Part shown: positions 1 through 64,000 of the stretch, piece after piece
Layout: each line of letters opens with the position of its first letter
Numbering within the stretch: the first letter of the stretch is position 1
Assembly: GCA_038215555.1 (NCBI GenBank)
Contig: JBBQQT010000001.1
Location: forward strand, 1,843 to 65,842
Reading direction: 5' to 3'
Source of the DNA: Burkholderiales bacterium
Lineage (GTDB): Bacteria > Pseudomonadota > Gammaproteobacteria > Burkholderiales > Thiobacillaceae
Length of the DNA stretch: 64,000 nucleotides
Translations under genes and position numbers: made by a program
The notes under the pieces: model-generated
What the model was told of the DNA's origin: nothing
The model's database searches: none
What the model saw: only the letters and a program-made list of their open reading frames with translations

Positions 1-96
1 GATGAACAGGCCGGTAACCAGGCTGCCGCCTTTGCCACCAACGCGAGGATTAGGGTCGTTGCGGCGAGGGGTACTGTTGGTTCTTCGGGCTGACAC
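1..96 (-). CDS. Partial CDS (N-terminus only, GTG start at 96 immediately after the argS stop). It has a basic segment followed by the start of a hydrophobic helix, and may be a SPOR/FtsN-like membrane protein.
   Basis: The reverse-strand reading VSARRTNSTPRRNDPNPRVGGKGGSLVTGLFI stays open to the window edge. No domain is visible. Confidence 0.3.
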   Translation of the reverse strand, partial: MSARRTNSTPRRNDPNPRVGGKGGSLVTGLFI

Positions 97-1908
97 TTAA
101 ACCCGAGACTCGTTATTCGAAGAGGAGGCCGCTGCCTGCGAATTTTCCGGGCTTGGTTGGGCTTCTTCGCGGGTCATTTTTTCGGGTGCGGAAACACCGA
201 GCAAGGCGAGGCCGGTGCGCAACACAAGGCGGGTGGCGGCAATCAGCGACAGGCGGGCGAGCTTGAGCGCTTCATCGTCAACCAGGAATTGGCAGGTGGC
301 ATAGACGCCGTGCAGTTCTGCTGCCAGGTCCTTCAGGTAGTAGGCGATGCTGTGGGGTGCCAGGTCGCGCGTGGCTGCGTCGACGGTGTCCGGGAACTCG
401 GCGATGCGGCGCAGCAAGGCGAGTTCTTGCGGCTGATCCAGGCGCGCAATATCGACGTCGATGAGATCTTTTTCACTACCGCCCCAAGCGCTCAACACAC
501 TGCAAATACGGGCGTGGGCGTACTGGATGTAGTACACCGGGTTGTCGTTGCTTTGTGACTTGGCCAGGTCGAGATCGAAATCAAGATGCTGATCGGACTT
601 GCGCAGCACGTAGAAGAAGCGGGCGGCATCGTTGCCGACTTCGGCGCGCAGGTCGCGCAGCGTGACGTACTGGCCGGAACGGGTGGACATCGAGGCCTTG
701 ACGCCATTGCGATACAGCACGGCGAACTGCACCAATGCAACGGTCAGACGATCGGCATCGGCGCCAGCGGCGGTCAATGCGCCTTTGACGCGGGAAATAT
801 AGCCGTGGTGATCCGCGCCCCAGACGTCGATGACCCGGTCGAAGCCGCGCTCGAACTTGTTCAGGTGATACGCAATGTCGGCGGCGAAGTAGGTGTAGAT
901 GCCGTTCTCGCGCAGCACGACGCGGTCCTTTTCATCGCCAAATGCGGTCGAGCGAAACCACAGTGCGCCGTTCTGTTCGTAGATGTGGTCATGCTGTTGA
1001 AGTTGCTTCACGGCTTTGTCGATCAGGCCGGATTCGTGCAGTGTGCGTTCGGAAAACCAGGTATCGAAGACGACGCCGAATTCGGTCAGATCATTGCGCC
1101 CGTCGCCGAGTTGTTCTTCCAGCGCATGCCCATGCACATAGGCGTAATCGGCGCCAAGCAGACGTTTGGCGTTGGCGATCAGACCATCGAGATGGCCTTC
1201 CGGATCGCTGGCGGCGTCCGGCACTTCAGCGATGACTTCGGCCGCCGGGCGGATGTAGCGGTCGCCGTGCAGCGCAAAGATGCTGTCCGCCATGGCGCTG
1301 ACATAGTCGCCCTGGTAGGCGTTGGCCGGGAACGGCACGAACTGATTGCCGAGCGAGAGGTAGCGGAGCCAGGTGGAGAGCGCCAGGATGTCCATCTGAC
1401 GGCCGGCATCATTGACGTAATACTCGCGATACACCTGATAGCCCGCATGCGCCAGCACATTGGCCAGGCTGGCGCCGAATGCCGCGCCACGTCCGTGGCC
1501 GACATGCAGTGGGCCGGTTGGGTTGGCGGAAACGAATTCGATCTGGACCTTCTTGCCTTGGCCGAGTCCGCTGCGGCCATATTTGTCACCTGCCTGCAGG
1601 GTCTGCAGCGCGATGTTCTGCCAGGCCGCCGGCTTGAGAAAGACGTTGATGAAGCCAGGACCGGCGATTTCGGTTTTCTCGATCAGATCAGATGACGGAA
1701 AGGAGGCGAGGATCAACTGCGCGACTTCGCGCGGATTGCGTTTTAACGCCTTCGCCAGTTGCATCGCAATGTTGCAGGCGAAGTCGCCATGACTGGCCTG
1801 CTTCGGCCGTTCCAGTTCGATGCTCATGTGCTCGGCCAGCGCGAACTGGCTGGCGGCATGCTGGAACAGCGCGGTGAGATGGGTTTTGGGGGATTCAGAA
1901 CGGACCAT
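97..1908 (-). CDS. argS: Arginine--tRNA ligase
   Basis: 603-aa ORF with class I ligase motifs (FVSANPTGPLHVGHGR, MSTRSG) and the typical ...LGVSAPEKM end, followed by an extra ~25-aa tail. Confidence 0.97.
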   Translation of the reverse strand: MVRSESPKTHLTALFQHAASQFALAEHMSIELERPKQASHGDFACNIAMQLAKALKRNPREVAQLILASFPSSDLIEKTEIAGPGFINVFLKPAAWQNIALQTLQAGDKYGRSGLGQGKKVQIEFVSANPTGPLHVGHGRGAAFGASLANVLAHAGYQVYREYYVNDAGRQMDILALSTWLRYLSLGNQFVPFPANAYQGDYVSAMADSIFALHGDRYIRPAAEVIAEVPDAASDPEGHLDGLIANAKRLLGADYAYVHGHALEEQLGDGRNDLTEFGVVFDTWFSERTLHESGLIDKAVKQLQQHDHIYEQNGALWFRSTAFGDEKDRVVLRENGIYTYFAADIAYHLNKFERGFDRVIDVWGADHHGYISRVKGALTAAGADADRLTVALVQFAVLYRNGVKASMSTRSGQYVTLRDLRAEVGNDAARFFYVLRKSDQHLDFDLDLAKSQSNDNPVYYIQYAHARICSVLSAWGGSEKDLIDVDIARLDQPQELALLRRIAEFPDTVDAATRDLAPHSIAYYLKDLAAELHGVYATCQFLVDDEALKLARLSLIAATRLVLRTGLALLGVSAPEKMTREEAQPSPENSQAAASSSNNESRV

Positions 1909-2049
1909 TGCGAAAACCTTTGGCGATACACCTTTAATTGACGCGGATTATAGCGGCAGGCCGGGTTTTTCCGGTGAGCCCCAGGGCAGTGGCGAGTTCG
2001 TCCAGTACTTGCGTCGAATGACGATGTCGATGCCGGTGTTCAAAGACGA

Positions 2050-3879
2050 CTATGGTTGTCCTGTTTCCTGTCCCTTGTCATTTCGCGCCAACCAGTTTCG
2101 CCAACTGCGATAGGCCGTGATGTCTTCCGCGCCGGCCACGCCAATGCCTTCGCAAATGAAACCGTTCACCAGCGTGCCGTCAGCCAGTTCAAGTTTGCCG
2201 ATGCCCAATGGCGCTGGAATGTCGGCAACAAAAGTACCGAAATGGGCGGCGGGCATTTCCCAGACTTCACAGGCGACGGAAGCGCCATTTTCCTCGACTT
2301 TGATCAGGCCCGGACGCTTGCCGTCGGGTAGCGCGAAGAGGCGGTATTTCGGCGCAGTCTGGGTGGCTTCGACCAGGCGGGCGTGGCGTTGCGTGAGTTG
2401 GAAATTCAGCGGCAGGCCGGACAAATGCGCGCCGACCACGGCGACCTGGATCTGGCCACTGGGCAGGTTATTCAGCATTTCAGGTAAAGGCGGAACATGC
2501 TGTGTTGCCCCCAGTTTGCCGCCCAATGTTTGATGCATGCGCGCGGCCAGATGCAGCAGCGGCGCATCCTGATGCGGCGGGGCTATCAGCGTGACGCCGA
2601 ACGGTAACCCATCGGCCTGGAAGCCGGCAGGAACGGCGGTAGCTGCCAGGTCGAGCAGGTTCATGAAGTTGGTGTAATAGCCCAGATTGGCGTTGAGCCG
2701 GATGGGATCGGCCTGCATGGCCTGGATGGAATAGATCGTTCCGGCGGTGGGGGTCAGCAGCACGTCGATGTCGTTCCAGACTGTGTCGCATTGCGCTTTC
2801 AACGCGCGCAGCCGATACAGGCCGGCAAAGGCGTCGGCGGCGGTCTGCGGCTTGCCGCCGGCGATGATCTCGCGCACCGGCGGGAAAACCTGTTCGGCCT
2901 GGGTGTCGAAGAAGTCGCGGATGGCCAGGTAGCGTTCCGCCACCCAGGCGCCGCCGTAGAGCAGGCGAGCGGTTTCCAGAAACGGCGTCAGGTCGATTTC
3001 CACCGGCACGCCGCCGAGGGTTTTCATTCGCTCCTCGCTTGCGCTGAACAGTCGCGCGGCTTCGCTATTGCCGAAGAATTCCAGGTCTTTCGCCATTGGC
3101 AGGCCGAAGCGAAAACCGGCGGCGCGGCCAAAATCGAAGCCGTGCGCGGCGAGCGGACGCGAGAACGGATCGAGTGGATCATGCCCGGCAGCCACCGCCA
3201 GCACGTGTTCGGCGTCGTCGGCGGTCAGCGCGAAGATCGACACCGCATCGAGTGAACGGCAGGCCGGCACGACGCCGCGCGTCGAAAGCGCGCCGCAACT
3301 GGGTTTGTGGCCGATCAGATTGTTGAACGCCGCCGGCACGCGGCCGGAACCGGCGGTATCGGTACCCAGTGAGAAACTGGCCAGCCCGAGCGCCACCGCG
3401 ACGGCGGAACCGGAACTGGAGCCACCGGAAATGAAATCCGCATCGAACGCATTGCGGCAGGCGCCATACGGCGAACGCGTGCCGTTCAAGCCGGTGGCGA
3501 ACTGATCCAGATTGGTCTTGCCGAGCGGAATCGCGCCGGCGTCGATCAGATGTTGCACCACGGTCGCGGATTCGTCGGGTGTGTAGGCATAGGCCGGGCA
3601 ACCGGCGGTGGTCGGGATTCCGGCCAGATCGATGTTGTCCTTGATCGCAAACGGAATGCCGTACAGCGGCAGTCTGGCGATGTCCTTGCCTGCCAGCGCA
3701 CGGGCATGGGCGCGCAAGGTGTCGGCGTCGAGGCGGCTGATCCAGACGTGGTGGCGATCTTCGCCCTGCATCTGTTGCAGCAGGGTTTCCACCAATTGCA
3801 TCGGTGTGAGTTCGCCGGTGCGGTACAGGCGTTGCAGGTTGGCAATGTCGAGGCTGATGTTCATGGCATTTCCCTTCAT
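2050..3879 (-). CDS. Allophanate hydrolase (amidase-signature family)
   Basis: Amidase signature [12 protein letters not shown]...[12 protein letters not shown] plus a C-terminal AHS extension. The ATG at 3879 overlaps the carboxylase TGA (ATGA coupling). The longer table ORF (to 4506) overlaps the upstream gene. Confidence 0.9.
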
Positions 3880-6800
3880 TCGCTCACCAGCACCAGCAAA
3901 TCCTGGCCGGCGCTGACCTGGCCGCCTTCGCGGCAGAACACTTTGTAAACCGTGCCGTCGCAGGGCGCCGTCACGCTGAATTCCATTTTCATCGACTCGA
4001 TGATGACCAGCGCATCGCCGGCCTTCACCTTGTCGCCGTCTGCCGCCATGACTTTCCAGACATTGCCGGCGACGTGGCTGGCGATGGCGCGGCCGTGTTC
4101 GGGCAGGTCGAGTTCGCTGTCGGTGGCGGCTTCGGCGACATGGGCGTCGGTGGCGTATTCGGCCTGGCCGGCGGCTTTCCAGCGTTCGCGCTCGGCCTCG
4201 AACGCGGCTTGCTGTTTCGTCTTGAAAGCAGTGATGGACGCGGCGTTGTCGCTCAGGAAGCGGTTGTAATCGGCCAGGCTGAAGGTGGTTTCCTCGATGC
4301 GCAACGGATAGCGGCCAAGCGGGAAATCCTCGCGTATTTGCAGTAATTCCTCGGCGCTGACCGGGTAAAAACGAATCTGGTCGAAGAAGCGCAGCAGCCA
4401 GGGTTTGCCGTCGGCGAACTGTTGTGTCTGTCGCCAGCGGTTCCACATCTGCAAGGTGCGGCCGACGAACTGGTAACCGCCCGGGCCTTCCATGCCGTAG
4501 ACGCACAGGTAAGCGCCGCCGATGCCGACCGCGTTTTCCGGCGTCCAGGTGCGCGCCGGGTTGTATTTGGTGGTGACCAGACGATGGCGCGGATCGACCG
4601 GCGTCGCTACCGGCGCACCGAGATAGACGTCGCCCAGGCCCATGACCAAGTAGCGGGCCTCGAACACGATGCGCTTCACTTCCTCAATGGATTCCAGATC
4701 GTTGATGCGGCGGATGAATTCGATGTTGGACGGACACCAGGGTGCGTCCTTGCGCACCGATTGCATGTACTTCTCGATCGCCAGTCGGGTCGCGGCGTCG
4801 TCCCAGGACAGCGGAAGATGCACGATGCGGGTCGGTACTTGCATGTCCTCGATGGCGGGGAGTTGCTTCTCCGCTTTCAGCAGCAACGGCAGTAGCTGGT
4901 CTAACGGCAGCAGGCGCGAGTCGTAATGCACCTGCAGCGAGCGGATGCCGGGCGTCAGGTCGAGGATGCCGGCGATGGCGTCAGCTTCCAGCCGGGTCAT
5001 CAGCGCATGCACACGGAAGCGCAGGTTCAGGTCCAACACCAGCGGGCCGTATTCGATCAACAGGTACTTGTCGCCGGCGCGGCGGTAGACGACTTCAACC
5101 GGGTTTTCGGTGAGCGGCGTGCGGTGCAGGATGGGCGTGGCGGTGGGCTCGTCGCTTGTCTTGTGATGCCGGGCTTCGACGCGAAATCCAGTCGTCAAAC
5201 TGGATTCCGGCATGCGCCGGAATGACAAATCTGCGATTACCGCGTCCTGCGCCGCTTCCAGCCGTTCCGCCTCCGCTTGCGACAGACGCACGAAGCGCAC
5301 CGTATCGCCTGGCCGCAACTGGCCCATCTTCCACAACGCCGCCTGCACGATGGTCGCCGGGCAGACGAAGCCGCCCAGGCTGGGGCCGTCCGGACCCAGG
5401 ATGACCGGCATATCGCCGGTGAAATCGATTGCACCGATGGCATAGGCGTTGTCGTGGATGTTGGACGGATGCAGGCCCGCCTCGCCGCCGTCGCGCCGCG
5501 CCCATTCCGGCTTCGGACCGATCAGGCGCACGCCGGTGCGGCTGGAGTTATAGTGCACTTCCCAGTCGGTGGCGAAGAACTGCTCGATGTCTGACTCGGT
5601 GAAAAAATCCGGTGCGCCGTGTGGACCGTAGAGGACACCGATCTGCCAAGTGTGGGTGTAGGCGGGAAGAACTTCGTCATACCGGCGAAGGCCGGTATCC
5701 AGTTCGCTGACCTGAGCGCCAGGCTGGACCCCGGCCTGATGGTCACCCCGGAATGGGGGTATCAGGGGCGGGGTGGCGGCGAGGAGATGCAGCACATCCC
5801 CCACCCGCAGCGTTCTTCCCGCATGACCGCCAAACTGCCCCAGCGTGAAGGTGGACTTGCTGCCCAGGTAGTTCGGTACGTCGAATCCGCCCTGCACCGC
5901 AAGATAAGCGCGACAACCGGTGTCCTTGATGGCACCAAGTTTCAGGATCGAACCGGCCGCGACGACATGCGCAGCCCAGTTGGCGAGCGGCTCGCCATCC
6001 AGTTCCGCGCCCATGTCGGCGCCGGCCAGCGCGATGACGGCGTCGGTGTTGAAGCGCAGGGTCGGCCCGGCGACGGTGAATTCCAGACCGGCCGTGCCTT
6101 CCGTGTTGCCCGCCAGCCGGTTGGCCAGGCGGAAAGCGAGCGGGTCCATCGGTCCGGACGGCGGCACGCCGACGTTCCAGTAGCCGGTGCGGCCCGGCCA
6201 GTCCTGAATGCTGCTCTGCACACCGGGTTCGATCACGTCGAGGGTTGCCGGGCGGTAGCGGAACGCGTTCAGGTAGCGCGTGGTCTGGCGGCCTTCGGCA
6301 AACACGGTGTCGGCCAGAATCTGGCGCAGGTATTCCAGGTTGCATTCGATGCCGGCAATGCGGGTGTCGGCAAGCGCCTGTTGCATCTTGCCCAGCGCGG
6401 CGGCGCGGTCATCCGCTTTGACGATGATCTTGGCCAACATCGGGTCGTAGAACGGCGGCACTTCGCTGCCGCGTTCGACCCAGGTTTCGATGCGCGCATT
6501 CGTTGGCAACCCCTCGGGAAACTCCACTTGGGTCAGTACGCCGGCAGCGGGCTGGAAATCCTTGCCGGGGTCTTCCGCATACAGCCGCACTTGGATCGAA
6601 GCGCCCTGCGGGCGGACGACAAATCCGCTCAAATCCAGCTCACCGGCCGCTTCCAGCACCATCCATTCAACCAGATCGACGCCGCTGACTTCTTCGGTGA
6701 CGCCGTGTTCCACCTGCAAACGGGTGTTCACTTCCAGAAAATAGAACTGGCCGCTCTGTGTGTCGTAGACGAATTCCACCGTGCCGGCGGAACGGTAGCC

Positions 6801-7595
6801 GACCGCCTGGCCCAGTCGCACGGCGGTATCGAACAGGTTCTGCCGTTGCGCATCGGTCAGACCCGGCGCCGGGGTTTCCTCGATGACCTTCTGGTTGCGC
6901 CGCTGCACTGAGCAATCGCGCTCGCCCAGTGCCACGACATGACCCTGGCCGTCGCCGAAGATTTGCACCTCGATATGGCGCGCGTGTTCGACATATTTCT
7001 CCAGAAAAATGCCGGCTTCCTTGAAGTTGGCGCGTGCCAGCCGATCCACCGATTGGAAGGCTTCGACCAGTTCGTCCGCGCTCCAGATCAATCGCATGCC
7101 GATGCCGCCACCGCCGGCGGTGCTCTTCAGCATCACCGGATAGCCGATGCGCGCGGCTTCTGCCTGGGCGTGGCCGGCGTCATTCAGCAAACCGGAACCG
7201 GGCAGCAGCGGTACATGGTGGGCTTCGGCCAGATCACGCGCGGTGTGCTTGAGGCCGAAGGCGCGCATCTGGTCAGGGCTGGGGCCGATGAAGGCGATGC
7301 CGGCGGCGGCGCAGTCTTCCGCGAAGCCGGGGTTTTCCGACAGGAAGCCGTAGCCGGGATGGATCGCCTGCGCGCCGCTGGCTTTCGCGGCGGCGAGTAT
7401 TTTTTCCGCGCGCAGATAGCTTTGCGCCGCCGGTCCGGGACCGATTTCGATGGCCGCGTCAGCCAGACGCACATGCAGCGAATGCCGGTCGGCCTCGGAA
7501 TACACCGCCACGGATTGCACGCCCATGTGGCGCAGGCTGCGGATGATGCGGCAGGCGATGGCGCCCCGGTTGGCGATCAGTACGGTGTTGAACAT
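3876..7595 (-). CDS. Urea carboxylase / guanidine carboxylase (biotin carboxylase + KipI/KipA-like domains + biotinyl carrier)
   Basis: N-terminus [20 protein letters not shown] matches the biotin carboxylase type, the C-terminus has the AMKME-type biotinylation motif (IIESMKMEF), and the length is ~1239 aa. The start at 7595 is preceded by GAGGA. Confidence 0.9.
5185..5226. repeat. Palindromic REP/MITE-like element (AATCCAGT-N6-ACTGGATT then CCGGC-ATGC-GCCGG-AATGAC) inserted in-frame in the carboxylase gene
   Basis: Two nested inverted repeats. The element encodes [15 protein letters not shown] in the gene frame and ...[10 protein letters not shown]... in the opposite frame, which is the typical translation signature of this repeat class. 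Confidence 0.7.
5676..5704. repeat. Second copy of the same palindromic element (GTCATACCGGCGAAGGCCGGTATCCAGTT), in opposite orientation and also in-frame
   Basis: Inverted repeat ATACCGGC-GAA-GCCGGTAT. It encodes [13 protein letters not shown] in the gene frame and VIPAKAGIQ / [10 protein letters not shown] in other frames. Confidence 0.7.
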
Positions 7596-7612
7596 GTGTC
7601 CTCGCATTTCGC

Positions 7613-7634
7613 AAAAAACGCGGGTCGTCCCGCT
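7613..7634 (-). terminator. Intra-operon terminator-like hairpin (GCGGG-ACGA-CCCGC followed by T6) between the second DUF1989 gene and the carboxylase gene
   Basis: The minus strand reads AGCGGGACGACCCGCGTTTTTT. A second GC-rich hairpin (GCGGCGGG...CCCGCCGC) lies at ~7645-7670. Confidence 0.35.
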
Positions 7635-7673
7635 TTCTCATTGCCGCGCGGCGGGCCGTCCCGCCGCCGCGTT

Positions 7674-8339
7674 TCACTGGCTCGGCGCGTCCCAGAGCAG
7701 AAACCGTGCCGGCGTCGGGTTGTAGGCGTTGCAGGGGTTATTGAGCTGCGGGCAGTTGGAAACCAGCATCCAGAGATTCATCTCGGCGCGCAGTTCGACG
7801 TACTTGCCGGGCGCGGAGACGCCGTCGGCGAAGGTCAGTTGGCCCGACTCGGTCACCGGCACGTTCATGAAGAAGTTGATGTTGGGCACCAGATCGCGCT
7901 TGCCCAGGCCGATGTCGGCGTGTTGCAACGCGGTCAGGTAGTTGTCGCGGCAACTGTGCATGAATTTCTTCTGCAGAGCGTAGCGCACCGTGTTGCTCTC
8001 GGCCGCGCAGGCGCCGCCCAGCGTGTCGTGGCGGCCGCAGGTGTCGGCGACGATGCGCAGCATCGGGTTGCCATCGTCGCTGTAAAGCACGGAACCGGTG
8101 GTCAGATAAATGCCGCCCTGGCGCAGCAGGGTTTCGCTGGCGCTGTAGTGCTCGGCCGGGTCGTCGCGGTTGTAGAAAATCACGTCGACGGCCTGATTGC
8201 CTTCGACGTCGACGATGCGCAGGGTCTGGCCCTGTTCGATGGCCAACAGATAGGGTTCGCCGGCGGGCAAGGTGTGATCGAGCAGGGCAGCGGCAGGGTC
8301 GAGCGGGCTTTCCTGAATGCGGATGGCGGTGGCGGTCAT
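7674..8339 (-). CDS. DUF1989 urea-carboxylase-associated protein (carboxyguanidine deiminase subunit-like)
   Basis: Shows DUF1989-type conservation (DTLGGACAAESN, PNINFFMNV, SNCPQLNNPCN). The ATG at 8339 is preceded by GAGGA; the table start at 8354 is a TTG overlapping the upstream stop. Confidence 0.85.
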   Translation of the reverse strand: MTATAIRIQESPLDPAAALLDHTLPAGEPYLLAIEQGQTLRIVDVEGNQAVDVIFYNRDDPAEHYSASETLLRQGGIYLTTGSVLYSDDGNPMLRIVADTCGRHDTLGGACAAESNTVRYALQKKFMHSCRDNYLTALQHADIGLGKRDLVPNINFFMNVPVTESGQLTFADGVSAPGKYVELRAEMNLWMLVSNCPQLNNPCNAYNPTPARFLLWDAPSQ

Positions 8340-8350
8340 GGTGAGGGTCC

Positions 8351-9157
8351 TCAAGCCAGATAGAGCATGTCGCTGTTATGCAGCGCGCGCGCGTTTTCCG
8401 GGCGGAAACAGCGGCAGAAATCGTCCTTCGGCGCCGGTCCGGAACGCCAGGCGGCGAGGCCGACCTTGCCGGGTGCGTAAACCGGATTCGGATCGAGCGG
8501 GTGGGGCGCGGCGGAAAAGGCGACCAGCACATCCATGTCCAGGCGCAGGTCGACATAGTCGCCGGCCTGGGCATGGTTGGGCACGAAATGAAAACGGCCT
8601 TCGTCATCCACCGTGACCTTGCTGAAGAAATTCACCGGCGCCACCAAGTCGCGCTTGCTCAAACCATATTTGCCGATCTCGATCAGCAGGCCGTCGCGGC
8701 CGGAGCGGTACATGCCGTTGCGGAAGCTTTGATACGGGTGATCGCCGAATTTCTCGTGCAGCAGGCGGTTGTCCAGCAGCAGGCCGAGCGGATCGTGCCA
8801 GCCTAGGCTGTCGGCGGTGAGCGAGGCCAGGGCGCGGCCCATGTCGCTCATCAGCACATGGCCACGGGTGTAATGCGCGGTGTGCTGCGCCTTGAGCGAA
8901 TCGGGCTGGTTGTAGCGCTCCAGTTTTTCGCGCGCCGAATACAACACCAAAGCGAGATTGGCGCCGGCATCCAGCGCAGTCAGGCGCAGGCTGACGCCGC
9001 GCGAAAGCAGGTAAGACCAGTGGCCGCCGCCCGGGATCAACTCGGAGAAAAGGACGTTATCGACATCGAGATCGGGAGCAAATTTGCGCCAATGTTCCGG
9101 CGCATCGAGCGGTTCGGTGGCGGGTGGATTGTTCAAGGCGAGTTCGGCGTGTTCCAT
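8351..9157 (-). CDS. DUF1989 urea-carboxylase-associated protein (second paralogue; carboxyguanidine deiminase subunit-like)
   Basis: Paralogous to the previous gene (VNFFSKVTVDDEGRF, AAPHPLDP). An alternative start lies at 9184. Confidence 0.85.
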   Translation of the reverse strand: MEHAELALNNPPATEPLDAPEHWRKFAPDLDVDNVLFSELIPGGGHWSYLLSRGVSLRLTALDAGANLALVLYSAREKLERYNQPDSLKAQHTAHYTRGHVLMSDMGRALASLTADSLGWHDPLGLLLDNRLLHEKFGDHPYQSFRNGMYRSGRDGLLIEIGKYGLSKRDLVAPVNFFSKVTVDDEGRFHFVPNHAQAGDYVDLRLDMDVLVAFSAAPHPLDPNPVYAPGKVGLAAWRSGPAPKDDFCRCFRPENARALHNSDMLYLA

Positions 9158-9167
9158 GTCTATCCTT

Positions 9168-9629
9168 TCAATCGGCCGGCGCATGCAGGGGCGGAATGGC
9201 CGCCGCCAGCAGTTGCAAACGACCGGTGACGACGCCGCGAAGGGCGATCATTTCGTTGGCGATGGCCTGCAGTTTGGCCGCCGGTCCCTGCACCAACAGG
9301 ACTTCCAGCATCCTGTCCTCGGTCAAATGGACGTGCAGGGAGCTGATGACTTCGGCGATGTGCTGATATTGCAAATCGGCCAGTCGGCCTTGCAGGCCAC
9401 GCGTGGCGCGGTTGTAGAGCAGGGTGATGGTGCCGGCCATGACCGCATCGCCGAGGGTGCTTTTATGCTCGGCCAACTGGTAGTTGACCATTTCACTGAT
9501 CGCTTGCGAGCGGCTGCCGTAGCCCCGGCTCTCGACCATGTGATCGAGTTCGGTGAGCAGATCGGGCGGCAATGAAATGCTGATCCGGCTGACCAGGCTG
9601 GACGTTTTTTCCGTGTTTTCGCTGTTCAT
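9168..9629 (-). CDS. NikR-like ribbon-helix-helix transcriptional regulator (CopG N-terminus + NikR C-terminal ACT-like domain)
   Basis: RISISLPPDLLTELDHMVESRGYGSRSQAISEMV is the RHH part and ...SSLHVHLTEDRMLEV... aligns with the NikR metal-site region. The ATG at 9629 is preceded by GAGGA. Confidence 0.8.
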   Translation of the reverse strand: MNSENTEKTSSLVSRISISLPPDLLTELDHMVESRGYGSRSQAISEMVNYQLAEHKSTLGDAVMAGTITLLYNRATRGLQGRLADLQYQHIAEVISSLHVHLTEDRMLEVLLVQGPAAKLQAIANEMIALRGVVTGRLQLLAAAIPPLHAPAD

Positions 9630-9637
9630 GATGGTCC

Positions 9638-10999
9638 TCAAAACATGTAGCTGTAGCGTTCCACTTCCCACTGGCTGACGGCGAGATGGTATGTCTCCCA
9701 TTCCTCGGTCTTGTAGCGGATGAACTCGTCCTTCAGTTCGCGGCCCAGGGCGGCTTCCACCAGAGGATCGGCGGCGAAGGCGGCGACGGCTTCCTGCAGG
9801 GTCTGCGGCAGGAATTCAATGCCGCGGGCATGGCGTTCCACTTCGCTGATGGCGTACAGGTTGTCCTCGTTCGGGTTGCCCGGATCGAGGCCTTCGCGGA
9901 TGCCTTCCAGACCGGCGGCCAGCGCCAGGGTGGCGGCCAGATACGGGTTGACCGCGCCATCGGCGTTGCGCGATTCGCAGCGGCCGCCACCGGCCGGGAT
10001 ACGCACCGAGTTGGTGCGGTTGTTGGAACCCCAGGAGTTGAACACCGGCGCCCACGAGAAGTAGCTCATCGCGCCGCGCCGGACCAGGCGTTTGTAGCTG
10101 TTCACCGTCGGCGCGAACACCGCGCACAGGGCGCGGCCATGCTTGAGGATGCCGGCGACGAAGCTGTAGCCGAGCGGCGTCAGGCCGATGCCATGCGGGT
10201 CGTCCTTGGGATCGCAGGCGAACAGATTCTTGCCCGTGTCCAGGTGGTACAGCGACATGTTGAAGTGGGCGCCATTGCCGGTCTTGTCGGCGAACGGCTT
10301 CGGCATCATGGTGGCGAGCAGGCCTTCTTCGCGGGCGTAGTGCTTGGCCATGAACCGGAAGAAGGTGAGGCGGTCGCAGGTGGTCAGCGCGTCGGCGTAG
10401 TTGAAATCGAACTCGAACTGGCCGTTGGCGTCTTCGTGGTCGAACGAATACAAGTCCCAGCCCAGGTTGTTGATGGTGCTCGCCATCTTGTCGAGCCAAC
10501 TGAAACTGTTGGTGAAACCACGCACGTCGTAGCAGGACTTGGTCAGCTTGTCTTCCGGGTCGGGCACCGACAGGCTGCCGTCCGCAGCCTGCTTGAGCAG
10601 GAAAATCTCGCATTCGATACCCAGATTCAGGCCGTAGCCCATCTCGGCGGCCTTGGCCAACTGCTGCTTCAGGGCGACGCGGGTGTTGAGCGGGTAGGGC
10701 TGGCCCTGGAAATGGTTGTCGGACGGAATCCAAGCGATTTTCGGTTCCCACGGCAACTGGATGGCGCGCTCCAGATCCGGCACCGAAGTCAGCTCATCGT
10801 CGTTGGGCGCTTGGCCGAGCCCGTCCAGGGCGTAGCCGGTGTAGCGCTCGGAACCCTTGGCCATGTCGCCGAGATGATTGATCGGTACGACCTTGGCCTT
10901 GGGTACGCCGTGGATGTCGACATAGGCGCCGATGCAGTACTTCACACCCTTCTCGGTCAGTTCGTGTTGCAGGCGGGTGATCTCATCGCTGGAGTGCAT
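9638..10999 (-). CDS. Glutamine synthetase family protein (type III / GlnT- or GmaS-like glutamate-amine ligase)
   Basis: 453 aa with GS catalytic-domain motifs ([54 protein letters not shown]). Confidence 0.85.
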
Positions 11000-11010
11000 G
11001 CTGTTTCCTG

Positions 11011-11034
11011 GTTGCGTTGATAGTTGCGTTGATC
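11011..11034. repeat. Tandem direct repeat, 12 bp x 2 (GTTGCGTTGATA / GTTGCGTTGATC)
   Basis: Read directly in the 46-bp spacer between the creatininase remnant and the GS-like gene. Confidence 0.9.
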
Positions 11035-11045
11035 AATGGGACGGC

Positions 11046-11390
11046 TCAGGCGTCGTCGCCAAAATAGGAATGGGACAAGGGCGGGATTTGGGACAAGGGC
11101 GGGATTTCGCGGCAGCCCTGCTCCACCACGGCGGCCAGGTCTGCTACCAGCCAGTCGAACCAGACCTGGCCTTTTTTGCGGCTGGCCAGGCTGGGGCTGC
11201 CGGTGACGCCGTTCAAACTGGTGCGGTTGACCGGGTGCGCGAAGTCGACGCCGCAGCCGAGATGCGGGCCGTGCTGTTCGGTAGCGCCCACCGGCAGGAT
11301 CGCGGCGTGGCCGCACTGGGTCAGCACGGCAGGGATTTCGGGCCCGGTCAGATCGGACCAAAGCATGCTGCTGGCGCCCTTATTCGACAT
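11046..11390 (-). pseudogene. Creatininase-family (creatinine amidohydrolase/MftE-like) gene remnant with a probable in-frame internal deletion
   Basis: The N-terminus WSDLTGPEIPAVLTQCGHAAILPVGATEQHGPHL is a typical family start. The ORF is only 114 aa versus ~250 expected, and it lacks the central GHGGN/HAGE-type region. Its tail carries an 18-bp duplication. Confidence 0.55.
11072..11107. repeat. Perfect tandem duplication, 18 bp x 2 (GGGACAAGGGCGGGATTT)
   Basis: Read directly. It encodes the repeated IPPLSQ/IPPLSH in the remnant's C-terminus. Confidence 0.9.
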
Positions 11391-12294
11391 TGTCGGTGAC
11401 GTCGGTAAAACGGATCAGATGGGGTTTCACCGCTTGTTCGTCTTCCGGCATCGGTTCCGGTTCGGGGTGGATCAGTTCCGCCAGGCGTGTCTTGGTGGCG
11501 CGGAATTCCGGGCTGTTGAACTGGCCGGGCGAGCGCGGTCGTGGCACCGGCACTTCGATGATTTCCTGCACCTCACCGGGATGTGCCTTCAGTACCAGGA
11601 TGCGGTCGGCCAGGTAGATCGCTTCGTCGAGGTCATGCGTGATGAACAGCACGGTGACATCGACGTTGCGCCAGATGTCGATCAGGTGGGCTTGCATCTT
11701 GGCGCGGGTCTGTGCGTCGAGTGCGCCAAAAGGTTCGTCCATCAGCAGAATGCGCGGCTGGTTGACCAGGGCGCGGGCGATGGCGACACGTTGGCGCATG
11801 CCGCCGGAAAGCTGGTGCGGGTAGGCGTCGGCGAATTTTTCCAGGCCGACCAGTTCAAGCCAAAGCAGGGCGTCGCTCTCGGCGTCGCCACGACCATTCA
11901 TCAACGGGCCGAACATCACGTTCTTTTTCACCGTCAGCCAGGGAAACAAGGAATAGCCCTGAAACACCATGCCGCGATCCTGGCCGGGGCCGGTGATCGG
12001 CTTGCCATCAAGCAGCGCCTCGCCGGAGGTGTGCTGGTCGAGTCCGGCAAGGATGCGCGCCAGCGTCGATTTGCCGCAGCCGGAAGGGCCGATGACGCAG
12101 ATGAACTCGCGCCGGTGGACGTTGAAATTGATACCGCGCAATGCGTCCACCTCGCCTTGCGGCGAGCGGAAGCGCTTGCCCAGATTGCGGACTTCGAGAA
12201 TGACGTCGCGCTGGCGGATCTTTGCGAATCGGGCTTTGACCGTTTCGGATTGGTCCAGATAGCTGATGATTTCTGCGCTGTTTTCTGGGTTCAT
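11380..12294 (-). CDS. ABC transporter ATP-binding protein (NitT/TauT family)
   Basis: Walker [10 protein letters not shown], signature LSGGMRQRV and Walker B LLMDEPF are present. The ATG at 12294 lies 20 nt after the permease stop and follows AGAGGA. Confidence 0.9.
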
Positions 12295-12314
12295 GATGGT
12301 GTCCTCTGGCTCGC

Positions 12315-13277
12315 TCAGCGTCGATCCTGGGCGCGATCCCAGGGGAACAGGCGACGGCCGAGCCGGGCCAGGATCAGGTCGGTGCCGAAACCGATGATGC
12401 CGATGATCATGATTGCGGCATAAACCGTGTCGAAATGCTGGTAGCGCGCCTGTTGCGTGATGTACCAGGTGATGCCGGAACTGGTGCCGATCAACTCGGC
12501 GACGATCAGGTAAGTCCAAGCCCAGCCGAGCAGGATGCGCTGGTCGCGGTAGAGGTCGGGCAGGATGCCGGGCACCACTACCCGGGTGATCAGACGGAAG
12601 CCGCGCGTGCCCAGAGTGCGCGCCGCTTCAATGATGGTGGCTTCGAGTTTGCGCGTGGTGTTGGCGACGATCAGTACCTGCTGGAACAGCGTGCCGATGA
12701 CGATGATGGCGATCTTGGGACCGTCGTAAATGCCCAGGATGGCGACCGCCAGCGCGCCAAACGCGGGTGCCGGCAGGTAGCGGAAGAATTCGATGAAAGG
12801 CTCAGTCAAACGTCCGACGCCAGCGTAAGTGCCGGCCAGGATGCCGAGTGGGACGCCAATGATGGAAGAAATGGCGAAGCCCCAGAATATGATCTGGATG
12901 CTGTGCCACAGGCTTTCATGCAGCCAGGGCGCGTCTTTTTGCACGGGGGCTTGGGTAAAACCGGTGTAGAACGCCTGCGCCACTTCATGCGGTGCGGGCA
13001 GATAAATGGGGTTGGCGGGAATGCCGGCGGGGAGGGCCAGGTTGTGTTGCCGCGTATAAGCGGCTTCATCCTCGAACTGGGCCTTGTCGACCAGCATGCC
13101 GACCTGGAAGTAATCGACGCCACCGGGGACGGTGACCTCGATTTTGGGGTGCCAGATGAATGGCACATAACTGACCAGACACCAGACCAGTAGCGGCAGC
13201 AGAAACGAGCCGATGGCGAGCAAGGTTCGCTTGCGCGCGTCGGAGTCGATGGAAGCTCCGAAGCCTTGGGAAGTCAT
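12315..13277 (-). CDS. ABC transporter permease (NitT/TauT family)
   Basis: Multi-pass membrane ORF with a BPD-type EAA loop ([21 protein letters not shown]). Confidence 0.9.
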
Positions 13278-13300
13278 GCTCGTCTCCGCGCCTGCGTTGC

Positions 13301-14302
13301 TTACTTTGCGTTGGTGAAGGATGGATCGAGATAGCTGCCGATGTCCTCGCCGGTTTTGTAGACGCCGTTGGCGACGTTGAACTCATCCGCCACCTTGGTC
13401 GAGCCATACAGCGTCTTGAAGCCGTTGCCCTTGACGTAGATTTTCTTCGCCTCGGCCAGACTCAGCAGCTTGGTACCCTTGAGCAGCGGCAGATAGGTTT
13501 CGGGTGAGACGCCGACGCGGGCGGCCATGATCTTGACGGCATCAGGCTGGGTCTTCGGGTCGCTGATGTACTTGACCACGCGGTCCCATACCTTGGCTAC
13601 TTTCATCCATTCAGCCTTGCGCTGCTTGGCGCTGGCCGGGTTGACGGCGAGCACGTCATAGATCAGGCCGGGTTCGTCAGCCGAGGTGTAGATCGGCCTG
13701 GAACCGGGCACGGCTTTCATCGCCTGGCCGGCAATCGGCTGCCAGGCGCCGACGGCGGCGACATCACCGGAAGCCAGCATTTGCGGCATCTCGTTGGTCT
13801 TGGCGTTGACCAGGGTGACGTCGGATTCCTTCATGCCGGCTTTCTTCAAGGCGTTGAGCAACAGCAGGTGTTCCACCAGGCCCACCTCCACCGCGACTTT
13901 CTTGCCCTTCATATCCTTGATCGAGCGAACACCGGGTTTGCCGATCAGCATGTCGTTGCCATTCGAGTAATCGGTCAGCAGCAACATGATGCTCTTGCCG
14001 CCGGTTGCGCCGGTGACCAGGGCATCGCCATTGGTCATGGTGACGGCGTCGATCTTGCCGGCGGCGAAGGCTTCCATGGAGGCGGAGTAATCGAACCATT
14101 CAAACGTCACCGGCACGCCGGCTTCCTTGAACCAGCCCTTGTCGATGGCAACTTGCCAGGCCACCCAGCCCGGCCAGTCGCTATAACCGACCTTGAGTGG
14201 CGCCGCAGCCTGGACCGAACTGGCGCTGGCCAATAGCGCTACGGGGAGCATCAGTCTGGTCGTCCAGCGTTTCATGGCGCTACCGATGTGCTTCAAATTC
14301 AT
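13301..14302 (-). CDS. ABC transporter periplasmic substrate-binding protein (NMT1/NitT/TauT-like)
   Basis: Signal peptide followed by LKVGYSDWPGWVAW..., which is typical of aliphatic sulfonate/nitrate/urea-like binding proteins. Confidence 0.85.
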   Translation of the reverse strand: MNLKHIGSAMKRWTTRLMLPVALLASASSVQAAAPLKVGYSDWPGWVAWQVAIDKGWFKEAGVPVTFEWFDYSASMEAFAAGKIDAVTMTNGDALVTGATGGKSIMLLLTDYSNGNDMLIGKPGVRSIKDMKGKKVAVEVGLVEHLLLLNALKKAGMKESDVTLVNAKTNEMPQMLASGDVAAVGAWQPIAGQAMKAVPGSRPIYTSADEPGLIYDVLAVNPASAKQRKAEWMKVAKVWDRVVKYISDPKTQPDAVKIMAARVGVSPETYLPLLKGTKLLSLAEAKKIYVKGNGFKTLYGSTKVADEFNVANGVYKTGEDIGSYLDPSFTNAK

Positions 14303-14361
14303 GGTCTTTCTCCTTGATGGAATGCTACGGAAATGAATATTGGTAATACCAGTTTGCTATT

Positions 14362-14377
14362 AGCAAAATTGGTGCCA
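14362..14377 (-). promoter_or_regulatory. Sigma-54 (-24/-12) promoter: TGGCACCAATTTTGCT
   Basis: Matches TGGCAC-N5-TTGC with correct GG/GC spacing, ~60 nt upstream of the binding-protein ATG in an AT-rich spacer. Confidence 0.6.
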
Positions 14378-14542
14378 ATGTCTGTAATGTTGTTATCTTT
14401 ATGATTATTAATGGTTTTTATGGGTTTGTTGGTTGGCTTGCAACTTGGGATGCTCGATCAACGTGCATTTTGTGTGCGCGCCTGCACCAACATCATGCTT
14501 TGCCCGGCAATGGGTCTGTGCTTGCGCAGAATCTGTTCACAC

Positions 14543-14575
14543 AAAAGAAAAAGGGCGCCTCGCGGCGCCCTTTTT
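14543..14575 (-). terminator. Rho-independent terminator after amtB, flanked by A- and T-runs (bidirectional shape)
   Basis: GGGCGCC-TCGC-GGCGCCC is followed on the minus strand by TTTTTCTTTT. Confidence 0.8.
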
Positions 14576-14592
14576 CACAGGCTATGAACAGA

Positions 14593-16023
14593 TCAGAGGT
14601 TGTAAGCCCGCTCGCCGTGGCTCGCGGTATCCAGACCTTGACGCTCTTCTTCTTCCGAGACACGCAGTCCCATGGTCATGTCGATCAGCTTGAACAGCAC
14701 GATGCTGACGACGCCAGACCAAACGATGGTGATCAGCACGCCAGTTGCCTGGGTCACGACCTGACCGCCCATCGTGTAGCCGTCGACACCCACGCCGCCG
14801 AGAGCCGGGGAGACGAAGATGCCGGTGCCGATCGCGCCGATGATGCCGCCGATGCCGTGAATACCGAAGACATCCAGCGAATCGTCGTAACCCAGCGCCT
14901 TCTTCAGACCAGTCACACCCCACAGACAGACCACGCCGGCGATGCCGCCGAGGACGATGGCGCCCATCGGGCCAACCAGACCGGCCGCCGGCGTCACCGC
15001 TACCAAGCCCGCGACCACACCGGAAGCCAGACCCAGCATGGAAGGCTTGCCGCGCAGCATCCACTCGGCCAGCATCCAGGTCATGCCTGCAGCAGCGGTC
15101 GCCAGGATGGTGTTGATGAAGGCCAGGCCAGCGCCGCCAGTCGCTTCCAGGTTGGAACCTGCGTTGAAGCCGAACCAGCCCACCCACAGCAAAGATGCGC
15201 CAATCATGGTCATCGGCAGGCTGTGCGGCGGCATCGCGTCACGGCCGTAACCGACGCGCTTGCCCAGCACGATGGCCCCGACCAAGGCAGCAATACCCGC
15301 ATTGATGTGCACCACAGTGCCGCCCGCGAAGTCGAGATCGCCGGCTTCGAACAGATAGCCGCCGGTGGCCCAAACCATGTGCGTAATCGGCAGGTAGGAG
15401 AAGGTGAACCAGAGCGCGCCGAACACCATCAGAGCGGAGAATTTCACGCGCTCGGCCAGACCGCCGGTGATCAGCGCAACCGTGATGGCGGCGAAGGTGA
15501 GCTGGAAGGCCACGAACACCAGTTCAGGTATCACCACGCCATCGGTGAAAGTCGCCGCCGTGCTGTCCGCAGTAATGCCGGCCAGGAACATTTTCGACAG
15601 GTCGCCGATTGCCCAGTTCAGACTGCCGCCGTCGCCGAACGCCAGCGAGTAGCCATACACCGCCCACAGGATCGAGATCATGCAGAAGATGGCCATGACC
15701 TGAGTCAGCACCGACAGCATGTTCTTGGCGCGCACCAGACCGCCGTAGAACAGCGCCACACCCGGGATGATCATCAGGATGACCAGCAGGGTGGAGAGCA
15801 TCATCCAGGCGGTATCGCCCTTGTCGGGAACCGGCGCCGGGGCGGCTTCAGCGGGAGCCGCTTCGGCAGTGGCGGCTTCGGCCATCGTCGGCGCAGCTTC
15901 CATCGCCTCAACGACGGTTTCGGTCGTCATTGCCGGCATCTCCGGCGGTGCTTCCTGCGACAGAGCCACACCGGTGAAACCCAGCGTGCCCAAGAGCATC
16001 AATGTAGCGAAGAGCTTTTTCAT
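14593..16023 (-). CDS. amtB: Ammonium transporter
   Basis: Amt/Mep family motifs are present (FAGGTVVHINAG, GIHGIGGIIGAIGTGIF). After the signal peptide there is a ~45-aa Ala/Pro/Glu/Met-rich extension. Confidence 0.95.
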   Translation of the reverse strand: MKKLFATLMLLGTLGFTGVALSQEAPPEMPAMTTETVVEAMEAAPTMAEAATAEAAPAEAAPAPVPDKGDTAWMMLSTLLVILMIIPGVALFYGGLVRAKNMLSVLTQVMAIFCMISILWAVYGYSLAFGDGGSLNWAIGDLSKMFLAGITADSTAATFTDGVVIPELVFVAFQLTFAAITVALITGGLAERVKFSALMVFGALWFTFSYLPITHMVWATGGYLFEAGDLDFAGGTVVHINAGIAALVGAIVLGKRVGYGRDAMPPHSLPMTMIGASLLWVGWFGFNAGSNLEATGGAGLAFINTILATAAAGMTWMLAEWMLRGKPSMLGLASGVVAGLVAVTPAAGLVGPMGAIVLGGIAGVVCLWGVTGLKKALGYDDSLDVFGIHGIGGIIGAIGTGIFVSPALGGVGVDGYTMGGQVVTQATGVLITIVWSGVVSIVLFKLIDMTMGLRVSEEEERQGLDTASHGERAYNL

Positions 16024-16035
16024 GTCGGATTCTCC

Positions 16036-16404
<369 letters not shown>

Positions 16405-16449
16405 TCAGGCCCCGCCGCAACGCGGATCAGGGGCCAGTTTCAGAGTGGA

Positions 16450-17211
16450 TTAGAAAGACTTGGAGAAGGAGAGGATCGCGCGGCCATCAGCGACCTTTTC
16501 GGTTCCCCAGGTGTAAGCCGTGGCTGGGCCAGCTTTGCCGTATTCAACATCGGTATCGGTGTAGGCCAAGGTGATGACGCCATAACCGATATCCTTGGAG
16601 ACACCAATTTTCCAGTCCGTGTAGGAGGCATCGTCGTTGTCTTTGACATCCTGATAGCCGACGTGGCCGAGCAAAGCCCAGCCATTTTCCAGGGGGTAAG
16701 TGGCATTGACTTCAAGGTAGTAACTGCCCTTCGTGTCATTGTTGCCAACTGAAGTGCCCCAACCAACGAAGCGCTTGGAAACGGCATGACTATATTTCGC
16801 ACTCAAGAACTTCCAACTTGCGCCCAAATAAACCTCGGTCGTATCCGGATCATTCGCGCCTGCAATCTGATCGCCAGGGTAGAAGTAGGTAATCAGGCCA
16901 ACGTCATAGCCAACATCGCCCATGCTGCCCTTGTAGCCACCATAGAGGTCAATTTCCATGCTGCTGTTGGTTTTGTAACCCTGCGAGACCCAGTCGACGT
17001 TGGAACCCCATGTGCCCAGATAAGCACCGCTGGCGTGGCTGTAATCAAATCCGCCCTGCAGGGCAGGCCCATTCTGGGTTTGTGAGACGCCGCGGAAAAG
17101 GTAGTCGGTGGTAAAGCCGATATTTCCAGAAACACTATGCGGTGAGTCGGCAGCGATCGCAGACACGGAAACCAGACCAGACAGGATGAGCAGGTAAGAC
17201 AGTTTCTTCAT
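16450..17211 (-). CDS. TorF-family putative outer-membrane porin
   Basis: Signal peptide, then GNIGFTTDYLFRGVSQTQNGPALQGGFDY and a terminal ...SFSKSF. This is a common partner upstream of glnK-amtB. Confidence 0.8.
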   Translation of the reverse strand: MKKLSYLLILSGLVSVSAIAADSPHSVSGNIGFTTDYLFRGVSQTQNGPALQGGFDYSHASGAYLGTWGSNVDWVSQGYKTNSSMEIDLYGGYKGSMGDVGYDVGLITYFYPGDQIAGANDPDTTEVYLGASWKFLSAKYSHAVSKRFVGWGTSVGNNDTKGSYYLEVNATYPLENGWALLGHVGYQDVKDNDDASYTDWKIGVSKDIGYGVITLAYTDTDVEYGKAGPATAYTWGTEKVADGRAILSFSKSF

Positions 17212-17256
17212 GATGATTCTCCAGTAAAGGTGGTGCGATGTTGCACGCTCATGTTC

Positions 17257-17272
17257 AGCATTATCCGTGCCA
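17257..17272 (-). promoter_or_regulatory. Sigma-54 (-24/-12) promoter: TGGCACGGATAATGCT
   Basis: GG and GC are at the consensus spacing, ~45 nt upstream of the porin ATG. An AT-rich IHF-like tract and GGTGCA/TGCACC half-sites lie further upstream. Confidence 0.55.
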
Positions 17273-17443
17273 ACTAAATTAATACTTAAATATCATATAT
17301 TTAGTCGAATTCGACCGATCTTGGCGCAATTCGTTGCCCGATATTGGTGCATGATGAAAATGCGATGCACCGTATTGACCCGAAGGATTGGCAAGCCGGT
17401 TTGTTAAACTCGCGCCTCTCGATTGCGCCCTGGAAAACTCACT

Positions 17444-17731
17444 ATGTTGAAACAGAATCTCGCCAAGGAAGTCGCTGGCAAAGTCTCGGAAATCCTTGCC
17501 TTCAGTCCCGCCAAGGATGTCGAAAAGAACCTCAAGGCCAGCCTGGCCGCCTGGTTATCCAAGCTCGATCTGGTGACGCGCGAGGAATTCGACGTGCAGT
17601 CACAGGTTCTGGCCCGCACGCGTGAGAAGTTGCAGCAACTGGAAGACCGTCTGGCCGCGCTGGAAGCCAAGCCGGAAGTTGGGTCGACAAGCGGGTCGGC
17701 AAGCGGCTCGGAAACCAATCTGCCGCAATGA
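17444..17731 (+). CDS. ubiK: Ubiquinone biosynthesis accessory factor UbiK (YqiC/BMFP family)
   Basis: [36 protein letters not shown] is the family hallmark. Confidence 0.8.
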
Positions 17732-18672
17732 GCCGGGAGCGTGTTGAAGTGGCTGCCGCCGTCATCGAACGGCCGGACGGCACTTTTCTCATGGCCAGCC
17801 GTCCGCCGGGCAAGGTCTATGCGGGGTGGTGGGAATTCCCTGGTGGCAAGGTGGAGGCAGGGGAAACCGCGCGTCAAGCACTGGACCGTGAACTGCGTGA
17901 GGAGTTGGGCATCGAGGTTGAACAAGCCTGGCCTTGGTTGAATCGAACCTACAACTATCCGCATGCCGATGTCATGTTGCGGTTTTTTCGCGTCACGCGT
18001 TGGCGTGGTGAGCCGCATCCGCACGAAGGTCAGTTATTCGATTGGACGCGCACCGAGGCGCCGGCTGTTGCTCCCATCTTGCCGGCACCGGTGTTACCTG
18101 CCAATGGACCGATCCTGAAAGCGCTCCGCCTGCCGCTGGAATATGCGATTTCGGATGCCGCCAAGCTGGGGCCGCAGGTGTTTTTGCAGCGCCTGGATCA
18201 ACGTCTCGCACAGGGACTCAAGCTGGTGCAATGGCGGGAAAAAGGCGCGTCGGTGGAATTGGTCGAACAGGTTGCCGCCCGCTGTCGCGAAGCGGGCGCT
18301 TTATTGATGTGCAATGCGGATGCCGGGTTGGCAAGCCGACTGGGCACTGGCTTGCATCTGAATGCCAAACAATTGGCGGCAATGGATCAGCGGCCCGACC
18401 TGGAATGGGTCTCTGCGTCCTGTCATGACCAGACAGAACTGCAACGCGCGATTCAACTGGAACTCGATTTCGTGGTCCTTTCACCCGTGTTGCCGACGCC
18501 CAGCCACCCAGGCGAGCCGACGTTGGGTTGGCCGACGTTTACCGATTTGCTGCGCGACTGCGGCATACCGGTTTTTGCGCTCGGCGGACTAGGGCGTGAT
18601 GACCTGGCTTTGGCACGCGGATTTGGCGCGCATGGCATCGCGCTGAAAAGCCAGGCTTGGAACACGTTGTGA
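17728..18672 (+). CDS. Nudix hydrolase (MutT-like) fused to a ThiE-like (thiamine-phosphate synthase fold) domain
   Basis: Nudix box [24 protein letters not shown]-terminal ...[16 protein letters not shown]...VFALGG, and an ATGA overlap with ubiK. Confidence 0.8.
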
Positions 18673-19124
18673 CGCGGCCTGCCTGGCTTCGTTTCTGGCC
18701 ACTCGGTCTGTTTGCCCTGATCGGCCTGGTGCTCTGGGCCGATCAGACTGGACTCTGGCGCTCATCTAAAGCGGAAAAACAGGTGCCGGTAAATTGCAGC
18801 ACGCTGACGCAGCCGGGTGGCTGCAAGCTGAGCGTCGATGGTCGCGAGATTCGTTTCGGCATCCTGGGCGAGCCGAAACCGCTCGCCCCGTTCCAGATCT
18901 GGCTTGCCCTGCCAGATTCGACCGGGGCGCAACAAGCCGAGGCGCGCTTCACGATGGAAGGCATGGATATGGGCTTCAATCTCTACACCCTGCGGCCGGA
19001 TGACCAGGGCGTATTACGCGCCACGGTGACGCTGCCGATCTGTGTGACCGGTCGCCGCGACTGGCACATGGTTCTGGATTTGACTAATTTGAGTATCAAA
19101 GTCCCATTTGTCACCAACCTGTAA
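18657..19124 (+). CDS. Hypothetical membrane-anchored protein (one N-terminal TM helix, Met-rich motif FTMEGMDMGF)
   Basis: The ORF has a TTG/GTG start overlapping the upstream stop. No confident family assignment is possible by eye. Confidence 0.5.
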   Translation: MEHVVTRPAWLRFWPLGLFALIGLVLWADQTGLWRSSKAEKQVPVNCSTLTQPGGCKLSVDGREIRFGILGEPKPLAPFQIWLALPDSTGAQQAEARFTMEGMDMGFNLYTLRPDDQGVLRATVTLPICVTGRRDWHMVLDLTNLSIKVPFVTNL

Positions 19125-19259
19125 TATTTGGCGCAATTGACGCCCCTATAATTTGCCAATCCCCTGGTTACAGAAATTTCATGATTTGAAATGGCGACCA
19201 GGCAAAAAACAATTGCGTCAGCAACACCCCGGTGAGCGGCGGTAGAAGGAGACACAGAA

Positions 19260-19961
19260 ATGCCCAATGTACATATATACAAGAAATTCGATGCTGACAT
19301 GGAGGCCGTGCGTGCGCGCGTGCTGGAAATGGGCGGCCTGGTTGAGGAACAGGTCAACAGAGCGATCGAAGCGCTGATTTCAGGCAATACCAAAACGGCC
19401 GAAGAAGTCATCGCCAACGAACAGAAGGTCAACACCATGGAAGTCAGCGCCGATGAGGCCTGTACGCAGATCATCGCGCTGCGCCAGCCGACCGCCGTCG
19501 ACTTGCGCATGATCCTGACCATCATCAAAACCATTACCGATCTTGAACGGATCGGCGATGAGGCAGCAAAGATTGCCCGCGTCGCAGTCAAGGTTTACGA
19601 CAGCGACCGCATCCTGACGCCGCGTTACAACGAAATCAAATATATGGCCGGCCTGACCACCAAGATGTTGCGCGAGTCGCTCGACGCGTTCGCCCGCCTG
19701 GATGTCTCCGGCACCGGCGCGGTGGCCCGCCAGGACATGGAAGTCGACGAGGAGTTCCACTTGATCACGCGGCATCTGATCACCTTCATGATGGAAGATC
19801 CGCGCACCATCTCGACCTTTATTGATCTGCTGTTTGTCGTCAAAGCTATCGAGCGCATCGGTGACCATGCCAAAAACATGTCCGAATACGTGGTGTTCAT
19901 GGTTAAAGGCAAAGACGTGCGCCACATCACGATCGAAGAGCTGGAACGCGAATTGATGTGA
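19260..19961 (+). CDS. phoU: Phosphate signalling complex protein PhoU
   Basis: Two PhoU repeats containing DLERIGD / AIERIGDHA, with an AGGAGA RBS. Confidence 0.9.
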   Translation: MPNVHIYKKFDADMEAVRARVLEMGGLVEEQVNRAIEALISGNTKTAEEVIANEQKVNTMEVSADEACTQIIALRQPTAVDLRMILTIIKTITDLERIGDEAAKIARVAVKVYDSDRILTPRYNEIKYMAGLTTKMLRESLDAFARLDVSGTGAVARQDMEVDEEFHLITRHLITFMMEDPRTISTFIDLLFVVKAIERIGDHAKNMSEYVVFMVKGKDVRHITIEELERELM

Positions 19962-19987
19962 CGAATTGATCTGACGAATTGATCTGA
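19949..19987. repeat. Tandem 13-bp x 3 repeat (CGAATTGATNTGA) that includes the phoU stop codon
   Basis: Read directly: cgaattgatgtga cgaattgatctga cgaattgatctga. Confidence 0.9.
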
Positions 19988-20012
19988 GTAACCGCTTGCG
20001 GGCGGATTAATC

Positions 20013-20048
20013 AAAAAAGCCGACAGGATTGTTCCTGTCGGCTTTTTT
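20013..20048. terminator. Bidirectional rho-independent terminator between convergent phoU and the PCuAC gene
   Basis: AAAAAA-GCCGACAGG-ATTGTT-CCTGTCGGC-TTTTTT. Confidence 0.85.
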
Positions 20049-20075
20049 GTCGGGTTGAGTGACGTTTGGTGTTGT

Positions 20076-20513
20076 TCAGTGTGCGCTGGATGAGCGGGCT
20101 TCTGCCTGCACCGCCAGTTTCTTTTGCTTGCCGTCAGCGCCTTTGACGATCAGTGTCATCGGTACTTTCTGGCCCGACTTGATCTGGCTTTTCAAGCCGA
20201 TGAACATGACATGCAGATCACCCGGTTCGAGGCTGACCGTTTTTCCCTTCGGCAATTTGATTTCCTGCATCTGGCGCATTTCCATGACGCCGTTTTCCAT
20301 CCGCATGAAATGGAACTCGAATTCCCTGGATACCGGACTGCTGCCGCCGACCAGGGTCATGTCGGCATCGGCGGTCAGTTCCATGAAGCCGCCTGCCACC
20401 TTCTGACCGGGTGCGGTGGCACGCACCCAGGCATTTTCGATCTTGACGTTGTCGGCCAGGGCCGAGGTGGCAAGCAGGCATCCAGTCAGCAGCATTGCGA
20501 GAGATCGTTGCAT
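20076..20513 (-). CDS. Periplasmic copper chaperone PCu(A)C (DUF461)
   Basis: Signal peptide, ...NAWVRATAPGQKVAGGFMEL..., and the H-x-M / M-rich motif (FHFMRMENGVMEM...LHVMF). Confidence 0.85.
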   Translation of the reverse strand: MQRSLAMLLTGCLLATSALADNVKIENAWVRATAPGQKVAGGFMELTADADMTLVGGSSPVSREFEFHFMRMENGVMEMRQMQEIKLPKGKTVSLEPGDLHVMFIGLKSQIKSGQKVPMTLIVKGADGKQKKLAVQAEARSSSAH

Positions 20514-20581
20514 GTTGAGTCCTTTGCTTGGTTCTTTTCAATATGCCCCCCGCCGGATCGACGGGGCGGCGGCATTCTGCC

Positions 20582-22870
20582 TCAGAACTTGACGTTCAAG
20601 CCCGCGTAGATCGAGCGGCCCGTTCCGGGTACGGCGGTGCCCCATTGCGGGTAATTGGGCAACGCCGGGTTAGTCATGGTCGTGCCTTGGCCGGTGTAAG
20701 CGCCGCCGGCGGGCAGATAGTAAAACTTGTCGAACAGGTTTTCGACGCCGAAATCGACGCGCACCTGCTTCCATGCGTAACTGCCGCGCAGGTTGACCAG
20801 GCCATAGCCCGGTGTCTTGATTTCGTTGCGGATTGCCGAAACCTTGTCCTTGGCATCCACCATCACCCATTCGGCGCTGTTGTCCCAGCCACCTTTCTTC
20901 TGGTTGAGCGCGAGTTTGGCGTTGAGCGGCATGATGTTGTAAAGGCCATCACCGGTGTCTCGGTTAGTGCCTTTGGTGTAGTTCAGCAGACCCTTCAGCG
21001 CGAAGGCGCCCCAATCGGTTTTTGCCAGCGGCATCTGGCCGGAGAGGTCGATGCCGTATATCCGCGCCGATTGATTGATGTATTTGAGGACGCTGAATTT
21101 GTCCGTTGTGGGTGCGACGGTGGGCAGGTTGGTGGTCGCGTTCCATTGCACTGCGTCGATGTAATCGTCTACCTCGGCGTAATGCGGCGTCGCCTTGAAA
21201 GTCCAGGCACCATCGACGGCGTGCCAATCGAAAGTGGCGGAGATCTTGTTGGCTTTTTCCGGCTTCAGGTCGATGTCGCCGAGATAACCGTTGCCGTCGC
21301 CCACAAAGTTGTTCATCAGCGCGGCCATCTGCCAGGTGGACCAGGTGTAGCGTTCATAGACATTGGGCGAGCGCTCTTTGTGGGCAAAGCCGAACTCGAT
21401 GTCGAGATTTGCGTCGGCGGTGTAACGGGCAAGCGCGGTGAGATCCAAATTGTGGTCGATCTTCTTGCGATCCTGGGCGTTGAAAGCGGCGGCATCCCGC
21501 GCCTGGAAACTCATCATATTGGCCGGGTTGTAACCCACGACATCACCAGCATTCATCTTGACCTGTTCGACGCGCGCGCCCAGCAGTGTTATCCAGTTGG
21601 ATCGCTTGCGCGCTTCCCATTCGCCAAACAGCGCGGCGCGATCACGTTCACCGTCTTTGATGTTCCAGAAAGTGCCCGGCCACATGCCAGCGCCTGACGG
21701 CGGCCACCAGTCGTCAAGCCGGTATTGCTGAATTTCGCCGCCGACCCGCAAGCGGTCTTGCGCGGTGATGGCGACATCCGCCTTGACGCTGAATCCCGTC
21801 GTTTTACCTTCGGTGTACATCGGCATGCCGGCGGCACAGGTGGCGCTGATCGGGTTGCATGGAGAGCCATCGACTGCGGTGGGGCCACCGGAGCCGATGG
21901 GCGGCACACCATTGCCATACCAGAATCGTTTGTCGGCACCAAAGTCCATGAAGTGATCGACTTTCTCGTGATAGGCGCGGGCCTCAAGCGAGCCCCAATC
22001 CAGCTTGCCCAGATAGCGCAAGTTAAGACTGTTCTGCTCGTTATTCAGCATGTCCATGCGCTGATTGGGGTAGAGCTGAAACGGCATGTCCTGGAAACCC
22101 AGTTTGGCTTCAAACAGATGTGCGTCGTTCTTGAACGCGAGTCCAATGGCGTGGTTGCGGGTTTCATAGGCGGTGGAGCCAACTTCATCTCGCGGCAACG
22201 TGTGGCCCATGCGGCCGGTGATGTCGTAGTTTTTGAAGTCGTTGCCAGCCGTGTAGTTGTCGGCCTGGCTGGTGGCGCCGCTGTAGCTGATATTGAATTT
22301 CTGGTTGGCATAAGTGGCCGAGGCATTGGCCCCGCGCGCGTTATTGTTGCTGCGGTAGAACACACCGGCTTCGCCTTTTGTGATGGCGGCTTGGCCGGGT
22401 GCGGCGAACTCGGGGGCGCGCGATTCGGCGATGATGGCGCCGCCGATGGCATCGCCGCCGCTGCTGACCGGGGTGATGCCGGCATAGACTTTGAGTGTTT
22501 CCAGATTGGTCGGATCAATGTAGGACAGCGCCGGATTCATGTGATTCGGGCAGGATGCGATCAAATCCATGCCATCCAGTTTGATCCGCAGACGGTCATC
22601 GGCCAGGCCGTGAATGGAGGGCAGGCTGGAAACGCCGCCCGAGCCATACAAACTGACGCCGGGAACATCGCGCAGCAAACTCGCCGTGTCGCTGGTGGAA
22701 GAGCGCATCGACGCCAATTCGGTTTCGCCAAGTTTGACCACGCTTGAACGTTGCAGCGAACTTCTTGGCGCGGTCACGACGATTTCGTCCAAGGTCGGTA
22801 TGTCTGCCGCAATGCCAAAAAAGGGGCTGGCGGCCAATACCGCGACAATGGGGTTCAAGCGGAACTTCAT
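20582..22870 (-). CDS. TonB-dependent receptor, OprC/NosA-like putative copper importer
   Basis: Plug domain (DEIVVTAPR, TonB-box-like), a 22-strand-size barrel and a terminal ...GLNVKF. CxxxM (SCPNHM) and HxM (DHFMD) motifs are present. The gene is followed by the PCuAC gene. Confidence 0.8.
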   Translation of the reverse strand: MKFRLNPIVAVLAASPFFGIAADIPTLDEIVVTAPRSSLQRSSVVKLGETELASMRSSTSDTASLLRDVPGVSLYGSGGVSSLPSIHGLADDRLRIKLDGMDLIASCPNHMNPALSYIDPTNLETLKVYAGITPVSSGGDAIGGAIIAESRAPEFAAPGQAAITKGEAGVFYRSNNNARGANASATYANQKFNISYSGATSQADNYTAGNDFKNYDITGRMGHTLPRDEVGSTAYETRNHAIGLAFKNDAHLFEAKLGFQDMPFQLYPNQRMDMLNNEQNSLNLRYLGKLDWGSLEARAYHEKVDHFMDFGADKRFWYGNGVPPIGSGGPTAVDGSPCNPISATCAAGMPMYTEGKTTGFSVKADVAITAQDRLRVGGEIQQYRLDDWWPPSGAGMWPGTFWNIKDGERDRAALFGEWEARKRSNWITLLGARVEQVKMNAGDVVGYNPANMMSFQARDAAAFNAQDRKKIDHNLDLTALARYTADANLDIEFGFAHKERSPNVYERYTWSTWQMAALMNNFVGDGNGYLGDIDLKPEKANKISATFDWHAVDGAWTFKATPHYAEVDDYIDAVQWNATTNLPTVAPTTDKFSVLKYINQSARIYGIDLSGQMPLAKTDWGAFALKGLLNYTKGTNRDTGDGLYNIMPLNAKLALNQKKGGWDNSAEWVMVDAKDKVSAIRNEIKTPGYGLVNLRGSYAWKQVRVDFGVENLFDKFYYLPAGGAYTGQGTTMTNPALPNYPQWGTAVPGTGRSIYAGLNVKF

Positions 22871-22890
22871 TTTTTTATGACTCCGAGATC

Positions 22891-22929
22891 AAAAAAATGG
22901 CCCGCTGCGGGCATGAACCGAAGCGGGCC
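22891..22929 (-). promoter_or_regulatory. Terminator-like hairpin with a U7 tract inside the 5' leader of the TonB-receptor gene (possible attenuator or riboregulator expression platform)
   Basis: The minus strand reads GGCCCGC-N17-GCGGGCC-ATTTTTTT and ends ~20 nt before the GGAG RBS and ATG. Confidence 0.35.
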
Positions 22930-23007
22930 GCAAGATACGTCAGTACGTCAAAAGCCGTAAACGTATGGAAGCGAAGCCATCTTAGCGAGGCGCGCCGGGC
23001 GCCGGAA

Positions 23008-23024
23008 TGCGACATGTTGTCGCA
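23008..23024. promoter_or_regulatory. Perfect 7-3-7 palindrome TGCGACA-TGT-TGTCGCA (GCGAC-N5-GTCGC), a candidate RegA/PrrA/RegR box
   Basis: Read directly in the regB / TonB-receptor divergent spacer, 53 nt upstream of the regB ATG. Confidence 0.45.
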
Positions 23025-23076
23025 GGCAAGGTTGGTGTCGCCGGATAGCTTGGTGTTGGCCGTTAGAATCGTTGTC

Positions 23077-24339
23077 ATGTCCCTTTTTCAAAAACTGTTC
23101 CGGGTTGACACCGAGGTGTTGCCGCAGCTTGCCCAGCAACGCTTGATCAAGGTGCGGGCGACGCTGATTCTGGGCGAGTGGCTTGGCATTGGCCTGTTGA
23201 CCTGGGTATTGCATGCGCGCTTGCCACTGGTTTCGCTCGCTTTGATTCTTGCCCTGCATGTCGCGTTGAACGGTGTTGCCTGGCTGCGTTTGCGCGCTGG
23301 CGGCGTGGCACTGACCGAAGTGACGCTGCAACTGGCAGTGGATGCGGCTTGCATTGGCGCCCTGGTGTATTTGACCGGGGGGTATGCCAACCCGTTCATT
23401 TCGCTGTTGCTGGTGCCGCTGATTCTGGCTGCGGTGACCTTGCCGCCGCTGCATGCCTGGGGCATGGCGGTCTGGGTCGGCGGCTTGTACACAGTGTTGA
23501 TGCGCTTTTATCAACCGCTGCAGATCCAGGTTTCGGCTGAGGCGGCGGTCGATCTGCATCTGTCCGGCATGTGGTTGAACTTTCTCCTCACTGCCGCGTT
23601 GGTCGCCGCCTTCGCCGGCCGTCAAGCGGCCACGTTGCGCCTGCGCGATGCCGAGCTGGCGCAGGCGCGTGAGCAGCGGTTGCGTGACGAGCAATTGTTT
23701 GCGCTTGGCCTGCAAGCCGCTACTGCGGCGCATGACCTGGCAACGCCGATGAGTTCGGTGCGCATCACGCTGGATGAACTGTGGCGCGACTACGCCGGTG
23801 ATGATGAACTCGATCAACCGCTCGGCCTGCTTGCCGGGCAGGTTGCCCGCATGCAAGCGGTGCTTGATCGATTAGGGGATTCCGCGCGCGGTCGCGGTGA
23901 CCGCGTCGGTCCGCCGATCGCCGTTCAAGTCTGGTTGGCGCGGACGCTGGAACGCTGGGGATTGATGTGGCCGCAAGTTCGAGTCACGCTCGACCTGGAT
24001 ACCGAACTCAATGCAAGTCAGCCTTTGCTGACCGACGATCCGGCGCTGGAGGCGATTCTGGTGGTGCTGCTTAATAATGCGGCGCAGGCCTCGCCCGACG
24101 CGGTGTTGTTGCGTGCCCGCGTCTTGCCGCAAAGCCTGCTCCTGGAAGTGATCGATCGCGGCGGTGGCTTCGATTCCGGCAAGGCCGAGGGCTGGGGCGT
24201 CGGCTTGGAACTCGCCCGCGCGACGCTCGAACGCATCGGCGGCAGTCTCGAAATCGGCGCTTCAGCGGCGGGGACGTCTGTAGTGGGCGGCGTCAGCGCG
24301 CGCATCCGCCTGCCGCTGGCGTCTGTCGAGGTGGCATGA
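23077..24339 (+). CDS. regB: Redox-responsive sensor histidine kinase, RegB/PrrB/ActS family
   Basis: Six predicted TM helices including GGYANPFISLLLVPL, the H-box LATAAHDLATP and a C-terminal ATPase domain. Confidence 0.8.
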   Translation: MSLFQKLFRVDTEVLPQLAQQRLIKVRATLILGEWLGIGLLTWVLHARLPLVSLALILALHVALNGVAWLRLRAGGVALTEVTLQLAVDAACIGALVYLTGGYANPFISLLLVPLILAAVTLPPLHAWGMAVWVGGLYTVLMRFYQPLQIQVSAEAAVDLHLSGMWLNFLLTAALVAAFAGRQAATLRLRDAELAQAREQRLRDEQLFALGLQAATAAHDLATPMSSVRITLDELWRDYAGDDELDQPLGLLAGQVARMQAVLDRLGDSARGRGDRVGPPIAVQVWLARTLERWGLMWPQVRVTLDLDTELNASQPLLTDDPALEAILVVLLNNAAQASPDAVLLRARVLPQSLLLEVIDRGGGFDSGKAEGWGVGLELARATLERIGGSLEIGASAAGTSVVGGVSARIRLPLASVEVA

Positions 24340-24881
24340 TGCGTTGGCATATCCTGATCGTGGATGATGATGCCGTGTTTGCGCAGACACTGGCGTTGGC
24401 GATGACGCGCCGTGGTTATACGGTGGCGACGGCGGCGAACAGTCCGGCTGCGCTGGATTTGGCGGCGTCTCAAGTATTCGATGCGGTGGTGCTGGATTTG
24501 CGTCTCGGCACCGAGTCCGGCCTGCATCTGATCGAACCGTTGCGGGCGCGGCAACCGCTGGCGCGGCTGCTGTTGCTGACCGGCTATGCCAGCATCGCGA
24601 CCGCGGTGGCGGCAATCAAGTTGGGGGCTGTACAGTATTTGCCGAAGCCGGCCAGCGTCGATGAAATCCTCGCTGCTTTGGGCGATGCCGATGCTGCTGC
24701 GGGCAGTGATGCGGATGTCGAGACGGCGACCGAGCCGTTATCGGTCGATCGGCTTGAGTGGGAGCATATCCATCAGGTGTTGGCGCAGCACGAGGGCAAT
24801 CTTTCTGCTACCGCGCGCGCCCTGAAAATGCATCGCCGCACCTTGCAGCGGAAACTGGCGAAGCGGCCGGTGAAAGCCTGA
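24336..24881 (+). CDS. regA: Response regulator RegA/PrrA/ActR family (REC + Fis-type HTH)
   Basis: ILIVDDD..., the C-terminal GNLSATARALKMHRRTLQRKLAK, and an ATGA overlap with regB. Confidence 0.85.
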   Translation: MMRWHILIVDDDAVFAQTLALAMTRRGYTVATAANSPAALDLAASQVFDAVVLDLRLGTESGLHLIEPLRARQPLARLLLLTGYASIATAVAAIKLGAVQYLPKPASVDEILAALGDADAAAGSDADVETATEPLSVDRLEWEHIHQVLAQHEGNLSATARALKMHRRTLQRKLAKRPVKA

Positions 24882-24886
24882 TCGAC

Positions 24887-25426
24887 TCAGGGCGTCAGGG
24901 TTTCGATCAGGATGTTGCGGTTGGTGTAGATGCAGATATCGGCGGCGATGCCGATCGATTCGCGAACGATGGCTTCAGGATCCAGGTCGCTATGTTCCAG
25001 CAGAGCGCGTGCAGCAGACTGGGCGTAGGCGCCGCCGCTGCCGATGGCGGCGATGCCTTGTTCCGGTTCCAGTACATCGCCAGCGCCGGTAATGATCAGC
25101 GTGCTGGTGCGATCAGCCACCGCCAGCATGGCTTCCAGGCGACGCAGGATGCGATCGGTGCGCCAGTCTTTGGCCAGTTCCACTGCGCTTCTGACCAGAT
25201 GGCCCTGGTGTTTTTCCAGCTTCGATTCAAATCGTTCAAATAGTGTAAAAGCATCCGCCGTGCCGCCCGCGAAGCCGGCCAGGATGCGTTCCTGGTACAG
25301 GCGGCGAATTTTGCGCGCGCTGGCCTTGATGACGATATTGCCCAATGTGACCTGGCCGTCCCCGCCCATCGCGACAGACTCGCCGCGTCGAACCGAAAGA
25401 ATGGTGGTGCCGTGAAATTGTTCCAT
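24887..25426 (-). CDS. hslV: ATP-dependent protease subunit HslV
   Basis: [15 protein letters not shown]... (N-terminal Thr after processing) and [14 protein letters not shown]. Confidence 0.95.
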
Positions 25427-25459
25427 ACGAGTCTTGCTTGAAAAGGGTGAAACGGAGGG

Positions 25460-26587
25460 TTAGACGCGAGTGCGTCCAAGTACGACCGAAAATTGGCTGG
25501 CGCCAACGATATGCAACAAAGTGTTGACCAACTCGTTGCCTTCCTTGAACAGGATTTTGCTGCCATTGCCAGAAATGGCGATCAGCGTTTCGAGCAGCAG
25601 CCCGACGACCGAGAAATCGATGCGGCTGACCTGGCTCAGGTCGATTTCAACCTGCTTGCGACCTTGGGCGTATTTTTTCAGCGCATCGAATTGCAATTCA
25701 CTGCCTGGACCAATCTGGCCGGTCAGTTTGAACGCGACCTCCGGTGCTTGCGCAACCCGAACTTCCGCGACGCTGTTCTTGCTTGGCATCGGAAGCGGCT
25801 GCGTGTAGGACGGGGGGGAAACCTCGTAAGCGACAGCGTAATCGACGGCGACGTTTTCGAAATCATCTTCCCGACCGAGCAATTGCAGTATCGCCAGAAA
25901 CAGGAACCAGCCCGATTCGGTCAGGCGATTGCCCTGTCGCGCGGCATCGAGGCGCACCGAAAAACCGGGACCGCCGATCAGTTCGACCGGTTTGCGCATC
26001 TCGTGCAAGTGAACGATATTGCTCAGGATGGCATTCGAAGTGTCTTCATCCGGCGCCAGTGTTTTAGATACATCGAGCCGAACATAAGGCGCATGCACGG
26101 CATCCTGGAAAAAGCGACCTTGTTTGACCCGTTCCAGCGTGCCGTATTTTTCACCATAAGATATCAACGGAGCCGGGGCGCTGACTCGCTTGGGTTTGTC
26201 ATGCGGCGTCCAGGTCGGTGGCGATCGTTCAAACCTAACCGCGAAATCGACTGCGGCATCTTCAAATGGGGCTGACTGGTCGCTCACCTCATAGAGATCA
26301 AACAGCATGTACCAAGGCAGCGGATCATGGTTGTCACGGTGATCCAGCAGGTAGCGATTGAGCAGGGTTGCGGTCTCGCCGATCTTGCCATTGGCAAACA
26401 GAACAGCGGCCTCCTCGAGTTCGGGCGGCAGGCCACCCAAGGCTTCCTGAACCTCGATGCCAGCACCCATGTCTTCAATGGGTGGCTTGACGCCCGCATA
26501 GGCTGGCCCGGGGCCGAACGCGTCATTACCCTCCTTCAGGAAAGCAAGGAAATCATCAGGCTTCTCTTTGCGGAAGAAAGAAAACAC
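25460..26587 (-). CDS. Hypothetical protein with internally duplicated modules and a C-terminal STAS (anti-sigma-antagonist-like) domain
   Basis: FEDAAVDFAVRFERSPPTW and FENVAVDYAVAYEVSPPSY are repeated motifs. The C-terminal segment LTGQIG...VEIDLSQVSRIDFSVVGLLLE is STAS-like. Confidence 0.6.
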   Translation of the reverse strand: MFSFFRKEKPDDFLAFLKEGNDAFGPGPAYAGVKPPIEDMGAGIEVQEALGGLPPELEEAAVLFANGKIGETATLLNRYLLDHRDNHDPLPWYMLFDLYEVSDQSAPFEDAAVDFAVRFERSPPTWTPHDKPKRVSAPAPLISYGEKYGTLERVKQGRFFQDAVHAPYVRLDVSKTLAPDEDTSNAILSNIVHLHEMRKPVELIGGPGFSVRLDAARQGNRLTESGWFLFLAILQLLGREDDFENVAVDYAVAYEVSPPSYTQPLPMPSKNSVAEVRVAQAPEVAFKLTGQIGPGSELQFDALKKYAQGRKQVEIDLSQVSRIDFSVVGLLLETLIAISGNGSKILFKEGNELVNTLLHIVGASQFSVVLGRTRV

Positions 26588-26699
26588 GCAACCTCTGTTT
26601 TTTTATAAAAATCTTTCAGAAGCATAGCAGAAGCTGACACGGCCGGAAGTGAGTCTGTTCATGGCACCGCTTTCTCAGTCACGATGCGGCAGAGAGCCA

Positions 26700-27620
<921 letters not shown>

Positions 27621-27859
27621 CTACAAAGGCGCAAACGACGAAGGGAACAAACAGATACCGTCGATGAATTTATTTTTCCAAATGGGTTCAGGGCAGCACG
27701 TATAGCTTGAGTTACGGGATTTAAAGAGTTGCCTATCTTGTTGTATTTAATAAAGAACTTGCTGATTCAGAGGCGCGCGCCTAAATTGCGGCGTCCTATG
27801 AAAAATCATTGGATGCACGGATCAGGCCAAGGCGCGAGCGCGCATTGTTCTCCGTGCTT

Positions 27860-27883
27860 GAACACAGTCTCAGGTAGGGCGTT
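27860..27883 (+). promoter_or_regulatory. Candidate ECF-sigma-type promoter (GAAC-N16-CGTT) upstream of the RiPP precursor gene
   Basis: tGAACacagtctcaggtagggCGTTcc lies ~45 nt upstream of the ATG. This is a motif-level match only. Confidence 0.25.
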
Positions 27884-27926
27884 CCCTTTCCCGGCATTCT
27901 TTGTTTCAACAATCAGGAGATACAAC

Positions 27927-28364
27927 ATGGCTACGAAAAAAACAGCTCTGACCCTCGCTCTCGGTTCCGCCATCGCGGCTACCTTTTCGGTAACGCTGAC
28001 ATCGGCTGCCGAAAATCCGTTTGCCGCTCAGGCTTTGCAAGCCGGCTATATGGTCACTGAGGCGAAAACCCCGGAAGGCAAATGTGGCGAGGGCAAGTGT
28101 GGTGGCGACAAAGCCAAGGCCAAGGAAGGCAAATGTGGCGAGGGCAAGTGTGGTGGCGACAAAGCCAAGGCCAAGGAAGGCAAATGCGGCGAGGGCAAGT
28201 GTGGTGGCGACAAAGCCAAGGCCAAAGAAGGCAAATGCGGTGAAGGCAAGTGCGGCGGTGACAAAGCCAAGGCCAAGGAAGGCAAATGTGGTGAAGGAAA
28301 ATGCGGTGGCGCCAAGACCAAAGAAGGTAAATGTGGCGAAGGCAAATGCGGTGGCAAGAAGTAA
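27927..28364 (+). CDS. Secreted Cys-repeat RiPP precursor (HvfA/MovA-like; six EGKCGEGKCGG units)
   Basis: AGGAGA RBS, Sec signal MATKKTALTLALGSAIAATFSVTLTSA|AE, then 6 units (12 Cys). The gene lies immediately upstream of the DUF692 and DUF2063 genes. Confidence 0.8.
   Translation: MATKKTALTLALGSAIAATFSVTLTSAAENPFAAQALQAGYMVTEAKTPEGKCGEGKCGGDKAKAKEGKCGEGKCGGDKAKAKEGKCGEGKCGGDKAKAKEGKCGEGKCGGDKAKAKEGKCGEGKCGGAKTKEGKCGEGKCGGKK
28074..28361 (+). repeat. Coding tandem repeat: 4 x 51 bp (EGKCGEGKCGGDKAKAK) plus 45-bp and 39-bp variants
   Basis: Units 1 and 2 are identical at the DNA level. Units 3-6 differ mainly at synonymous positions and in the Lys/Ala spacer. Confidence 0.95.
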
Positions 28365-28383
28365 TTGATACGCCTTTGTTGAC

Positions 28384-29241
28384 ATGACATCCCCGCGTCT
28401 CTCCGGCGCGGGACTCGGGTTTCGGCGCGATTTATTATCTGATCTTCAGGCTGCGCTGAAATCCGGGCTTCCGACAGGAATCGACTTTTTTGAACTCGCG
28501 CCAGAAAACTGGATCGATCTGGGCGGCCGCTATGCCCGCGATCTGCGCCAGTTCACCGAGCGGTTTGCCTTTGTCTGTCACGGTTTGTCGCTTTCTCTTG
28601 GCGGGTTGACGCCGCTGGATGAAGTGCTGCTGCGCAAGATCAAGGCCTTCATGGCCGAACATCGTATTTCGCTCTACACGGAACACCTGTCCTACTGTTC
28701 CGATCATGGTCATCTCTATGATCTGCTGCCGATTCCGCCAACCGCCGACGCGGTGAAGTATGTCGCTACCCGGATTCGTCAGGTGCAGGACATCCTGGAA
28801 CAGAAAATCGCCATCGAGAACGCCAGTTATTACGTTGCGGCCCCGATCGGTGAAATGGACGAGCCGACCTTCATCAATGCCGTGCTGCAGGAAGCCGACT
28901 GCCTGCTGCATCTTGATGTGAACAACATCTACGTCAACAGCGTCAACTTCAAGTTCGATCCGCTCGACTATCTGAAACGCATGCCGGCAGAACGTATCGT
29001 TTATATGCACATGGCGGGGCATTACCAGGAAGCAGCGGATCTGATCATCGACACGCACGGCGCCGATGTCATCGACCCAGTCTGGCAATTGCTGGACGCC
29101 GCTTACGCGATGTTGGGCGTGCATCCGACCTGTCTGGAACGGGATTTCAACATCCCGCCCTTGCGCGATTTGATGCCCGAGGTGACTCGCATTGCGCAGA
29201 TTCAATCGCACTATCTGAAGCAATCCGTGCGGGCAGCCTAA
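28384..29241 (+). CDS. DUF692 / MNIO (multinuclear non-heme iron oxidative) RiPP maturase, MbnB/BufB/HvfB-like
   Basis: GLGFRRDL..., FFELAPENW, HGLSLSLGG, YTEHLSY, IENASYY, LHLDVNNIY and DTHG are DUF692-type conserved blocks. Confidence 0.9.
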   Translation: MTSPRLSGAGLGFRRDLLSDLQAALKSGLPTGIDFFELAPENWIDLGGRYARDLRQFTERFAFVCHGLSLSLGGLTPLDEVLLRKIKAFMAEHRISLYTEHLSYCSDHGHLYDLLPIPPTADAVKYVATRIRQVQDILEQKIAIENASYYVAAPIGEMDEPTFINAVLQEADCLLHLDVNNIYVNSVNFKFDPLDYLKRMPAERIVYMHMAGHYQEAADLIIDTHGADVIDPVWQLLDAAYAMLGVHPTCLERDFNIPPLRDLMPEVTRIAQIQSHYLKQSVRAA

Positions 29242-29242
29242 G

Positions 29243-30079
29243 ATGGATTTTCAGCAGTACCAGCGCGAATTTGCCGCCCATATTCGCGATCCGCGCCATG
29301 TCAGACGTCCGAAGGGCGTGCCGGCGCGGCGAATGAAGGTTTACAACGACCTGTTGCGCAACAATCTGGAAGGTTTTTTGCTGTCCTGTTTTCCGGTGTG
29401 CCGAAAGATCCTGGGTAAACGCCGATGGGACCGGTTGGTGTCAGCATTTTTCCGCGACCATGCCTGCCACACGCCCTTTTTTCGTCAGATACCGGATGAA
29501 TTCCTGAAGTATCTGCAAGCCGGCTATTTGCCAGCCGAATCGACCTCGCTGGCGGGGGTGCAAGGAAGCTTGCCCGAGTTCCTGCCCGAGTTGGCGCATT
29601 ACGAATGGATTGAGCTGGAACTCGACACTTCCGATCGCGATGCGAGAGGGACAAGCGATGTTTCAAATGATCTGTCAACTGATCTGTCAACTGATCTGTC
29701 AACTGATGTGATTGCCCACGATTCCACTACTGATCCTCTGGCGGGGCGGTTAATCCTCAACCCGGTTCTGCGCGTGCTGGCCTATCGCTGGCCGGTGCAT
29801 CGGCTGTCTCCACGTTTCAAGCCGAGTCAGCCGCCGGCGGAAGCGACCTTCATGCTGGCGTTTCGCGATGCAGAGTTTCACGTCCACTTCATTTTGCTCA
29901 ACGCGGCCAGCGCCCGTTTGCTGACCTTGTTGCAGGAAAATCCGGATCTGAGCGGTCATCAGGTGGTGAGCCGGTTGGCGCTCGAGTTGGGTATGCCATC
30001 TGACCCGTTGGTGAAATTCGCTCGGCCATTGGTACAAGACTTGCTTGTTCAAGGTGCGTTTGTTGGCGTATCGATTTGA
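29243..30079 (+). CDS. DUF2063 family RiPP maturation partner (BufC/HvfC-like)
   Basis: The N-terminus FQQYQREFAAHIRDP...MKVYNDLLRNNLEGFLLSCFPV...W..LVSAFFRDH is typical of DUF2063. The gene starts 1 nt after the DUF692 stop. Confidence 0.85.
   Translation: MDFQQYQREFAAHIRDPRHVRRPKGVPARRMKVYNDLLRNNLEGFLLSCFPVCRKILGKRRWDRLVSAFFRDHACHTPFFRQIPDEFLKYLQAGYLPAESTSLAGVQGSLPEFLPELAHYEWIELELDTSDRDARGTSDVSNDLSTDLSTDLSTDVIAHDSTTDPLAGRLILNPVLRVLAYRWPVHRLSPRFKPSQPPAEATFMLAFRDAEFHVHFILLNAASARLLTLLQENPDLSGHQVVSRLALELGMPSDPLVKFARPLVQDLLVQGAFVGVSI
29668..29707 (+). repeat. Coding 12-bp tandem repeat x ~3.3 (TGATCTGTCAAC; DLSTDLSTDLSTD) in the DUF2063 inter-domain linker
   Basis: Read directly. Confidence 0.9.
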
Positions 30080-30272
30080 AGTGGCAGTTCCTGGCTCGGC
30101 AAGAAATCCAGCGGTTGAACTGAGTCGGTGATGAAAGTAGTATCCCGCGCCCGGTTTTACATAAATGCGCCTAAATTTTCATGCCCGATCCGATATCGGG
30201 CGAGCCGCTCTGAGACACCCTCGGTTTGGAGCGCGCGCAGTGGTTAGACGAGGGATGGATGGGTGAGCAGTA

Positions 30273-33200
30273 ATGCGGTCAGCGGCAATGCCAGCAAGAC
30301 AGGGTTTATACGATCCGACGAACGAACATGATGCGTGCGGGGTTGGTTTCGTCGCCCATATCAAAGGGGAAAAGAGCCATGGCATCGTGCGCCAGGGTTT
30401 GCAGATTCTGAAGAATCTGACCCATCGTGGTGCAACCGGCTACGATCCGAAGCTCGGTGATGGTGCCGGTATTCTGATTCAGATCCCCGATGCTTTCCTG
30501 CGTCAAGAAGCCGCCAAGCTGGCAATCACGCTGCCGCCAGTCGGTGAATATGCATGTGGCACGGTGTTCTTGCCGCAATCCGGCAATGGCCGCGTCGCGT
30601 GTGAATCCGCCATTGCTCGCATCGTCCACGAAGAAGGGCAGCGTTTCCTTGGCTGGCGCGATGTGCCGCGCGACAACAGCGATATTGCCGCCGCCGCGAT
30701 CGCCATCGAGCCGGTCATGCGCCAGGTGTTCATTGGCCGCGGTGCCGGTCTTGCCGACCAGAATGTGTTCGAGCGCAAGCTGTTCGTGATTCGCAAGCGG
30801 GTCGAGCACGCCGTGCGCGGCCTCAAGCTGGATGACGGTTCGCAGTTCTACATTCCCTCGCTGTCTTCGCGCACGCTGGTCTACAAGGGCATGCTGCTGG
30901 CCGAGGAAGTCGGCACCTATTACCTCGATTTGCAGGATGAGCGCATGGTGTCGGCGCTGGCGCTGGTGCATCAGCGTTTTTCCACCAATACTTTCCCTGC
31001 CTGGGATCTGGCGCATCCGTTCCGGATGATTGCGCACAATGGCGAAATCAACACGCTGCGTGGCAACGTCAACTGGATGACCGCGCGCCATGGCGCGATG
31101 AAGTCGGCCATGTTGGGCGACGATCTGGCCAAGCTCTGGCCGCTGATTGCCGAAGGCCAATCGGATTCGGCGTCGTTTGATAACGCGCTGGAACTGCTGG
31201 TCGCCGGCGGTTACTCGTTGCCGCACGCGATGATGTTGCTGATTCCGGAAGCCTGGTCGAACAATCCGCTGATGGATGAAGATCGGCGCGCGTTCTATGA
31301 ATACAACGCCGCACTGATGGAACCCTGGGATGGGCCCGCTGCGGTCGCCTTCACCGATGGCCGCGTGATCGGCGCCACGCTGGATCGCAACGGGTTGCGT
31401 CCGGCGCGCTATCTGGTGACCGATGACGACTTCGTGATGATGGCGTCGGAAATGGGCGTGCTGACCTTCCCGGAAGAGAAGATCGTCAAGAAATGGCGTT
31501 TGCAGCCGGGCAAGATGCTGCTGATCGACATGGAGCAAGGCCGCATCCTCTCCGATGAGGAGGTCAAGCAGTCGCTGGCGAAAGCCAGGCCTTATCGCGA
31601 GTGGATCGAGGAATCGCGCTACTTCCTCGGCGATCTGCCGAAAGTCGATGTCAAGCTGGACCTGCCGGCTGGCGTGCTCGATGCGCAGCAGGCGTTTGGC
31701 TACACGCAAGAAGACCTCAAATTCATCATGTTGCCGATGGCGAGCAATGGTGAAGAGGCGACGGGTTCGATGGGTAACGATGCCGCTTTGCCGGTGTTGT
31801 CGGCCAAGGCGAAGCCGTTCTATCACTACTTCAAGCAGTTGTTCGCGCAGGTGACCAATCCGCCGATCGACCCGATCCGGGAAGAACTGGTGATGTCGCT
31901 GGTGACCTTCATCGGGCCGAAGCCGAACCTGCTCGGCTTGCATGACAACCTCGATACGAGTGATCTGCCATTGCGCCTGGAAGCCAGCCAACCGGTGTTG
32001 CTGCCGGAGGAACTGGCCAAGTTGAAAGTGATCGACAGCCTGACCCGCAATCGTTTCCGCGCATTGGTGGCTGATATCACCTATCCCGTGGCGCAGGGCG
32101 TCAAGGGCATGCGTGATGCGATCGCCGCCTTGTGCGAAGCCGCCGAGCAATCGGTACCTGACGGCTTCAATGTGCTGATCCTGTCCGATCGCGCGGTGAG
32201 TCCGGATCGTGTGGCGATCCCAGCCCTGCTGGCCTGCGCGGCGGTACATCATCATTTGGTGCGCGCCGGTTTGCGGACCAACACCGGTCTGGTGGTTGAT
32301 ACCGGTTCGGCGCGCGAAACACATCACTTCGCGTTGCTGGCTGGTTATGGCGCGGAAGCGGTGTGTCCGTGGCTGGCTTTCGAGACCATCGCCGGATTCG
32401 GTCTGCCGGACAGCAAGGAGGCGCAGAAGAAGTTCGTCAAGGCGGTCGGCAAGGGCTTGTACAAGGTGATGTCCAAGATGGGCATCTCGACCTACCAGTC
32501 TTATTGCGGCGCGCAGATTTTTGATGCGATTGGCCTCAACAGCGCTTTCATCGACGCCTACTTTCCGGGTACGTCGAGCAATGTCGAAGGCATCGGCTTG
32601 CTGGAAGTGGCGGAAGAAGCGCTGCGCCAGCATCAGGCTGCTTTCGGAATCGACCCGGTGCTGGCCAACGCGCTCGAAGCCGGCGGCGAATATGCCTTCC
32701 GCGTGCGGGGTGAAGATCACCTGTGGACGCCGGATTCCATCGCCAAATTGCAGAATGCGACACGCACCGGCAAATACGAGACCTACAAGGAATATGCCCG
32801 CCTGATCAACGATCAGAGCAAGCGGCATCTGACTTTGCGCGGCTTGTTCGAGATCAAATCGGCCGGCGCGCCGGTGCCGCTGGAAGAAGTCGAATCGGCG
32901 GCCAGCATCGTGACCCGGTTTGCCACCGGCGCGATGTCGCTCGGTTCGATTTCCACCGAGGCGCATACCGTACTGGCGCTGGCGATGAACCGCATCGGCG
33001 GCAAGTCGAATACCGGTGAGGGCGGCGAGGATGCGGTGCGCTTCCAGCCGGTGAAGAGCGATACCACCTTGTCCGAACTGATCGGCAAGAGCCGAGTTGT
33101 CGCCGACATTCCGCTGAAAGCCGGCGATTCGATGCGTTCCAAGATCAAGCAGGTGGCGTCCGGTCGTTTTGGCGTCACCGCCGAATACCTTGCCAAAGCC

Positions 33201-34907
33201 GATCAGATCCAAATCAAGATGGCGCAAGGCGCCAAGCCTGGCGAGGGCGGCCAGTTGCCCGGCGGCAAGGTGTCGGAATATATCGCCAAGCTGCGTTTCT
33301 CGGTGCCTGGTGTCGGCCTGATTTCGCCGCCGCCGCACCACGACATCTATTCCATCGAAGACTTGGCGCAGCTTATCCATGATCTGAAGAACGCCAATCC
33401 GAAAGCCTCGATCTCGGTCAAGCTGGTTTCCGAAACTGGCGTCGGCACGGTGGCGGCGGGCGTGGCCAAGGCCAAATCCGACCATATCGTCATCGCCGGT
33501 TATGACGGCGGCACCGGCGCTTCGCCTTTGTCCTCAATCAAGCACGCCGGCAGCCCGTGGGAGATCGGTCTCGCCGAAACTCAGCAGACGCTGGTGCTCA
33601 ACCAGTTGCGCGGTCGCGTCGCGGTGCAGGTGGATGGCCAGATGAAGACCGGCCGCGATGTGGTCATCGGCGCGCTGTTGGGCGCTGACGAGTTCGGTTT
33701 CGCCACCGCGCCGCTGGTGGTCGAAGGCTGCATCATGATGCGCAAATGCCATCTGAATACCTGCCCGGTCGGCGTCGCCACGCAAGACCCGGCGCTGCGC
33801 CGGAAATTCACCGGCCAGCCCGAGCATGTAGTGAATTACTTCTTCTTCGTCGCCGAAGAAGCGCGCGAACTGATGGCGCAGATGGGCATTCGCAAGTTCT
33901 CTGATCTGACCGGGCGTTCCGATCTGCTCGATATGCGGTCTGGCATTGACCACTGGAAAGCCAGCGGACTCGATTTCAGCAAGATTTTCTATCAGCCGAA
34001 GGTGGCCGAAAACGTCGCCCGCAACCATTGCGAAACGCAGGATCACGGCCTTGAGCGTGCACTCGACAACAGGTTGATCGAGCAAGCGCAAGCGGCCCTC
34101 GAGGGCGGCGAGAAGGTGGTCATCGAAACCCCGATCAGCAACGTCAACCGCACGGTCGGCGCCATGTTGTCGAACCAGGTCGCCAGCCGCTTTGGCCACG
34201 CCGGCCTGCCAAATGACAGCATCACGGTCAAGCTGACTGGCACCGCCGGCCAGAGTTTTGCCGCATTCCTGGCGCATGGCATCACCTTCGAACTGACCGG
34301 CGAAGGCAACGACTACGTCGGCAAGGGCCTGTGCGGCGGCCGCATCGTGATCAAACCGCCGGCCGCGTTCAACGCCACTCCGTCGGAAAACATTATCGTC
34401 GGCAATACCGTGATGTATGGTGCGACGACCGGCGAGAGCTATTTCTGCGGTGTCGCCGGCGAACGCTTCTGCGTGCGCAACTCGGGCGCCAGCGCGGTGG
34501 TCGAGGGCGTTGGCGACCATGGTTGCGAATACATGACCGGCGGCACCGTGGTGGTGCTGGGCTTGACCGGGCGCAACTTCGCCGCCGGCATGTCGGGCGG
34601 TGTGGCGTATGTGCTGGACGAAGACGGTTTGTTCGGCAAGCGCTGCAATCTGTCGATGGTGTCGCTGGAGAAGGTCGAGCCGGCTGAATCGGTGACCAAC
34701 AGCGATATCCACCATAACGGCCAGCCGGATGAAGTGACCTTGAAAGCGTTGATCGAAAAACACGCTGTCTATACCGGCAGCGTCGGCGCCAGGAAAATGC
34801 TGGACAACTGGAATGAATATCGTGGCAAGTTCGTCAAGGTGATGCCGAATGAATACAAGCGCGCGTTGATCGAAATGGCCGAACAGAAATTGCTGGAGGC
34901 CGCTTGA
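30273..34907 (+). CDS. gltB: Glutamate synthase (NADPH) large subunit
   Basis: N-terminal amidotransferase Cys ([14 protein letters not shown]), FMN and GXGXG domains, ~1540 aa. An alternative ATG lies at 30288. Confidence 0.95.
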
Positions 34908-36334
34908 TGGGCAAGATCACTGGATTCCTCGAATACGAGCGTTTGTCGGAAGCCAACCTGCCGGTGGCCGAGCGGCTGACCAACTACAAAGAGTTCGTCC
35001 TCCACCTCTCCGACGACGAGGCCAAGGTACAAGGCGCGCGCTGCATGGATTGCGGTATTCCGTTCTGCATGAGCGGCTGCCCGGTCAACAACATCATTCC
35101 GGATTGGAATGATCTGGTATTCAAGCAGGACTGGCGCCATGCGATCGATGTGCTGCATTCCACCAACAATTTCCCCGAGTTCACTGGCCGCATCTGTCCA
35201 GCGCCATGCGAAGCCGCCTGCACGTTGAACATCAATAATGATGCCGTTGGCATCAAGTCGATCGAACACGCGATCATCGACAAGGCCTGGGAAATGGGCT
35301 GGGTGCAACCGCAGCCGCCCGCCCGCAAGACCGGCAAGAAGGTCGCCGTGGTCGGCTCCGGCCCGGCCGGCATGGCGGCCGCTCAGCAACTGGCGCGCGC
35401 CGGCCATGCCGTCGTGCTGCTGGAAAAGAACGACCGCATTGGCGGCCTGCTGCGTTACGGCATTCCGGATTTCAAGTTCGAAAAAAGCCATATCGACCGC
35501 CGCCTGGCGCAGATGGCGGCGGAAGGTGTCGAATTCCGGGTCAATCAGCATGTTGGTGAGCATGTTTCCGCCGACGCGCTGCTCGCCGAATTCGACGCCG
35601 TCGTGCTGTCCAGCGGCGCCGAACAGCCGCGCGACCTGCCGGTGCCCGGCCGGGAACTGGCCGGCGTGCATTTCGCGATGGAATTCCTCAGCCAGAACAA
35701 CAAGTTCGTCGCCGGTGACAGCCTGCCCGATCAGATTCGCGCGACCGGCAAGCACGTCGTCGTCATCGGCGGTGGCGATACCGGCTCCGACTGTGTCGGC
35801 ACCTCGAACCGGCATGGAGCGGCTTCGGTCAGCCAGTTCGAACTGATGCCGCAACCGCCGCAACAGGAAAATCGTCCGCTGACCTGGCCGAACTGGCCGC
35901 TCAAGATGCGCACTTCCAGTTCGCATGAAGAAGGTTGCGCGCGCGACTGGTCCGTCGCCACCAAGGCGTTTGTGGGTGAAAACGGCAAGGTCACCGGCCT
36001 GAAGGCCGTTCGTCTGGACTGGAAGGACGGCAAGATGTCCGAGATTCCCGGTTCCGAGTTCGAGATGAAGGCCGATCTGGTTCTGCTGGCGATGGGCTTC
36101 GTCAGCCCGGTGCAAAAGCTGCTGGATGTTTTCGGCGTGGAGAAGGATGCGCGTGGCAACGCCAGGGCGGATACCGAAGGCAAAAACAGCTACGCCACCA
36201 GCAAGGCCAAAGTCTTTGCCGCCGGCGACCTGCGGCGCGGCCAGTCGCTGGTGGTCTGGGCGATCCGTGAAGGTCGTCAGTGCGCGCAAGCGGTGGACGT
36301 TTTTCTGATGGGCAGCAGCACGCTGCCAAGATGA
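34907..36334 (+). CDS. gltD: Glutamate synthase small subunit
   Basis: [11 protein letters not shown]...GRICPAPCE Fe-S motifs and the [14 protein letters not shown] dinucleotide fold. The start overlaps the gltB stop (TGATG). Confidence 0.95.
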
Positions 36335-36349
36335 ACGGGTTATGCAGCG

Positions 36350-36380
36350 AAAAAAAGCCGGCTTCGAGCCGGCTTTTTTT
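36350..36380 (+). terminator. Rho-independent terminator after gltD
   Basis: AAAAAAA-GCCGGC-TTCGA-GCCGGC-TTTTTTT. Confidence 0.85.
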
Positions 36381-36492
36381 CGTCGGCAGTTTTCTTTGCC
36401 TTGAATTTCTAACTAATTGATCTATCTCAAAGTTTCACGCTCGCCGATTTGGTAAACATGACGTCCTTGTCCATGTCACCAGAGGGGGCGTC

Positions 36493-36852
36493 ATGCAACG
36501 TCGGGAATTTCTTGTACTGGCCAGTTTGCTGATCACGGGATGTGCGACAAAACCGGCTGCCAAGCCGGAAGTCGCCGGTATGCTTTTTTCGGAAGCAGAA
36601 CGTAAAACGATCACCAAGTTCTATTCGCAGGGCATCGATTGGCGGCGGTCCGGTCCGGTTCCGGCGCAGCGGATCAAGATCGGCGATCTGCTCGAATCCG
36701 GCCTGCGTCCGAACAAGTTGCCAACCGAACTGGACAAGCTGTTGACTTATTTGCCGGCGCCCTACACACGTCTGATCCTCGGTGCTGATGTGATCCTGGT
36801 CAATCGGGATACGCATGCCGTTCTCGACGTGATTCCGCAACTTGCTTATTAA
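36493..36852 (+). CDS. Putative lipoprotein (lipobox LITGC), CigR/RcnB-like C-terminus
   Basis: Signal peptide plus Cys, and a C-terminal ...YTRLILGADVILVNRDTHAVLDVI pattern. Confidence 0.55.
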   Translation: MQRREFLVLASLLITGCATKPAAKPEVAGMLFSEAERKTITKFYSQGIDWRRSGPVPAQRIKIGDLLESGLRPNKLPTELDKLLTYLPAPYTRLILGADVILVNRDTHAVLDVIPQLAY

Positions 36853-37007
36853 GCTGGCTGGGGTTTTTCGGCGGTCTTGATGGTGACCCCGTGTTGATCT
36901 GAAAAGGCCTGAATTCAGCGCGCCGGTGCGGCATTCAGGCGGGTTGTCGCATGCTAAACTCGCGGCCACTTAAATAACCCCGAGCCGGCTTTCCGCCGGA
37001 CCCGAGG

Positions 37008-38141
37008 ATGGCGGAAGACAGCGATCTCGAACGCACGGAACCAGCATCGGCGCGCAAGCTGGACCAGGCTCGCGAGCGTGGCAATGTGCCGCGTTCACGC
37101 GAACTTGCGACGCTTGCCGTTTTGCTGGCGAGTGCGGCGGTCATCGCGATGTTCGGGGTTTTCATGTTTCAGGGTTTGCATCGTCTCATGCGCAATGCCT
37201 TGATTTTTGACCGTGCCGATATCGTCAATGCCTCGATGATGGGGCGCAACTTGATGGAAGCCGGCTTGGATGGTGTGTGGCTTTATATGCCGATGGCAAT
37301 CACCGTCGTGGTCTCTGCGGTGGCGGCCAATCTGATGCTGTCGGGCTGGGTGTTCTCGGCGCAGGCGCTCGAATTCAACTTTTCCAAACTGAATCCAATA
37401 TCCGGCATCGGTCGGATGTTTTCCATGAATTCCCTCGCCGAATTGGTCAAGGCGCTGCTCAAGGGCGGGTTGATCGCCGGTGTCGCAGGCTGGATGATCT
37501 GGCACCAGCATGATGGCATTCTTGCGTTGGCGAACGAACCGCTGCCATCGGCGGTGGTGCATTTCGGACAGATCGCGTTGTTCACTTTCCTGGCTTCGGT
37601 GGCGGCGTTTACCTTCATTGTTCTGCTCGATGTGCCATTCCAGATTTGGAACTATCACCACGGTTTGCGGATGACCAAAGAAGAAGTCCGCCAGGAAGGC
37701 AAAGAGATCGAAGGCGATCCACAAATCAAGGCGCGGATCCGTTCGCTGCAACGCGAGGTGGCGCGGCGGCGGATGATGCAGGCGATTCCGCAGGCGGATG
37801 TGGTGGTGACCAATCCGATGCACTTTGCCGTGGCGCTCAAATATGAGGAAAAAGGCATGTCGGCTCCGGTTGTGTTGGCCAAGGGTTCGCAACTGGTGGC
37901 CGAGCGGATCAAGGAATTGGCGCGGGAGCATCGTGTGCCGATCGTCGAAGCGCCGCCACTGGCGCGCGCGTTGCATCGCCATGTCGAGGTCGGCGAGGTG
38001 ATTCCGGGTTCGCTGTTTACGGCCGTGGCCCAAGTGCTGGCTTATGTTTATCAACTCAACCAGTCGCTTTCTCCCACCTTGCCGGATGATTGGCAAGTGC
38101 CGCCCACGCTTGATCCTGGCGCCAGAATCGGGGTGGCGTAA
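37008..38141 (+). CDS. flhB: Flagellar type III secretion protein FlhB
   Basis: MAEDSDLERTEPASARKLDQARERGNVPRSRE and the NPTH-like autocleavage site (TNPMHFAVAL). Confidence 0.95.
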   Translation: MAEDSDLERTEPASARKLDQARERGNVPRSRELATLAVLLASAAVIAMFGVFMFQGLHRLMRNALIFDRADIVNASMMGRNLMEAGLDGVWLYMPMAITVVVSAVAANLMLSGWVFSAQALEFNFSKLNPISGIGRMFSMNSLAELVKALLKGGLIAGVAGWMIWHQHDGILALANEPLPSAVVHFGQIALFTFLASVAAFTFIVLLDVPFQIWNYHHGLRMTKEEVRQEGKEIEGDPQIKARIRSLQREVARRRMMQAIPQADVVVTNPMHFAVALKYEEKGMSAPVVLAKGSQLVAERIKELAREHRVPIVEAPPLARALHRHVEVGEVIPGSLFTAVAQVLAYVYQLNQSLSPTLPDDWQVPPTLDPGARIGVA

Positions 38142-40222
38142 TGGCTGAGGCGATTCAGCCGGTTCGCGGCTCTGTCTGGCAGAAGATGGCGGCGCCGATC
38201 CTGGTGATTCTGGTGCTGGCAATGATGATCTTGCCGCTGCCGCCGTTTCTGCTCGATCTGCTGTTCACCTTCAATATCGCGCTGTCGATGATCGTGTTGC
38301 TGATCAGTTTGTACACGCGCAAGCCGCTGGAATTTTCGATTTTCCCCACCGTCTTGCTGTTAACCACGTTGATGCGTTTGTCGCTCAACGTCGCCTCTAC
38401 CCGCGTTATTTTAATGGAAGGCCACACCGGTCCGGACGCGGCGGGCAAGGTGATCGAGGCCTTCGGCCAGTTCCTGGTCGGCGGTAATTACATGGTGGGT
38501 CTGATCGTCTTCATCATTTTGGTGTTGATCAATTTTATGGTGATCACCAAGGGTTCAGGACGGATTGCGGAAGTGTCGGCGCGTTTCACTCTGGATGCGA
38601 TGCCCGGCAAGCAGATGGCGATCGACGCCGATCTCAACGCGGGTTTGATTGGCGAGGACGAAGCGCGCCGGCGGCGTCAGGAAATCGCACAAGAAGCTGA
38701 TTTCTACGGTTCCATGGATGGTGCTTCGAAATTCGTCCGTGGCGATGCCGTGGCCGGCATCATCATCATGTTTATCAATGTGTTAGGCGGCCTGATCGTC
38801 GGCGTCGTGCAACATGATCTTAGCTTCGCAGTAGCTACCACCAACTACACCTTGCTGGCAATCGGCGATGGTCTGGTCGCGCAGATTCCTGCTCTGGTTG
38901 TCTCGACCGCAGCCGGCATCGTGGTGTCACGCGTTTCCAGCGACCAGGATTTGAGCGAGCAGCTGACCGGACAATTGTTCGGCCGGCCGCAGACGTTGTT
39001 CCTGACCGCCGGCATCCTGGCCTTGATGGGCATCATCCCAGGCATGCCACATCTGTCTTTTTTCCTGATTGGCGGCATTCTGGCCGGCATCGGTTACTTG
39101 CTGATTCAGCGTCGGCAAGCGGACGCGGTGGCGGCGGCGGTGGTCGAAGAAGCACCGGCGAAGCCGGAGGAACCGGTCGATGTCGGCTGGCATGATGTTG
39201 CCGTGGTCGATCGACTCGGTTTGGAAGTGGGGTATCGCCTGGTGCCGCTGGTCGACAAACATCAGGATGGCGAACTGCTGCGGCGGATTCGCGGTATCCG
39301 CAAGAAAATCGCCCAGGATCTCGGCTTCCTGGTGCCGGCGGTTCATATCCGCGACAACCTGCAATTGAAGCCGAATGCGTATCGGGTGACTTTGAAGGGA
39401 GTCAGCGTCGCCGAGGGTGAAGCCATCGCGGGCAAATTTCTCGCCATCAATCCGGGGCGCGTGCTGGGGGGCCTGAATGGACAGGCGGCGACCGATCCGG
39501 CTTATGGCCTGCCGGCAATCTGGATCGAAGCCACGCTGCGTGATCAGGCTCAAACCTATGGCTACACCGTGGTGGATGCTGGCACGGTGGTGGCGACGCA
39601 CCTGACCAAAATCATCAATGAACATGCGCCAGAATTGCTCGGCCGGGAAGAAACCCAGCAATTGCTCGATCACGTCGCCAAGCAATATCCGAAGCTGGTG
39701 GAGGACCTGACGCCGAAACAGCTGCCGGTGGCGACGGTGCAGAAGATTTTGCAGAATTTGCTGGAAGAACAGGTGCACATTCGTGACATGCGCACCATTC
39801 TGGAAACCCTGGCCGAGCATGCCACTCGAACACAGGACGCGGATGAACTGACCGCGACCGTCAGAACTGCCCTGGGACGCGCTATCATCCACGAAACCTT
39901 TGGAGGAGCGCAGGAATTGTTAGTGATGGCCCTTGAGCCGAACCTTGAGCACATCCTGACACAGGCGCTGGCCTCCCGCGGTGATACCGGCGTCGGCCTG
40001 GAACCTGGCCTGGCTGAACGGTTGGTGCGGGAAACGGTGCAGGCGGTCGAGAAGCAGGAAAGTGCCGGCCAGCCCGCCGTCCTGCTGACGCCCCCCGCGA
40101 TCCGCCCGATTCTGGCGCGCTTCCTGCGTCGCTCTGCGCCGGGTTTGAAGGTGTTGTCGCATGCGGAAGTGCCGGATGGCAAAAGCATCCGCATTGTCAC
40201 GCTGATCGGTAGCGGTTCATGA
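38141..40222 (+). CDS. flhA: Flagellar type III secretion protein FlhA
   Basis: 693 aa with FHIPEP family blocks (FPTVLLLTTLMRLSLNVASTR, GSGRIAEVSARFTLDAMPGKQM). Confidence 0.95.
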   Translation: MAEAIQPVRGSVWQKMAAPILVILVLAMMILPLPPFLLDLLFTFNIALSMIVLLISLYTRKPLEFSIFPTVLLLTTLMRLSLNVASTRVILMEGHTGPDAAGKVIEAFGQFLVGGNYMVGLIVFIILVLINFMVITKGSGRIAEVSARFTLDAMPGKQMAIDADLNAGLIGEDEARRRRQEIAQEADFYGSMDGASKFVRGDAVAGIIIMFINVLGGLIVGVVQHDLSFAVATTNYTLLAIGDGLVAQIPALVVSTAAGIVVSRVSSDQDLSEQLTGQLFGRPQTLFLTAGILALMGIIPGMPHLSFFLIGGILAGIGYLLIQRRQADAVAAAVVEEAPAKPEEPVDVGWHDVAVVDRLGLEVGYRLVPLVDKHQDGELLRRIRGIRKKIAQDLGFLVPAVHIRDNLQLKPNAYRVTLKGVSVAEGEAIAGKFLAINPGRVLGGLNGQAATDPAYGLPAIWIEATLRDQAQTYGYTVVDAGTVVATHLTKIINEHAPELLGREETQQLLDHVAKQYPKLVEDLTPKQLPVATVQKILQNLLEEQVHIRDMRTILETLAEHATRTQDADELTATVRTALGRAIIHETFGGAQELLVMALEPNLEHILTQALASRGDTGVGLEPGLAERLVRETVQAVEKQESAGQPAVLLTPPAIRPILARFLRRSAPGLKVLSHAEVPDGKSIRIVTLIGSGS

Positions 40223-40229
40223 ACCTCGC

Positions 40230-41738
40230 ATGATCAAGAAATTCCACGCTCAAACGACCCGCGATGCTTTGCGTCAGGTGCGTGATGCGCTCGGCGCCAG
40301 CGCCTTGATCCTGTCCAACCGACAGGTCGCGGGTGGCGTCGAGATCATTGCCGTGGCGGATATGGACATGGCCGCGCTGGCCGCGCAGGCCGAACCGGCA
40401 TTGTGGCGCACACCGCCAGCCGCACAGGCCGCCCAGCCGGCGCCACGTGCGGTGCAGGCGCCTTTGCCGATTCAGACGCCTTTTCCAGTTCACATTTCAG
40501 CCCACACTCCAGCCCCGGTCGCGTCATCCAGTCTGTCGCTTGATGAAGTCAAGCCGCAACTGGCTACGTTGGCCGACTATCTGGCCGAGCGCGACGTCTC
40601 GACGCTGATTCGCCCCTCCCCGAATCGGCATGCCGCAGCAACCGCCACTCCGGTGCAAACGCAGGCGGATAGGCCAATTGCTGAAAAAAATGGGGCTGTT
40701 CCGGGTGGTCACGCATCATCCAAACCCCATGCCGGCAACGATGCGGTGGATGAATTGGCGCGTGAAATGCGCCTGCTGCGCGGCATGGTGGAAGGTCAAC
40801 TTGCCGGCTTTGCCTGGCATGATCTGACCCGGCGCGACCCAGTGCGGGTGGAAGCAATGAAACGCTTGCTGGCCGCTGGTTTTTCCGCCGCTTTCGCGCG
40901 CATGTTGCTGGAACGTTTGCCGGAAGATGAGGCGGATCTGGCGCAGGCGTTGAAATGGATCAAATCCACCATCGCGCACAATCTGAAACTCGCCACCAGC
41001 GCCGACGACATCATCGAGCGCGGCGGTGTCTATGCGCTGGTCGGACCGACTGGCGTTGGCAAGACCACTACCGTCGCCAAATTGGCCGCGCGCGCGGTGC
41101 TGCGCCACGGCGCGGCCAAGGTGGCGCTGGTCACCACCGATACTTACCGGATTGGTGCCCAGGATCAACTGCGCATCTATGGCCGCATCCTGGGCACGCC
41201 GGTGTTCGCCGTGCGCGATGAAAATGATCTGGAAATGACTTTGTCAGACTTGGCGGGTCGGCATCTGGTCTTTATTGATACCGTTGGCATGAGCCAGCGC
41301 GACAAGCGGTTGGCCGAGCAGGTTGCGCTGCTTTGCGGCGAGCAGCGCGATGTCAAACGGCTGTTGCTGCTCGGTGCGCCGAGTCAGGGTTTGACGTTGG
41401 AAGAAGTGGCGCGGGCTTACAGCGGCCCGGGGCTGATCGGCTGCATTCTGACCAAGATCGACGAAGCGCTGACCTATGGCCCGGTGCTGGATGTCGCGAT
41501 ACGGCATGAGTTGCCAGTGCATTTCGTCACCAATGGTCAGCGCGTGCCGGAAGATCTGCATCTGGCGAACGCGGTTTATCTGGCCGATCGCGCTTTCCGG
41601 ATCAATCAGCCTGAATCGCCGTTTACCCAGGACGATAACGATTACCCGGTTCTGCTGGCGGCGGCGCTGGAATCCGCTTCGATCTCGGACAGGAAGGAAG
41701 ATGCCACAGGCAGAGGAGGCTGGGGTGCGTCTGGCTGA
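40230..41738 (+). CDS. flhF: Flagellar biosynthesis GTPase FlhF (SRP-type)
   Basis: LVGPTGVGKTTT, DTYRIGA and DTVGMSQRD G-motifs. Confidence 0.9.
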   Translation: MIKKFHAQTTRDALRQVRDALGASALILSNRQVAGGVEIIAVADMDMAALAAQAEPALWRTPPAAQAAQPAPRAVQAPLPIQTPFPVHISAHTPAPVASSSLSLDEVKPQLATLADYLAERDVSTLIRPSPNRHAAATATPVQTQADRPIAEKNGAVPGGHASSKPHAGNDAVDELAREMRLLRGMVEGQLAGFAWHDLTRRDPVRVEAMKRLLAAGFSAAFARMLLERLPEDEADLAQALKWIKSTIAHNLKLATSADDIIERGGVYALVGPTGVGKTTTVAKLAARAVLRHGAAKVALVTTDTYRIGAQDQLRIYGRILGTPVFAVRDENDLEMTLSDLAGRHLVFIDTVGMSQRDKRLAEQVALLCGEQRDVKRLLLLGAPSQGLTLEEVARAYSGPGLIGCILTKIDEALTYGPVLDVAIRHELPVHFVTNGQRVPEDLHLANAVYLADRAFRINQPESPFTQDDNDYPVLLAAALESASISDRKEDATGRGGWGASG

Positions 41739-42561
41739 ACCACTCGACCAGGCCAGCGGCTTGCGCCGCTTGTTTGCACCGGAACCGACGTTTCATGCGC
41801 TGGGCGTGATCGGGCCGGATTCGCGACTGACCGCCCGTGCTTGCACCGCACTCGCCCTCGGACTCGGGCGGCGCGGGCATCGGGTGATGGTAATGGATGA
41901 GACGCGGCCGCCGAACAACGTTGCCGCGCTGCTCGGCGTTCTACCCCGACATGGTCTGGCAGATGCGCCTGGTCGGGGCCTGGTTTCCGTCCTCCGACAG
42001 GCGAACGATGGCCTGGTCTTGTTGGCGGCGCAGAATGGCTTGAATATTCTGGCCAGCTGGTCCGAGCATCAATTGCTCGACATGACCGATGATTGGCGTG
42101 CACGCGCTGATGCGCCGGAATGGTTCTTGCTGAATGGCGGCGATGGTGTCTTGCGTCATTACAGCCTCGCCACCACGGCGAATTTGCGCGTCCTGGTATT
42201 GCCCGGCAAACGGGCTTCTCTGGCCGATGCCTATGCCGCGATGAAAGCCGCGCATGCGGCCTGGGCGGGCAAGCATTGGCTGGTTCTGGTGGTCGGCGCA
42301 GAGGCTGGACAGGCACTCAGCCTGTTCACCGCGCTAAGTGAAACGGCGCAACGTTTTCTTGGCCTGACGCCGGTGTTTCTCGGTTGTATTGCGAGCGATC
42401 TGCCGGGCGAACAGCCTGGTCCGCTGGAAGCGGTGCTGGTTGATCTATTGAGTGATGCGGGGGGGCGTCAGGTTGAAGCGGACAGGATCAATTTTGAACA
42501 GTATTGGCAACGTATGTGGCTATATAGCCGTTTGGCCGCCGAAGCGGCCGGCAAGAGGTGA
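41701..42561 (+). CDS. FlhG/FleN (MinD/ParA-fold) homologue lacking the deviant Walker A motif
   Basis: The gene sits in the flhF-x-fliA position. It aligns with FleN (LALGLGRRGHRVMVMD, SLADAYAAMK), but GGKGGVGKT is replaced by GPDSRLTAR. An alternative GTG start lies at 41725. Confidence 0.6.
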   Translation: MPQAEEAGVRLAEPLDQASGLRRLFAPEPTFHALGVIGPDSRLTARACTALALGLGRRGHRVMVMDETRPPNNVAALLGVLPRHGLADAPGRGLVSVLRQANDGLVLLAAQNGLNILASWSEHQLLDMTDDWRARADAPEWFLLNGGDGVLRHYSLATTANLRVLVLPGKRASLADAYAAMKAAHAAWAGKHWLVLVVGAEAGQALSLFTALSETAQRFLGLTPVFLGCIASDLPGEQPGPLEAVLVDLLSDAGGRQVEADRINFEQYWQRMWLYSRLAAEAAGKR

Positions 42562-42567
42562 GCGAGC

Positions 42568-43293
42568 ATGAACGCCGCAGCGCAGGTGATTGATAAAGAC
42601 GCCCTGGTCAGGACGCACCTTCCCATGGTCAAGCGGATTGCTTACCACATGATGACCCGCCTGCCCGCATGCGTCGAAGTCGATGATCTGGTGCAAGCCG
42701 GGCTGATCGGCCTGCTCGATGCCGTCGATCGCTTCGATTGCGAGCAAGGCGCACATTTCGAGACCTATGCCACCCAGCGCGTGCGTGGCGCAATGCTGGA
42801 TGAATTACGCGATGCGGATTGGGCGACGCGCAATGTACGGCGCGCTGGTCGGCAGATTGAAAACACCATCAATATCTTGCAGCAACGTCACCACCGGCCG
42901 CCTTCCGAGCAGGAAATCGCCGCCGAGATGGGCCTCGATATCCAGACCTACTTCGAATTGTTGAATGATGCCCGTGGCGCGCAACTCGTTTACTTCGAAG
43001 ATTTGCACAGCAGTGATGGCGATGATTTCCTTGAACGCTTTGCCGATGGCCAGAATCAGGCGCCGTTCGACATTCTGGCTTCACGCCATTTCAAGGGCGC
43101 GCTGAGCAACGCAGTCGGCGTGCTGCCGGAGCGGGAAAAGCAGCTCATGGGCATGTATTACGAGCAGGACATGAATTTCAAGGAGATTGGCGTCGTCCTC
43201 GGCGTCTCCGAATCTCGTGTCTGCCAACTGCATGGTCAGGCCATCTCCCGCCTGCGCGGGCGGCTGCGTGACTGGTCGTCGAATCCGGAATAA
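42568..43293 (+). CDS. fliA: Flagellar sigma factor FliA (sigma-28)
   Basis: Region 2 (DDLVQAGLIGLLDAVDRFD, FETYATQRVRGAMLDELR) and region 4 (FKEIGVVLGVSESRVCQLH). Confidence 0.9.
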   Translation: MNAAAQVIDKDALVRTHLPMVKRIAYHMMTRLPACVEVDDLVQAGLIGLLDAVDRFDCEQGAHFETYATQRVRGAMLDELRDADWATRNVRRAGRQIENTINILQQRHHRPPSEQEIAAEMGLDIQTYFELLNDARGAQLVYFEDLHSSDGDDFLERFADGQNQAPFDILASRHFKGALSNAVGVLPEREKQLMGMYYEQDMNFKEIGVVLGVSESRVCQLHGQAISRLRGRLRDWSSNPE

Positions 43294-43322
43294 GAACCGG
43301 AAAAGGAATAGGTCCGCTGACT

Positions 43323-44063
43323 ATGGACATCCTCAGTATTGTTGGCATCGGCCTCGGGTTTACTGCCATTCTGCTCGGCCAGTTCCTCGAGGGCGGGCAC
43401 ATCAGTTCGTTGCTCCAGTTCACCGCCTTCATGATCGTCATTGGCGGCACGCTGGGCGCGGTCATGTTGCAAACCAGCCTGAAAGTGTTTCTCGATGGCC
43501 TCAACATGCTGAAGTGGGTGGTGCAGCCGCCGCGCATTGCGAGTCAGGAAACCTTGAATATGCTGATCGAATGGAGCCAGAAGGCCCGCCGTGGTGGTCT
43601 GCTGGCGTTGGAGCCATTCATCGAACAGCAGCAGGATCTGTTCCATAGGCGTGGTTTGCAGATGCTGGTCGACGGCGCCGAGCCGGAGGTGTTGCGGGAG
43701 ACACTGGAACTCGATCTGCAGAGTTATGAACAACATCATATTGATGCCGCCAAGGTCTGGCAGACGGCCGGCGGCTATTCGCCGACCATCGGTATTCTCG
43801 GCGCGGTGATGGGTCTGATCCATGTCATGGAGAACCTGTCCGACCCATCGAAACTGGGTTCCGGCATCGCGGTGGCCTTTGTCGCGACGATCTATGGCGT
43901 TGGCGGCGCCAACCTGTTTTTCCTGCCGGTTGCCGGCAAATTGCGTTACTGGGTCGGGCGCCAGGTGAGCAACAAGGAATTATTCATCCAAGGCATCGTC
44001 GCCATCGCGAATGGCGAAAATCCACGCGTGATCGAGGCGAAGCTGCAGGGCTATCTGTCCTGA
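43323..44063 (+). CDS. motA: Flagellar stator protein MotA family (MotC/PomA-like)
   Basis: 246 aa with four TM helices and the conserved C-terminal ...GVAFVATIYGVGGANLFFLP. Confidence 0.9.
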   Translation: MDILSIVGIGLGFTAILLGQFLEGGHISSLLQFTAFMIVIGGTLGAVMLQTSLKVFLDGLNMLKWVVQPPRIASQETLNMLIEWSQKARRGGLLALEPFIEQQQDLFHRRGLQMLVDGAEPEVLRETLELDLQSYEQHHIDAAKVWQTAGGYSPTIGILGAVMGLIHVMENLSDPSKLGSGIAVAFVATIYGVGGANLFFLPVAGKLRYWVGRQVSNKELFIQGIVAIANGENPRVIEAKLQGYLS

Positions 44064-44078
44064 TGCCGGATTGTTGAC

Positions 44079-44909
44079 ATGGCGCGCAAGAAAATCCGCG
44101 AAGAGCATGAAAACCTGGAACGCTGGCTGGTTTCCTACGCCGATTTCATTACGCTGCTGTTTGCTTTTTTTGTGGTGATGTATTCCATCTCGTCGGTCAA
44201 CGAGGGGAAATATCGGGTGATGTCAGATGCCCTGGTCAGCGCCTTCAAAGAACCGCCGACTACGAAAAAGCTGATCGAGATGCAGACCAAGCATCCCGAA
44301 ATGATGACTGGTACCGGGCAGCCAATCGGCAAGAGCGTGCAGCAGTCGGGCGTTGCGGCGGATCGCGCCAAAGCGGCCGAGAGCATGAAAAAAGTCGCCA
44401 AGAATGTGTTGCAAGCGATGCAGCCTTTGATCCAGAACGGCAAGGTGCGGGTTACCCAATCGCCGCGCGGAATCACCGTCGAAATCAACGCCAGCGTCCT
44501 GTTCAAGAGTGGCGAGGCGGTGTTGCAACCGCAATCGACGGAAGCGCTGGCCGCGGTGGCGCAGGTGCTGGGCCAGGTCGACAATCCGATCCAGGTTGAA
44601 GGTCACACCGACAATATTCCGATCAGCAGCCCGAATTTTCCTTCCAACTGGGAACTATCATCCTCGCGCGCTGGCAGCGTGGTGCGCCTGTTCACCGAGC
44701 GCGGCGTTCCTGCTGCGCGCATGGTGGCGATTGGTTACGCCGATAACCGACCGGTGGATACCAATGCCACACCTGACGGCCGCAGCCGGAATCGGCGGGT
44801 GAATGTGTTGATCCTGAACGAGGTGGGCGGTGTGGCGAGTGAAATCGCCCTGCAGGATGATGGCTTGATTACTCAGACCACCGGTCAATCCGGCGCACCG
44901 ATCAGGTGA
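44079..44909 (+). CDS. motB: Flagellar stator protein MotB family (MotD-like; OmpA-like C-terminus)
   Basis: WLVSYADFITLLFAFFVVMYS (plug/TM with Asp) and the peptidoglycan-binding C-terminus (NWELSSSRA, RNRRV). Confidence 0.9.
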   Translation: MARKKIREEHENLERWLVSYADFITLLFAFFVVMYSISSVNEGKYRVMSDALVSAFKEPPTTKKLIEMQTKHPEMMTGTGQPIGKSVQQSGVAADRAKAAESMKKVAKNVLQAMQPLIQNGKVRVTQSPRGITVEINASVLFKSGEAVLQPQSTEALAAVAQVLGQVDNPIQVEGHTDNIPISSPNFPSNWELSSSRAGSVVRLFTERGVPAARMVAIGYADNRPVDTNATPDGRSRNRRVNVLILNEVGGVASEIALQDDGLITQTTGQSGAPIR

Positions 44910-46489
44910 GTGGCGGGGGGGGGGTCGGTGACTTTTCCGAGAGAATGCATCTGGAAGCGAAACAGTTCAATGCTGGGTGTCGCTTCGATGCGCTTTTCAA
45001 TCTGAACCAACTGGGCCCCTTGCGGGGTGTTGATCTCCGCCGGGATGTCGGGGGCAAAGCAGCCCGGCTGTGACAGTAGCATCGGCAACTGCTTGGTATT
45101 CGGGCTTGGCTGCAATAACAGGCTCGACCATTGGCGTCCGTTGTCCTTGCGGCGCACATGCACGGCCAATGCCTGAGGCGCCAGTAGTTGCACGCCAAAA
45201 CACATTTCGCCCTGGCTCGGGATACGGAACCAGCGAACCAGGCCAATGCTCCATTCGGTTTTGTTCTGGCGTACGCTGACCACATCACCCACCCGGATCT
45301 GGATCGTTGCGTTGCCGGCTTTGATCAACGCCAAGCCGCCCAAGCTGGCATTCATGGTCTTGCAACGAAGGATGGTGGGCGGCGACTCGTTGACGCCTAT
45401 TCCATAATGAATCGTATCTTCTGTTGCGGCTGGTGAGATCAGTTGAAGCACCGACTTGAGGCCAAAGCTGACTTCGAAATCATGCGTATTGGCTTGCTTG
45501 CGGCGCAGCGATTGTCGTTGCAGTGAAGCGCCCCAATTCAATTTGAGGCGACGCAACATGGTCGGATAAGCCGGATCCTGGGCGACATCGGGCAAGCCGA
45601 TTCGGTCGGCGGCTTCCTTGTTTTTCAGGTGCGTCGAGATCAGGGCCAGATGCTTCGCCAGTTCGGTGGTGTTGAGCAACAAATCCCAGCGTGGGTTGGT
45701 CGGATGTCCGTCGCGGGTGATCGGCGTTGGCGGACCATCGGTATACACCTCGACGATGAACAAGCCGGAATGGCTTTTGACCGATTCTTCTGCCGGGTTG
45801 ATTGTCGCCAGATTGCCAAAGCGGGTGATGATGTCCTTCGCCCAGGGCAACTCCGCTTGTGGGAAGCGATAGGGATCGGCCAGTGCAAGCAGCAATGTGG
45901 CCTTGTAAATCTGTTCGATTGAAAGCATTTTTGCGCCGCTTTCGGGGATCGATTCCCGCATCCCGTTGCGCAGCGCGTAATTGTAGGTCTGGTGCAAATC
46001 GATCCAAACCCCTTCCGAGACGGGGTCATGGGTTTCAAAACTGATTTCCAGGATGGCCTGCAAGGCCAGCAGAATGCGTTGCAGATACAGCGGTACCGGA
46101 TTGCCGCCGAACAGATGAAAGCGACGTTTCAACCAGTCCAGCAACAGCGTTTTGTAATTGTCCGCAAGCTCGCGCAGCAAGCGTCTGGCCAGATCGGCAT
46201 TGCGTTGCTGCTTGGGTAGCAACGGCAACGGTATCGAGTCGTAATGCTGATAGAGCGAAGCGACAATGTCTTCAACGACGGGAGTCATCCGTTCGATGAT
46301 CTTGGCGCGGGTATCCTGCGCCACATCAATCTGGTTCAGCGTGGCCAGATAGTCGGCCATGATGTTTGCTGCCTCGGTCGGGTTGGAGAGCGGCAAGCGC
46401 GTCAGCCAAGCCTCAACTTGCTTGGGTTTCGTCTCCAAGTTTATATTTCGACCCGGCTCGCGGATGGGCAGTACGTATCTGGGTAGCAT
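44885..46489 (-). CDS. PilZ-domain protein (large N-terminal domain of unknown function plus a C-terminal c-di-GMP-binding-type domain)
   Basis: RQSLRR (RxxxR) and NASLGG (D/NxSxxG) motifs precede a beta-barrel-like C-terminus. The gene is convergent with motB and overlaps it by 25 nt. Confidence 0.6.
   Translation of the reverse strand: MLPRYVLPIREPGRNINLETKPKQVEAWLTRLPLSNPTEAANIMADYLATLNQIDVAQDTRAKIIERMTPVVEDIVASLYQHYDSIPLPLLPKQQRNADLARRLLRELADNYKTLLLDWLKRRFHLFGGNPVPLYLQRILLALQAILEISFETHDPVSEGVWIDLHQTYNYALRNGMRESIPESGAKMLSIEQIYKATLLLALADPYRFPQAELPWAKDIITRFGNLATINPAEESVKSHSGLFIVEVYTDGPPTPITRDGHPTNPRWDLLLNTTELAKHLALISTHLKNKEAADRIGLPDVAQDPAYPTMLRRLKLNWGASLQRQSLRRKQANTHDFEVSFGLKSVLQLISPAATEDTIHYGIGVNESPPTILRCKTMNASLGGLALIKAGNATIQIRVGDVVSVRQNKTEWSIGLVRWFRIPSQGEMCFGVQLLAPQALAVHVRRKDNGRQWSSLLLQPSPNTKQLPMLLSQPGCFAPDIPAEINTPQGAQLVQIEKRIEATPSIELFRFQMHSLGKVTDPPPATHLIGAPD
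44915..44924. repeat. Homopolymeric G10 (C10 on the coding strand of the PilZ gene)
   Basis: Read directly. It lies 5 nt after the motB stop and encodes DPPPA near the C-terminus of the convergent gene. Confidence 0.9.
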
Positions 46490-46620
46490 TGGTTGACTTG
46501 ACTCCTCGGGTTTGCATTCTACCCGTCACGAAATTGGCAGCAAAAGGCTTTTCGACTGACTGTCTGGCCCAGCCTGTTGATGTCCTGTGCAGGGCTCATT
46601 TCTGCAGGCCCGATGGAGTC

Positions 46621-46653
46621 CGAACTGGCAACGAACTGGCAACGAACTGGCAA
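46621..46653 (+). repeat. Tandem 11-bp x 3 direct repeat (CGAACTGGCAA), followed by three 11-bp-spaced TTGCAAAAC-like boxes (to ~46700)
   Basis: Read directly in the 266-bp divergent spacer between the PilZ gene and the TlpA-like gene. Confidence 0.9.
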
Positions 46654-46755
46654 TATTCCGCGCTGAATTTGCAAAACAATTCGCAAAACTTTGCACAATG
46701 AATGAACTCCCTTGCGCCAAGGGACTCACAAATTTCCATTGAAAAGAGACTTGAC

Positions 46756-47205
46756 ATGATCCGACGCGCTACTTTCTTGATTTTTCTCGCCCTGGCCAGC
46801 CTGTCTGCACAGGCCTTCACGTTGGTAGACAGCAAAGGTAAAGCGCATTCACTTGCGCAATATAAAGGCAAGTGGGTTCTGGTCAATTTCTGGGCAACCT
46901 GGTGTCCGCCCTGTCTGGAAGAAATCCCCGATCTTGTCGCGCTGCATGAAAACAAGAAAAACAATCTGGTTGTTCTCGGTGTGGCGATGGACTATCGCGA
47001 TGCCAAAACCGTGTTGCAGTTTTCGGATCAGATGATGGTGTCCTACCCGATCATTCTGGGCGACCAGAAGTCGGCGGCTCAGGTGGGGACCATCCCGGGC
47101 TTGCCTACCACCTATCTCTACAACCCGCAGGGCAAGGTTGTCGCCTACAACGTCGGGGTCATCACGCGCGAAGCGGTTGAGCGCTACATCCACGGCAAAA
47201 AATAA
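46756..47205 (+). CDS. TlpA/ResA-family periplasmic thiol:disulfide oxidoreductase
   Basis: Signal peptide and the WVLVNFWATWCPPCLEEIP motif. Confidence 0.8.
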   Translation: MIRRATFLIFLALASLSAQAFTLVDSKGKAHSLAQYKGKWVLVNFWATWCPPCLEEIPDLVALHENKKNNLVVLGVAMDYRDAKTVLQFSDQMMVSYPIILGDQKSAAQVGTIPGLPTTYLYNPQGKVVAYNVGVITREAVERYIHGKK

Positions 47206-47211
47206 GGATTC

Positions 47212-47727
47212 ATGATGCGTTGGTTACTCCTTGTATTCGCTTTTCTGGCCTGGCCGGCACTGGCCGATGTGCGCGATCCGCATACGCATTTTTTCATGCA
47301 GAACATGGGGGATTTCAAGGAAGAACTGGCCACCGCGCAAGCTGAAGGCAAGCAAGGCGTGCTGGTCATGTTCGAAATGGACGACTGTCCGTTCTGCTCC
47401 CGCATGAAGGCGAACATACTGAATCAAACCGCGGTGCAGGATTACTACCGCAAACACTTTCTGATTTACCCGGTGAACGTCAAGGGTGATACCCCGATGC
47501 TCGATTTCAAAGGCAAAGACACCACAGAGAAGGCCTTTGCCCTCGATCAACGGGCGCGAGCGACGCCGGTTTTCGTCTTCTACGATCTGGAAGGTAACCC
47601 CATCACCCGCTTTACCGGCGCCATGCAGACCGCTGATGAATTCCTGCTGCTGGGTCGCTACGTGGTGGAGGGCGGCTACAAGGCCGCGCCATTCAATGTC
47701 TATAAGCGGCAGCAGAAAGCGCCATGA
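47212..47727 (+). CDS. Periplasmic thioredoxin-fold protein (CPFC active site; SoxW/thioredoxin_7-like)
   Basis: Signal peptide, then VLVMFEMDDCPFCSRMK...ATPVFVFYD. Confidence 0.7.
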   Translation: MMRWLLLVFAFLAWPALADVRDPHTHFFMQNMGDFKEELATAQAEGKQGVLVMFEMDDCPFCSRMKANILNQTAVQDYYRKHFLIYPVNVKGDTPMLDFKGKDTTEKAFALDQRARATPVFVFYDLEGNPITRFTGAMQTADEFLLLGRYVVEGGYKAAPFNVYKRQQKAP

Positions 47728-49049
47728 TTCGAGGGTTCTGGCGGGGCGGGTTGGGCCTGATGTTGGGTCTGTCGCTGGTGTTGATCGTAAGCGTGGCGCC
47801 GGCGTCAGCGGCGCGATTAACCCTTGAGACGGTATTGGCTCAGGCCGATGCCGCGCATCCGGAACTTGATTTGGCGCAGGCGCGCAGCGACCTGGCGCAA
47901 GCCGAGGCGACGCTGGCGCAAAGCCTGAATGATTTTCGCGTCAACCTCGATGCGTCGTTGCGAACCGGGCGCAACCCGATCTACAACGATCAATTTCAGC
48001 CAGACCATCAACTCCGCCTCAACGCACGCAAAACCTTGATCGACTCCGGTCGTCAGCAAGCCGGTTCACAGGCGGCTGATCAGGAACGTCAGGCGCGCGG
48101 TCTGCAATTGCTGGATGCGCGCGCGCAACGCCAGATTGGCCTGATGGCGCGCTACTTCGATGTGTTGCTGGCCGATATGCAGGATGCGGCGGAAACCGAA
48201 GCGCTCGCCGTCGCCTATGTCAATTGGGATAACGCCAAGGATCGCCAGGCGCTAGGCCAGCTTGCGGCATGGGAATTGGTCGAACTGGAGGCTCGCTTCC
48301 AGGATGTCTTGACGCGCCGCAACGAAGTGCGCCGCGGACTGCGCGAAAAGCGCATGGCGTTGGGCGCGGCGATGAATCTGCCGGGCATGGTGCTGGATGA
48401 TCTGGTCGACCCGAAACTGCCTGGCAACGAACGGCCGTTGCCCGGTTTCGATCAACTGCTGACGCGTGTGCTGGCAGAAAACCCACGTCTGATCGCGCAG
48501 AAGCAGCTGCTTGCAGCAGCCAGTCACCGTCTCGCCGGCGCCCGGGTGGAGAACCGGCCGAGTGTCGAATTCGAGGCCGAGGCTGCCGCCTGGCGTCGCG
48601 ATTCTTCGACGCGGGATGATCTTCGCGCTGGCTTCAATTTTTCCTGGCCGCTTTGGCAGGGTGGACGCGCCGATGCGCGAATCGGACGTGAACAGGCGCA
48701 TTTTCACGTATTGCAGGCGCAGCATGACCAGTTGCAGCAGGATTTGCGCCTCGCCCTGATCGCGGCCAGCGAGGAAATCCAGTACTTGCGCGACACGGCG
48801 CGTCGCAGCGCCGAGATGAATGCCAGTTATCGCGATCAGTATCTGGAAAAGGCGCGCGCGGAATATGAAATGGAACTGAAAACCAATTTGGGCAACAGCA
48901 TGGCGGAAACACAATTCGCGCAGATCAGGAAGCGCGCCATCGAATATCGCCTGGCGCTTGCCTGGGCGCGACTGGATGCTTTGCTGGGCGAGCGCCAACC
49001 CGGGTGGGTGCAGGTTGCCGCAACCCACTCAGTCGAGGAGAAAAAATGA
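47724..49049 (+). CDS. TolC-family outer-membrane channel protein
   Basis: Signal peptide, two OEP repeats (LTLETVLAQADAAHPELDLAQA...), 441 aa, and an ATGA overlap with the previous gene. Confidence 0.8.
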   Translation: MIRGFWRGGLGLMLGLSLVLIVSVAPASAARLTLETVLAQADAAHPELDLAQARSDLAQAEATLAQSLNDFRVNLDASLRTGRNPIYNDQFQPDHQLRLNARKTLIDSGRQQAGSQAADQERQARGLQLLDARAQRQIGLMARYFDVLLADMQDAAETEALAVAYVNWDNAKDRQALGQLAAWELVELEARFQDVLTRRNEVRRGLREKRMALGAAMNLPGMVLDDLVDPKLPGNERPLPGFDQLLTRVLAENPRLIAQKQLLAAASHRLAGARVENRPSVEFEAEAAAWRRDSSTRDDLRAGFNFSWPLWQGGRADARIGREQAHFHVLQAQHDQLQQDLRLALIAASEEIQYLRDTARRSAEMNASYRDQYLEKARAEYEMELKTNLGNSMAETQFAQIRKRAIEYRLALAWARLDALLGERQPGWVQVAATHSVEEKK

Positions 49050-49840
49050 CACCGATCAAGCCGATTCTGTCTTGCGCCAGGCACCAGTTGTTTTGCTTCG
49101 CCTATGTCCTCACGGCTGCCTTTTCTAGCGTCCAAGCGATGAACGTGGCGCACGCCGCCGAATTTCCCGCCACGCTCGATTGGTCGGGGCGCACCACTCT
49201 TACCTTGCCGGTTTCCGGTGTCGTCGATCACGTGTTTGCGCAAGCAGGACAACGGGTTGGCAAGGGTGAAGTGCTTGCCAGCCTCGACGCTACCTTGTTC
49301 AAAGTGGGCGTGGCGGAACAGCGCGCCGATATGGATCGTCTCGTCGAAGAACAAGCCGACGCCAAACGCGACCTGAATCGGGTGCAAGAGTTGTATGCCC
49401 GGACAGTCGCGTCAACCATCGAACTGGATGCCGCCAAGTTGCGCTTCGCCCGCGTCAGTTCCGGCTTGGCCGCCGTGCAGGCACGCGTAGAACGAGCGCG
49501 CCGCCAACTCGCCGAATCGGAACTGCGGGCGCCGTTCGATGCCGTGATTCTGCAACGTCATGCCGAGCCTGGCCTGGTGATTGCCAGCCAATGCCAGCCG
49601 GCGGTCATGTTCACTCTTGCGCGTGCCGACCAACTGATCGCGCGCGCCCAACTCACCCCGGCGCAGGCGCTTGGCTTGCAACTTGGCGGTGAGGCCGAGG
49701 TATTGCTGGAAGGGGGCAGCCTGCAGAGCAAAGTGCAGGCGTTGTCGGTCGATGCCGAGCATCGCTACAGCCTGGAAGTGGCCATTCCACGCACGGCCAA
49801 ATTAATGCCTGGTCAGCCAGCCAGCATCCGTTTGCCTTGA
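49046..49840 (+). CDS. Short HlyD/MFP-family periplasmic adaptor (lipoyl + hairpin + barrel only)
   Basis: VSGVVDHVFAQAGQRVGKGEVLASLD, a coiled-coil hairpin, LRAPFDAVIL, and an ATGA overlap with the tolC-like gene. Confidence 0.7.
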   Translation: MTPIKPILSCARHQLFCFAYVLTAAFSSVQAMNVAHAAEFPATLDWSGRTTLTLPVSGVVDHVFAQAGQRVGKGEVLASLDATLFKVGVAEQRADMDRLVEEQADAKRDLNRVQELYARTVASTIELDAAKLRFARVSSGLAAVQARVERARRQLAESELRAPFDAVILQRHAEPGLVIASQCQPAVMFTLARADQLIARAQLTPAQALGLQLGGEAEVLLEGGSLQSKVQALSVDAEHRYSLEVAIPRTAKLMPGQPASIRLP

Positions 49841-49888
49841 TACAAGCGTTGCGAAACCTGCCAAATTCGGTAACGACCTGCTGGAAGA

Positions 49889-49917
49889 TTGACAGACCAC
49901 CCCCCGCTCCTGATAAT
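49889..49917 (+). promoter_or_regulatory. Sigma-70 promoter TTGACA-N17-GATAAT with a GC-rich discriminator (CCGCGCC)
   Basis: Near-consensus hexamers with 17-nt spacing, ~20 nt upstream of the tRNA 5' end. Confidence 0.6.
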
Positions 49918-49937
49918 CCGCGCCTCATTTTCGCCGT

Positions 49938-50014
49938 GGTGATGTAGCTCAGACGGTTAGAGCGGTGGATTCATAACCCACAGGTCGGCGGTTCGATTCC
50001 GCCCATCACCACCA
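49938..50014 (+). tRNA. tRNA with CAT anticodon (elongator Met, or Ile2 if lysidine-modified); CCA is encoded
   Basis: Hand-folded cloverleaf: acceptor GGTGATG/CATCACC, D arm GCTC/GAGC, anticodon loop TTCATAA, T arm GGCGG-TTCGATT-CCGCC. G1-C72 is paired, so it is not an initiator. There is one A31-C39 mismatch. Confidence 0.8.
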
Positions 50015-50034
50015 TACCCCTTTCCTATTCCAGC

Positions 50035-51387
50035 ATGCCCCGCAAAGTATTCATCCGCACCTTTGGTTGCCAGATGAACGAGTACGACTCTGACAAAATG
50101 GCAGACGTACTGGCGTTGTCGGGCGATGACGGCGAAGGCTATGAGCAGACTGACAAGGTGGAAGAGGCCGATGTCATTCTGTTCAATACCTGTTCCGTGC
50201 GTGAAAAAGCCCAGGAAAAAGTGTTCACCGACCTGGGCATGGTGCGGCATCTGAAGCAGAAGAATCCCGATCTGATCATTGGGGTCGGCGGTTGCGTCGC
50301 CAGCCAGGAAGGCGCGGCCATCGTTCAGCGCGCGCCTTACGTCGATATCGTTTTTGGGCCGCAGACATTGCATCGCTTGCCGCAGATGATGGAAAAGCGG
50401 CGCGCTTCCGGCCGCCCCCAGGTCGATATCTCGTTTCCGGAAATCGAAAAATTCGATCACCTGCCGCCGGCGCGGGTTGAGGGCGCCACGGCTTTTGTAT
50501 CGATCATGGAAGGCTGCAGCAAGTACTGCACTTTCTGCGTTGTGCCTTACACGCGTGGCGAGGAAGTCTCGCGGCCCCTGGATGATGTACTCACCGAAGT
50601 GGCCGGTCTGGCGGCGCAGGGCGTGAAAGAAGTCTCTTTGCTTGGCCAGAATGTGAATGCCTATCGCGGCGCCATGGCGGATGGGGAAATCGCTGATTTC
50701 GCACTCCTGCTGGAACTGGTGTCGGAAATTCCCGGTATCGAGCGCATGCGTTACACCACCTCGCATCCACGCGAGTTCACCCAGCGTTTGATCGACGTGC
50801 ATGCCCGCTTGCCGAAGCTGGTGTCGCATCTGCATTTGCCGGTGCAGTCCGGTTCCGACCGGGTGCTGGCGGCGATGAAGCGGGGTTATTCGGCGCTGGA
50901 ATACAAATCCATCGTGCGCAAACTGAAAGCGGCGAAGCCGGATATCTGTCTGGCGAGCGATTTCATTGTCGGTTTCCCGGGCGAGACGGAAGAGGATTTC
51001 GAGGCCACGATGAAGTTGATCGACGATGTTGGCTTCGATTTCTCGTTCAGCTTTATCTACAGCGCGCGCCCCGGTACGCCGGCAGCCAGCATGGTTGACG
51101 ATACGCCGCAGGAATTGAAGCTACAGCGTTTGTATCGCCTGCAAGCACGGCTTAACGAACTAGGCGGGGCGATCAGCGCCGGCATGGTGGGCAGCATGCA
51201 GAAAGTGCTGGTCGAGAAGCCGTCCAAGAAAGATGCCAATGAACTGGCCGGCCGCACCGACAATAATCGCATCGTCAACTTTGCCGGGTCGGCGCGCTTG
51301 ATTGGCCAGATGGTGGATGTCCGCATCACGCAGGCCATGCCGCACAGTCTGCGCGGTGAGGTCGTCATCTACCCGGATATTGCATAA
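50035..51387 (+). CDS. miaB: tRNA-2-methylthio-N6-dimethylallyladenosine synthase
   Basis: [14 protein letters not shown], radical-SAM [11 protein letters not shown], and a TRAM C-terminus. Confidence 0.95.
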
Positions 51388-51542
51388 ATGCTCGCGCGCC
51401 CTCGCTGGTCCCTTGTCCGCACTGGAAAGTTTCCCTCAGTCGTGCGTATGAATAACTACGCCGCTCCTTCGCGAAATTCCCATTGCAAACAAGGTCCGGC
51501 GCGATCATCACGCGAATTTATGAAATATCCGGGCTAAGCCTG

Positions 51543-52487
51543 ATGGAACTGGTCTCTTTCGTCCCCGTCGATAACGCCCGTCTGGCCAATTTGTGTGGCG
51601 TGCTGGACGAAAACCTGCGCCAGATTGAAACCGCCCTGAATGTGACGATCGCGCGGCGCGGCGAAGTGTTTCAGGTTGATGGCGAGAAAGCCCGGCAGGC
51701 AGTCAAACTGTTGCAGGATTTCTACCAGCGTGCGCGCAATCCGCTCGATATCGACGAGGTTCAGCTGGCGTTGGTTGAATCCGAGCACAAGTCCGCGCTG
51801 GCGAGTCAGGAAAGCGAAATTCCGGTTCTGATGACCCGGCGAGCCGGCTTGCATGGCCGCACCGAGCGGCAGAACCAATATATCCGCCAGATGCAGGAAT
51901 TCGATATCACCTTCGGCATCGGCCCAGCCGGCACCGGCAAGACTTATCTCGCGGTGGCCGGCGCAGTGGATGCGCTGGAACGCGATCTGGTCAAGCGCAT
52001 CGTCCTGGTGCGGCCAGCGGTGGAAGCCGGCGAGCGGCTGGGTTTTCTGCCCGGGGATATGGTGCAGAAGGTCGATCCGTATTTGCGTCCTCTATATGAC
52101 GCGTTGTATGACCTGATGGGTTTCGACAAGGTGACGCGCGCCTTCGAGCGGCAGATCATTGAGATCGCGCCGCTGGCGTTCATGCGCGGCCGCACGCTGA
52201 ATCATGCGTTCATCATCCTGGATGAAGCGCAGAACACGACGCCGGAGCAGATGAAAATGTTCCTCACCCGGATTGGTTTCGGTTCTCGCGCGGTGGTCAC
52301 CGGCGATGTGACCCAGATCGATCTGCAACGTGGCCAGAAATGCGGCCTGATCGAAGCGCGCGAGGTGTTGAAGGAAGTGCGCGGCCTCGCCTTCACCGAA
52401 TTTAGGAATGACGATGTCGTGCGGCATCCGCTGGTCGCCCGCATCGTCGATGCTTATGACGCGTTCTATGTCCGATCCAAAGCTTGA
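51543..52487 (+). CDS. ybeZ: PhoH-family ATPase (YbeZ)
   Basis: GPAGTGKTYLAV, ILDEAQNTT, VVTGDVTQIDL. Confidence 0.9.
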   Translation: MELVSFVPVDNARLANLCGVLDENLRQIETALNVTIARRGEVFQVDGEKARQAVKLLQDFYQRARNPLDIDEVQLALVESEHKSALASQESEIPVLMTRRAGLHGRTERQNQYIRQMQEFDITFGIGPAGTGKTYLAVAGAVDALERDLVKRIVLVRPAVEAGERLGFLPGDMVQKVDPYLRPLYDALYDLMGFDKVTRAFERQIIEIAPLAFMRGRTLNHAFIILDEAQNTTPEQMKMFLTRIGFGSRAVVTGDVTQIDLQRGQKCGLIEAREVLKEVRGLAFTEFRNDDVVRHPLVARIVDAYDAFYVRSKA

Positions 52488-52926
52488 CCTGAATCTTCAG
52501 TTCGCGGTCAAGAAGTCCAAACGTCCGCCCCGGTCGAAATTTCGACGCTGGGCGAAAGCCGCGCTGATGCGGGATGCCGAGCTGGCATTGCGCGTTGTCG
52601 ATGAGGCGGAAGGCCGCACGCTCAACCGCGACTATCGCGGCAAGGATTACGCCACCAACGTGCTGACCTTCGCTTATGGTGCCGCAGGCGAGATGGGTCG
52701 GTTGTCCGGCGACATCGTGATCTGCGCGCCGGTGGCGGCGCGCGAGGCGGCGGAGCAGGGCATCACGCTGGAAGCCCATTTCGCACATCTGACGGTGCAT
52801 GGCATGTTGCATTTGCAAGGCTATGATCATGAGACGGATGCGGAAGCCGGAACCATGGAATCAATTGAAAGCTTTATCATGCGGCGACTGGGGTATTCCG
52901 ACCCTTATGACGCCCCGCAGCAGTAA
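52468..52926 (+). CDS. ybeY: rRNA maturation endoribonuclease YbeY
   Basis: HLTVHGMLHLQGYDH zinc motif. The gene overlaps the ybeZ end. Confidence 0.9.
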   Translation: MSDPKLDLNLQFAVKKSKRPPRSKFRRWAKAALMRDAELALRVVDEAEGRTLNRDYRGKDYATNVLTFAYGAAGEMGRLSGDIVICAPVAAREAAEQGITLEAHFAHLTVHGMLHLQGYDHETDAEAGTMESIESFIMRRLGYSDPYDAPQQ

Positions 52927-52938
52927 ACGACTAAACCA

Positions 52939-53802
52939 ATGGACGATAGCCACTTACCCCGACCCAGTTTCCTCGAACGTCTGACTTCCTGGCTCTCACG
53001 CGAGCCGGACAACCGCGAGGAGTTGCTCGAACTCCTGCACGCGGCTTACGAAAACAACCTGCTCGATGCCGATGCGCTGGCGATGATCGAGGGCGTCATG
53101 CAGGTGTCGGAAATGCAGGTGCGCGATATCATGATTCCGCGCGCGCAGATGGTTGTGGTGGACATCAACGAACCGCGCGAAGTCCTTTTGCCCTACGTGA
53201 TCGAAACGGCGCACTCGCGTTTTCCGGCCGTCGACGGCGAGCGTGACAACGTGATCGGCATCCTGTTGGCGAAGGATCTGCTGCGCATGTTCAGCGAGGA
53301 AGACCTCAATCTGCGCGATCAGTTGCGGCCGGCCATCTTCATCCCGGAATCGAAGCGGCTCAACGTGCTGTTGAAGGAATTCCGGGCGTCCCGCAATCAC
53401 ATCGCCATTGTTGTCGATGAATATGGTGGCGTCGCCGGCCTGGTGACCATCGAGGACGTGCTGGAGCAAATCGTCGGCGACATCGAGGATGAATACGATT
53501 ACGACGAGGATGAAGACAATATCCTGACCGAAGATGGCGATGACGAACATGGCGTTGCCTGGCGGGTCAAGGCGCAGACCGAGATTGGCGATCTTAACCA
53601 GGCACTGGGCGCCAGCTTCGCCGATGATGAGTTCGATACCGTGGGCGGTCTGGTGACGCATGCCTTCGGACGCGTGCCGAAACGCGGCGATAGTATCGAA
53701 ATCGGCGCATTTCGCTTTCAAGTATTGCGCGCCGACAGTCGCCGCCTGCACACCTTGCACGTTGAGAGACTGCAACAAGCCAGTCTGCTCAACCTGACTT
53801 GA
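52939..53802 (+). CDS. corC: CorC/HlyC-family Mg/Co efflux-associated protein (CBS pair + CorC_HlyC)
   Basis: VRDIMIPR, HIAIVVDEYGGVAGLVTIEDVLEQIVG. Confidence 0.9.
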   Translation: MDDSHLPRPSFLERLTSWLSREPDNREELLELLHAAYENNLLDADALAMIEGVMQVSEMQVRDIMIPRAQMVVVDINEPREVLLPYVIETAHSRFPAVDGERDNVIGILLAKDLLRMFSEEDLNLRDQLRPAIFIPESKRLNVLLKEFRASRNHIAIVVDEYGGVAGLVTIEDVLEQIVGDIEDEYDYDEDEDNILTEDGDDEHGVAWRVKAQTEIGDLNQALGASFADDEFDTVGGLVTHAFGRVPKRGDSIEIGAFRFQVLRADSRRLHTLHVERLQQASLLNLT

Positions 53803-53891
53803 GCGAGCGCATCAAGACCCCTTCCGATTCAGGCTTGAATTCCTCGCTTGCGGGCGCATTTGCCGGAAGCACACTTTTACTAGGATGACCG

Positions 53892-54917
53892 ATGACGACC
53901 TGGACCGAATTCCTGACTAGCCAGGGGGCCGCGTTTGCCGATGCCACTGTGGTTGATTTTGGTGACGCCAAGGCTGAACTTGCCGCAGCGGCTGCGAAAA
54001 CGGTGATTGCCGATCTGTCCCAGTTTGGCTTGATCGGTTTGGCCGGAGAAGAGGCGCAAACCTTTCTGCATGGCCAGATCACCAACGATCTGCGCGGCTT
54101 GACCGATCAGGCCGCGGTGTTTGCCGGTTATCTCTCCGCCAAGGGGCGCATGCTGGCGAATTTCCTGGTAATGAAACGGGGTGACGATGTCCTGGTTATG
54201 TTGCCCACTTCGTTGCGTGAACCGATCCAGAAACGTTTGTCGATGTTCATTCTGCGCAGCAAGGTGAAAGCGCGCGATGCCAGCGCGGAATGGGTGCGCC
54301 TCGGGGTGAATGGCCCCAACGCCAGCCAGGCGCTGACTGACACCCTGGGCTACGAACTGCCTGGCGGCCTGATGGGCATGGCGCAGGGTGACCAGACATT
54401 CGTTCTGCGCTTGGGCGACCAACGTTTTGATGTTTTTGTGCAGCCCGAAGTGGCGCCGGCAATCTGGCAAAAACTGTCTTCTCAGTGCCGGCCGGTTGGC
54501 GCGCCAGCCTGGGATTGGCTGATGGTGCAAAGCGGAGTGCCGATGGTGTTGCCGCAAACGCAGGATCATTTCGTGCCGCAGATGGCGAATATGGAATTGC
54601 TTGGCGGCGTCAGCTTCAACAAGGGCTGCTACCCCGGCCAGGAAATCGTCGCGCGCAGTCAGTATCTGGGCAAGGTAAAACGGCGTCTCTTTTTGGCGCA
54701 TATCGATGCCGCCGCTGCCGCCGGTGACGAGTTGTTCAGCAGCGAACTGCAGGATCAGGCCGCTGGCCATATCGCCAACGCTGCACCCGCGCCGAACGGC
54801 GGTTTCGACGTTCTGGCGGTGGTGCACAACAGTTGCGTCGAAGCGGGCGATGTCCACTTGAAAGCGCGCGATGGTGCACCGCTGTTGTTTCGGCCATTGC
54901 CCTATCCGGTGGCCTGA
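53892..54917 (+). CDS. ygfZ: Folate-binding Fe-S cluster repair / tRNA modification protein YgfZ
   Basis: GcvT-like fold and the K-GCYPGQE motif (NKGCYPGQEIVAR). Confidence 0.85.
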   Translation: MTTWTEFLTSQGAAFADATVVDFGDAKAELAAAAAKTVIADLSQFGLIGLAGEEAQTFLHGQITNDLRGLTDQAAVFAGYLSAKGRMLANFLVMKRGDDVLVMLPTSLREPIQKRLSMFILRSKVKARDASAEWVRLGVNGPNASQALTDTLGYELPGGLMGMAQGDQTFVLRLGDQRFDVFVQPEVAPAIWQKLSSQCRPVGAPAWDWLMVQSGVPMVLPQTQDHFVPQMANMELLGGVSFNKGCYPGQEIVARSQYLGKVKRRLFLAHIDAAAAAGDELFSSELQDQAAGHIANAAPAPNGGFDVLAVVHNSCVEAGDVHLKARDGAPLLFRPLPYPVA

Positions 54918-54918
54918 T

Positions 54919-55215
54919 TTGCATAGTTATTTCGTCTGGTATCGGGTCACTCAGGCGGATTCCGATACTGAAACCGCCATCCGCAGCATGATCTCCCGCC
55001 TGGCCTGCCGCTCAGGCGTCAGCGGCCGCTTGCTGAAAAAACGCGATGAACCCCGGTTGTGGATGGAGACTTATGCCGACGTCGCCGATCTGGCGCGTTT
55101 CGAGCATCTGTTGCGGCAAGCGGTGGATGAATATGACGTCGAAATGTTCATCGACGGCAATCGTTGTACCGAATGCTTCCTGGCTGCTGAACCGGTTGCC
55201 GCCGCCTGCGCCTGA
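54919..55215 (+). CDS. DUF4936-family small protein (TTG start assumed)
   Basis: HSYFVWYRV...GRLLKKRDEPRLWMETY pattern. The gene starts directly after the ygfZ stop. Confidence 0.55.
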   Translation: MHSYFVWYRVTQADSDTETAIRSMISRLACRSGVSGRLLKKRDEPRLWMETYADVADLARFEHLLRQAVDEYDVEMFIDGNRCTECFLAAEPVAAACA

Positions 55216-55238
55216 GATAGTCAAGCTCAGGGCCAAGC

Positions 55239-55991
55239 TCAGCCAACCAGGCTGCAGACTTCGCAGCCGGGGTCTTTCTTCAGTCGCAAGGTGCGCCAAT
55301 CGGCGCTCAATGCTTCATGCAACAACAGCCGGCCGGACAGGCTTTCACCACTTCCGATCAGCAGTTTCAGCGCTTCCACTGCCTGAATTGAACCCACTAC
55401 ACCCACCAAGGGCGAAAATACACCGAATTCGGCGCAGCGCATTTCTGCATCCTGTGCGTGTTCCGGGAACAGGCAGGCGTAGCAGGGTGCGGTCTCGTCG
55501 CGCAGGTCGAATACGGTGATCTGCCCATCAAAGCGCACGGCCGCGCCGGACACCAATGGCTTGCGGTGACGCACGCAGGCGCGGTTGATGGCGTGCCGGG
55601 TGGGAAAGTTGTCGCTGCAGTCGAGAACCACATCCGCCTGGGCAACCGCGGCATCCAACGTCTCGCCTTGCAGGCGCAGTTGCAGGGCGCTGATCTGGAT
55701 ATCCGGATTCATCTCGTGCATGCGCCGGGCCGCCGATTCCGCCTTGTTGACGCCGAGACTGTGCATGTCGTGGGCGATCTGGCGTTGAAGGTTGGTCAGT
55801 TCAACCGTGTCATCGTCCGCCAGCGTGATGCGGCCGACGCCGGCCGCTGCCAGATACAGCGCCACCGGGCTGCCGAGTCCGCCGGCACCGATGATCAGCG
55901 CATGTGCGGCAAGCAGTTTTTCCTGTCCGGCGATGCCGATCTGGTCGAGCAGGATGTGGCGCGAATAGCGCAGGAGTTGATCGTCGTTCAT
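55239..55991 (-). CDS. moeB: Molybdopterin-synthase adenylyltransferase (ThiF/MoeB family)
   Basis: RYSRHILL, IIGAGGLGSP, and the CxxC pairs (PCYACL..., GCEVC). Confidence 0.85.
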   Translation of the reverse strand: MNDDQLLRYSRHILLDQIGIAGQEKLLAAHALIIGAGGLGSPVALYLAAAGVGRITLADDDTVELTNLQRQIAHDMHSLGVNKAESAARRMHEMNPDIQISALQLRLQGETLDAAVAQADVVLDCSDNFPTRHAINRACVRHRKPLVSGAAVRFDGQITVFDLRDETAPCYACLFPEHAQDAEMRCAEFGVFSPLVGVVGSIQAVEALKLLIGSGESLSGRLLLHEALSADWRTLRLKKDPGCEVCSLVG

Positions 55992-56013
55992 TGCAGGGGA
56001 TGCCGGGCGCGAG

Positions 56014-56409
56014 TTACTTGTAGCGCCGCCATTCCGCCGGTGTTTCGTCGTGATCGCCATGCGGCCGCTTGGTCCAGGCTTCGATATGCGCCGGGTAGTT
56101 TTTCGTGCGCGGCGCCGGTTTGCCAAGGTTTTCGCGTTGTACCCGTTCGCAGTAATACGCCAGATTGCGTTTGATCCGGATCAGCAGGCTGCCTTCGAGA
56201 TGCAGGCCTTGCGCCCAGAGCAACGTTTCGATGTCCTCCAGGCAGTGATCGGCAATGCAATATTCGATTTGCAGGCTGAGCGGGCCAAGCGCGCTGGTTT
56301 TGAGGCCGGGTAACTGTCCCAGCAGGTCCAGTGCGGGCTGAATCTGGCCCGGCGGCAGCGGGTGGAAGATGATTTCACGACGCTTTTGAATGTCGCAAGC
56401 GGCCGACAT
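56014..56409 (-). CDS. Hypothetical protein
   Basis: 131-aa ORF packed tightly between the ctpA-like gene and moeB. No recognisable family. Confidence 0.4.
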   Translation of the reverse strand: MSAACDIQKRREIIFHPLPPGQIQPALDLLGQLPGLKTSALGPLSLQIEYCIADHCLEDIETLLWAQGLHLEGSLLIRIKRNLAYYCERVQRENLGKPAPRTKNYPAHIEAWTKRPHGDHDETPAEWRRYK

Positions 56410-56419
56410 TCCGCGGCTC

Positions 56420-57850
56420 CTAGTCTTTCCGGCTTTGCAACAGAGACAAACCTTTGAGCAAGGTCAGCGCCTGATTGAATTGGTAGTCGTTCTTGCTGAC
56501 GATCTCGCCCGGCTCAAGCTTGGGTTTGCCATGTGGCTTGTCGGTGGCGGGCTTGGCGTCTTTCGCCTTCTCGTCTTTCACCTTCTCGTCTTTTGGCTTG
56601 GTTTCCGTCTTGCTCAAGGCTTCCTGGTCGTTGCTCAAGTGCTTGTCGAGATCGGCCTCGCGGACTTCCATCTTGGGTTCTTCATTACTCGAAATGGTGG
56701 CATCTTCGATAATGATGTCCGGCGTAATGCCCTTGGCTTGAATGCTACGGCCGTTCGGGGTGAAGTAACGCGCGGTGGTGAGCTTGATGGCAGTGCCATT
56801 GTTGAGCGGCAGGATGGTTTGCACCGAGCCTTTGCCGAAGGTCTGCGTGCCGAGAAGCACGGCGCGCTTGTGATCCTGCAATGCGCCCGCCACGATTTCA
56901 GATGCCGAGGCGGAGCCGCCATTGACCAACACAACCATGGGCACCTTTTTGGTCCACGCCGGCAGGTTTTTCAGATAGTCGCTTTCACCAGGACGCAAGT
57001 AGTTTTCGCGCGAGTTGGTCAGACGCATTTTGGCGTCCTCCGTGCGGCCATCGGTGTAGACCACCAGATCGTTGGGTTTCAGGAAGGCGCCGGACACTGC
57101 GACGGCCGTGTTGAGCAGACCGCCCGGGTCGTTGCGCAAATCGAGCACCAAACCGCTCAGCGCTTCGCCCTTGTTCTGGGTTTGCAGGTCTTTCAATGCG
57201 CTGACCAGGTTTTCGCCGGAATGCTCCTGGAATTGGGTGATACGCACATAGCCGAAATTGGGCTCAGCCAATTTGTATTTGACGCTCTTGATCTTGATCA
57301 CAGCGCGAGTCAGCGTCAGCGTCAGCGGCTTGCCTTCGCCTTTGCGCACTATGGTCAGCACGATGTCGGTGCCCGGCTTGCCGCGCATCTTCTTGACCGC
57401 ATCGTTCAAGGTCATGCCCTTGACCGGGGTGTCATCCAGCTTGATCACCAGATCGCCACTTTTTACGCCCGCCTTGAATGCCGGGGTGTCTTCGATGGGG
57501 GAGACCACCTTGACGAAGCCATCTTCCATGCCGACTTCAATGCCGAGGCCGCCGAATTCACCCTGGGTGCCAACCTGGAGTTCCTTGAAGGCTTCGTCAT
57601 CCAGATAAGAGGAATGAGGGTCGAGCCCGGTCAACATGCCGTTGATGGCTTCGGTGATCAGTTTCTTGTCTTCCACCGGCTCGACATAGTCGCTCTTGAT
57701 CTTGCCGAAGATTTCACTGAACGCGCGCAGATCTTCGATCGGCAAGGCTTCCGGTTCGCGGTCGGCGATGGCCGGATAGTTGAGTGTCAGCGCGGCGCCG
57801 AAAACGATGCCGATGCCGATCAGACTGAATTGTTTAAGCTTGCCTGACAT
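56420..57850 (-). CDS. ctpA: Carboxy-terminal processing protease (S41 family, PDZ-containing)
   Basis: GLDPHSSYL, GIEVG...PAFKAGVKSGD (PDZ), LVNGGSASASEI, TFGKGSVQ. Confidence 0.9.
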   Translation of the reverse strand: MSGKLKQFSLIGIGIVFGAALTLNYPAIADREPEALPIEDLRAFSEIFGKIKSDYVEPVEDKKLITEAINGMLTGLDPHSSYLDDEAFKELQVGTQGEFGGLGIEVGMEDGFVKVVSPIEDTPAFKAGVKSGDLVIKLDDTPVKGMTLNDAVKKMRGKPGTDIVLTIVRKGEGKPLTLTLTRAVIKIKSVKYKLAEPNFGYVRITQFQEHSGENLVSALKDLQTQNKGEALSGLVLDLRNDPGGLLNTAVAVSGAFLKPNDLVVYTDGRTEDAKMRLTNSRENYLRPGESDYLKNLPAWTKKVPMVVLVNGGSASASEIVAGALQDHKRAVLLGTQTFGKGSVQTILPLNNGTAIKLTTARYFTPNGRSIQAKGITPDIIIEDATISSNEEPKMEVREADLDKHLSNDQEALSKTETKPKDEKVKDEKAKDAKPATDKPHGKPKLEPGEIVSKNDYQFNQALTLLKGLSLLQSRKD

Positions 57851-57943
57851 GGTGCCTCTTGATCTTGATTGAGCGAACGGGGTTCTGACTACGAATAACT
57901 AAAAGAATTTCAGCATCTAAATGAATTGTCTCAGGCTCGCGAT

Positions 57944-59149
57944 TCATTTGACCCAGGATAACGGGTCGAATGGCTTGCCCTGGCGTCGCAATTCAAAATA
58001 AAGCCCGGGTTCATCCTGACCGCCGGTGGCGCCTACCGTGGCCACCACGTCGCCCGCACGGACAGGGTCTCCGGGCTGCTTATACAAGCTTTCATTATTG
58101 CTGTACAGGCTGAGATAGCCGTTGCCATGGTCGATGATCAGCAAGTTGCCAAAACCGCGCAGCCAATCCGCAAATGCCACTTCGCCGCTGGCGACCGAGC
58201 GGACTTCATTGCCTTGCCGGGCTCGAATAAAGAGTCCTTTCCAGGCGGGGCCGCCGCCTTCTCGGCTTTGACCGAATTTGCTGATGATTTCACCTGCTAC
58301 CGGCAGCGCAAGTTTGCCCTTCAAGCGCGCAAAACTTAATCCTGCGACGCTGGCATCGGCAATTTTGGTGACGACTTCGCCGGGTTTGAGCGTGGGCTTC
58401 GGCTGGGGTTTGGGTTTTGCCGGTTTGGCGGCTGCCGCTGCCGCCAGGCGGGCGAGTTTTTCGATCAGTTGGGTCAAGCGTTTTTCATCGCGCACCAGGG
58501 TATCGATCTGTTTCCGCTGCTGGCGTATCTGCGCTGAAAGTTTGTACAGCACTTGCTGTCGCGAGCCCTTTTCAATTTCCAGATTTTTCTTCTGCGTGAC
58601 ACGTTCCTGCTTGACCTTGAGCAGGTCGCTGTTCTGATCGCGGGTTTTTTCCTGCAACGTCTGCAGGTTTTGCAACGAGTCGCGGTGCTGGCGGATGAGA
58701 TCAGCGCGGGCGCGGCCGATGTAGCTGTAATACTCGAGATTGCGCGCCACTTCACCCGGGTTTTCGCCATTCAGCATCAGCTTCAAGGCATCGCCGCCGC
58801 CTTGGTGATGGTGCTTGCGCAGCAGTTCGGCGAGACGCGTTTGCTGATCGGCAATTTCGGCTTCGGTGGTTTGGGTATCGGCGGCTAATTGCTGCAGCGT
58901 GCGTGACAGTTTGCGCTGGCGTAAATCCAGTTCGCGCAAACCACGATTGACGTCGGAAATCCTGCGCTCAGAGTGTTTCAGCGCGTCGGTGACTTCGGAC
59001 TTGTCTTCGTTGGTTTGCTCCAGTTCTTCTTGCAGCGCTTTGATGCGTGAGCGCAGATCATTCAATTCTTCTTTTTTGCCGGTATCCGGTGCCGCTTGAA
59101 CCGAAAACGTCAGGCAAAACAGACCCAGCAGGACAGCAAGAATGCGCAC
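57944..59149 (-). CDS. envC: Murein hydrolase activator EnvC (coiled coil + M23/LytM domain)
   Basis: Long Q/E/L/R-rich coiled coil, then the C-terminal IDHGNGYLSLYSN...GATGG. Confidence 0.85.
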   Translation of the reverse strand: MRILAVLLGLFCLTFSVQAAPDTGKKEELNDLRSRIKALQEELEQTNEDKSEVTDALKHSERRISDVNRGLRELDLRQRKLSRTLQQLAADTQTTEAEIADQQTRLAELLRKHHHQGGGDALKLMLNGENPGEVARNLEYYSYIGRARADLIRQHRDSLQNLQTLQEKTRDQNSDLLKVKQERVTQKKNLEIEKGSRQQVLYKLSAQIRQQRKQIDTLVRDEKRLTQLIEKLARLAAAAAAKPAKPKPQPKPTLKPGEVVTKIADASVAGLSFARLKGKLALPVAGEIISKFGQSREGGGPAWKGLFIRARQGNEVRSVASGEVAFADWLRGFGNLLIIDHGNGYLSLYSNNESLYKQPGDPVRAGDVVATVGATGGQDEPGLYFELRRQGKPFDPLSWVK

Positions 59150-59154
59150 AGCGA

Positions 59155-60699
59155 TTACTTGAAATCGACGAGGGGGTGCCCCGTCATCTCCATTGGCTGC
59201 GGTAATCCCATCAACTTGAGCATGGTCGGCGCAATGTCTTCCAGGGCGCCGCTGTGTTTCATGCGGGCTGAACGGCCGATGTACAGGAAGGGAACCAGGT
59301 TCGTGGTATGCGCGGTATGGGGTTGGTTGGTGGTGGTGTCGAGCATGGTTTCCGCATTGCCATGATCGGCGGTAATCAACACTTCTCCGCCAATGCCTTG
59401 CATGGCCTTTACCGCCCGCACGAGGCAGGTATCAACGGCTTCGACTGCTTTCACCGCCGCTTCCAGCATGCCGGTATGGCCGACCATGTCGCAGTTCGCG
59501 TAGTTGCAGATGATGGCGTCGTATTTGCGTAGTTTGATCGCTTCGACCAGTTTTTCGGTCAGCTCGAACGCATTCATCTCCGGCTTGAGGTCGTAGGTTG
59601 CCACGTTGGGTGACTTCACCATGATGCGATCTTCACCGCGATAAACAGTTTCTTCGCCGCCGTTGAAGAAATAAGTCACATGCGGGTATTTCTCGGTCTC
59701 GGCGATGCGCAGCTGGCGCAAGCCCAGGTTGGCGATGTACTCGCCAAAACCATTCCGCACGCGCTCCGGCGGGAAAGCGACGGGGACATCGAACTCCTCG
59801 CTGTAGCCGGTCAAGGTGCAATAGCTGGACAGTTTGGGCACGAAATCCCGCTCGAATTCTTTGAACCCCGGGGTGATGAATGCCTTGGTCATTTCACGCG
59901 CCCGGTCGGAACGGAAGTTCATGAAAATGATGGCATCGCCATCCTGCATGCGAACCGGTTCGCCGCCGGGTTGAACGATCGCGGTCGGTTTGACGAATTC
60001 GTCGTTCTCGCCGCGCGCGTAAGCCATTTCCAGGCCGAATCCGGCGCTGGGCGCCTGGTATTCCGCCCGCCCCAAGGTCAGCAGATCGAAGGCAATCTTG
60101 ACCCGGTCCCAGCGCTTGTCGCGGTCCATGGCGTAATAGCGGCCGACGATGCTGGCGATGCGACCGCCGCGCAAGCCGTCCATTTTGTCCTGCAGGCAGC
60201 GAATGTAAGCCTCGGCACTTTTCGGCGGTGTGTCGCGGCCATCCAGGAAAGCATGAACATAGACTTTGTTTAATCCGCGTTGCAAGGCCAGGTCGAGCAT
60301 GGCGTGGATATGGTTTTCGTGACTGTGCACGCCGCCATCCGACAACAGGCCGAAAATGTGCAACGCACCGCCATTGTCTTTCAGCTTGTTGATGACTTCA
60401 TTCAGCGCCAGGTTGACGGAGAAATGACCGTTGCGAATGGCGTGGTCGATGCGCGTGTATTCCTGATAAACCACCCGACCGGCACCGATGTTGAGGTGGC
60501 CGACTTCAGAATTGCCCATCTGGCCGGCCGGCAAACCGACCGCAGCTTCCGAAGCCTGGATCAGGGTATGCGGATAGTCGTGCCAGAGCTGATCGAAATT
60601 CGGTTTCGCGGCACAGGTGATGGCATTGTTGGCGTCGGCAATGCGGCAGCCAAAACCATCTAGGATAAGAAGAAGAACGGGTTTGGCGGCGATAGACAT
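59155..60699 (-). CDS. gpmI: 2,3-bisphosphoglycerate-independent phosphoglycerate mutase
   Basis: LLILDGFG, GNSEVGHLNIGAGR, ITADHGNAE. Confidence 0.95.
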   Translation of the reverse strand: MSIAAKPVLLLILDGFGCRIADANNAITCAAKPNFDQLWHDYPHTLIQASEAAVGLPAGQMGNSEVGHLNIGAGRVVYQEYTRIDHAIRNGHFSVNLALNEVINKLKDNGGALHIFGLLSDGGVHSHENHIHAMLDLALQRGLNKVYVHAFLDGRDTPPKSAEAYIRCLQDKMDGLRGGRIASIVGRYYAMDRDKRWDRVKIAFDLLTLGRAEYQAPSAGFGLEMAYARGENDEFVKPTAIVQPGGEPVRMQDGDAIIFMNFRSDRAREMTKAFITPGFKEFERDFVPKLSSYCTLTGYSEEFDVPVAFPPERVRNGFGEYIANLGLRQLRIAETEKYPHVTYFFNGGEETVYRGEDRIMVKSPNVATYDLKPEMNAFELTEKLVEAIKLRKYDAIICNYANCDMVGHTGMLEAAVKAVEAVDTCLVRAVKAMQGIGGEVLITADHGNAETMLDTTTNQPHTAHTTNLVPFLYIGRSARMKHSGALEDIAPTMLKLMGLPQPMEMTGHPLVDFK

Positions 60700-60831
60700 G
60701 AGCAGATTTTATCGTATTTAAGGGGCTTTTTTTGGCGCGGTATTTTAGTATATTTGAATACTTTAGCGGATATACTGCTCAGCCAAGTAAGGCTATGCAT
60801 GTAAGTTTTCGAGCATTTATAAAACACTGTC

Positions 60832-61194
60832 GTGACCACTATGCCATTACCAAAATTTGCCAGTTCGGAACCTGCGTTGGTTTCCGAGTTCACGGATCTG
60901 ATCGACAAGGATGAGCACATTGAGCAAGCCTCGCGCGCGCTCAAGGCAATGTCGCATCCACTGCGTCTCAAGATATTGTGTGTGCTGGGCGACAAAGAAG
61001 TCAGCGTGCAAGACATCGTTGAAAACGTGGGTACGTCGCAAAGCAATATTTCGCAACACCTGGCAATTCTGCGCGACAAGGGCGTTTTGCGCACGCGCAA
61101 GGATGCCAACCGGGTTTACTACCGGGTCGGCGATACGCGTACCTTGCAATTGATCAGCATGATGCGAGATGTCTTCTGCGGCTTTGCAAAATAG
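60832..61194 (+). CDS. ArsR/SmtB-family transcriptional regulator with a BigR/SqrR-like two-cysteine arrangement
   Basis: wHTH SHPLRLKILCVLGDKEVSVQDIVENVGTSQSNISQHLAILRDKGVL. The only Cys residues are C50 and C116, 66 residues apart. Confidence 0.8.
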   Translation: MTTMPLPKFASSEPALVSEFTDLIDKDEHIEQASRALKAMSHPLRLKILCVLGDKEVSVQDIVENVGTSQSNISQHLAILRDKGVLRTRKDANRVYYRVGDTRTLQLISMMRDVFCGFAK

Positions 61195-61236
61195 CCACAA
61201 GTTCAATTTATGCTTTTATAGAAATAACTGATCGTG

Positions 61237-61258
61237 TATATTAGACGGGTCTAATATA
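61237..61258. promoter_or_regulatory. Perfect 10-2-10 inverted repeat TATATTAGAC-GG-GTCTAATATA (candidate operator), followed by the hairpin ATCCCGCG-N13-CGCGGGAT (61258-61286)
   Basis: Read directly, between the arsR-like gene and the OMF gene. Confidence 0.45.
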
Positions 61259-61309
61259 TCCCGCGCTTCCAGTCTGAACGCGGGATCAGCGTCCACCTGG
61301 AGCGTTGCC

Positions 61310-62695
61310 ATGAAAAGTCTATTTTTAGGCCAGCTGATGCTGGCAGCGGTTGTTGTTTTAGCCAGTTCCGCCGCAACGGCGGAAAAACTGGAATACAAAC
61401 AGTGCGTCGCCATTGCGCTGGCACAAAACCCTGAACTGGCGATCAGCCGGGCGCAGATCGAACAGGCCGAGGCGGCGGTTCGGCAAGCCGCAGGCAAACG
61501 ACTGCCGCAGGTCAATCTGTCGCTGACAGCAACGCGCAGCAATGATGCGTTGAATGCGTTCGGCATGAAGCTGGGGCAGCGTGGTGCGACATTCGGGGAT
61601 TTCGGGGCGGGGGAATTTAATCCTGCCAATCTGAATGTTCTTGCGGTTACTCCGCGCGATCTGAACCACCCCAGCGCCGTCAATAACTTCAACACCCGCA
61701 TCGAACTGTTGGTGCCTGTTTACAACGGCGGCATGGTGAAAAGCTATATCGATACCGCCAAGGCTTATGTGCGGGCGGCGCAGTCGGGTGACGAGGTGGC
61801 TCGCCAGCAACTCGCCAAGCATGTGCTGATGGCCTATCAGGGCGTGCACACCGCGCGCGCCTACATCAAGCTGGCCGAAGAGGCGCGCGCTGCTGCCGAG
61901 GAATACGTCCGCATCAGCGACAAGTTGCACAAGCAGGGCATGGCGGTGAAAAGCGATGTGTTGTCGGCCAAGGTCAATCTGGAAGAGGTCAAGATCAAGG
62001 GCCTCGAAGCGAAGAATGCCGAAGCCGCCGCGCTGAATCAATTAGCTTTGTTGATGGGCAAATCGCTGGATGATCCGCTCGATGTCGGCGCCCCGATGAC
62101 ACCCGAGATGCTCGCCGGCAGCCCGGCTGATCTGCGTGCCCAGGCGTTGAATGAACATGCCGGCTTGCGCGCGTTGCGGAACCAGGTCGAAGGTGCCGGG
62201 GCGCAGGTTGGCGCTGCGCGTGCGGGCAAGAAGCCGCAATTCAATGTGATGCTGCGGCAAGACTGGAATGATGCAAACCTCGGCCTGGATGCTGCATCCT
62301 ATACCGTTGCCGGCGTCCTCTCCTGGTCGGCTTTCGATGGCGGCGTCAACAATGCCAATATCGATCGGGCTGCCGCGCAGCGCTCCGAGCTGGTGGCCAA
62401 ATTGCGCCAGGCGGAAGAAGGGGTCGGCTATCAGGTCACCGATGCCCGGCGCAAGGCATTGGAAGCGGAAGAAAAAATCGTTGCCCGCGCGGCCGGCGTC
62501 GAGCAGGCGATGGAAGCGCAGCGGCTGGTCAAGAAACGCTATGAAAACAGCATGGCCACGTTGATCGAATTGCTTGGCGCCCAGGCGCAATTCGACAAAG
62601 CCAATGCCGACCTGGTCGCCGCTCGTTATGAACTCGCTGTCAACCGCGCTGAGTTGAAGCGCTCGGTTGGCGTGCTCACTGCTGATTCTCTTTAA
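61310..62695 (+). CDS. Efflux outer-membrane factor (TolC family)
   Basis: Signal peptide and two OEP repeats, 461 aa. Confidence 0.85.
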   Translation: MKSLFLGQLMLAAVVVLASSAATAEKLEYKQCVAIALAQNPELAISRAQIEQAEAAVRQAAGKRLPQVNLSLTATRSNDALNAFGMKLGQRGATFGDFGAGEFNPANLNVLAVTPRDLNHPSAVNNFNTRIELLVPVYNGGMVKSYIDTAKAYVRAAQSGDEVARQQLAKHVLMAYQGVHTARAYIKLAEEARAAAEEYVRISDKLHKQGMAVKSDVLSAKVNLEEVKIKGLEAKNAEAAALNQLALLMGKSLDDPLDVGAPMTPEMLAGSPADLRAQALNEHAGLRALRNQVEGAGAQVGAARAGKKPQFNVMLRQDWNDANLGLDAASYTVAGVLSWSAFDGGVNNANIDRAAAQRSELVAKLRQAEEGVGYQVTDARRKALEAEEKIVARAAGVEQAMEAQRLVKKRYENSMATLIELLGAQAQFDKANADLVAARYELAVNRAELKRSVGVLTADSL

Positions 62696-62708
62696 AAAGG
62701 AGCCCGAC

Positions 62709-63788
62709 ATGTCCAAAGTCGCTCTCAATCGTTTTCTCGTTGCCCCGCTGGTGATTGCCTTGTCATTGTCATTGGTGGCCTGTTCCGAGCCCGAACCGGC
62801 CAAGACCGCGCAAGCTGCACAACGCAGCGTACAGGCGCAGATCAGCCAGATTCATCTGGCGGAAGTGGCCGCCACCACGGCGACCACCGGCAGTGTCGTA
62901 GCACTGGAGTCGGTGCGTGTGGCTTCCCGTCTGATGGGCTACATCAAGGACATCGCGGTGGCTGAAGGCCAGGCAGTGAAAGCCGGGCAGCGTTTGTTCA
63001 CGATCGACCCGCTCGATATCGAAGGCGCGGTTGAACAAGCGCGGCTTGGCTTGCGGCAGGCGGAAGACGCAATGAAAGATGCCAAGGCGGATTTCGAACG
63101 CTTCGAGAATCTTTACAAGGATGAAGTCGTCAGCCGCCAGCAATTCGAGAAGATGAAGCTCAACTACGACATGGCTGTGTCGCGCTCGGCGCAGGCCAAG
63201 GCGGGTCTGGGAACGGCGCAGGGACAAATGCGCTATGCCACGGTGACTTCGCCGATCAATGGCGTGGTGACCCAGAAACTGGCCAACCAGGGCGATATCG
63301 CCGCGCCCGGCCATCCGGTGCTGATGGTGGAAAACCCGGCCAGGCTGCAAGTTCAGACTGCCGTTTCGGAATCCTTGTACAAGAGCATCCGGATCGGCCA
63401 GGCCGTGATGGTGGAAATCGACGGACAGGAGAAAACGGTGGCCGGCAAGGTGGCTAATCTGTCGCCGGCGGCCGATCCGATGACCCACACTTACACCATC
63501 AAGCTGGATGTCGCCGCGCCCGGGCTGAAGAGCGGCGCTTTCGCGCGCGTGTTGTTCCCGATTGGCGCGCGCAGCATTCTGGCGTTGCCGGTGGAAGCCG
63601 TGCTGGAGCGCGCCGGCATTGCCGGCGTGTTCGTGGTCGATGCGCAGAATGTGGCGCAGTACCGCATGGTGCGCACCGGCCGGGCGGTGGATGGGCGAGT
63701 CGAAGTGCTGTCCGGGCTGAATCCGGGCGAACGCGTGGTCACCGGCAATGCGCAGGCGGTGAACAACGGCGACAAGGTCACGGGTTAA
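62709..63788 (+). CDS. Efflux RND periplasmic adaptor (MFP) lipoprotein
   Basis: Lipobox LVAC, GYIKDIAVAEGQAVKAGQRLFTIDP, coiled-coil hairpin, VTSPINGVV. Confidence 0.85.
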   Translation: MSKVALNRFLVAPLVIALSLSLVACSEPEPAKTAQAAQRSVQAQISQIHLAEVAATTATTGSVVALESVRVASRLMGYIKDIAVAEGQAVKAGQRLFTIDPLDIEGAVEQARLGLRQAEDAMKDAKADFERFENLYKDEVVSRQQFEKMKLNYDMAVSRSAQAKAGLGTAQGQMRYATVTSPINGVVTQKLANQGDIAAPGHPVLMVENPARLQVQTAVSESLYKSIRIGQAVMVEIDGQEKTVAGKVANLSPAADPMTHTYTIKLDVAAPGLKSGAFARVLFPIGARSILALPVEAVLERAGIAGVFVVDAQNVAQYRMVRTGRAVDGRVEVLSGLNPGERVVTGNAQAVNNGDKVTG

Positions 63789-63811
63789 GTGTTTTCAAGG
63801 GATAACAGACC

Positions 63812-64000
63812 ATGAGCGCGCACGATACCGATACACCGATGAACCTCGCGGGCAAACTCGCCAAGGGTTTTCTGACTTCCAAGCTCACCGCGTTGTTTAT
63901 TCTGGCGGTGACACTGACCGGCCTGCTGGCGCTGGTGGTGACACCGCGCGAATACAACCCGCAGATCGTTGTGCCGGCGGCCAACATCATCGTCGCCAAG
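63812..64000 (+). CDS. Efflux RND transporter permease subunit (N-terminal fragment, runs off the window)
   Basis: ATG at 63812, open to the end. ...LTALFILAVTLTGLLALVVTPREYNPQIVVPAANIIV is a typical RND TM1/periplasmic entry. Confidence 0.75.
   Translation, partial: MSAHDTDTPMNLAGKLAKGFLTSKLTALFILAVTLTGLLALVVTPREYNPQIVVPAANIIVAK

Follow-up and report, generated by a model that had tools for sequence, protein, structure and literature searches.

An hvfABC-type captophorin locus with a twelve-cysteine EGKCG-repeat precursor

What does a compact locus joining a secreted, cysteine-rich repeat protein to a DUF692 gene and a DUF2063 gene produce, and what would the product do in the cell? We analysed such a locus in a 64-kb stretch of DNA, referred to here as the window. 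The original prediction, of an MNIO/DUF2063 RiPP cluster acting on a Sec-exported copper-binding precursor, agrees with curated protein models and with the family literature. The region is very probably an hvfABC operon, an EGKCG-repeat captophorin cluster making a copper-buffering periplasmic product, and nothing in the sequence contradicts the hvfABC assignment. The captophorin family, which includes oxazolin, gonophorin and fontiphorin, already has thousands of known members, and the window cluster is a well-preserved, large (12-site), otherwise ordinary member of this described and very widespread family.

Gene content and family assignment

Three genes lie on the + strand, hvfA (27927-28364), hvfB (28384-29241) and hvfC (29243-30079). 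The hvfA stop codon at 28364 and the hvfB ATG at 28384 are separated by 19 nt and the hvfB stop at 29241 and the hvfC ATG at 29243 by 1 nt, which confirms the predicted spacing of the DUF692 and DUF2063 genes. Neither gap contains a terminator-like site; the sole + strand match to such a site, at 29419-29441, falls within hvfC, and the number of matches is below that expected from shuffled sequence.

Profile searches, suggested alongside the original prediction, gave E-values of 2.8e-40, 2.2e-125 and 6e-79 for HvfA, HvfB and HvfC respectively. HvfA passes the HvfA equivalog model NF050188 marginally (97.0 bits, cutoff 95, covering residues 4-94) and matches NF050137, 'KCGExKCG_twice', in five stretches (135.6 bits, cutoff 19.5). 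HvfB scores 417.5 bits against NF003818 (cutoff 360) and HvfC 265.2 bits against NF050145 (cutoff 142). Since all three products exceed the curated NCBI models for HvfA, HvfB and HvfC, we assign the locus to the hvfABC-type captophorin clusters. The Pfam search returned no match for the HvfA precursor, which has more than 7000 database relatives, some of them called HvfA family by their source databases. Of the two family names previously offered for the precursor, HvfA is borne out by these models; MovA belongs to a different system, being the substrate of MovX in a Vibrio methanobactin-like operon and not an EGKCG precursor (PMC12452194).

The cluster is flanked by argB upstream and gltB/gltD downstream, as had been noted. 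Its position had also been described as wedged between core genes; this placement is no sign of insertion, as the order is one of conserved synteny. hvfABC was found at all 80 related betaproteobacterial loci compared, with variable precursors, and the argB-hvfABC order recurs in most of them, which argues against a recent insertion. The same hvfABC order is present at four gammaproteobacterial loci, all of which lack DoxX. A tblastn search with a Pfam-verified DoxX from one related locus (L034) likewise found none in the 64-kb window (best E = 0.99), upholding the reported lack of such a gene in the cluster. Because DoxX, though frequent in the family, is also missing from fonABC and from the four gammaproteobacterial loci, it is not a defining feature of the family, and the lack of DoxX, protease and exporter genes is normal for EGKCG/hvfABC clusters.

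The best-conserved part of the argB-hvfA intergenic region in an alignment of seven loci is a block at 27731..27787 (+ strand), in which a putative sigma-70 promoter of hvfA can be read, with a -35 element TTGCTG (27759-27764) and a -10 element TAAATT (27782-27787) whose 17-nt spacer holds the palindrome GGCGCGCGCC. A consensus promoter scan called no promoter in this block, and the assignment is therefore made with low confidence. Read from the sequence, a Shine-Dalgarno AGGAG (27915..27919, + strand) stands 7 nt ahead of the hvfA ATG, and its GGAG is invariant in seven aligned relatives. Beside the operon we found no copper-responsive regulator and no recognisable operator.

The repeat precursor and its two partner proteins

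hvfA encodes a 145-aa EGKCG-type captophorin precursor of the oxazolin family with 12 cysteines, and its ribosome-binding site and secretion signal are as first described. In place of a classical RiPP leader the protein has a Sec-type signal peptide (residues 1-26; 27927..28004, + strand), made up of MATKK, the 19-residue hydrophobic run TALTLALGSAIAATFSVTL and a predicted signal peptidase I cut TSA|AE, an n/h/c layout with small residues at -1 and -3 of the cut. We assigned the signal by inspection and from alignments, and the cleavage site is likewise a prediction: about 70 related precursors share the layout and position, and relatives have an A-x-A-type site at the same point (VSA|AENPF and similar), two residues ahead of a conserved ENPF motif. 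The spacer after the signal, estimated at about 20 aa, measures 23 aa (residues 27-49; AENPFAAQALQAGYMVTEAKTP; 28005..28073, + strand). This leader-like segment carries an NPF..L..GY motif that recurs in 102 of the 120 top-scoring family matches and, with few exceptions, in the precursors at the 80 related loci, and it is a candidate contact for the recognition domain of HvfC.

The core (28074..28361, + strand) consists of six EGKCGEGKCGG units, four of 17 aa, one of 15 aa and one of 13 aa, beginning at residues 50, 67, 84, 101, 118 and 133 and separated by the linkers DKAKAK (four times) and AKTK, with KK at the end. All twelve cysteines (53, 58, 70, 75, 87, 92, 104, 109, 121, 126, 136 and 141) stand in the G-K-C-G context reported for them. 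Tandem Repeats Finder (TRF) places the repeat at 28073-28355 with a period of 51 nt (5.7 copies, 89 % matches, score 391). Across the 15 pairs of units the 11-codon motif shows 62 synonymous and no non-synonymous differences, and over all 17 codons the first four units show 22 and none. Divergence between the units that is synonymous only indicates purifying selection on the peptide sequence. The confidence of a single-sequence AlphaFold model of HvfA is low, with a mean pLDDT of 59.5. Antisense and off-frame ORFs overlap the repeat, for example at 27906-28385 on the minus strand, and are by-products of its being stop-free.

hvfB (28384..29241, + strand) encodes a 285-aa multinuclear non-heme iron oxidative enzyme (MNIO, formerly DUF692). 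It matches PF05114 at 336 bits and the Histophilus somni MNIO structure PDB 3BWW (E = 2.4e-75). By sequence motif, as distinct from structure, we assign the metal ligands to H66, H101, E145, D178, H209 and E252 and the site-3 residues to N181, D223 and H225, while D254 is the equivalent of the catalytic-base Asp FonB-D249. All of these residues and R14 are invariant in 81 of 81 orthologues. R14 and R15, an Arg-Arg near the N-terminus, together with F255, the Phe after the Asp, are the residues of Lys-Cys specificity; 80 of the 81 orthologues retain R15 and 78 retain F255 (residue roles from PMC12668002 and bioRxiv 2026.07.17.739211).

hvfC (29243..30079, + strand) encodes a 278-aa PME1-type partner with an N-terminal DUF2063/HvfC_N domain (PF09836, residues 5-91, 96.7 bits) and a C-terminal RRE-type domain (PF22106, residues 173-268, 89.6 bits), and it matches PDB 3DEE (NGO1945; E = 1.3e-15). 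Residues 218-268 also give a weak PqqD-like match. The linker between the two domains contains an acidic, Ser/Thr-rich, lineage-specific insertion (29540..29737, + strand; alignment and TRF), about 30 residues of which are missing in six of the seven aligned relatives. A 12-nt tandem repeat within it (29663-29707; DLST three times; TRF period 12, 3.8 copies, 96 % matches) is absent from the closest relative (L002), which has the insertion itself.

Predicted chemistry and comparison with characterised systems

Homology to characterised members suggests the following course of maturation. HvfA would be made as a 145-aa precursor, and HvfB, an iron enzyme bound to its partner HvfC, would carry out a cytoplasmic four-electron oxidation of every Lys-Cys-Gly cysteine, joining each to the carbonyl of the preceding Lys as a 5-thiooxazole. 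All 12 Lys-Cys-Gly sites are predicted to be modified in this way, for a total mass change of about -48 Da. The RRE-type C-terminal domain of HvfC would grip the substrate, probably aided by the NPF..L..GY segment. Unfolded, modified HvfA may then leave via Sec, with signal peptidase I cutting after TSA26, so that no dedicated protease or exporter would be required. The mature product would be a periplasmic protein of about 11.7 kDa, rich in lysine and glycine, whose thiooxazole N/S ligands would bind Cu(I) at roughly one Cu per heterocycle pair, giving some six or more for each molecule. Most likely it sequesters or buffers periplasmic copper.

Several of these steps have precedents. HvfBC modifies six cysteines of HvfA to give a Cu(I)-binding product (PMC11252979), while FonABC, encoded by three genes without DoxX, installs seven 5-thiooxazoles and yields a product binding up to four Cu (PMC12668002). 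The 5-thiooxazole is recognised by a loss of 4 Da per Cys and by absorbance near 305 nm, and both oxazolin and gonophorin have been reassigned to it (PMC12668002; bioRxiv 10.64898/2026.06.05.730506). Sec export with cleavage has been demonstrated experimentally for HvfA and BufA (PMC11252979; PMC11626156), including maturation of the bufferins by signal peptidase (PMC11626156). Copper stoichiometry is unsettled for oxazolin (PMC11252979) and fontiphorin (PMC12668002), and the family literature still debates buffering against acquisition.

Fontiphorin fonABC of Fontimonas thermophila (PMC12668002; PMC13097082) resembles the window in having three genes, for a precursor, an MNIO and a DUF2063/RRE partner, and no DoxX. 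Its modification sites are Lys-Cys-Gly, as predicted for the window, and the Arg-Arg, the catalytic Asp and the next Phe of its enzyme are kept in HvfB (R14, R15, D254, F255). FonA has seven modified cysteines against 12 predicted here, its host is a gammaproteobacterium, unlike that of the window, and HvfC of the window differs further by its acidic linker insertion of roughly 30 residues. With oxazolin hvfABCX of nontypeable Haemophilus influenzae (PMC11252979; revised in bioRxiv 10.64898/2026.06.05.730506) the window shares paired EGKCGEGKCG motifs, a Sec signal for export, the A-B-C gene order and HvfB and HvfC proteins that pass the equivalog models; Cu(I) binding, known for oxazolin, would be common to both. 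Double motifs number three (6 Cys) in the H. influenzae HvfA, which also has an N-terminal disulfide pair, C38/C43, and six in that of the window, whose cysteines all lie within these motifs and form no such pair. The H. influenzae operon also contains a fourth, DoxX-like gene, hvfX, that has no counterpart in the window, and its product serves a pathogen as a virulence factor, in contrast to the present host, an uncultured Hydrogenophilales/Thiobacillaceae-like environmental bacterium.

The Buf_EGKCG/oxazolin type 1 precursors have, like that of the window, a 17-residue repeat with two EGKCG motifs and a Sec signal peptide, and their clusters, mostly from Pseudomonadota, contain precursor, MNIO, DUF2063 and DoxX genes in varied combinations (PMC12452194). 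We found no essential difference from this type, whose described members span 31-506 residues with as many as 58 Cys, a range that takes in the window HvfA (145 aa, 12 Cys) easily. The bufferins BufABC(D) of Caulobacter vibrioides (PMC11626156) also pair an MNIO with a DUF2063 partner, and the window is expected to share their 5-thiooxazole, their export via Sec and their binding of copper in the periplasm. Bufferin precursors belong to DUF2282 or Buf_6/12Cys and have no EGKCG repeats, and the window does not have the sigma/anti-sigma (NrsF) genes of bufferin clusters. A bufferin assignment (Buf1 DUF2282 or Buf2) is ruled out by the precursor's lack of a Pfam match and by the score of HvfB against the BufB model NF050167 (246.6 bits, cutoff 310). 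Methanobactin MbnABC has in common with the window the general type of chemistry, in which copper-binding heterocycles arise by MNIO oxidation of cysteines in a ribosomal peptide. It differs in its oxazolone/thioamide groups, in a leader peptide that is not a Sec signal, in the partner MbnC in place of a DUF2063 protein, and in its dedicated export and TonB receptor MbnT. We excluded the window from this group on the partner and on an HvfB score of 35.3 bits against the MbnB model TIGR04159 (cutoff 325).

Other readings of the locus were weighed against a 5-thiooxazole captophorin. That the 145-aa ORF is a spurious frame through low-complexity repeat DNA could be argued from the several ORFs that overlap the repeat in other frames and on the opposite strand. 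This reading is refuted, to the point of being hardly conceivable, by the curated HMM matches, by relatives that keep the NPF..GY motif along with the signal peptide and the ribosome-binding site, and by inter-unit variation that is synonymous only in the hvfA frame. It is highly unlikely that each cysteine becomes part of a methanobactin-like oxazolone/thioamide pair, the modification originally predicted here and the first assigned to oxazolin (PMC11252979). The two structures are isomers in which nothing differs except the swapped positions of O and S, and two independent groups have since reassigned oxazolin to the 5-thiooxazole by alkylation-assisted HMBC NMR and by comparing it with methanobactin (PMC12668002; bioRxiv 10.64898/2026.06.05.730506). 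HvfB, for its part, falls far below the MbnB cutoff and has the Lys-Cys-type specificity residues of 5-thiooxazole-forming enzymes. We also consider it very unlikely that HvfA works chiefly without modification, as a Cys-rich metal binder, or on a metal other than copper, with HvfBC dispensable or acting elsewhere. Unmodified HvfA still held 2-3 Cu(I) after desalting, yet of the two forms only the modified one competed with bicinchoninic acid for Cu(I) (PMC11252979). Fusions of some family members to MerC or EF-hand domains suggest other metals (PMC12452194), and EF-hand inserts occur in Thiobacillus relatives; against this reading, the tight A-B-C coupling is kept at all loci examined, and genomes with the precursor gene almost never lack the MNIO and partner genes (PMC12452194).

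Copper-related neighbours and the question of acquisition

The copper-themed surroundings described earlier, comprising PCuAC, an OprC-like receptor and a RegB/RegA-like pair, were all located outside the operon. The periplasmic copper chaperone PCuAC (20076..20513, - strand; PF04314, 114.5 bits) is neighboured by a TonB-dependent receptor with plug and barrel domains (20582..22870, - strand), whose best solved relative is OprC (E = 2.6e-19). The receptor segment C107-P-N-H-M111 aligns with C-P-N-R-M of OprC, for which the structure reportedly gives the ligand set Cys-Met-His-Met. H306-F-M308, a candidate HxM motif not placed on the OprC alignment, is conserved among orthologues, and C107, M111, H306 and M308 are invariant or nearly so in 16 of them. 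The receptor scores 122.7 bits against the TonB-copper equivalog TIGR01778, below the cutoff of 472. RegB/RegA is the best family match for the pair at about 22744-24881, with scores under the equivalog cutoffs.

At 20 of the 80 related loci, which are of Thiobacillus type, a PCuAC orthologue lies tail-to-tail directly after hvfC and is followed, in either orientation, by an orthologue of the window receptor (54-66 % identity). In the window and at two related loci (L004 and L005) the PCuAC-receptor pair instead lies 5-8 kb upstream of hvfABC; the linkage thus outlasts rearrangements. We did not find the hvfC-PCuAC-receptor adjacency in the MNIO, bufferin and captophorin literature searched. 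This linkage, together with the OprC-type CxxxM and candidate HxM motifs retained in the receptor, favours a role for the same chemistry in copper acquisition or hand-off and not in detoxification, with the product as a periplasmic Cu(I) reservoir or relay, or a released chalkophore, that would join the receptor and PCuAC in supplying cuproenzymes. A chalkophore is one of the roles suggested for oxazolin (PMC11252979). The linked loci however all come from one family-level lineage, so that the pattern may reflect shared ancestry, and no PCuAC or TonB receptor was found within 8 kb of hvfABC at the four gammaproteobacterial loci. OprC has been reported as an importer of unchelated copper, and inactivation of the B. 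pertussis bufferin operon did not mimic a mutant in the copper importer crtA (PMC12914433). Most 5-thiooxazole pathways are, moreover, induced by metal excess (PMC12668002). On balance we regard acquisition as rather unlikely and buffering as the preferred role.

A narrower proposal, which we judge unlikely, is that in Hydrogenophilales/Thiobacillaceae a captophorin is functionally coupled to an OprC-like TonB-dependent importer and PCuAC as a periplasmic Cu(I) reservoir or relay feeding cuproenzymes. Such coupling, if real, would bear on whether oxazolin-type peptides are chalkophores or buffers, and would make the captophorin a supplier of copper to the cuproenzymes of respiratory, denitrifying chemolithotrophs and not merely a copper 'sponge'.

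The precursor gene and its repeats

The cluster is an operon of three genes on the forward strand of the window (27927-30079): hvfA (27927-28364) encoding the precursor, hvfB (28384-29241) encoding an MNIO (formerly DUF692) enzyme and starting 19 nt past the hvfA stop, and hvfC (29243-30079) encoding a DUF2063/RRE partner and starting 1 nt past hvfB. The original prediction had described a DUF692/DUF2063 copper-binding RiPP cluster here, and its gene coordinates, both gaps, the 12 cysteines and the six repeat units were all found exactly as described; the cluster is genuine and its reading holds apart from outdated chemistry and one wrong name.

Preceded by an AGGAG Shine-Dalgarno sequence 7 nt 5′ of its ATG, hvfA encodes 145 amino acids beginning MATKKTALTLALGSAIAATFSVTLTSA followed by AENPFAAQALQAGYMVTEAKTP and then six EGKCGEGKCGG units, joined by the linkers DKAKAK (four times) and AKTK and ending in a terminal KK. 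Each of the 12 cysteines lies within G-K-C-G and none falls outside the repeats, in contrast to H. influenzae HvfA, for which a disulfide pair is reported in the N-terminal region. Tandem Repeats Finder returned a 51-nt (17-aa) period with 5.7 copies and a score of 391. Across the 15 unit pairs of the 11-codon motif, synonymous and non-synonymous codon differences stand at 62:0 (22:0 for the first four full units), thus selection on the repeat acts at the protein level and the ORFs lying over it in other frames or on the other strand are by-products.

HvfA passes the NCBIfam equivalog NF050188 (97.0 bits, cutoff 95) and matches the 'KCGExKCG_twice' domain model at 135.6 bits (cutoff 19.5), while a Pfam scan and a PDB sequence search with the precursor (E ≤ 1) returned no match. 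A single-sequence AlphaFold2 model (mean pLDDT 59.5, pTM 0.39) displays periodic short strands compatible with the published beta-helix model, although it is too weak for use. A protein search identified over 7000 relatives, of which some carry the name 'HvfA family' in their sources; 8 cysteines is the commonest number and is found in most of the best 120 of these, placing the 12 of the window at the high end of, yet inside, the published range. The most conserved part of the HvfA precursors is the post-signal segment ENPF-x4-L-x2-GY-MVA (28005-28073, +); it is shared by 102 of the top 120 family matches and may act as a leader-like recognition segment, with HvfC as the candidate partner.

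A conserved block upstream of hvfA (27731-27787, +) contains TTGCTG and TAAATT separated by 17 nt, a plausible -35/-10 promoter proposed solely from phylogenetic conservation, as a consensus scan of 27500-30400 called no promoter upstream of hvfA. The same scan gave no convincing terminator after hvfC. Within the putative promoter spacer lies a perfect 10-bp GC palindrome (GGCGCGCGCC), and this was all that a search for copper-regulator operators upstream of hvfA recovered, no known box being present. Scanning with Rfam revealed no RNA elements around the cluster.

Maturation proteins and predicted product

HvfB passes the NCBIfam model 'HvfB family MNIO-type RiPP peptide maturase' (417.5 bits, cutoff 360) and HvfC the model 'HvfC family RiPP maturation protein' (265.2 bits, cutoff 142). 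Pfam places PF05114 in HvfB and PF09836 with PF22106 in HvfC, in agreement with the predicted DUF692 and DUF2063 assignments. Identification of HvfB as BufB or MbnB was rejected, the protein falling short of both models (246.6 bits vs 310 and 35 bits vs 325 respectively). The closest solved structures are 3BWW, a Histophilus somni MNIO (E = 2.4e-75), for HvfB and 3DEE, NGO1945 (E = 1.3e-15), for HvfC.

The active site of HvfB is intact. Taking residue roles from studies of FonB and HvfB and matching ligands by motif, the iron ligands H66, H101, E145, D178, H209 and E252, the site-3 residues N181, D223 and H225, the catalytic D254 and R14 are all invariant among 81 aligned orthologues, and the remaining Lys-Cys specificity residues are kept in 80 (R15) and 78 (F255) of the 81. 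In HvfC the inter-domain linker is extended by an acidic insertion of ~30 residues rich in Ser/Thr (29540-29737), partly common to the closest relative (L002) only and missing from other relatives. Within it a 12-nt tandem repeat (29663-29707, +; 3.8 copies, 96 % matches) encodes DLSTDLSTDLST, in which DLST occurs three times; the L002 insertion is without this expansion.

The oxazolin-type family has already been described and four members have been characterised by experiment. Oxazolin from nontypeable H. influenzae derives from HvfA (three AEGKCGEGKCG motifs, six Cys) with HvfB and HvfC and binds Cu(I), the fourth gene of its operon encoding a DoxX-like protein (PMC11252979). A genomic survey of 'Buf_EGKCG/oxazolin' reported ~2000 non-redundant members of 31-506 residues, in clusters holding precursor, MNIO, DUF2063 and DoxX genes 'in various combinations' (PMC12452194). 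Fontiphorin is encoded by a minimal three-gene cluster of precursor, MNIO and partner, and carries seven 5-thiooxazoles binding up to four Cu (PMC12668002). The same study re-assigned the modification of oxazolin and gonophorin to 5-thiooxazole and suggested calling the class captophorins (PMC12668002), a re-assignment reached independently by the Rosenzweig group (bioRxiv 10.64898/2026.06.05.730506), who also report a mixed-valent diiron cofactor as the active form (bioRxiv 10.64898/2026.07.17.739211). The oxazolone/thioamide chemistry originally predicted has therefore been superseded, and MovA, offered as a name for EGKCG precursors, belongs to another system in which it is the Vibrio substrate of MovX (PMC12452194).

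By homology with these systems, the best-supported account is that HvfB-HvfC would oxidise all 12 Lys-Cys-Gly cysteines to 5-thiooxazole in the cytoplasm, after which modified HvfA would be exported by Sec and its signal peptide cut after TSA26. Sec export and signal-peptidase maturation have been demonstrated for RiPPs of this kind in the bufferins (PMC11626156). The end product would be a Lys/Gly-rich periplasmic protein of ~11.7 kDa with a calculated pI of 9.1, predicted to bind several Cu(I). The sequence itself shows membership of the family, the intact active site, the operon arrangement and selection on the repeats; chemistry, export, copper binding and role are drawn from homologues.

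As curated NCBI models recognise all three proteins, standard annotation should name these genes, and since the family is also described and characterised, the window adds little as a cluster. It is a clean large example, with 12 sites in six near-perfect 17-residue repeats, and a clean minimal one without DoxX, from an uncultured sulfur-oxidiser-like betaproteobacterium.

Conservation of the locus

Scanning species-representative genomes with HvfB yielded 80 loci, nearly all from Hydrogenophilales, Thiobacillaceae, Nitrosomonadaceae and Rhodocyclales-type betaproteobacteria, the best match (96 % identity) being the uncultured 'Betaproteobacteria bacterium bin_151'. The only exact match to HvfB was a Logan contig of 1.2 kb, and from its relatives the window is assigned to an uncultured member of this group. 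Of the 80, 58 have a divergent argB on the upstream side of hvfABC, and the closest ~16 have gltB directly downstream. The cluster had been described as wedged between argB and gltBD; the flanking genes are as stated, but a recent insertion between them is ruled out by collinearity at 74-86 % nucleotide identity, which spans ~20-37 kb of the window in two related loci (L004 and L005) and begins at ~23 kb and ~25 kb in two others (L003 and L010). The position among core genes is thus inherited.

The precursor varies far more than any other part of the locus, carrying 2-12 cysteines and differing linkers at the same position; constant among the syntenic precursors are the signal peptide and the ENPF-x4-L-x2-GY-MVA segment. 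With its place in the chromosome fixed and HvfB and HvfC conserved, the precursor itself evolves rapidly. Many Thiobacillus and Nitrosospira precursors, read from ORFs upstream of hvfB, contain an EF-hand-like loop pair (DxNKDGKISKEE ... DANKDGFIDK) between EGKCG motifs (L024, L027, L037, L040, L045-L048, L056, L059-L062, L064, L067, L068, L070, L076 and L080).

DoxX follows hvfC in 15 of the 80 loci, every one Rhodocyclales-like, and four gammaproteobacterial loci (Thiohalophilus, Kangiella, Paraglaciecola and a Thalassolituus-like contig) hold bare A-B-C clusters amid housekeeping genes. The predicted lack of DoxX near the cluster extends to the whole 64-kb window, and the absence of DoxX, protease and exporter genes is accordingly typical.

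In L002 HvfB is 96 % identical and nucleotide identity is 87 % across 8.5 kb downstream, while homology between L002 (1-7536) and the window upstream of 27891 ends ~35 nt upstream of the hvfA start. No argB was found within 8 kb in L002, and the break marks either a point of rearrangement or a join introduced by metagenome assembly. Three other loci (L003, L006 and L009) have an extra ~480 nt between argB and hvfA (alignment A2 columns ~80-560), apparently a small minus-strand gene, which is absent from the window, L004, L005 and L010.

Copper-related genes near the cluster

A copper theme had been proposed for the neighbourhood, and a PCuAC copper chaperone gene (20076-20513, -; PF04314, 114.5 bits) and a TonB-dependent receptor gene (20582-22870, -) do lie 5-8 kb upstream of the cluster. 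The receptor and the adjacent two-component pair score below the equivalog cutoffs. For the receptor OprC is the best solved relative (E = 2.6e-19), its C107-P-N-H-M111 aligns with the OprC plug segment C-P-N-R-M, and C107, M111 and a candidate H306-x-M308 are invariant or nearly so in 16 orthologues; against the TonB-copper equivalog it scores 122.7 bits (cutoff 472). 'OprC-like' is hence a fair description from sequence, while 'OprC' is not established. A CrtA-type receptor is unlikely, as CrtA orthologues are without conserved Cys/Met (PMC12914433) whereas this receptor keeps CxxxM. Divergent from the receptor-PCuAC pair are genes (22744-24881, +) whose best family matches are a RegB/PrrB/ActS-like kinase (148.5 bits, cutoff 350) and a RegA/PrrA/ActR-like regulator (172.5 bits, cutoff 250).

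Twenty of the 80 loci, every one Thiobacillus-type and T. denitrificans DSM 12475 among them (L024, L027, L045, L046, L049, L055, L059-L062, L067, L068, L070-L072, L076-L078, L080 and L081), have PCuAC tail-to-tail directly after hvfC, at ~30-430 nt, and in most of these a receptor orthologue (54-66 % identity) comes next in either orientation. In the window, L004 and L005 the PCuAC-receptor pair is instead found 5-8 kb upstream of hvfABC. With the pair near hvfABC in both arrangements, the linkage survives rearrangement within the Thiobacillus-type lineage; a link across the whole family is ruled out by the four gammaproteobacterial loci, which are without it. The association would fit a function in supplying copper and could equally be inherited synteny. 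TonB, PCuAC and OprC go unmentioned in the bufferin/MNIO papers checked (PMC12452194, PMC11626156), and our literature search found no paper joining them with MNIO, DUF692 or DUF2063. Nothing else in the locus goes beyond the literature searched than this lineage-specific association with PCuAC and the OprC-like receptor. Since the Thiobacillus adjacency extends to a cultured strain, T. denitrificans DSM 12475, it makes a tractable system for asking whether such peptides serve copper supply as well as defence.

Several further features were observed in the window. The start codon of the RegB-like kinase is uncertain, its listed ORF overlapping the receptor gene. Upstream of a clear hslV (24887-25426, -; 300 bits), which has no evident hslU beside it, lies a gene for a 375-aa protein (25460-26587) with a weak C-terminal STAS domain match only, and the RegB/RegA-like genes are found downstream on the other strand. 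At 7620-7667 (-) a match to the Guanidine-II (mini-ykkC) riboswitch scores 38.8 bits against a gathering score of 32 and lies immediately 5′ of a minus-strand ORF of 1243 amino acids (3876-7607).
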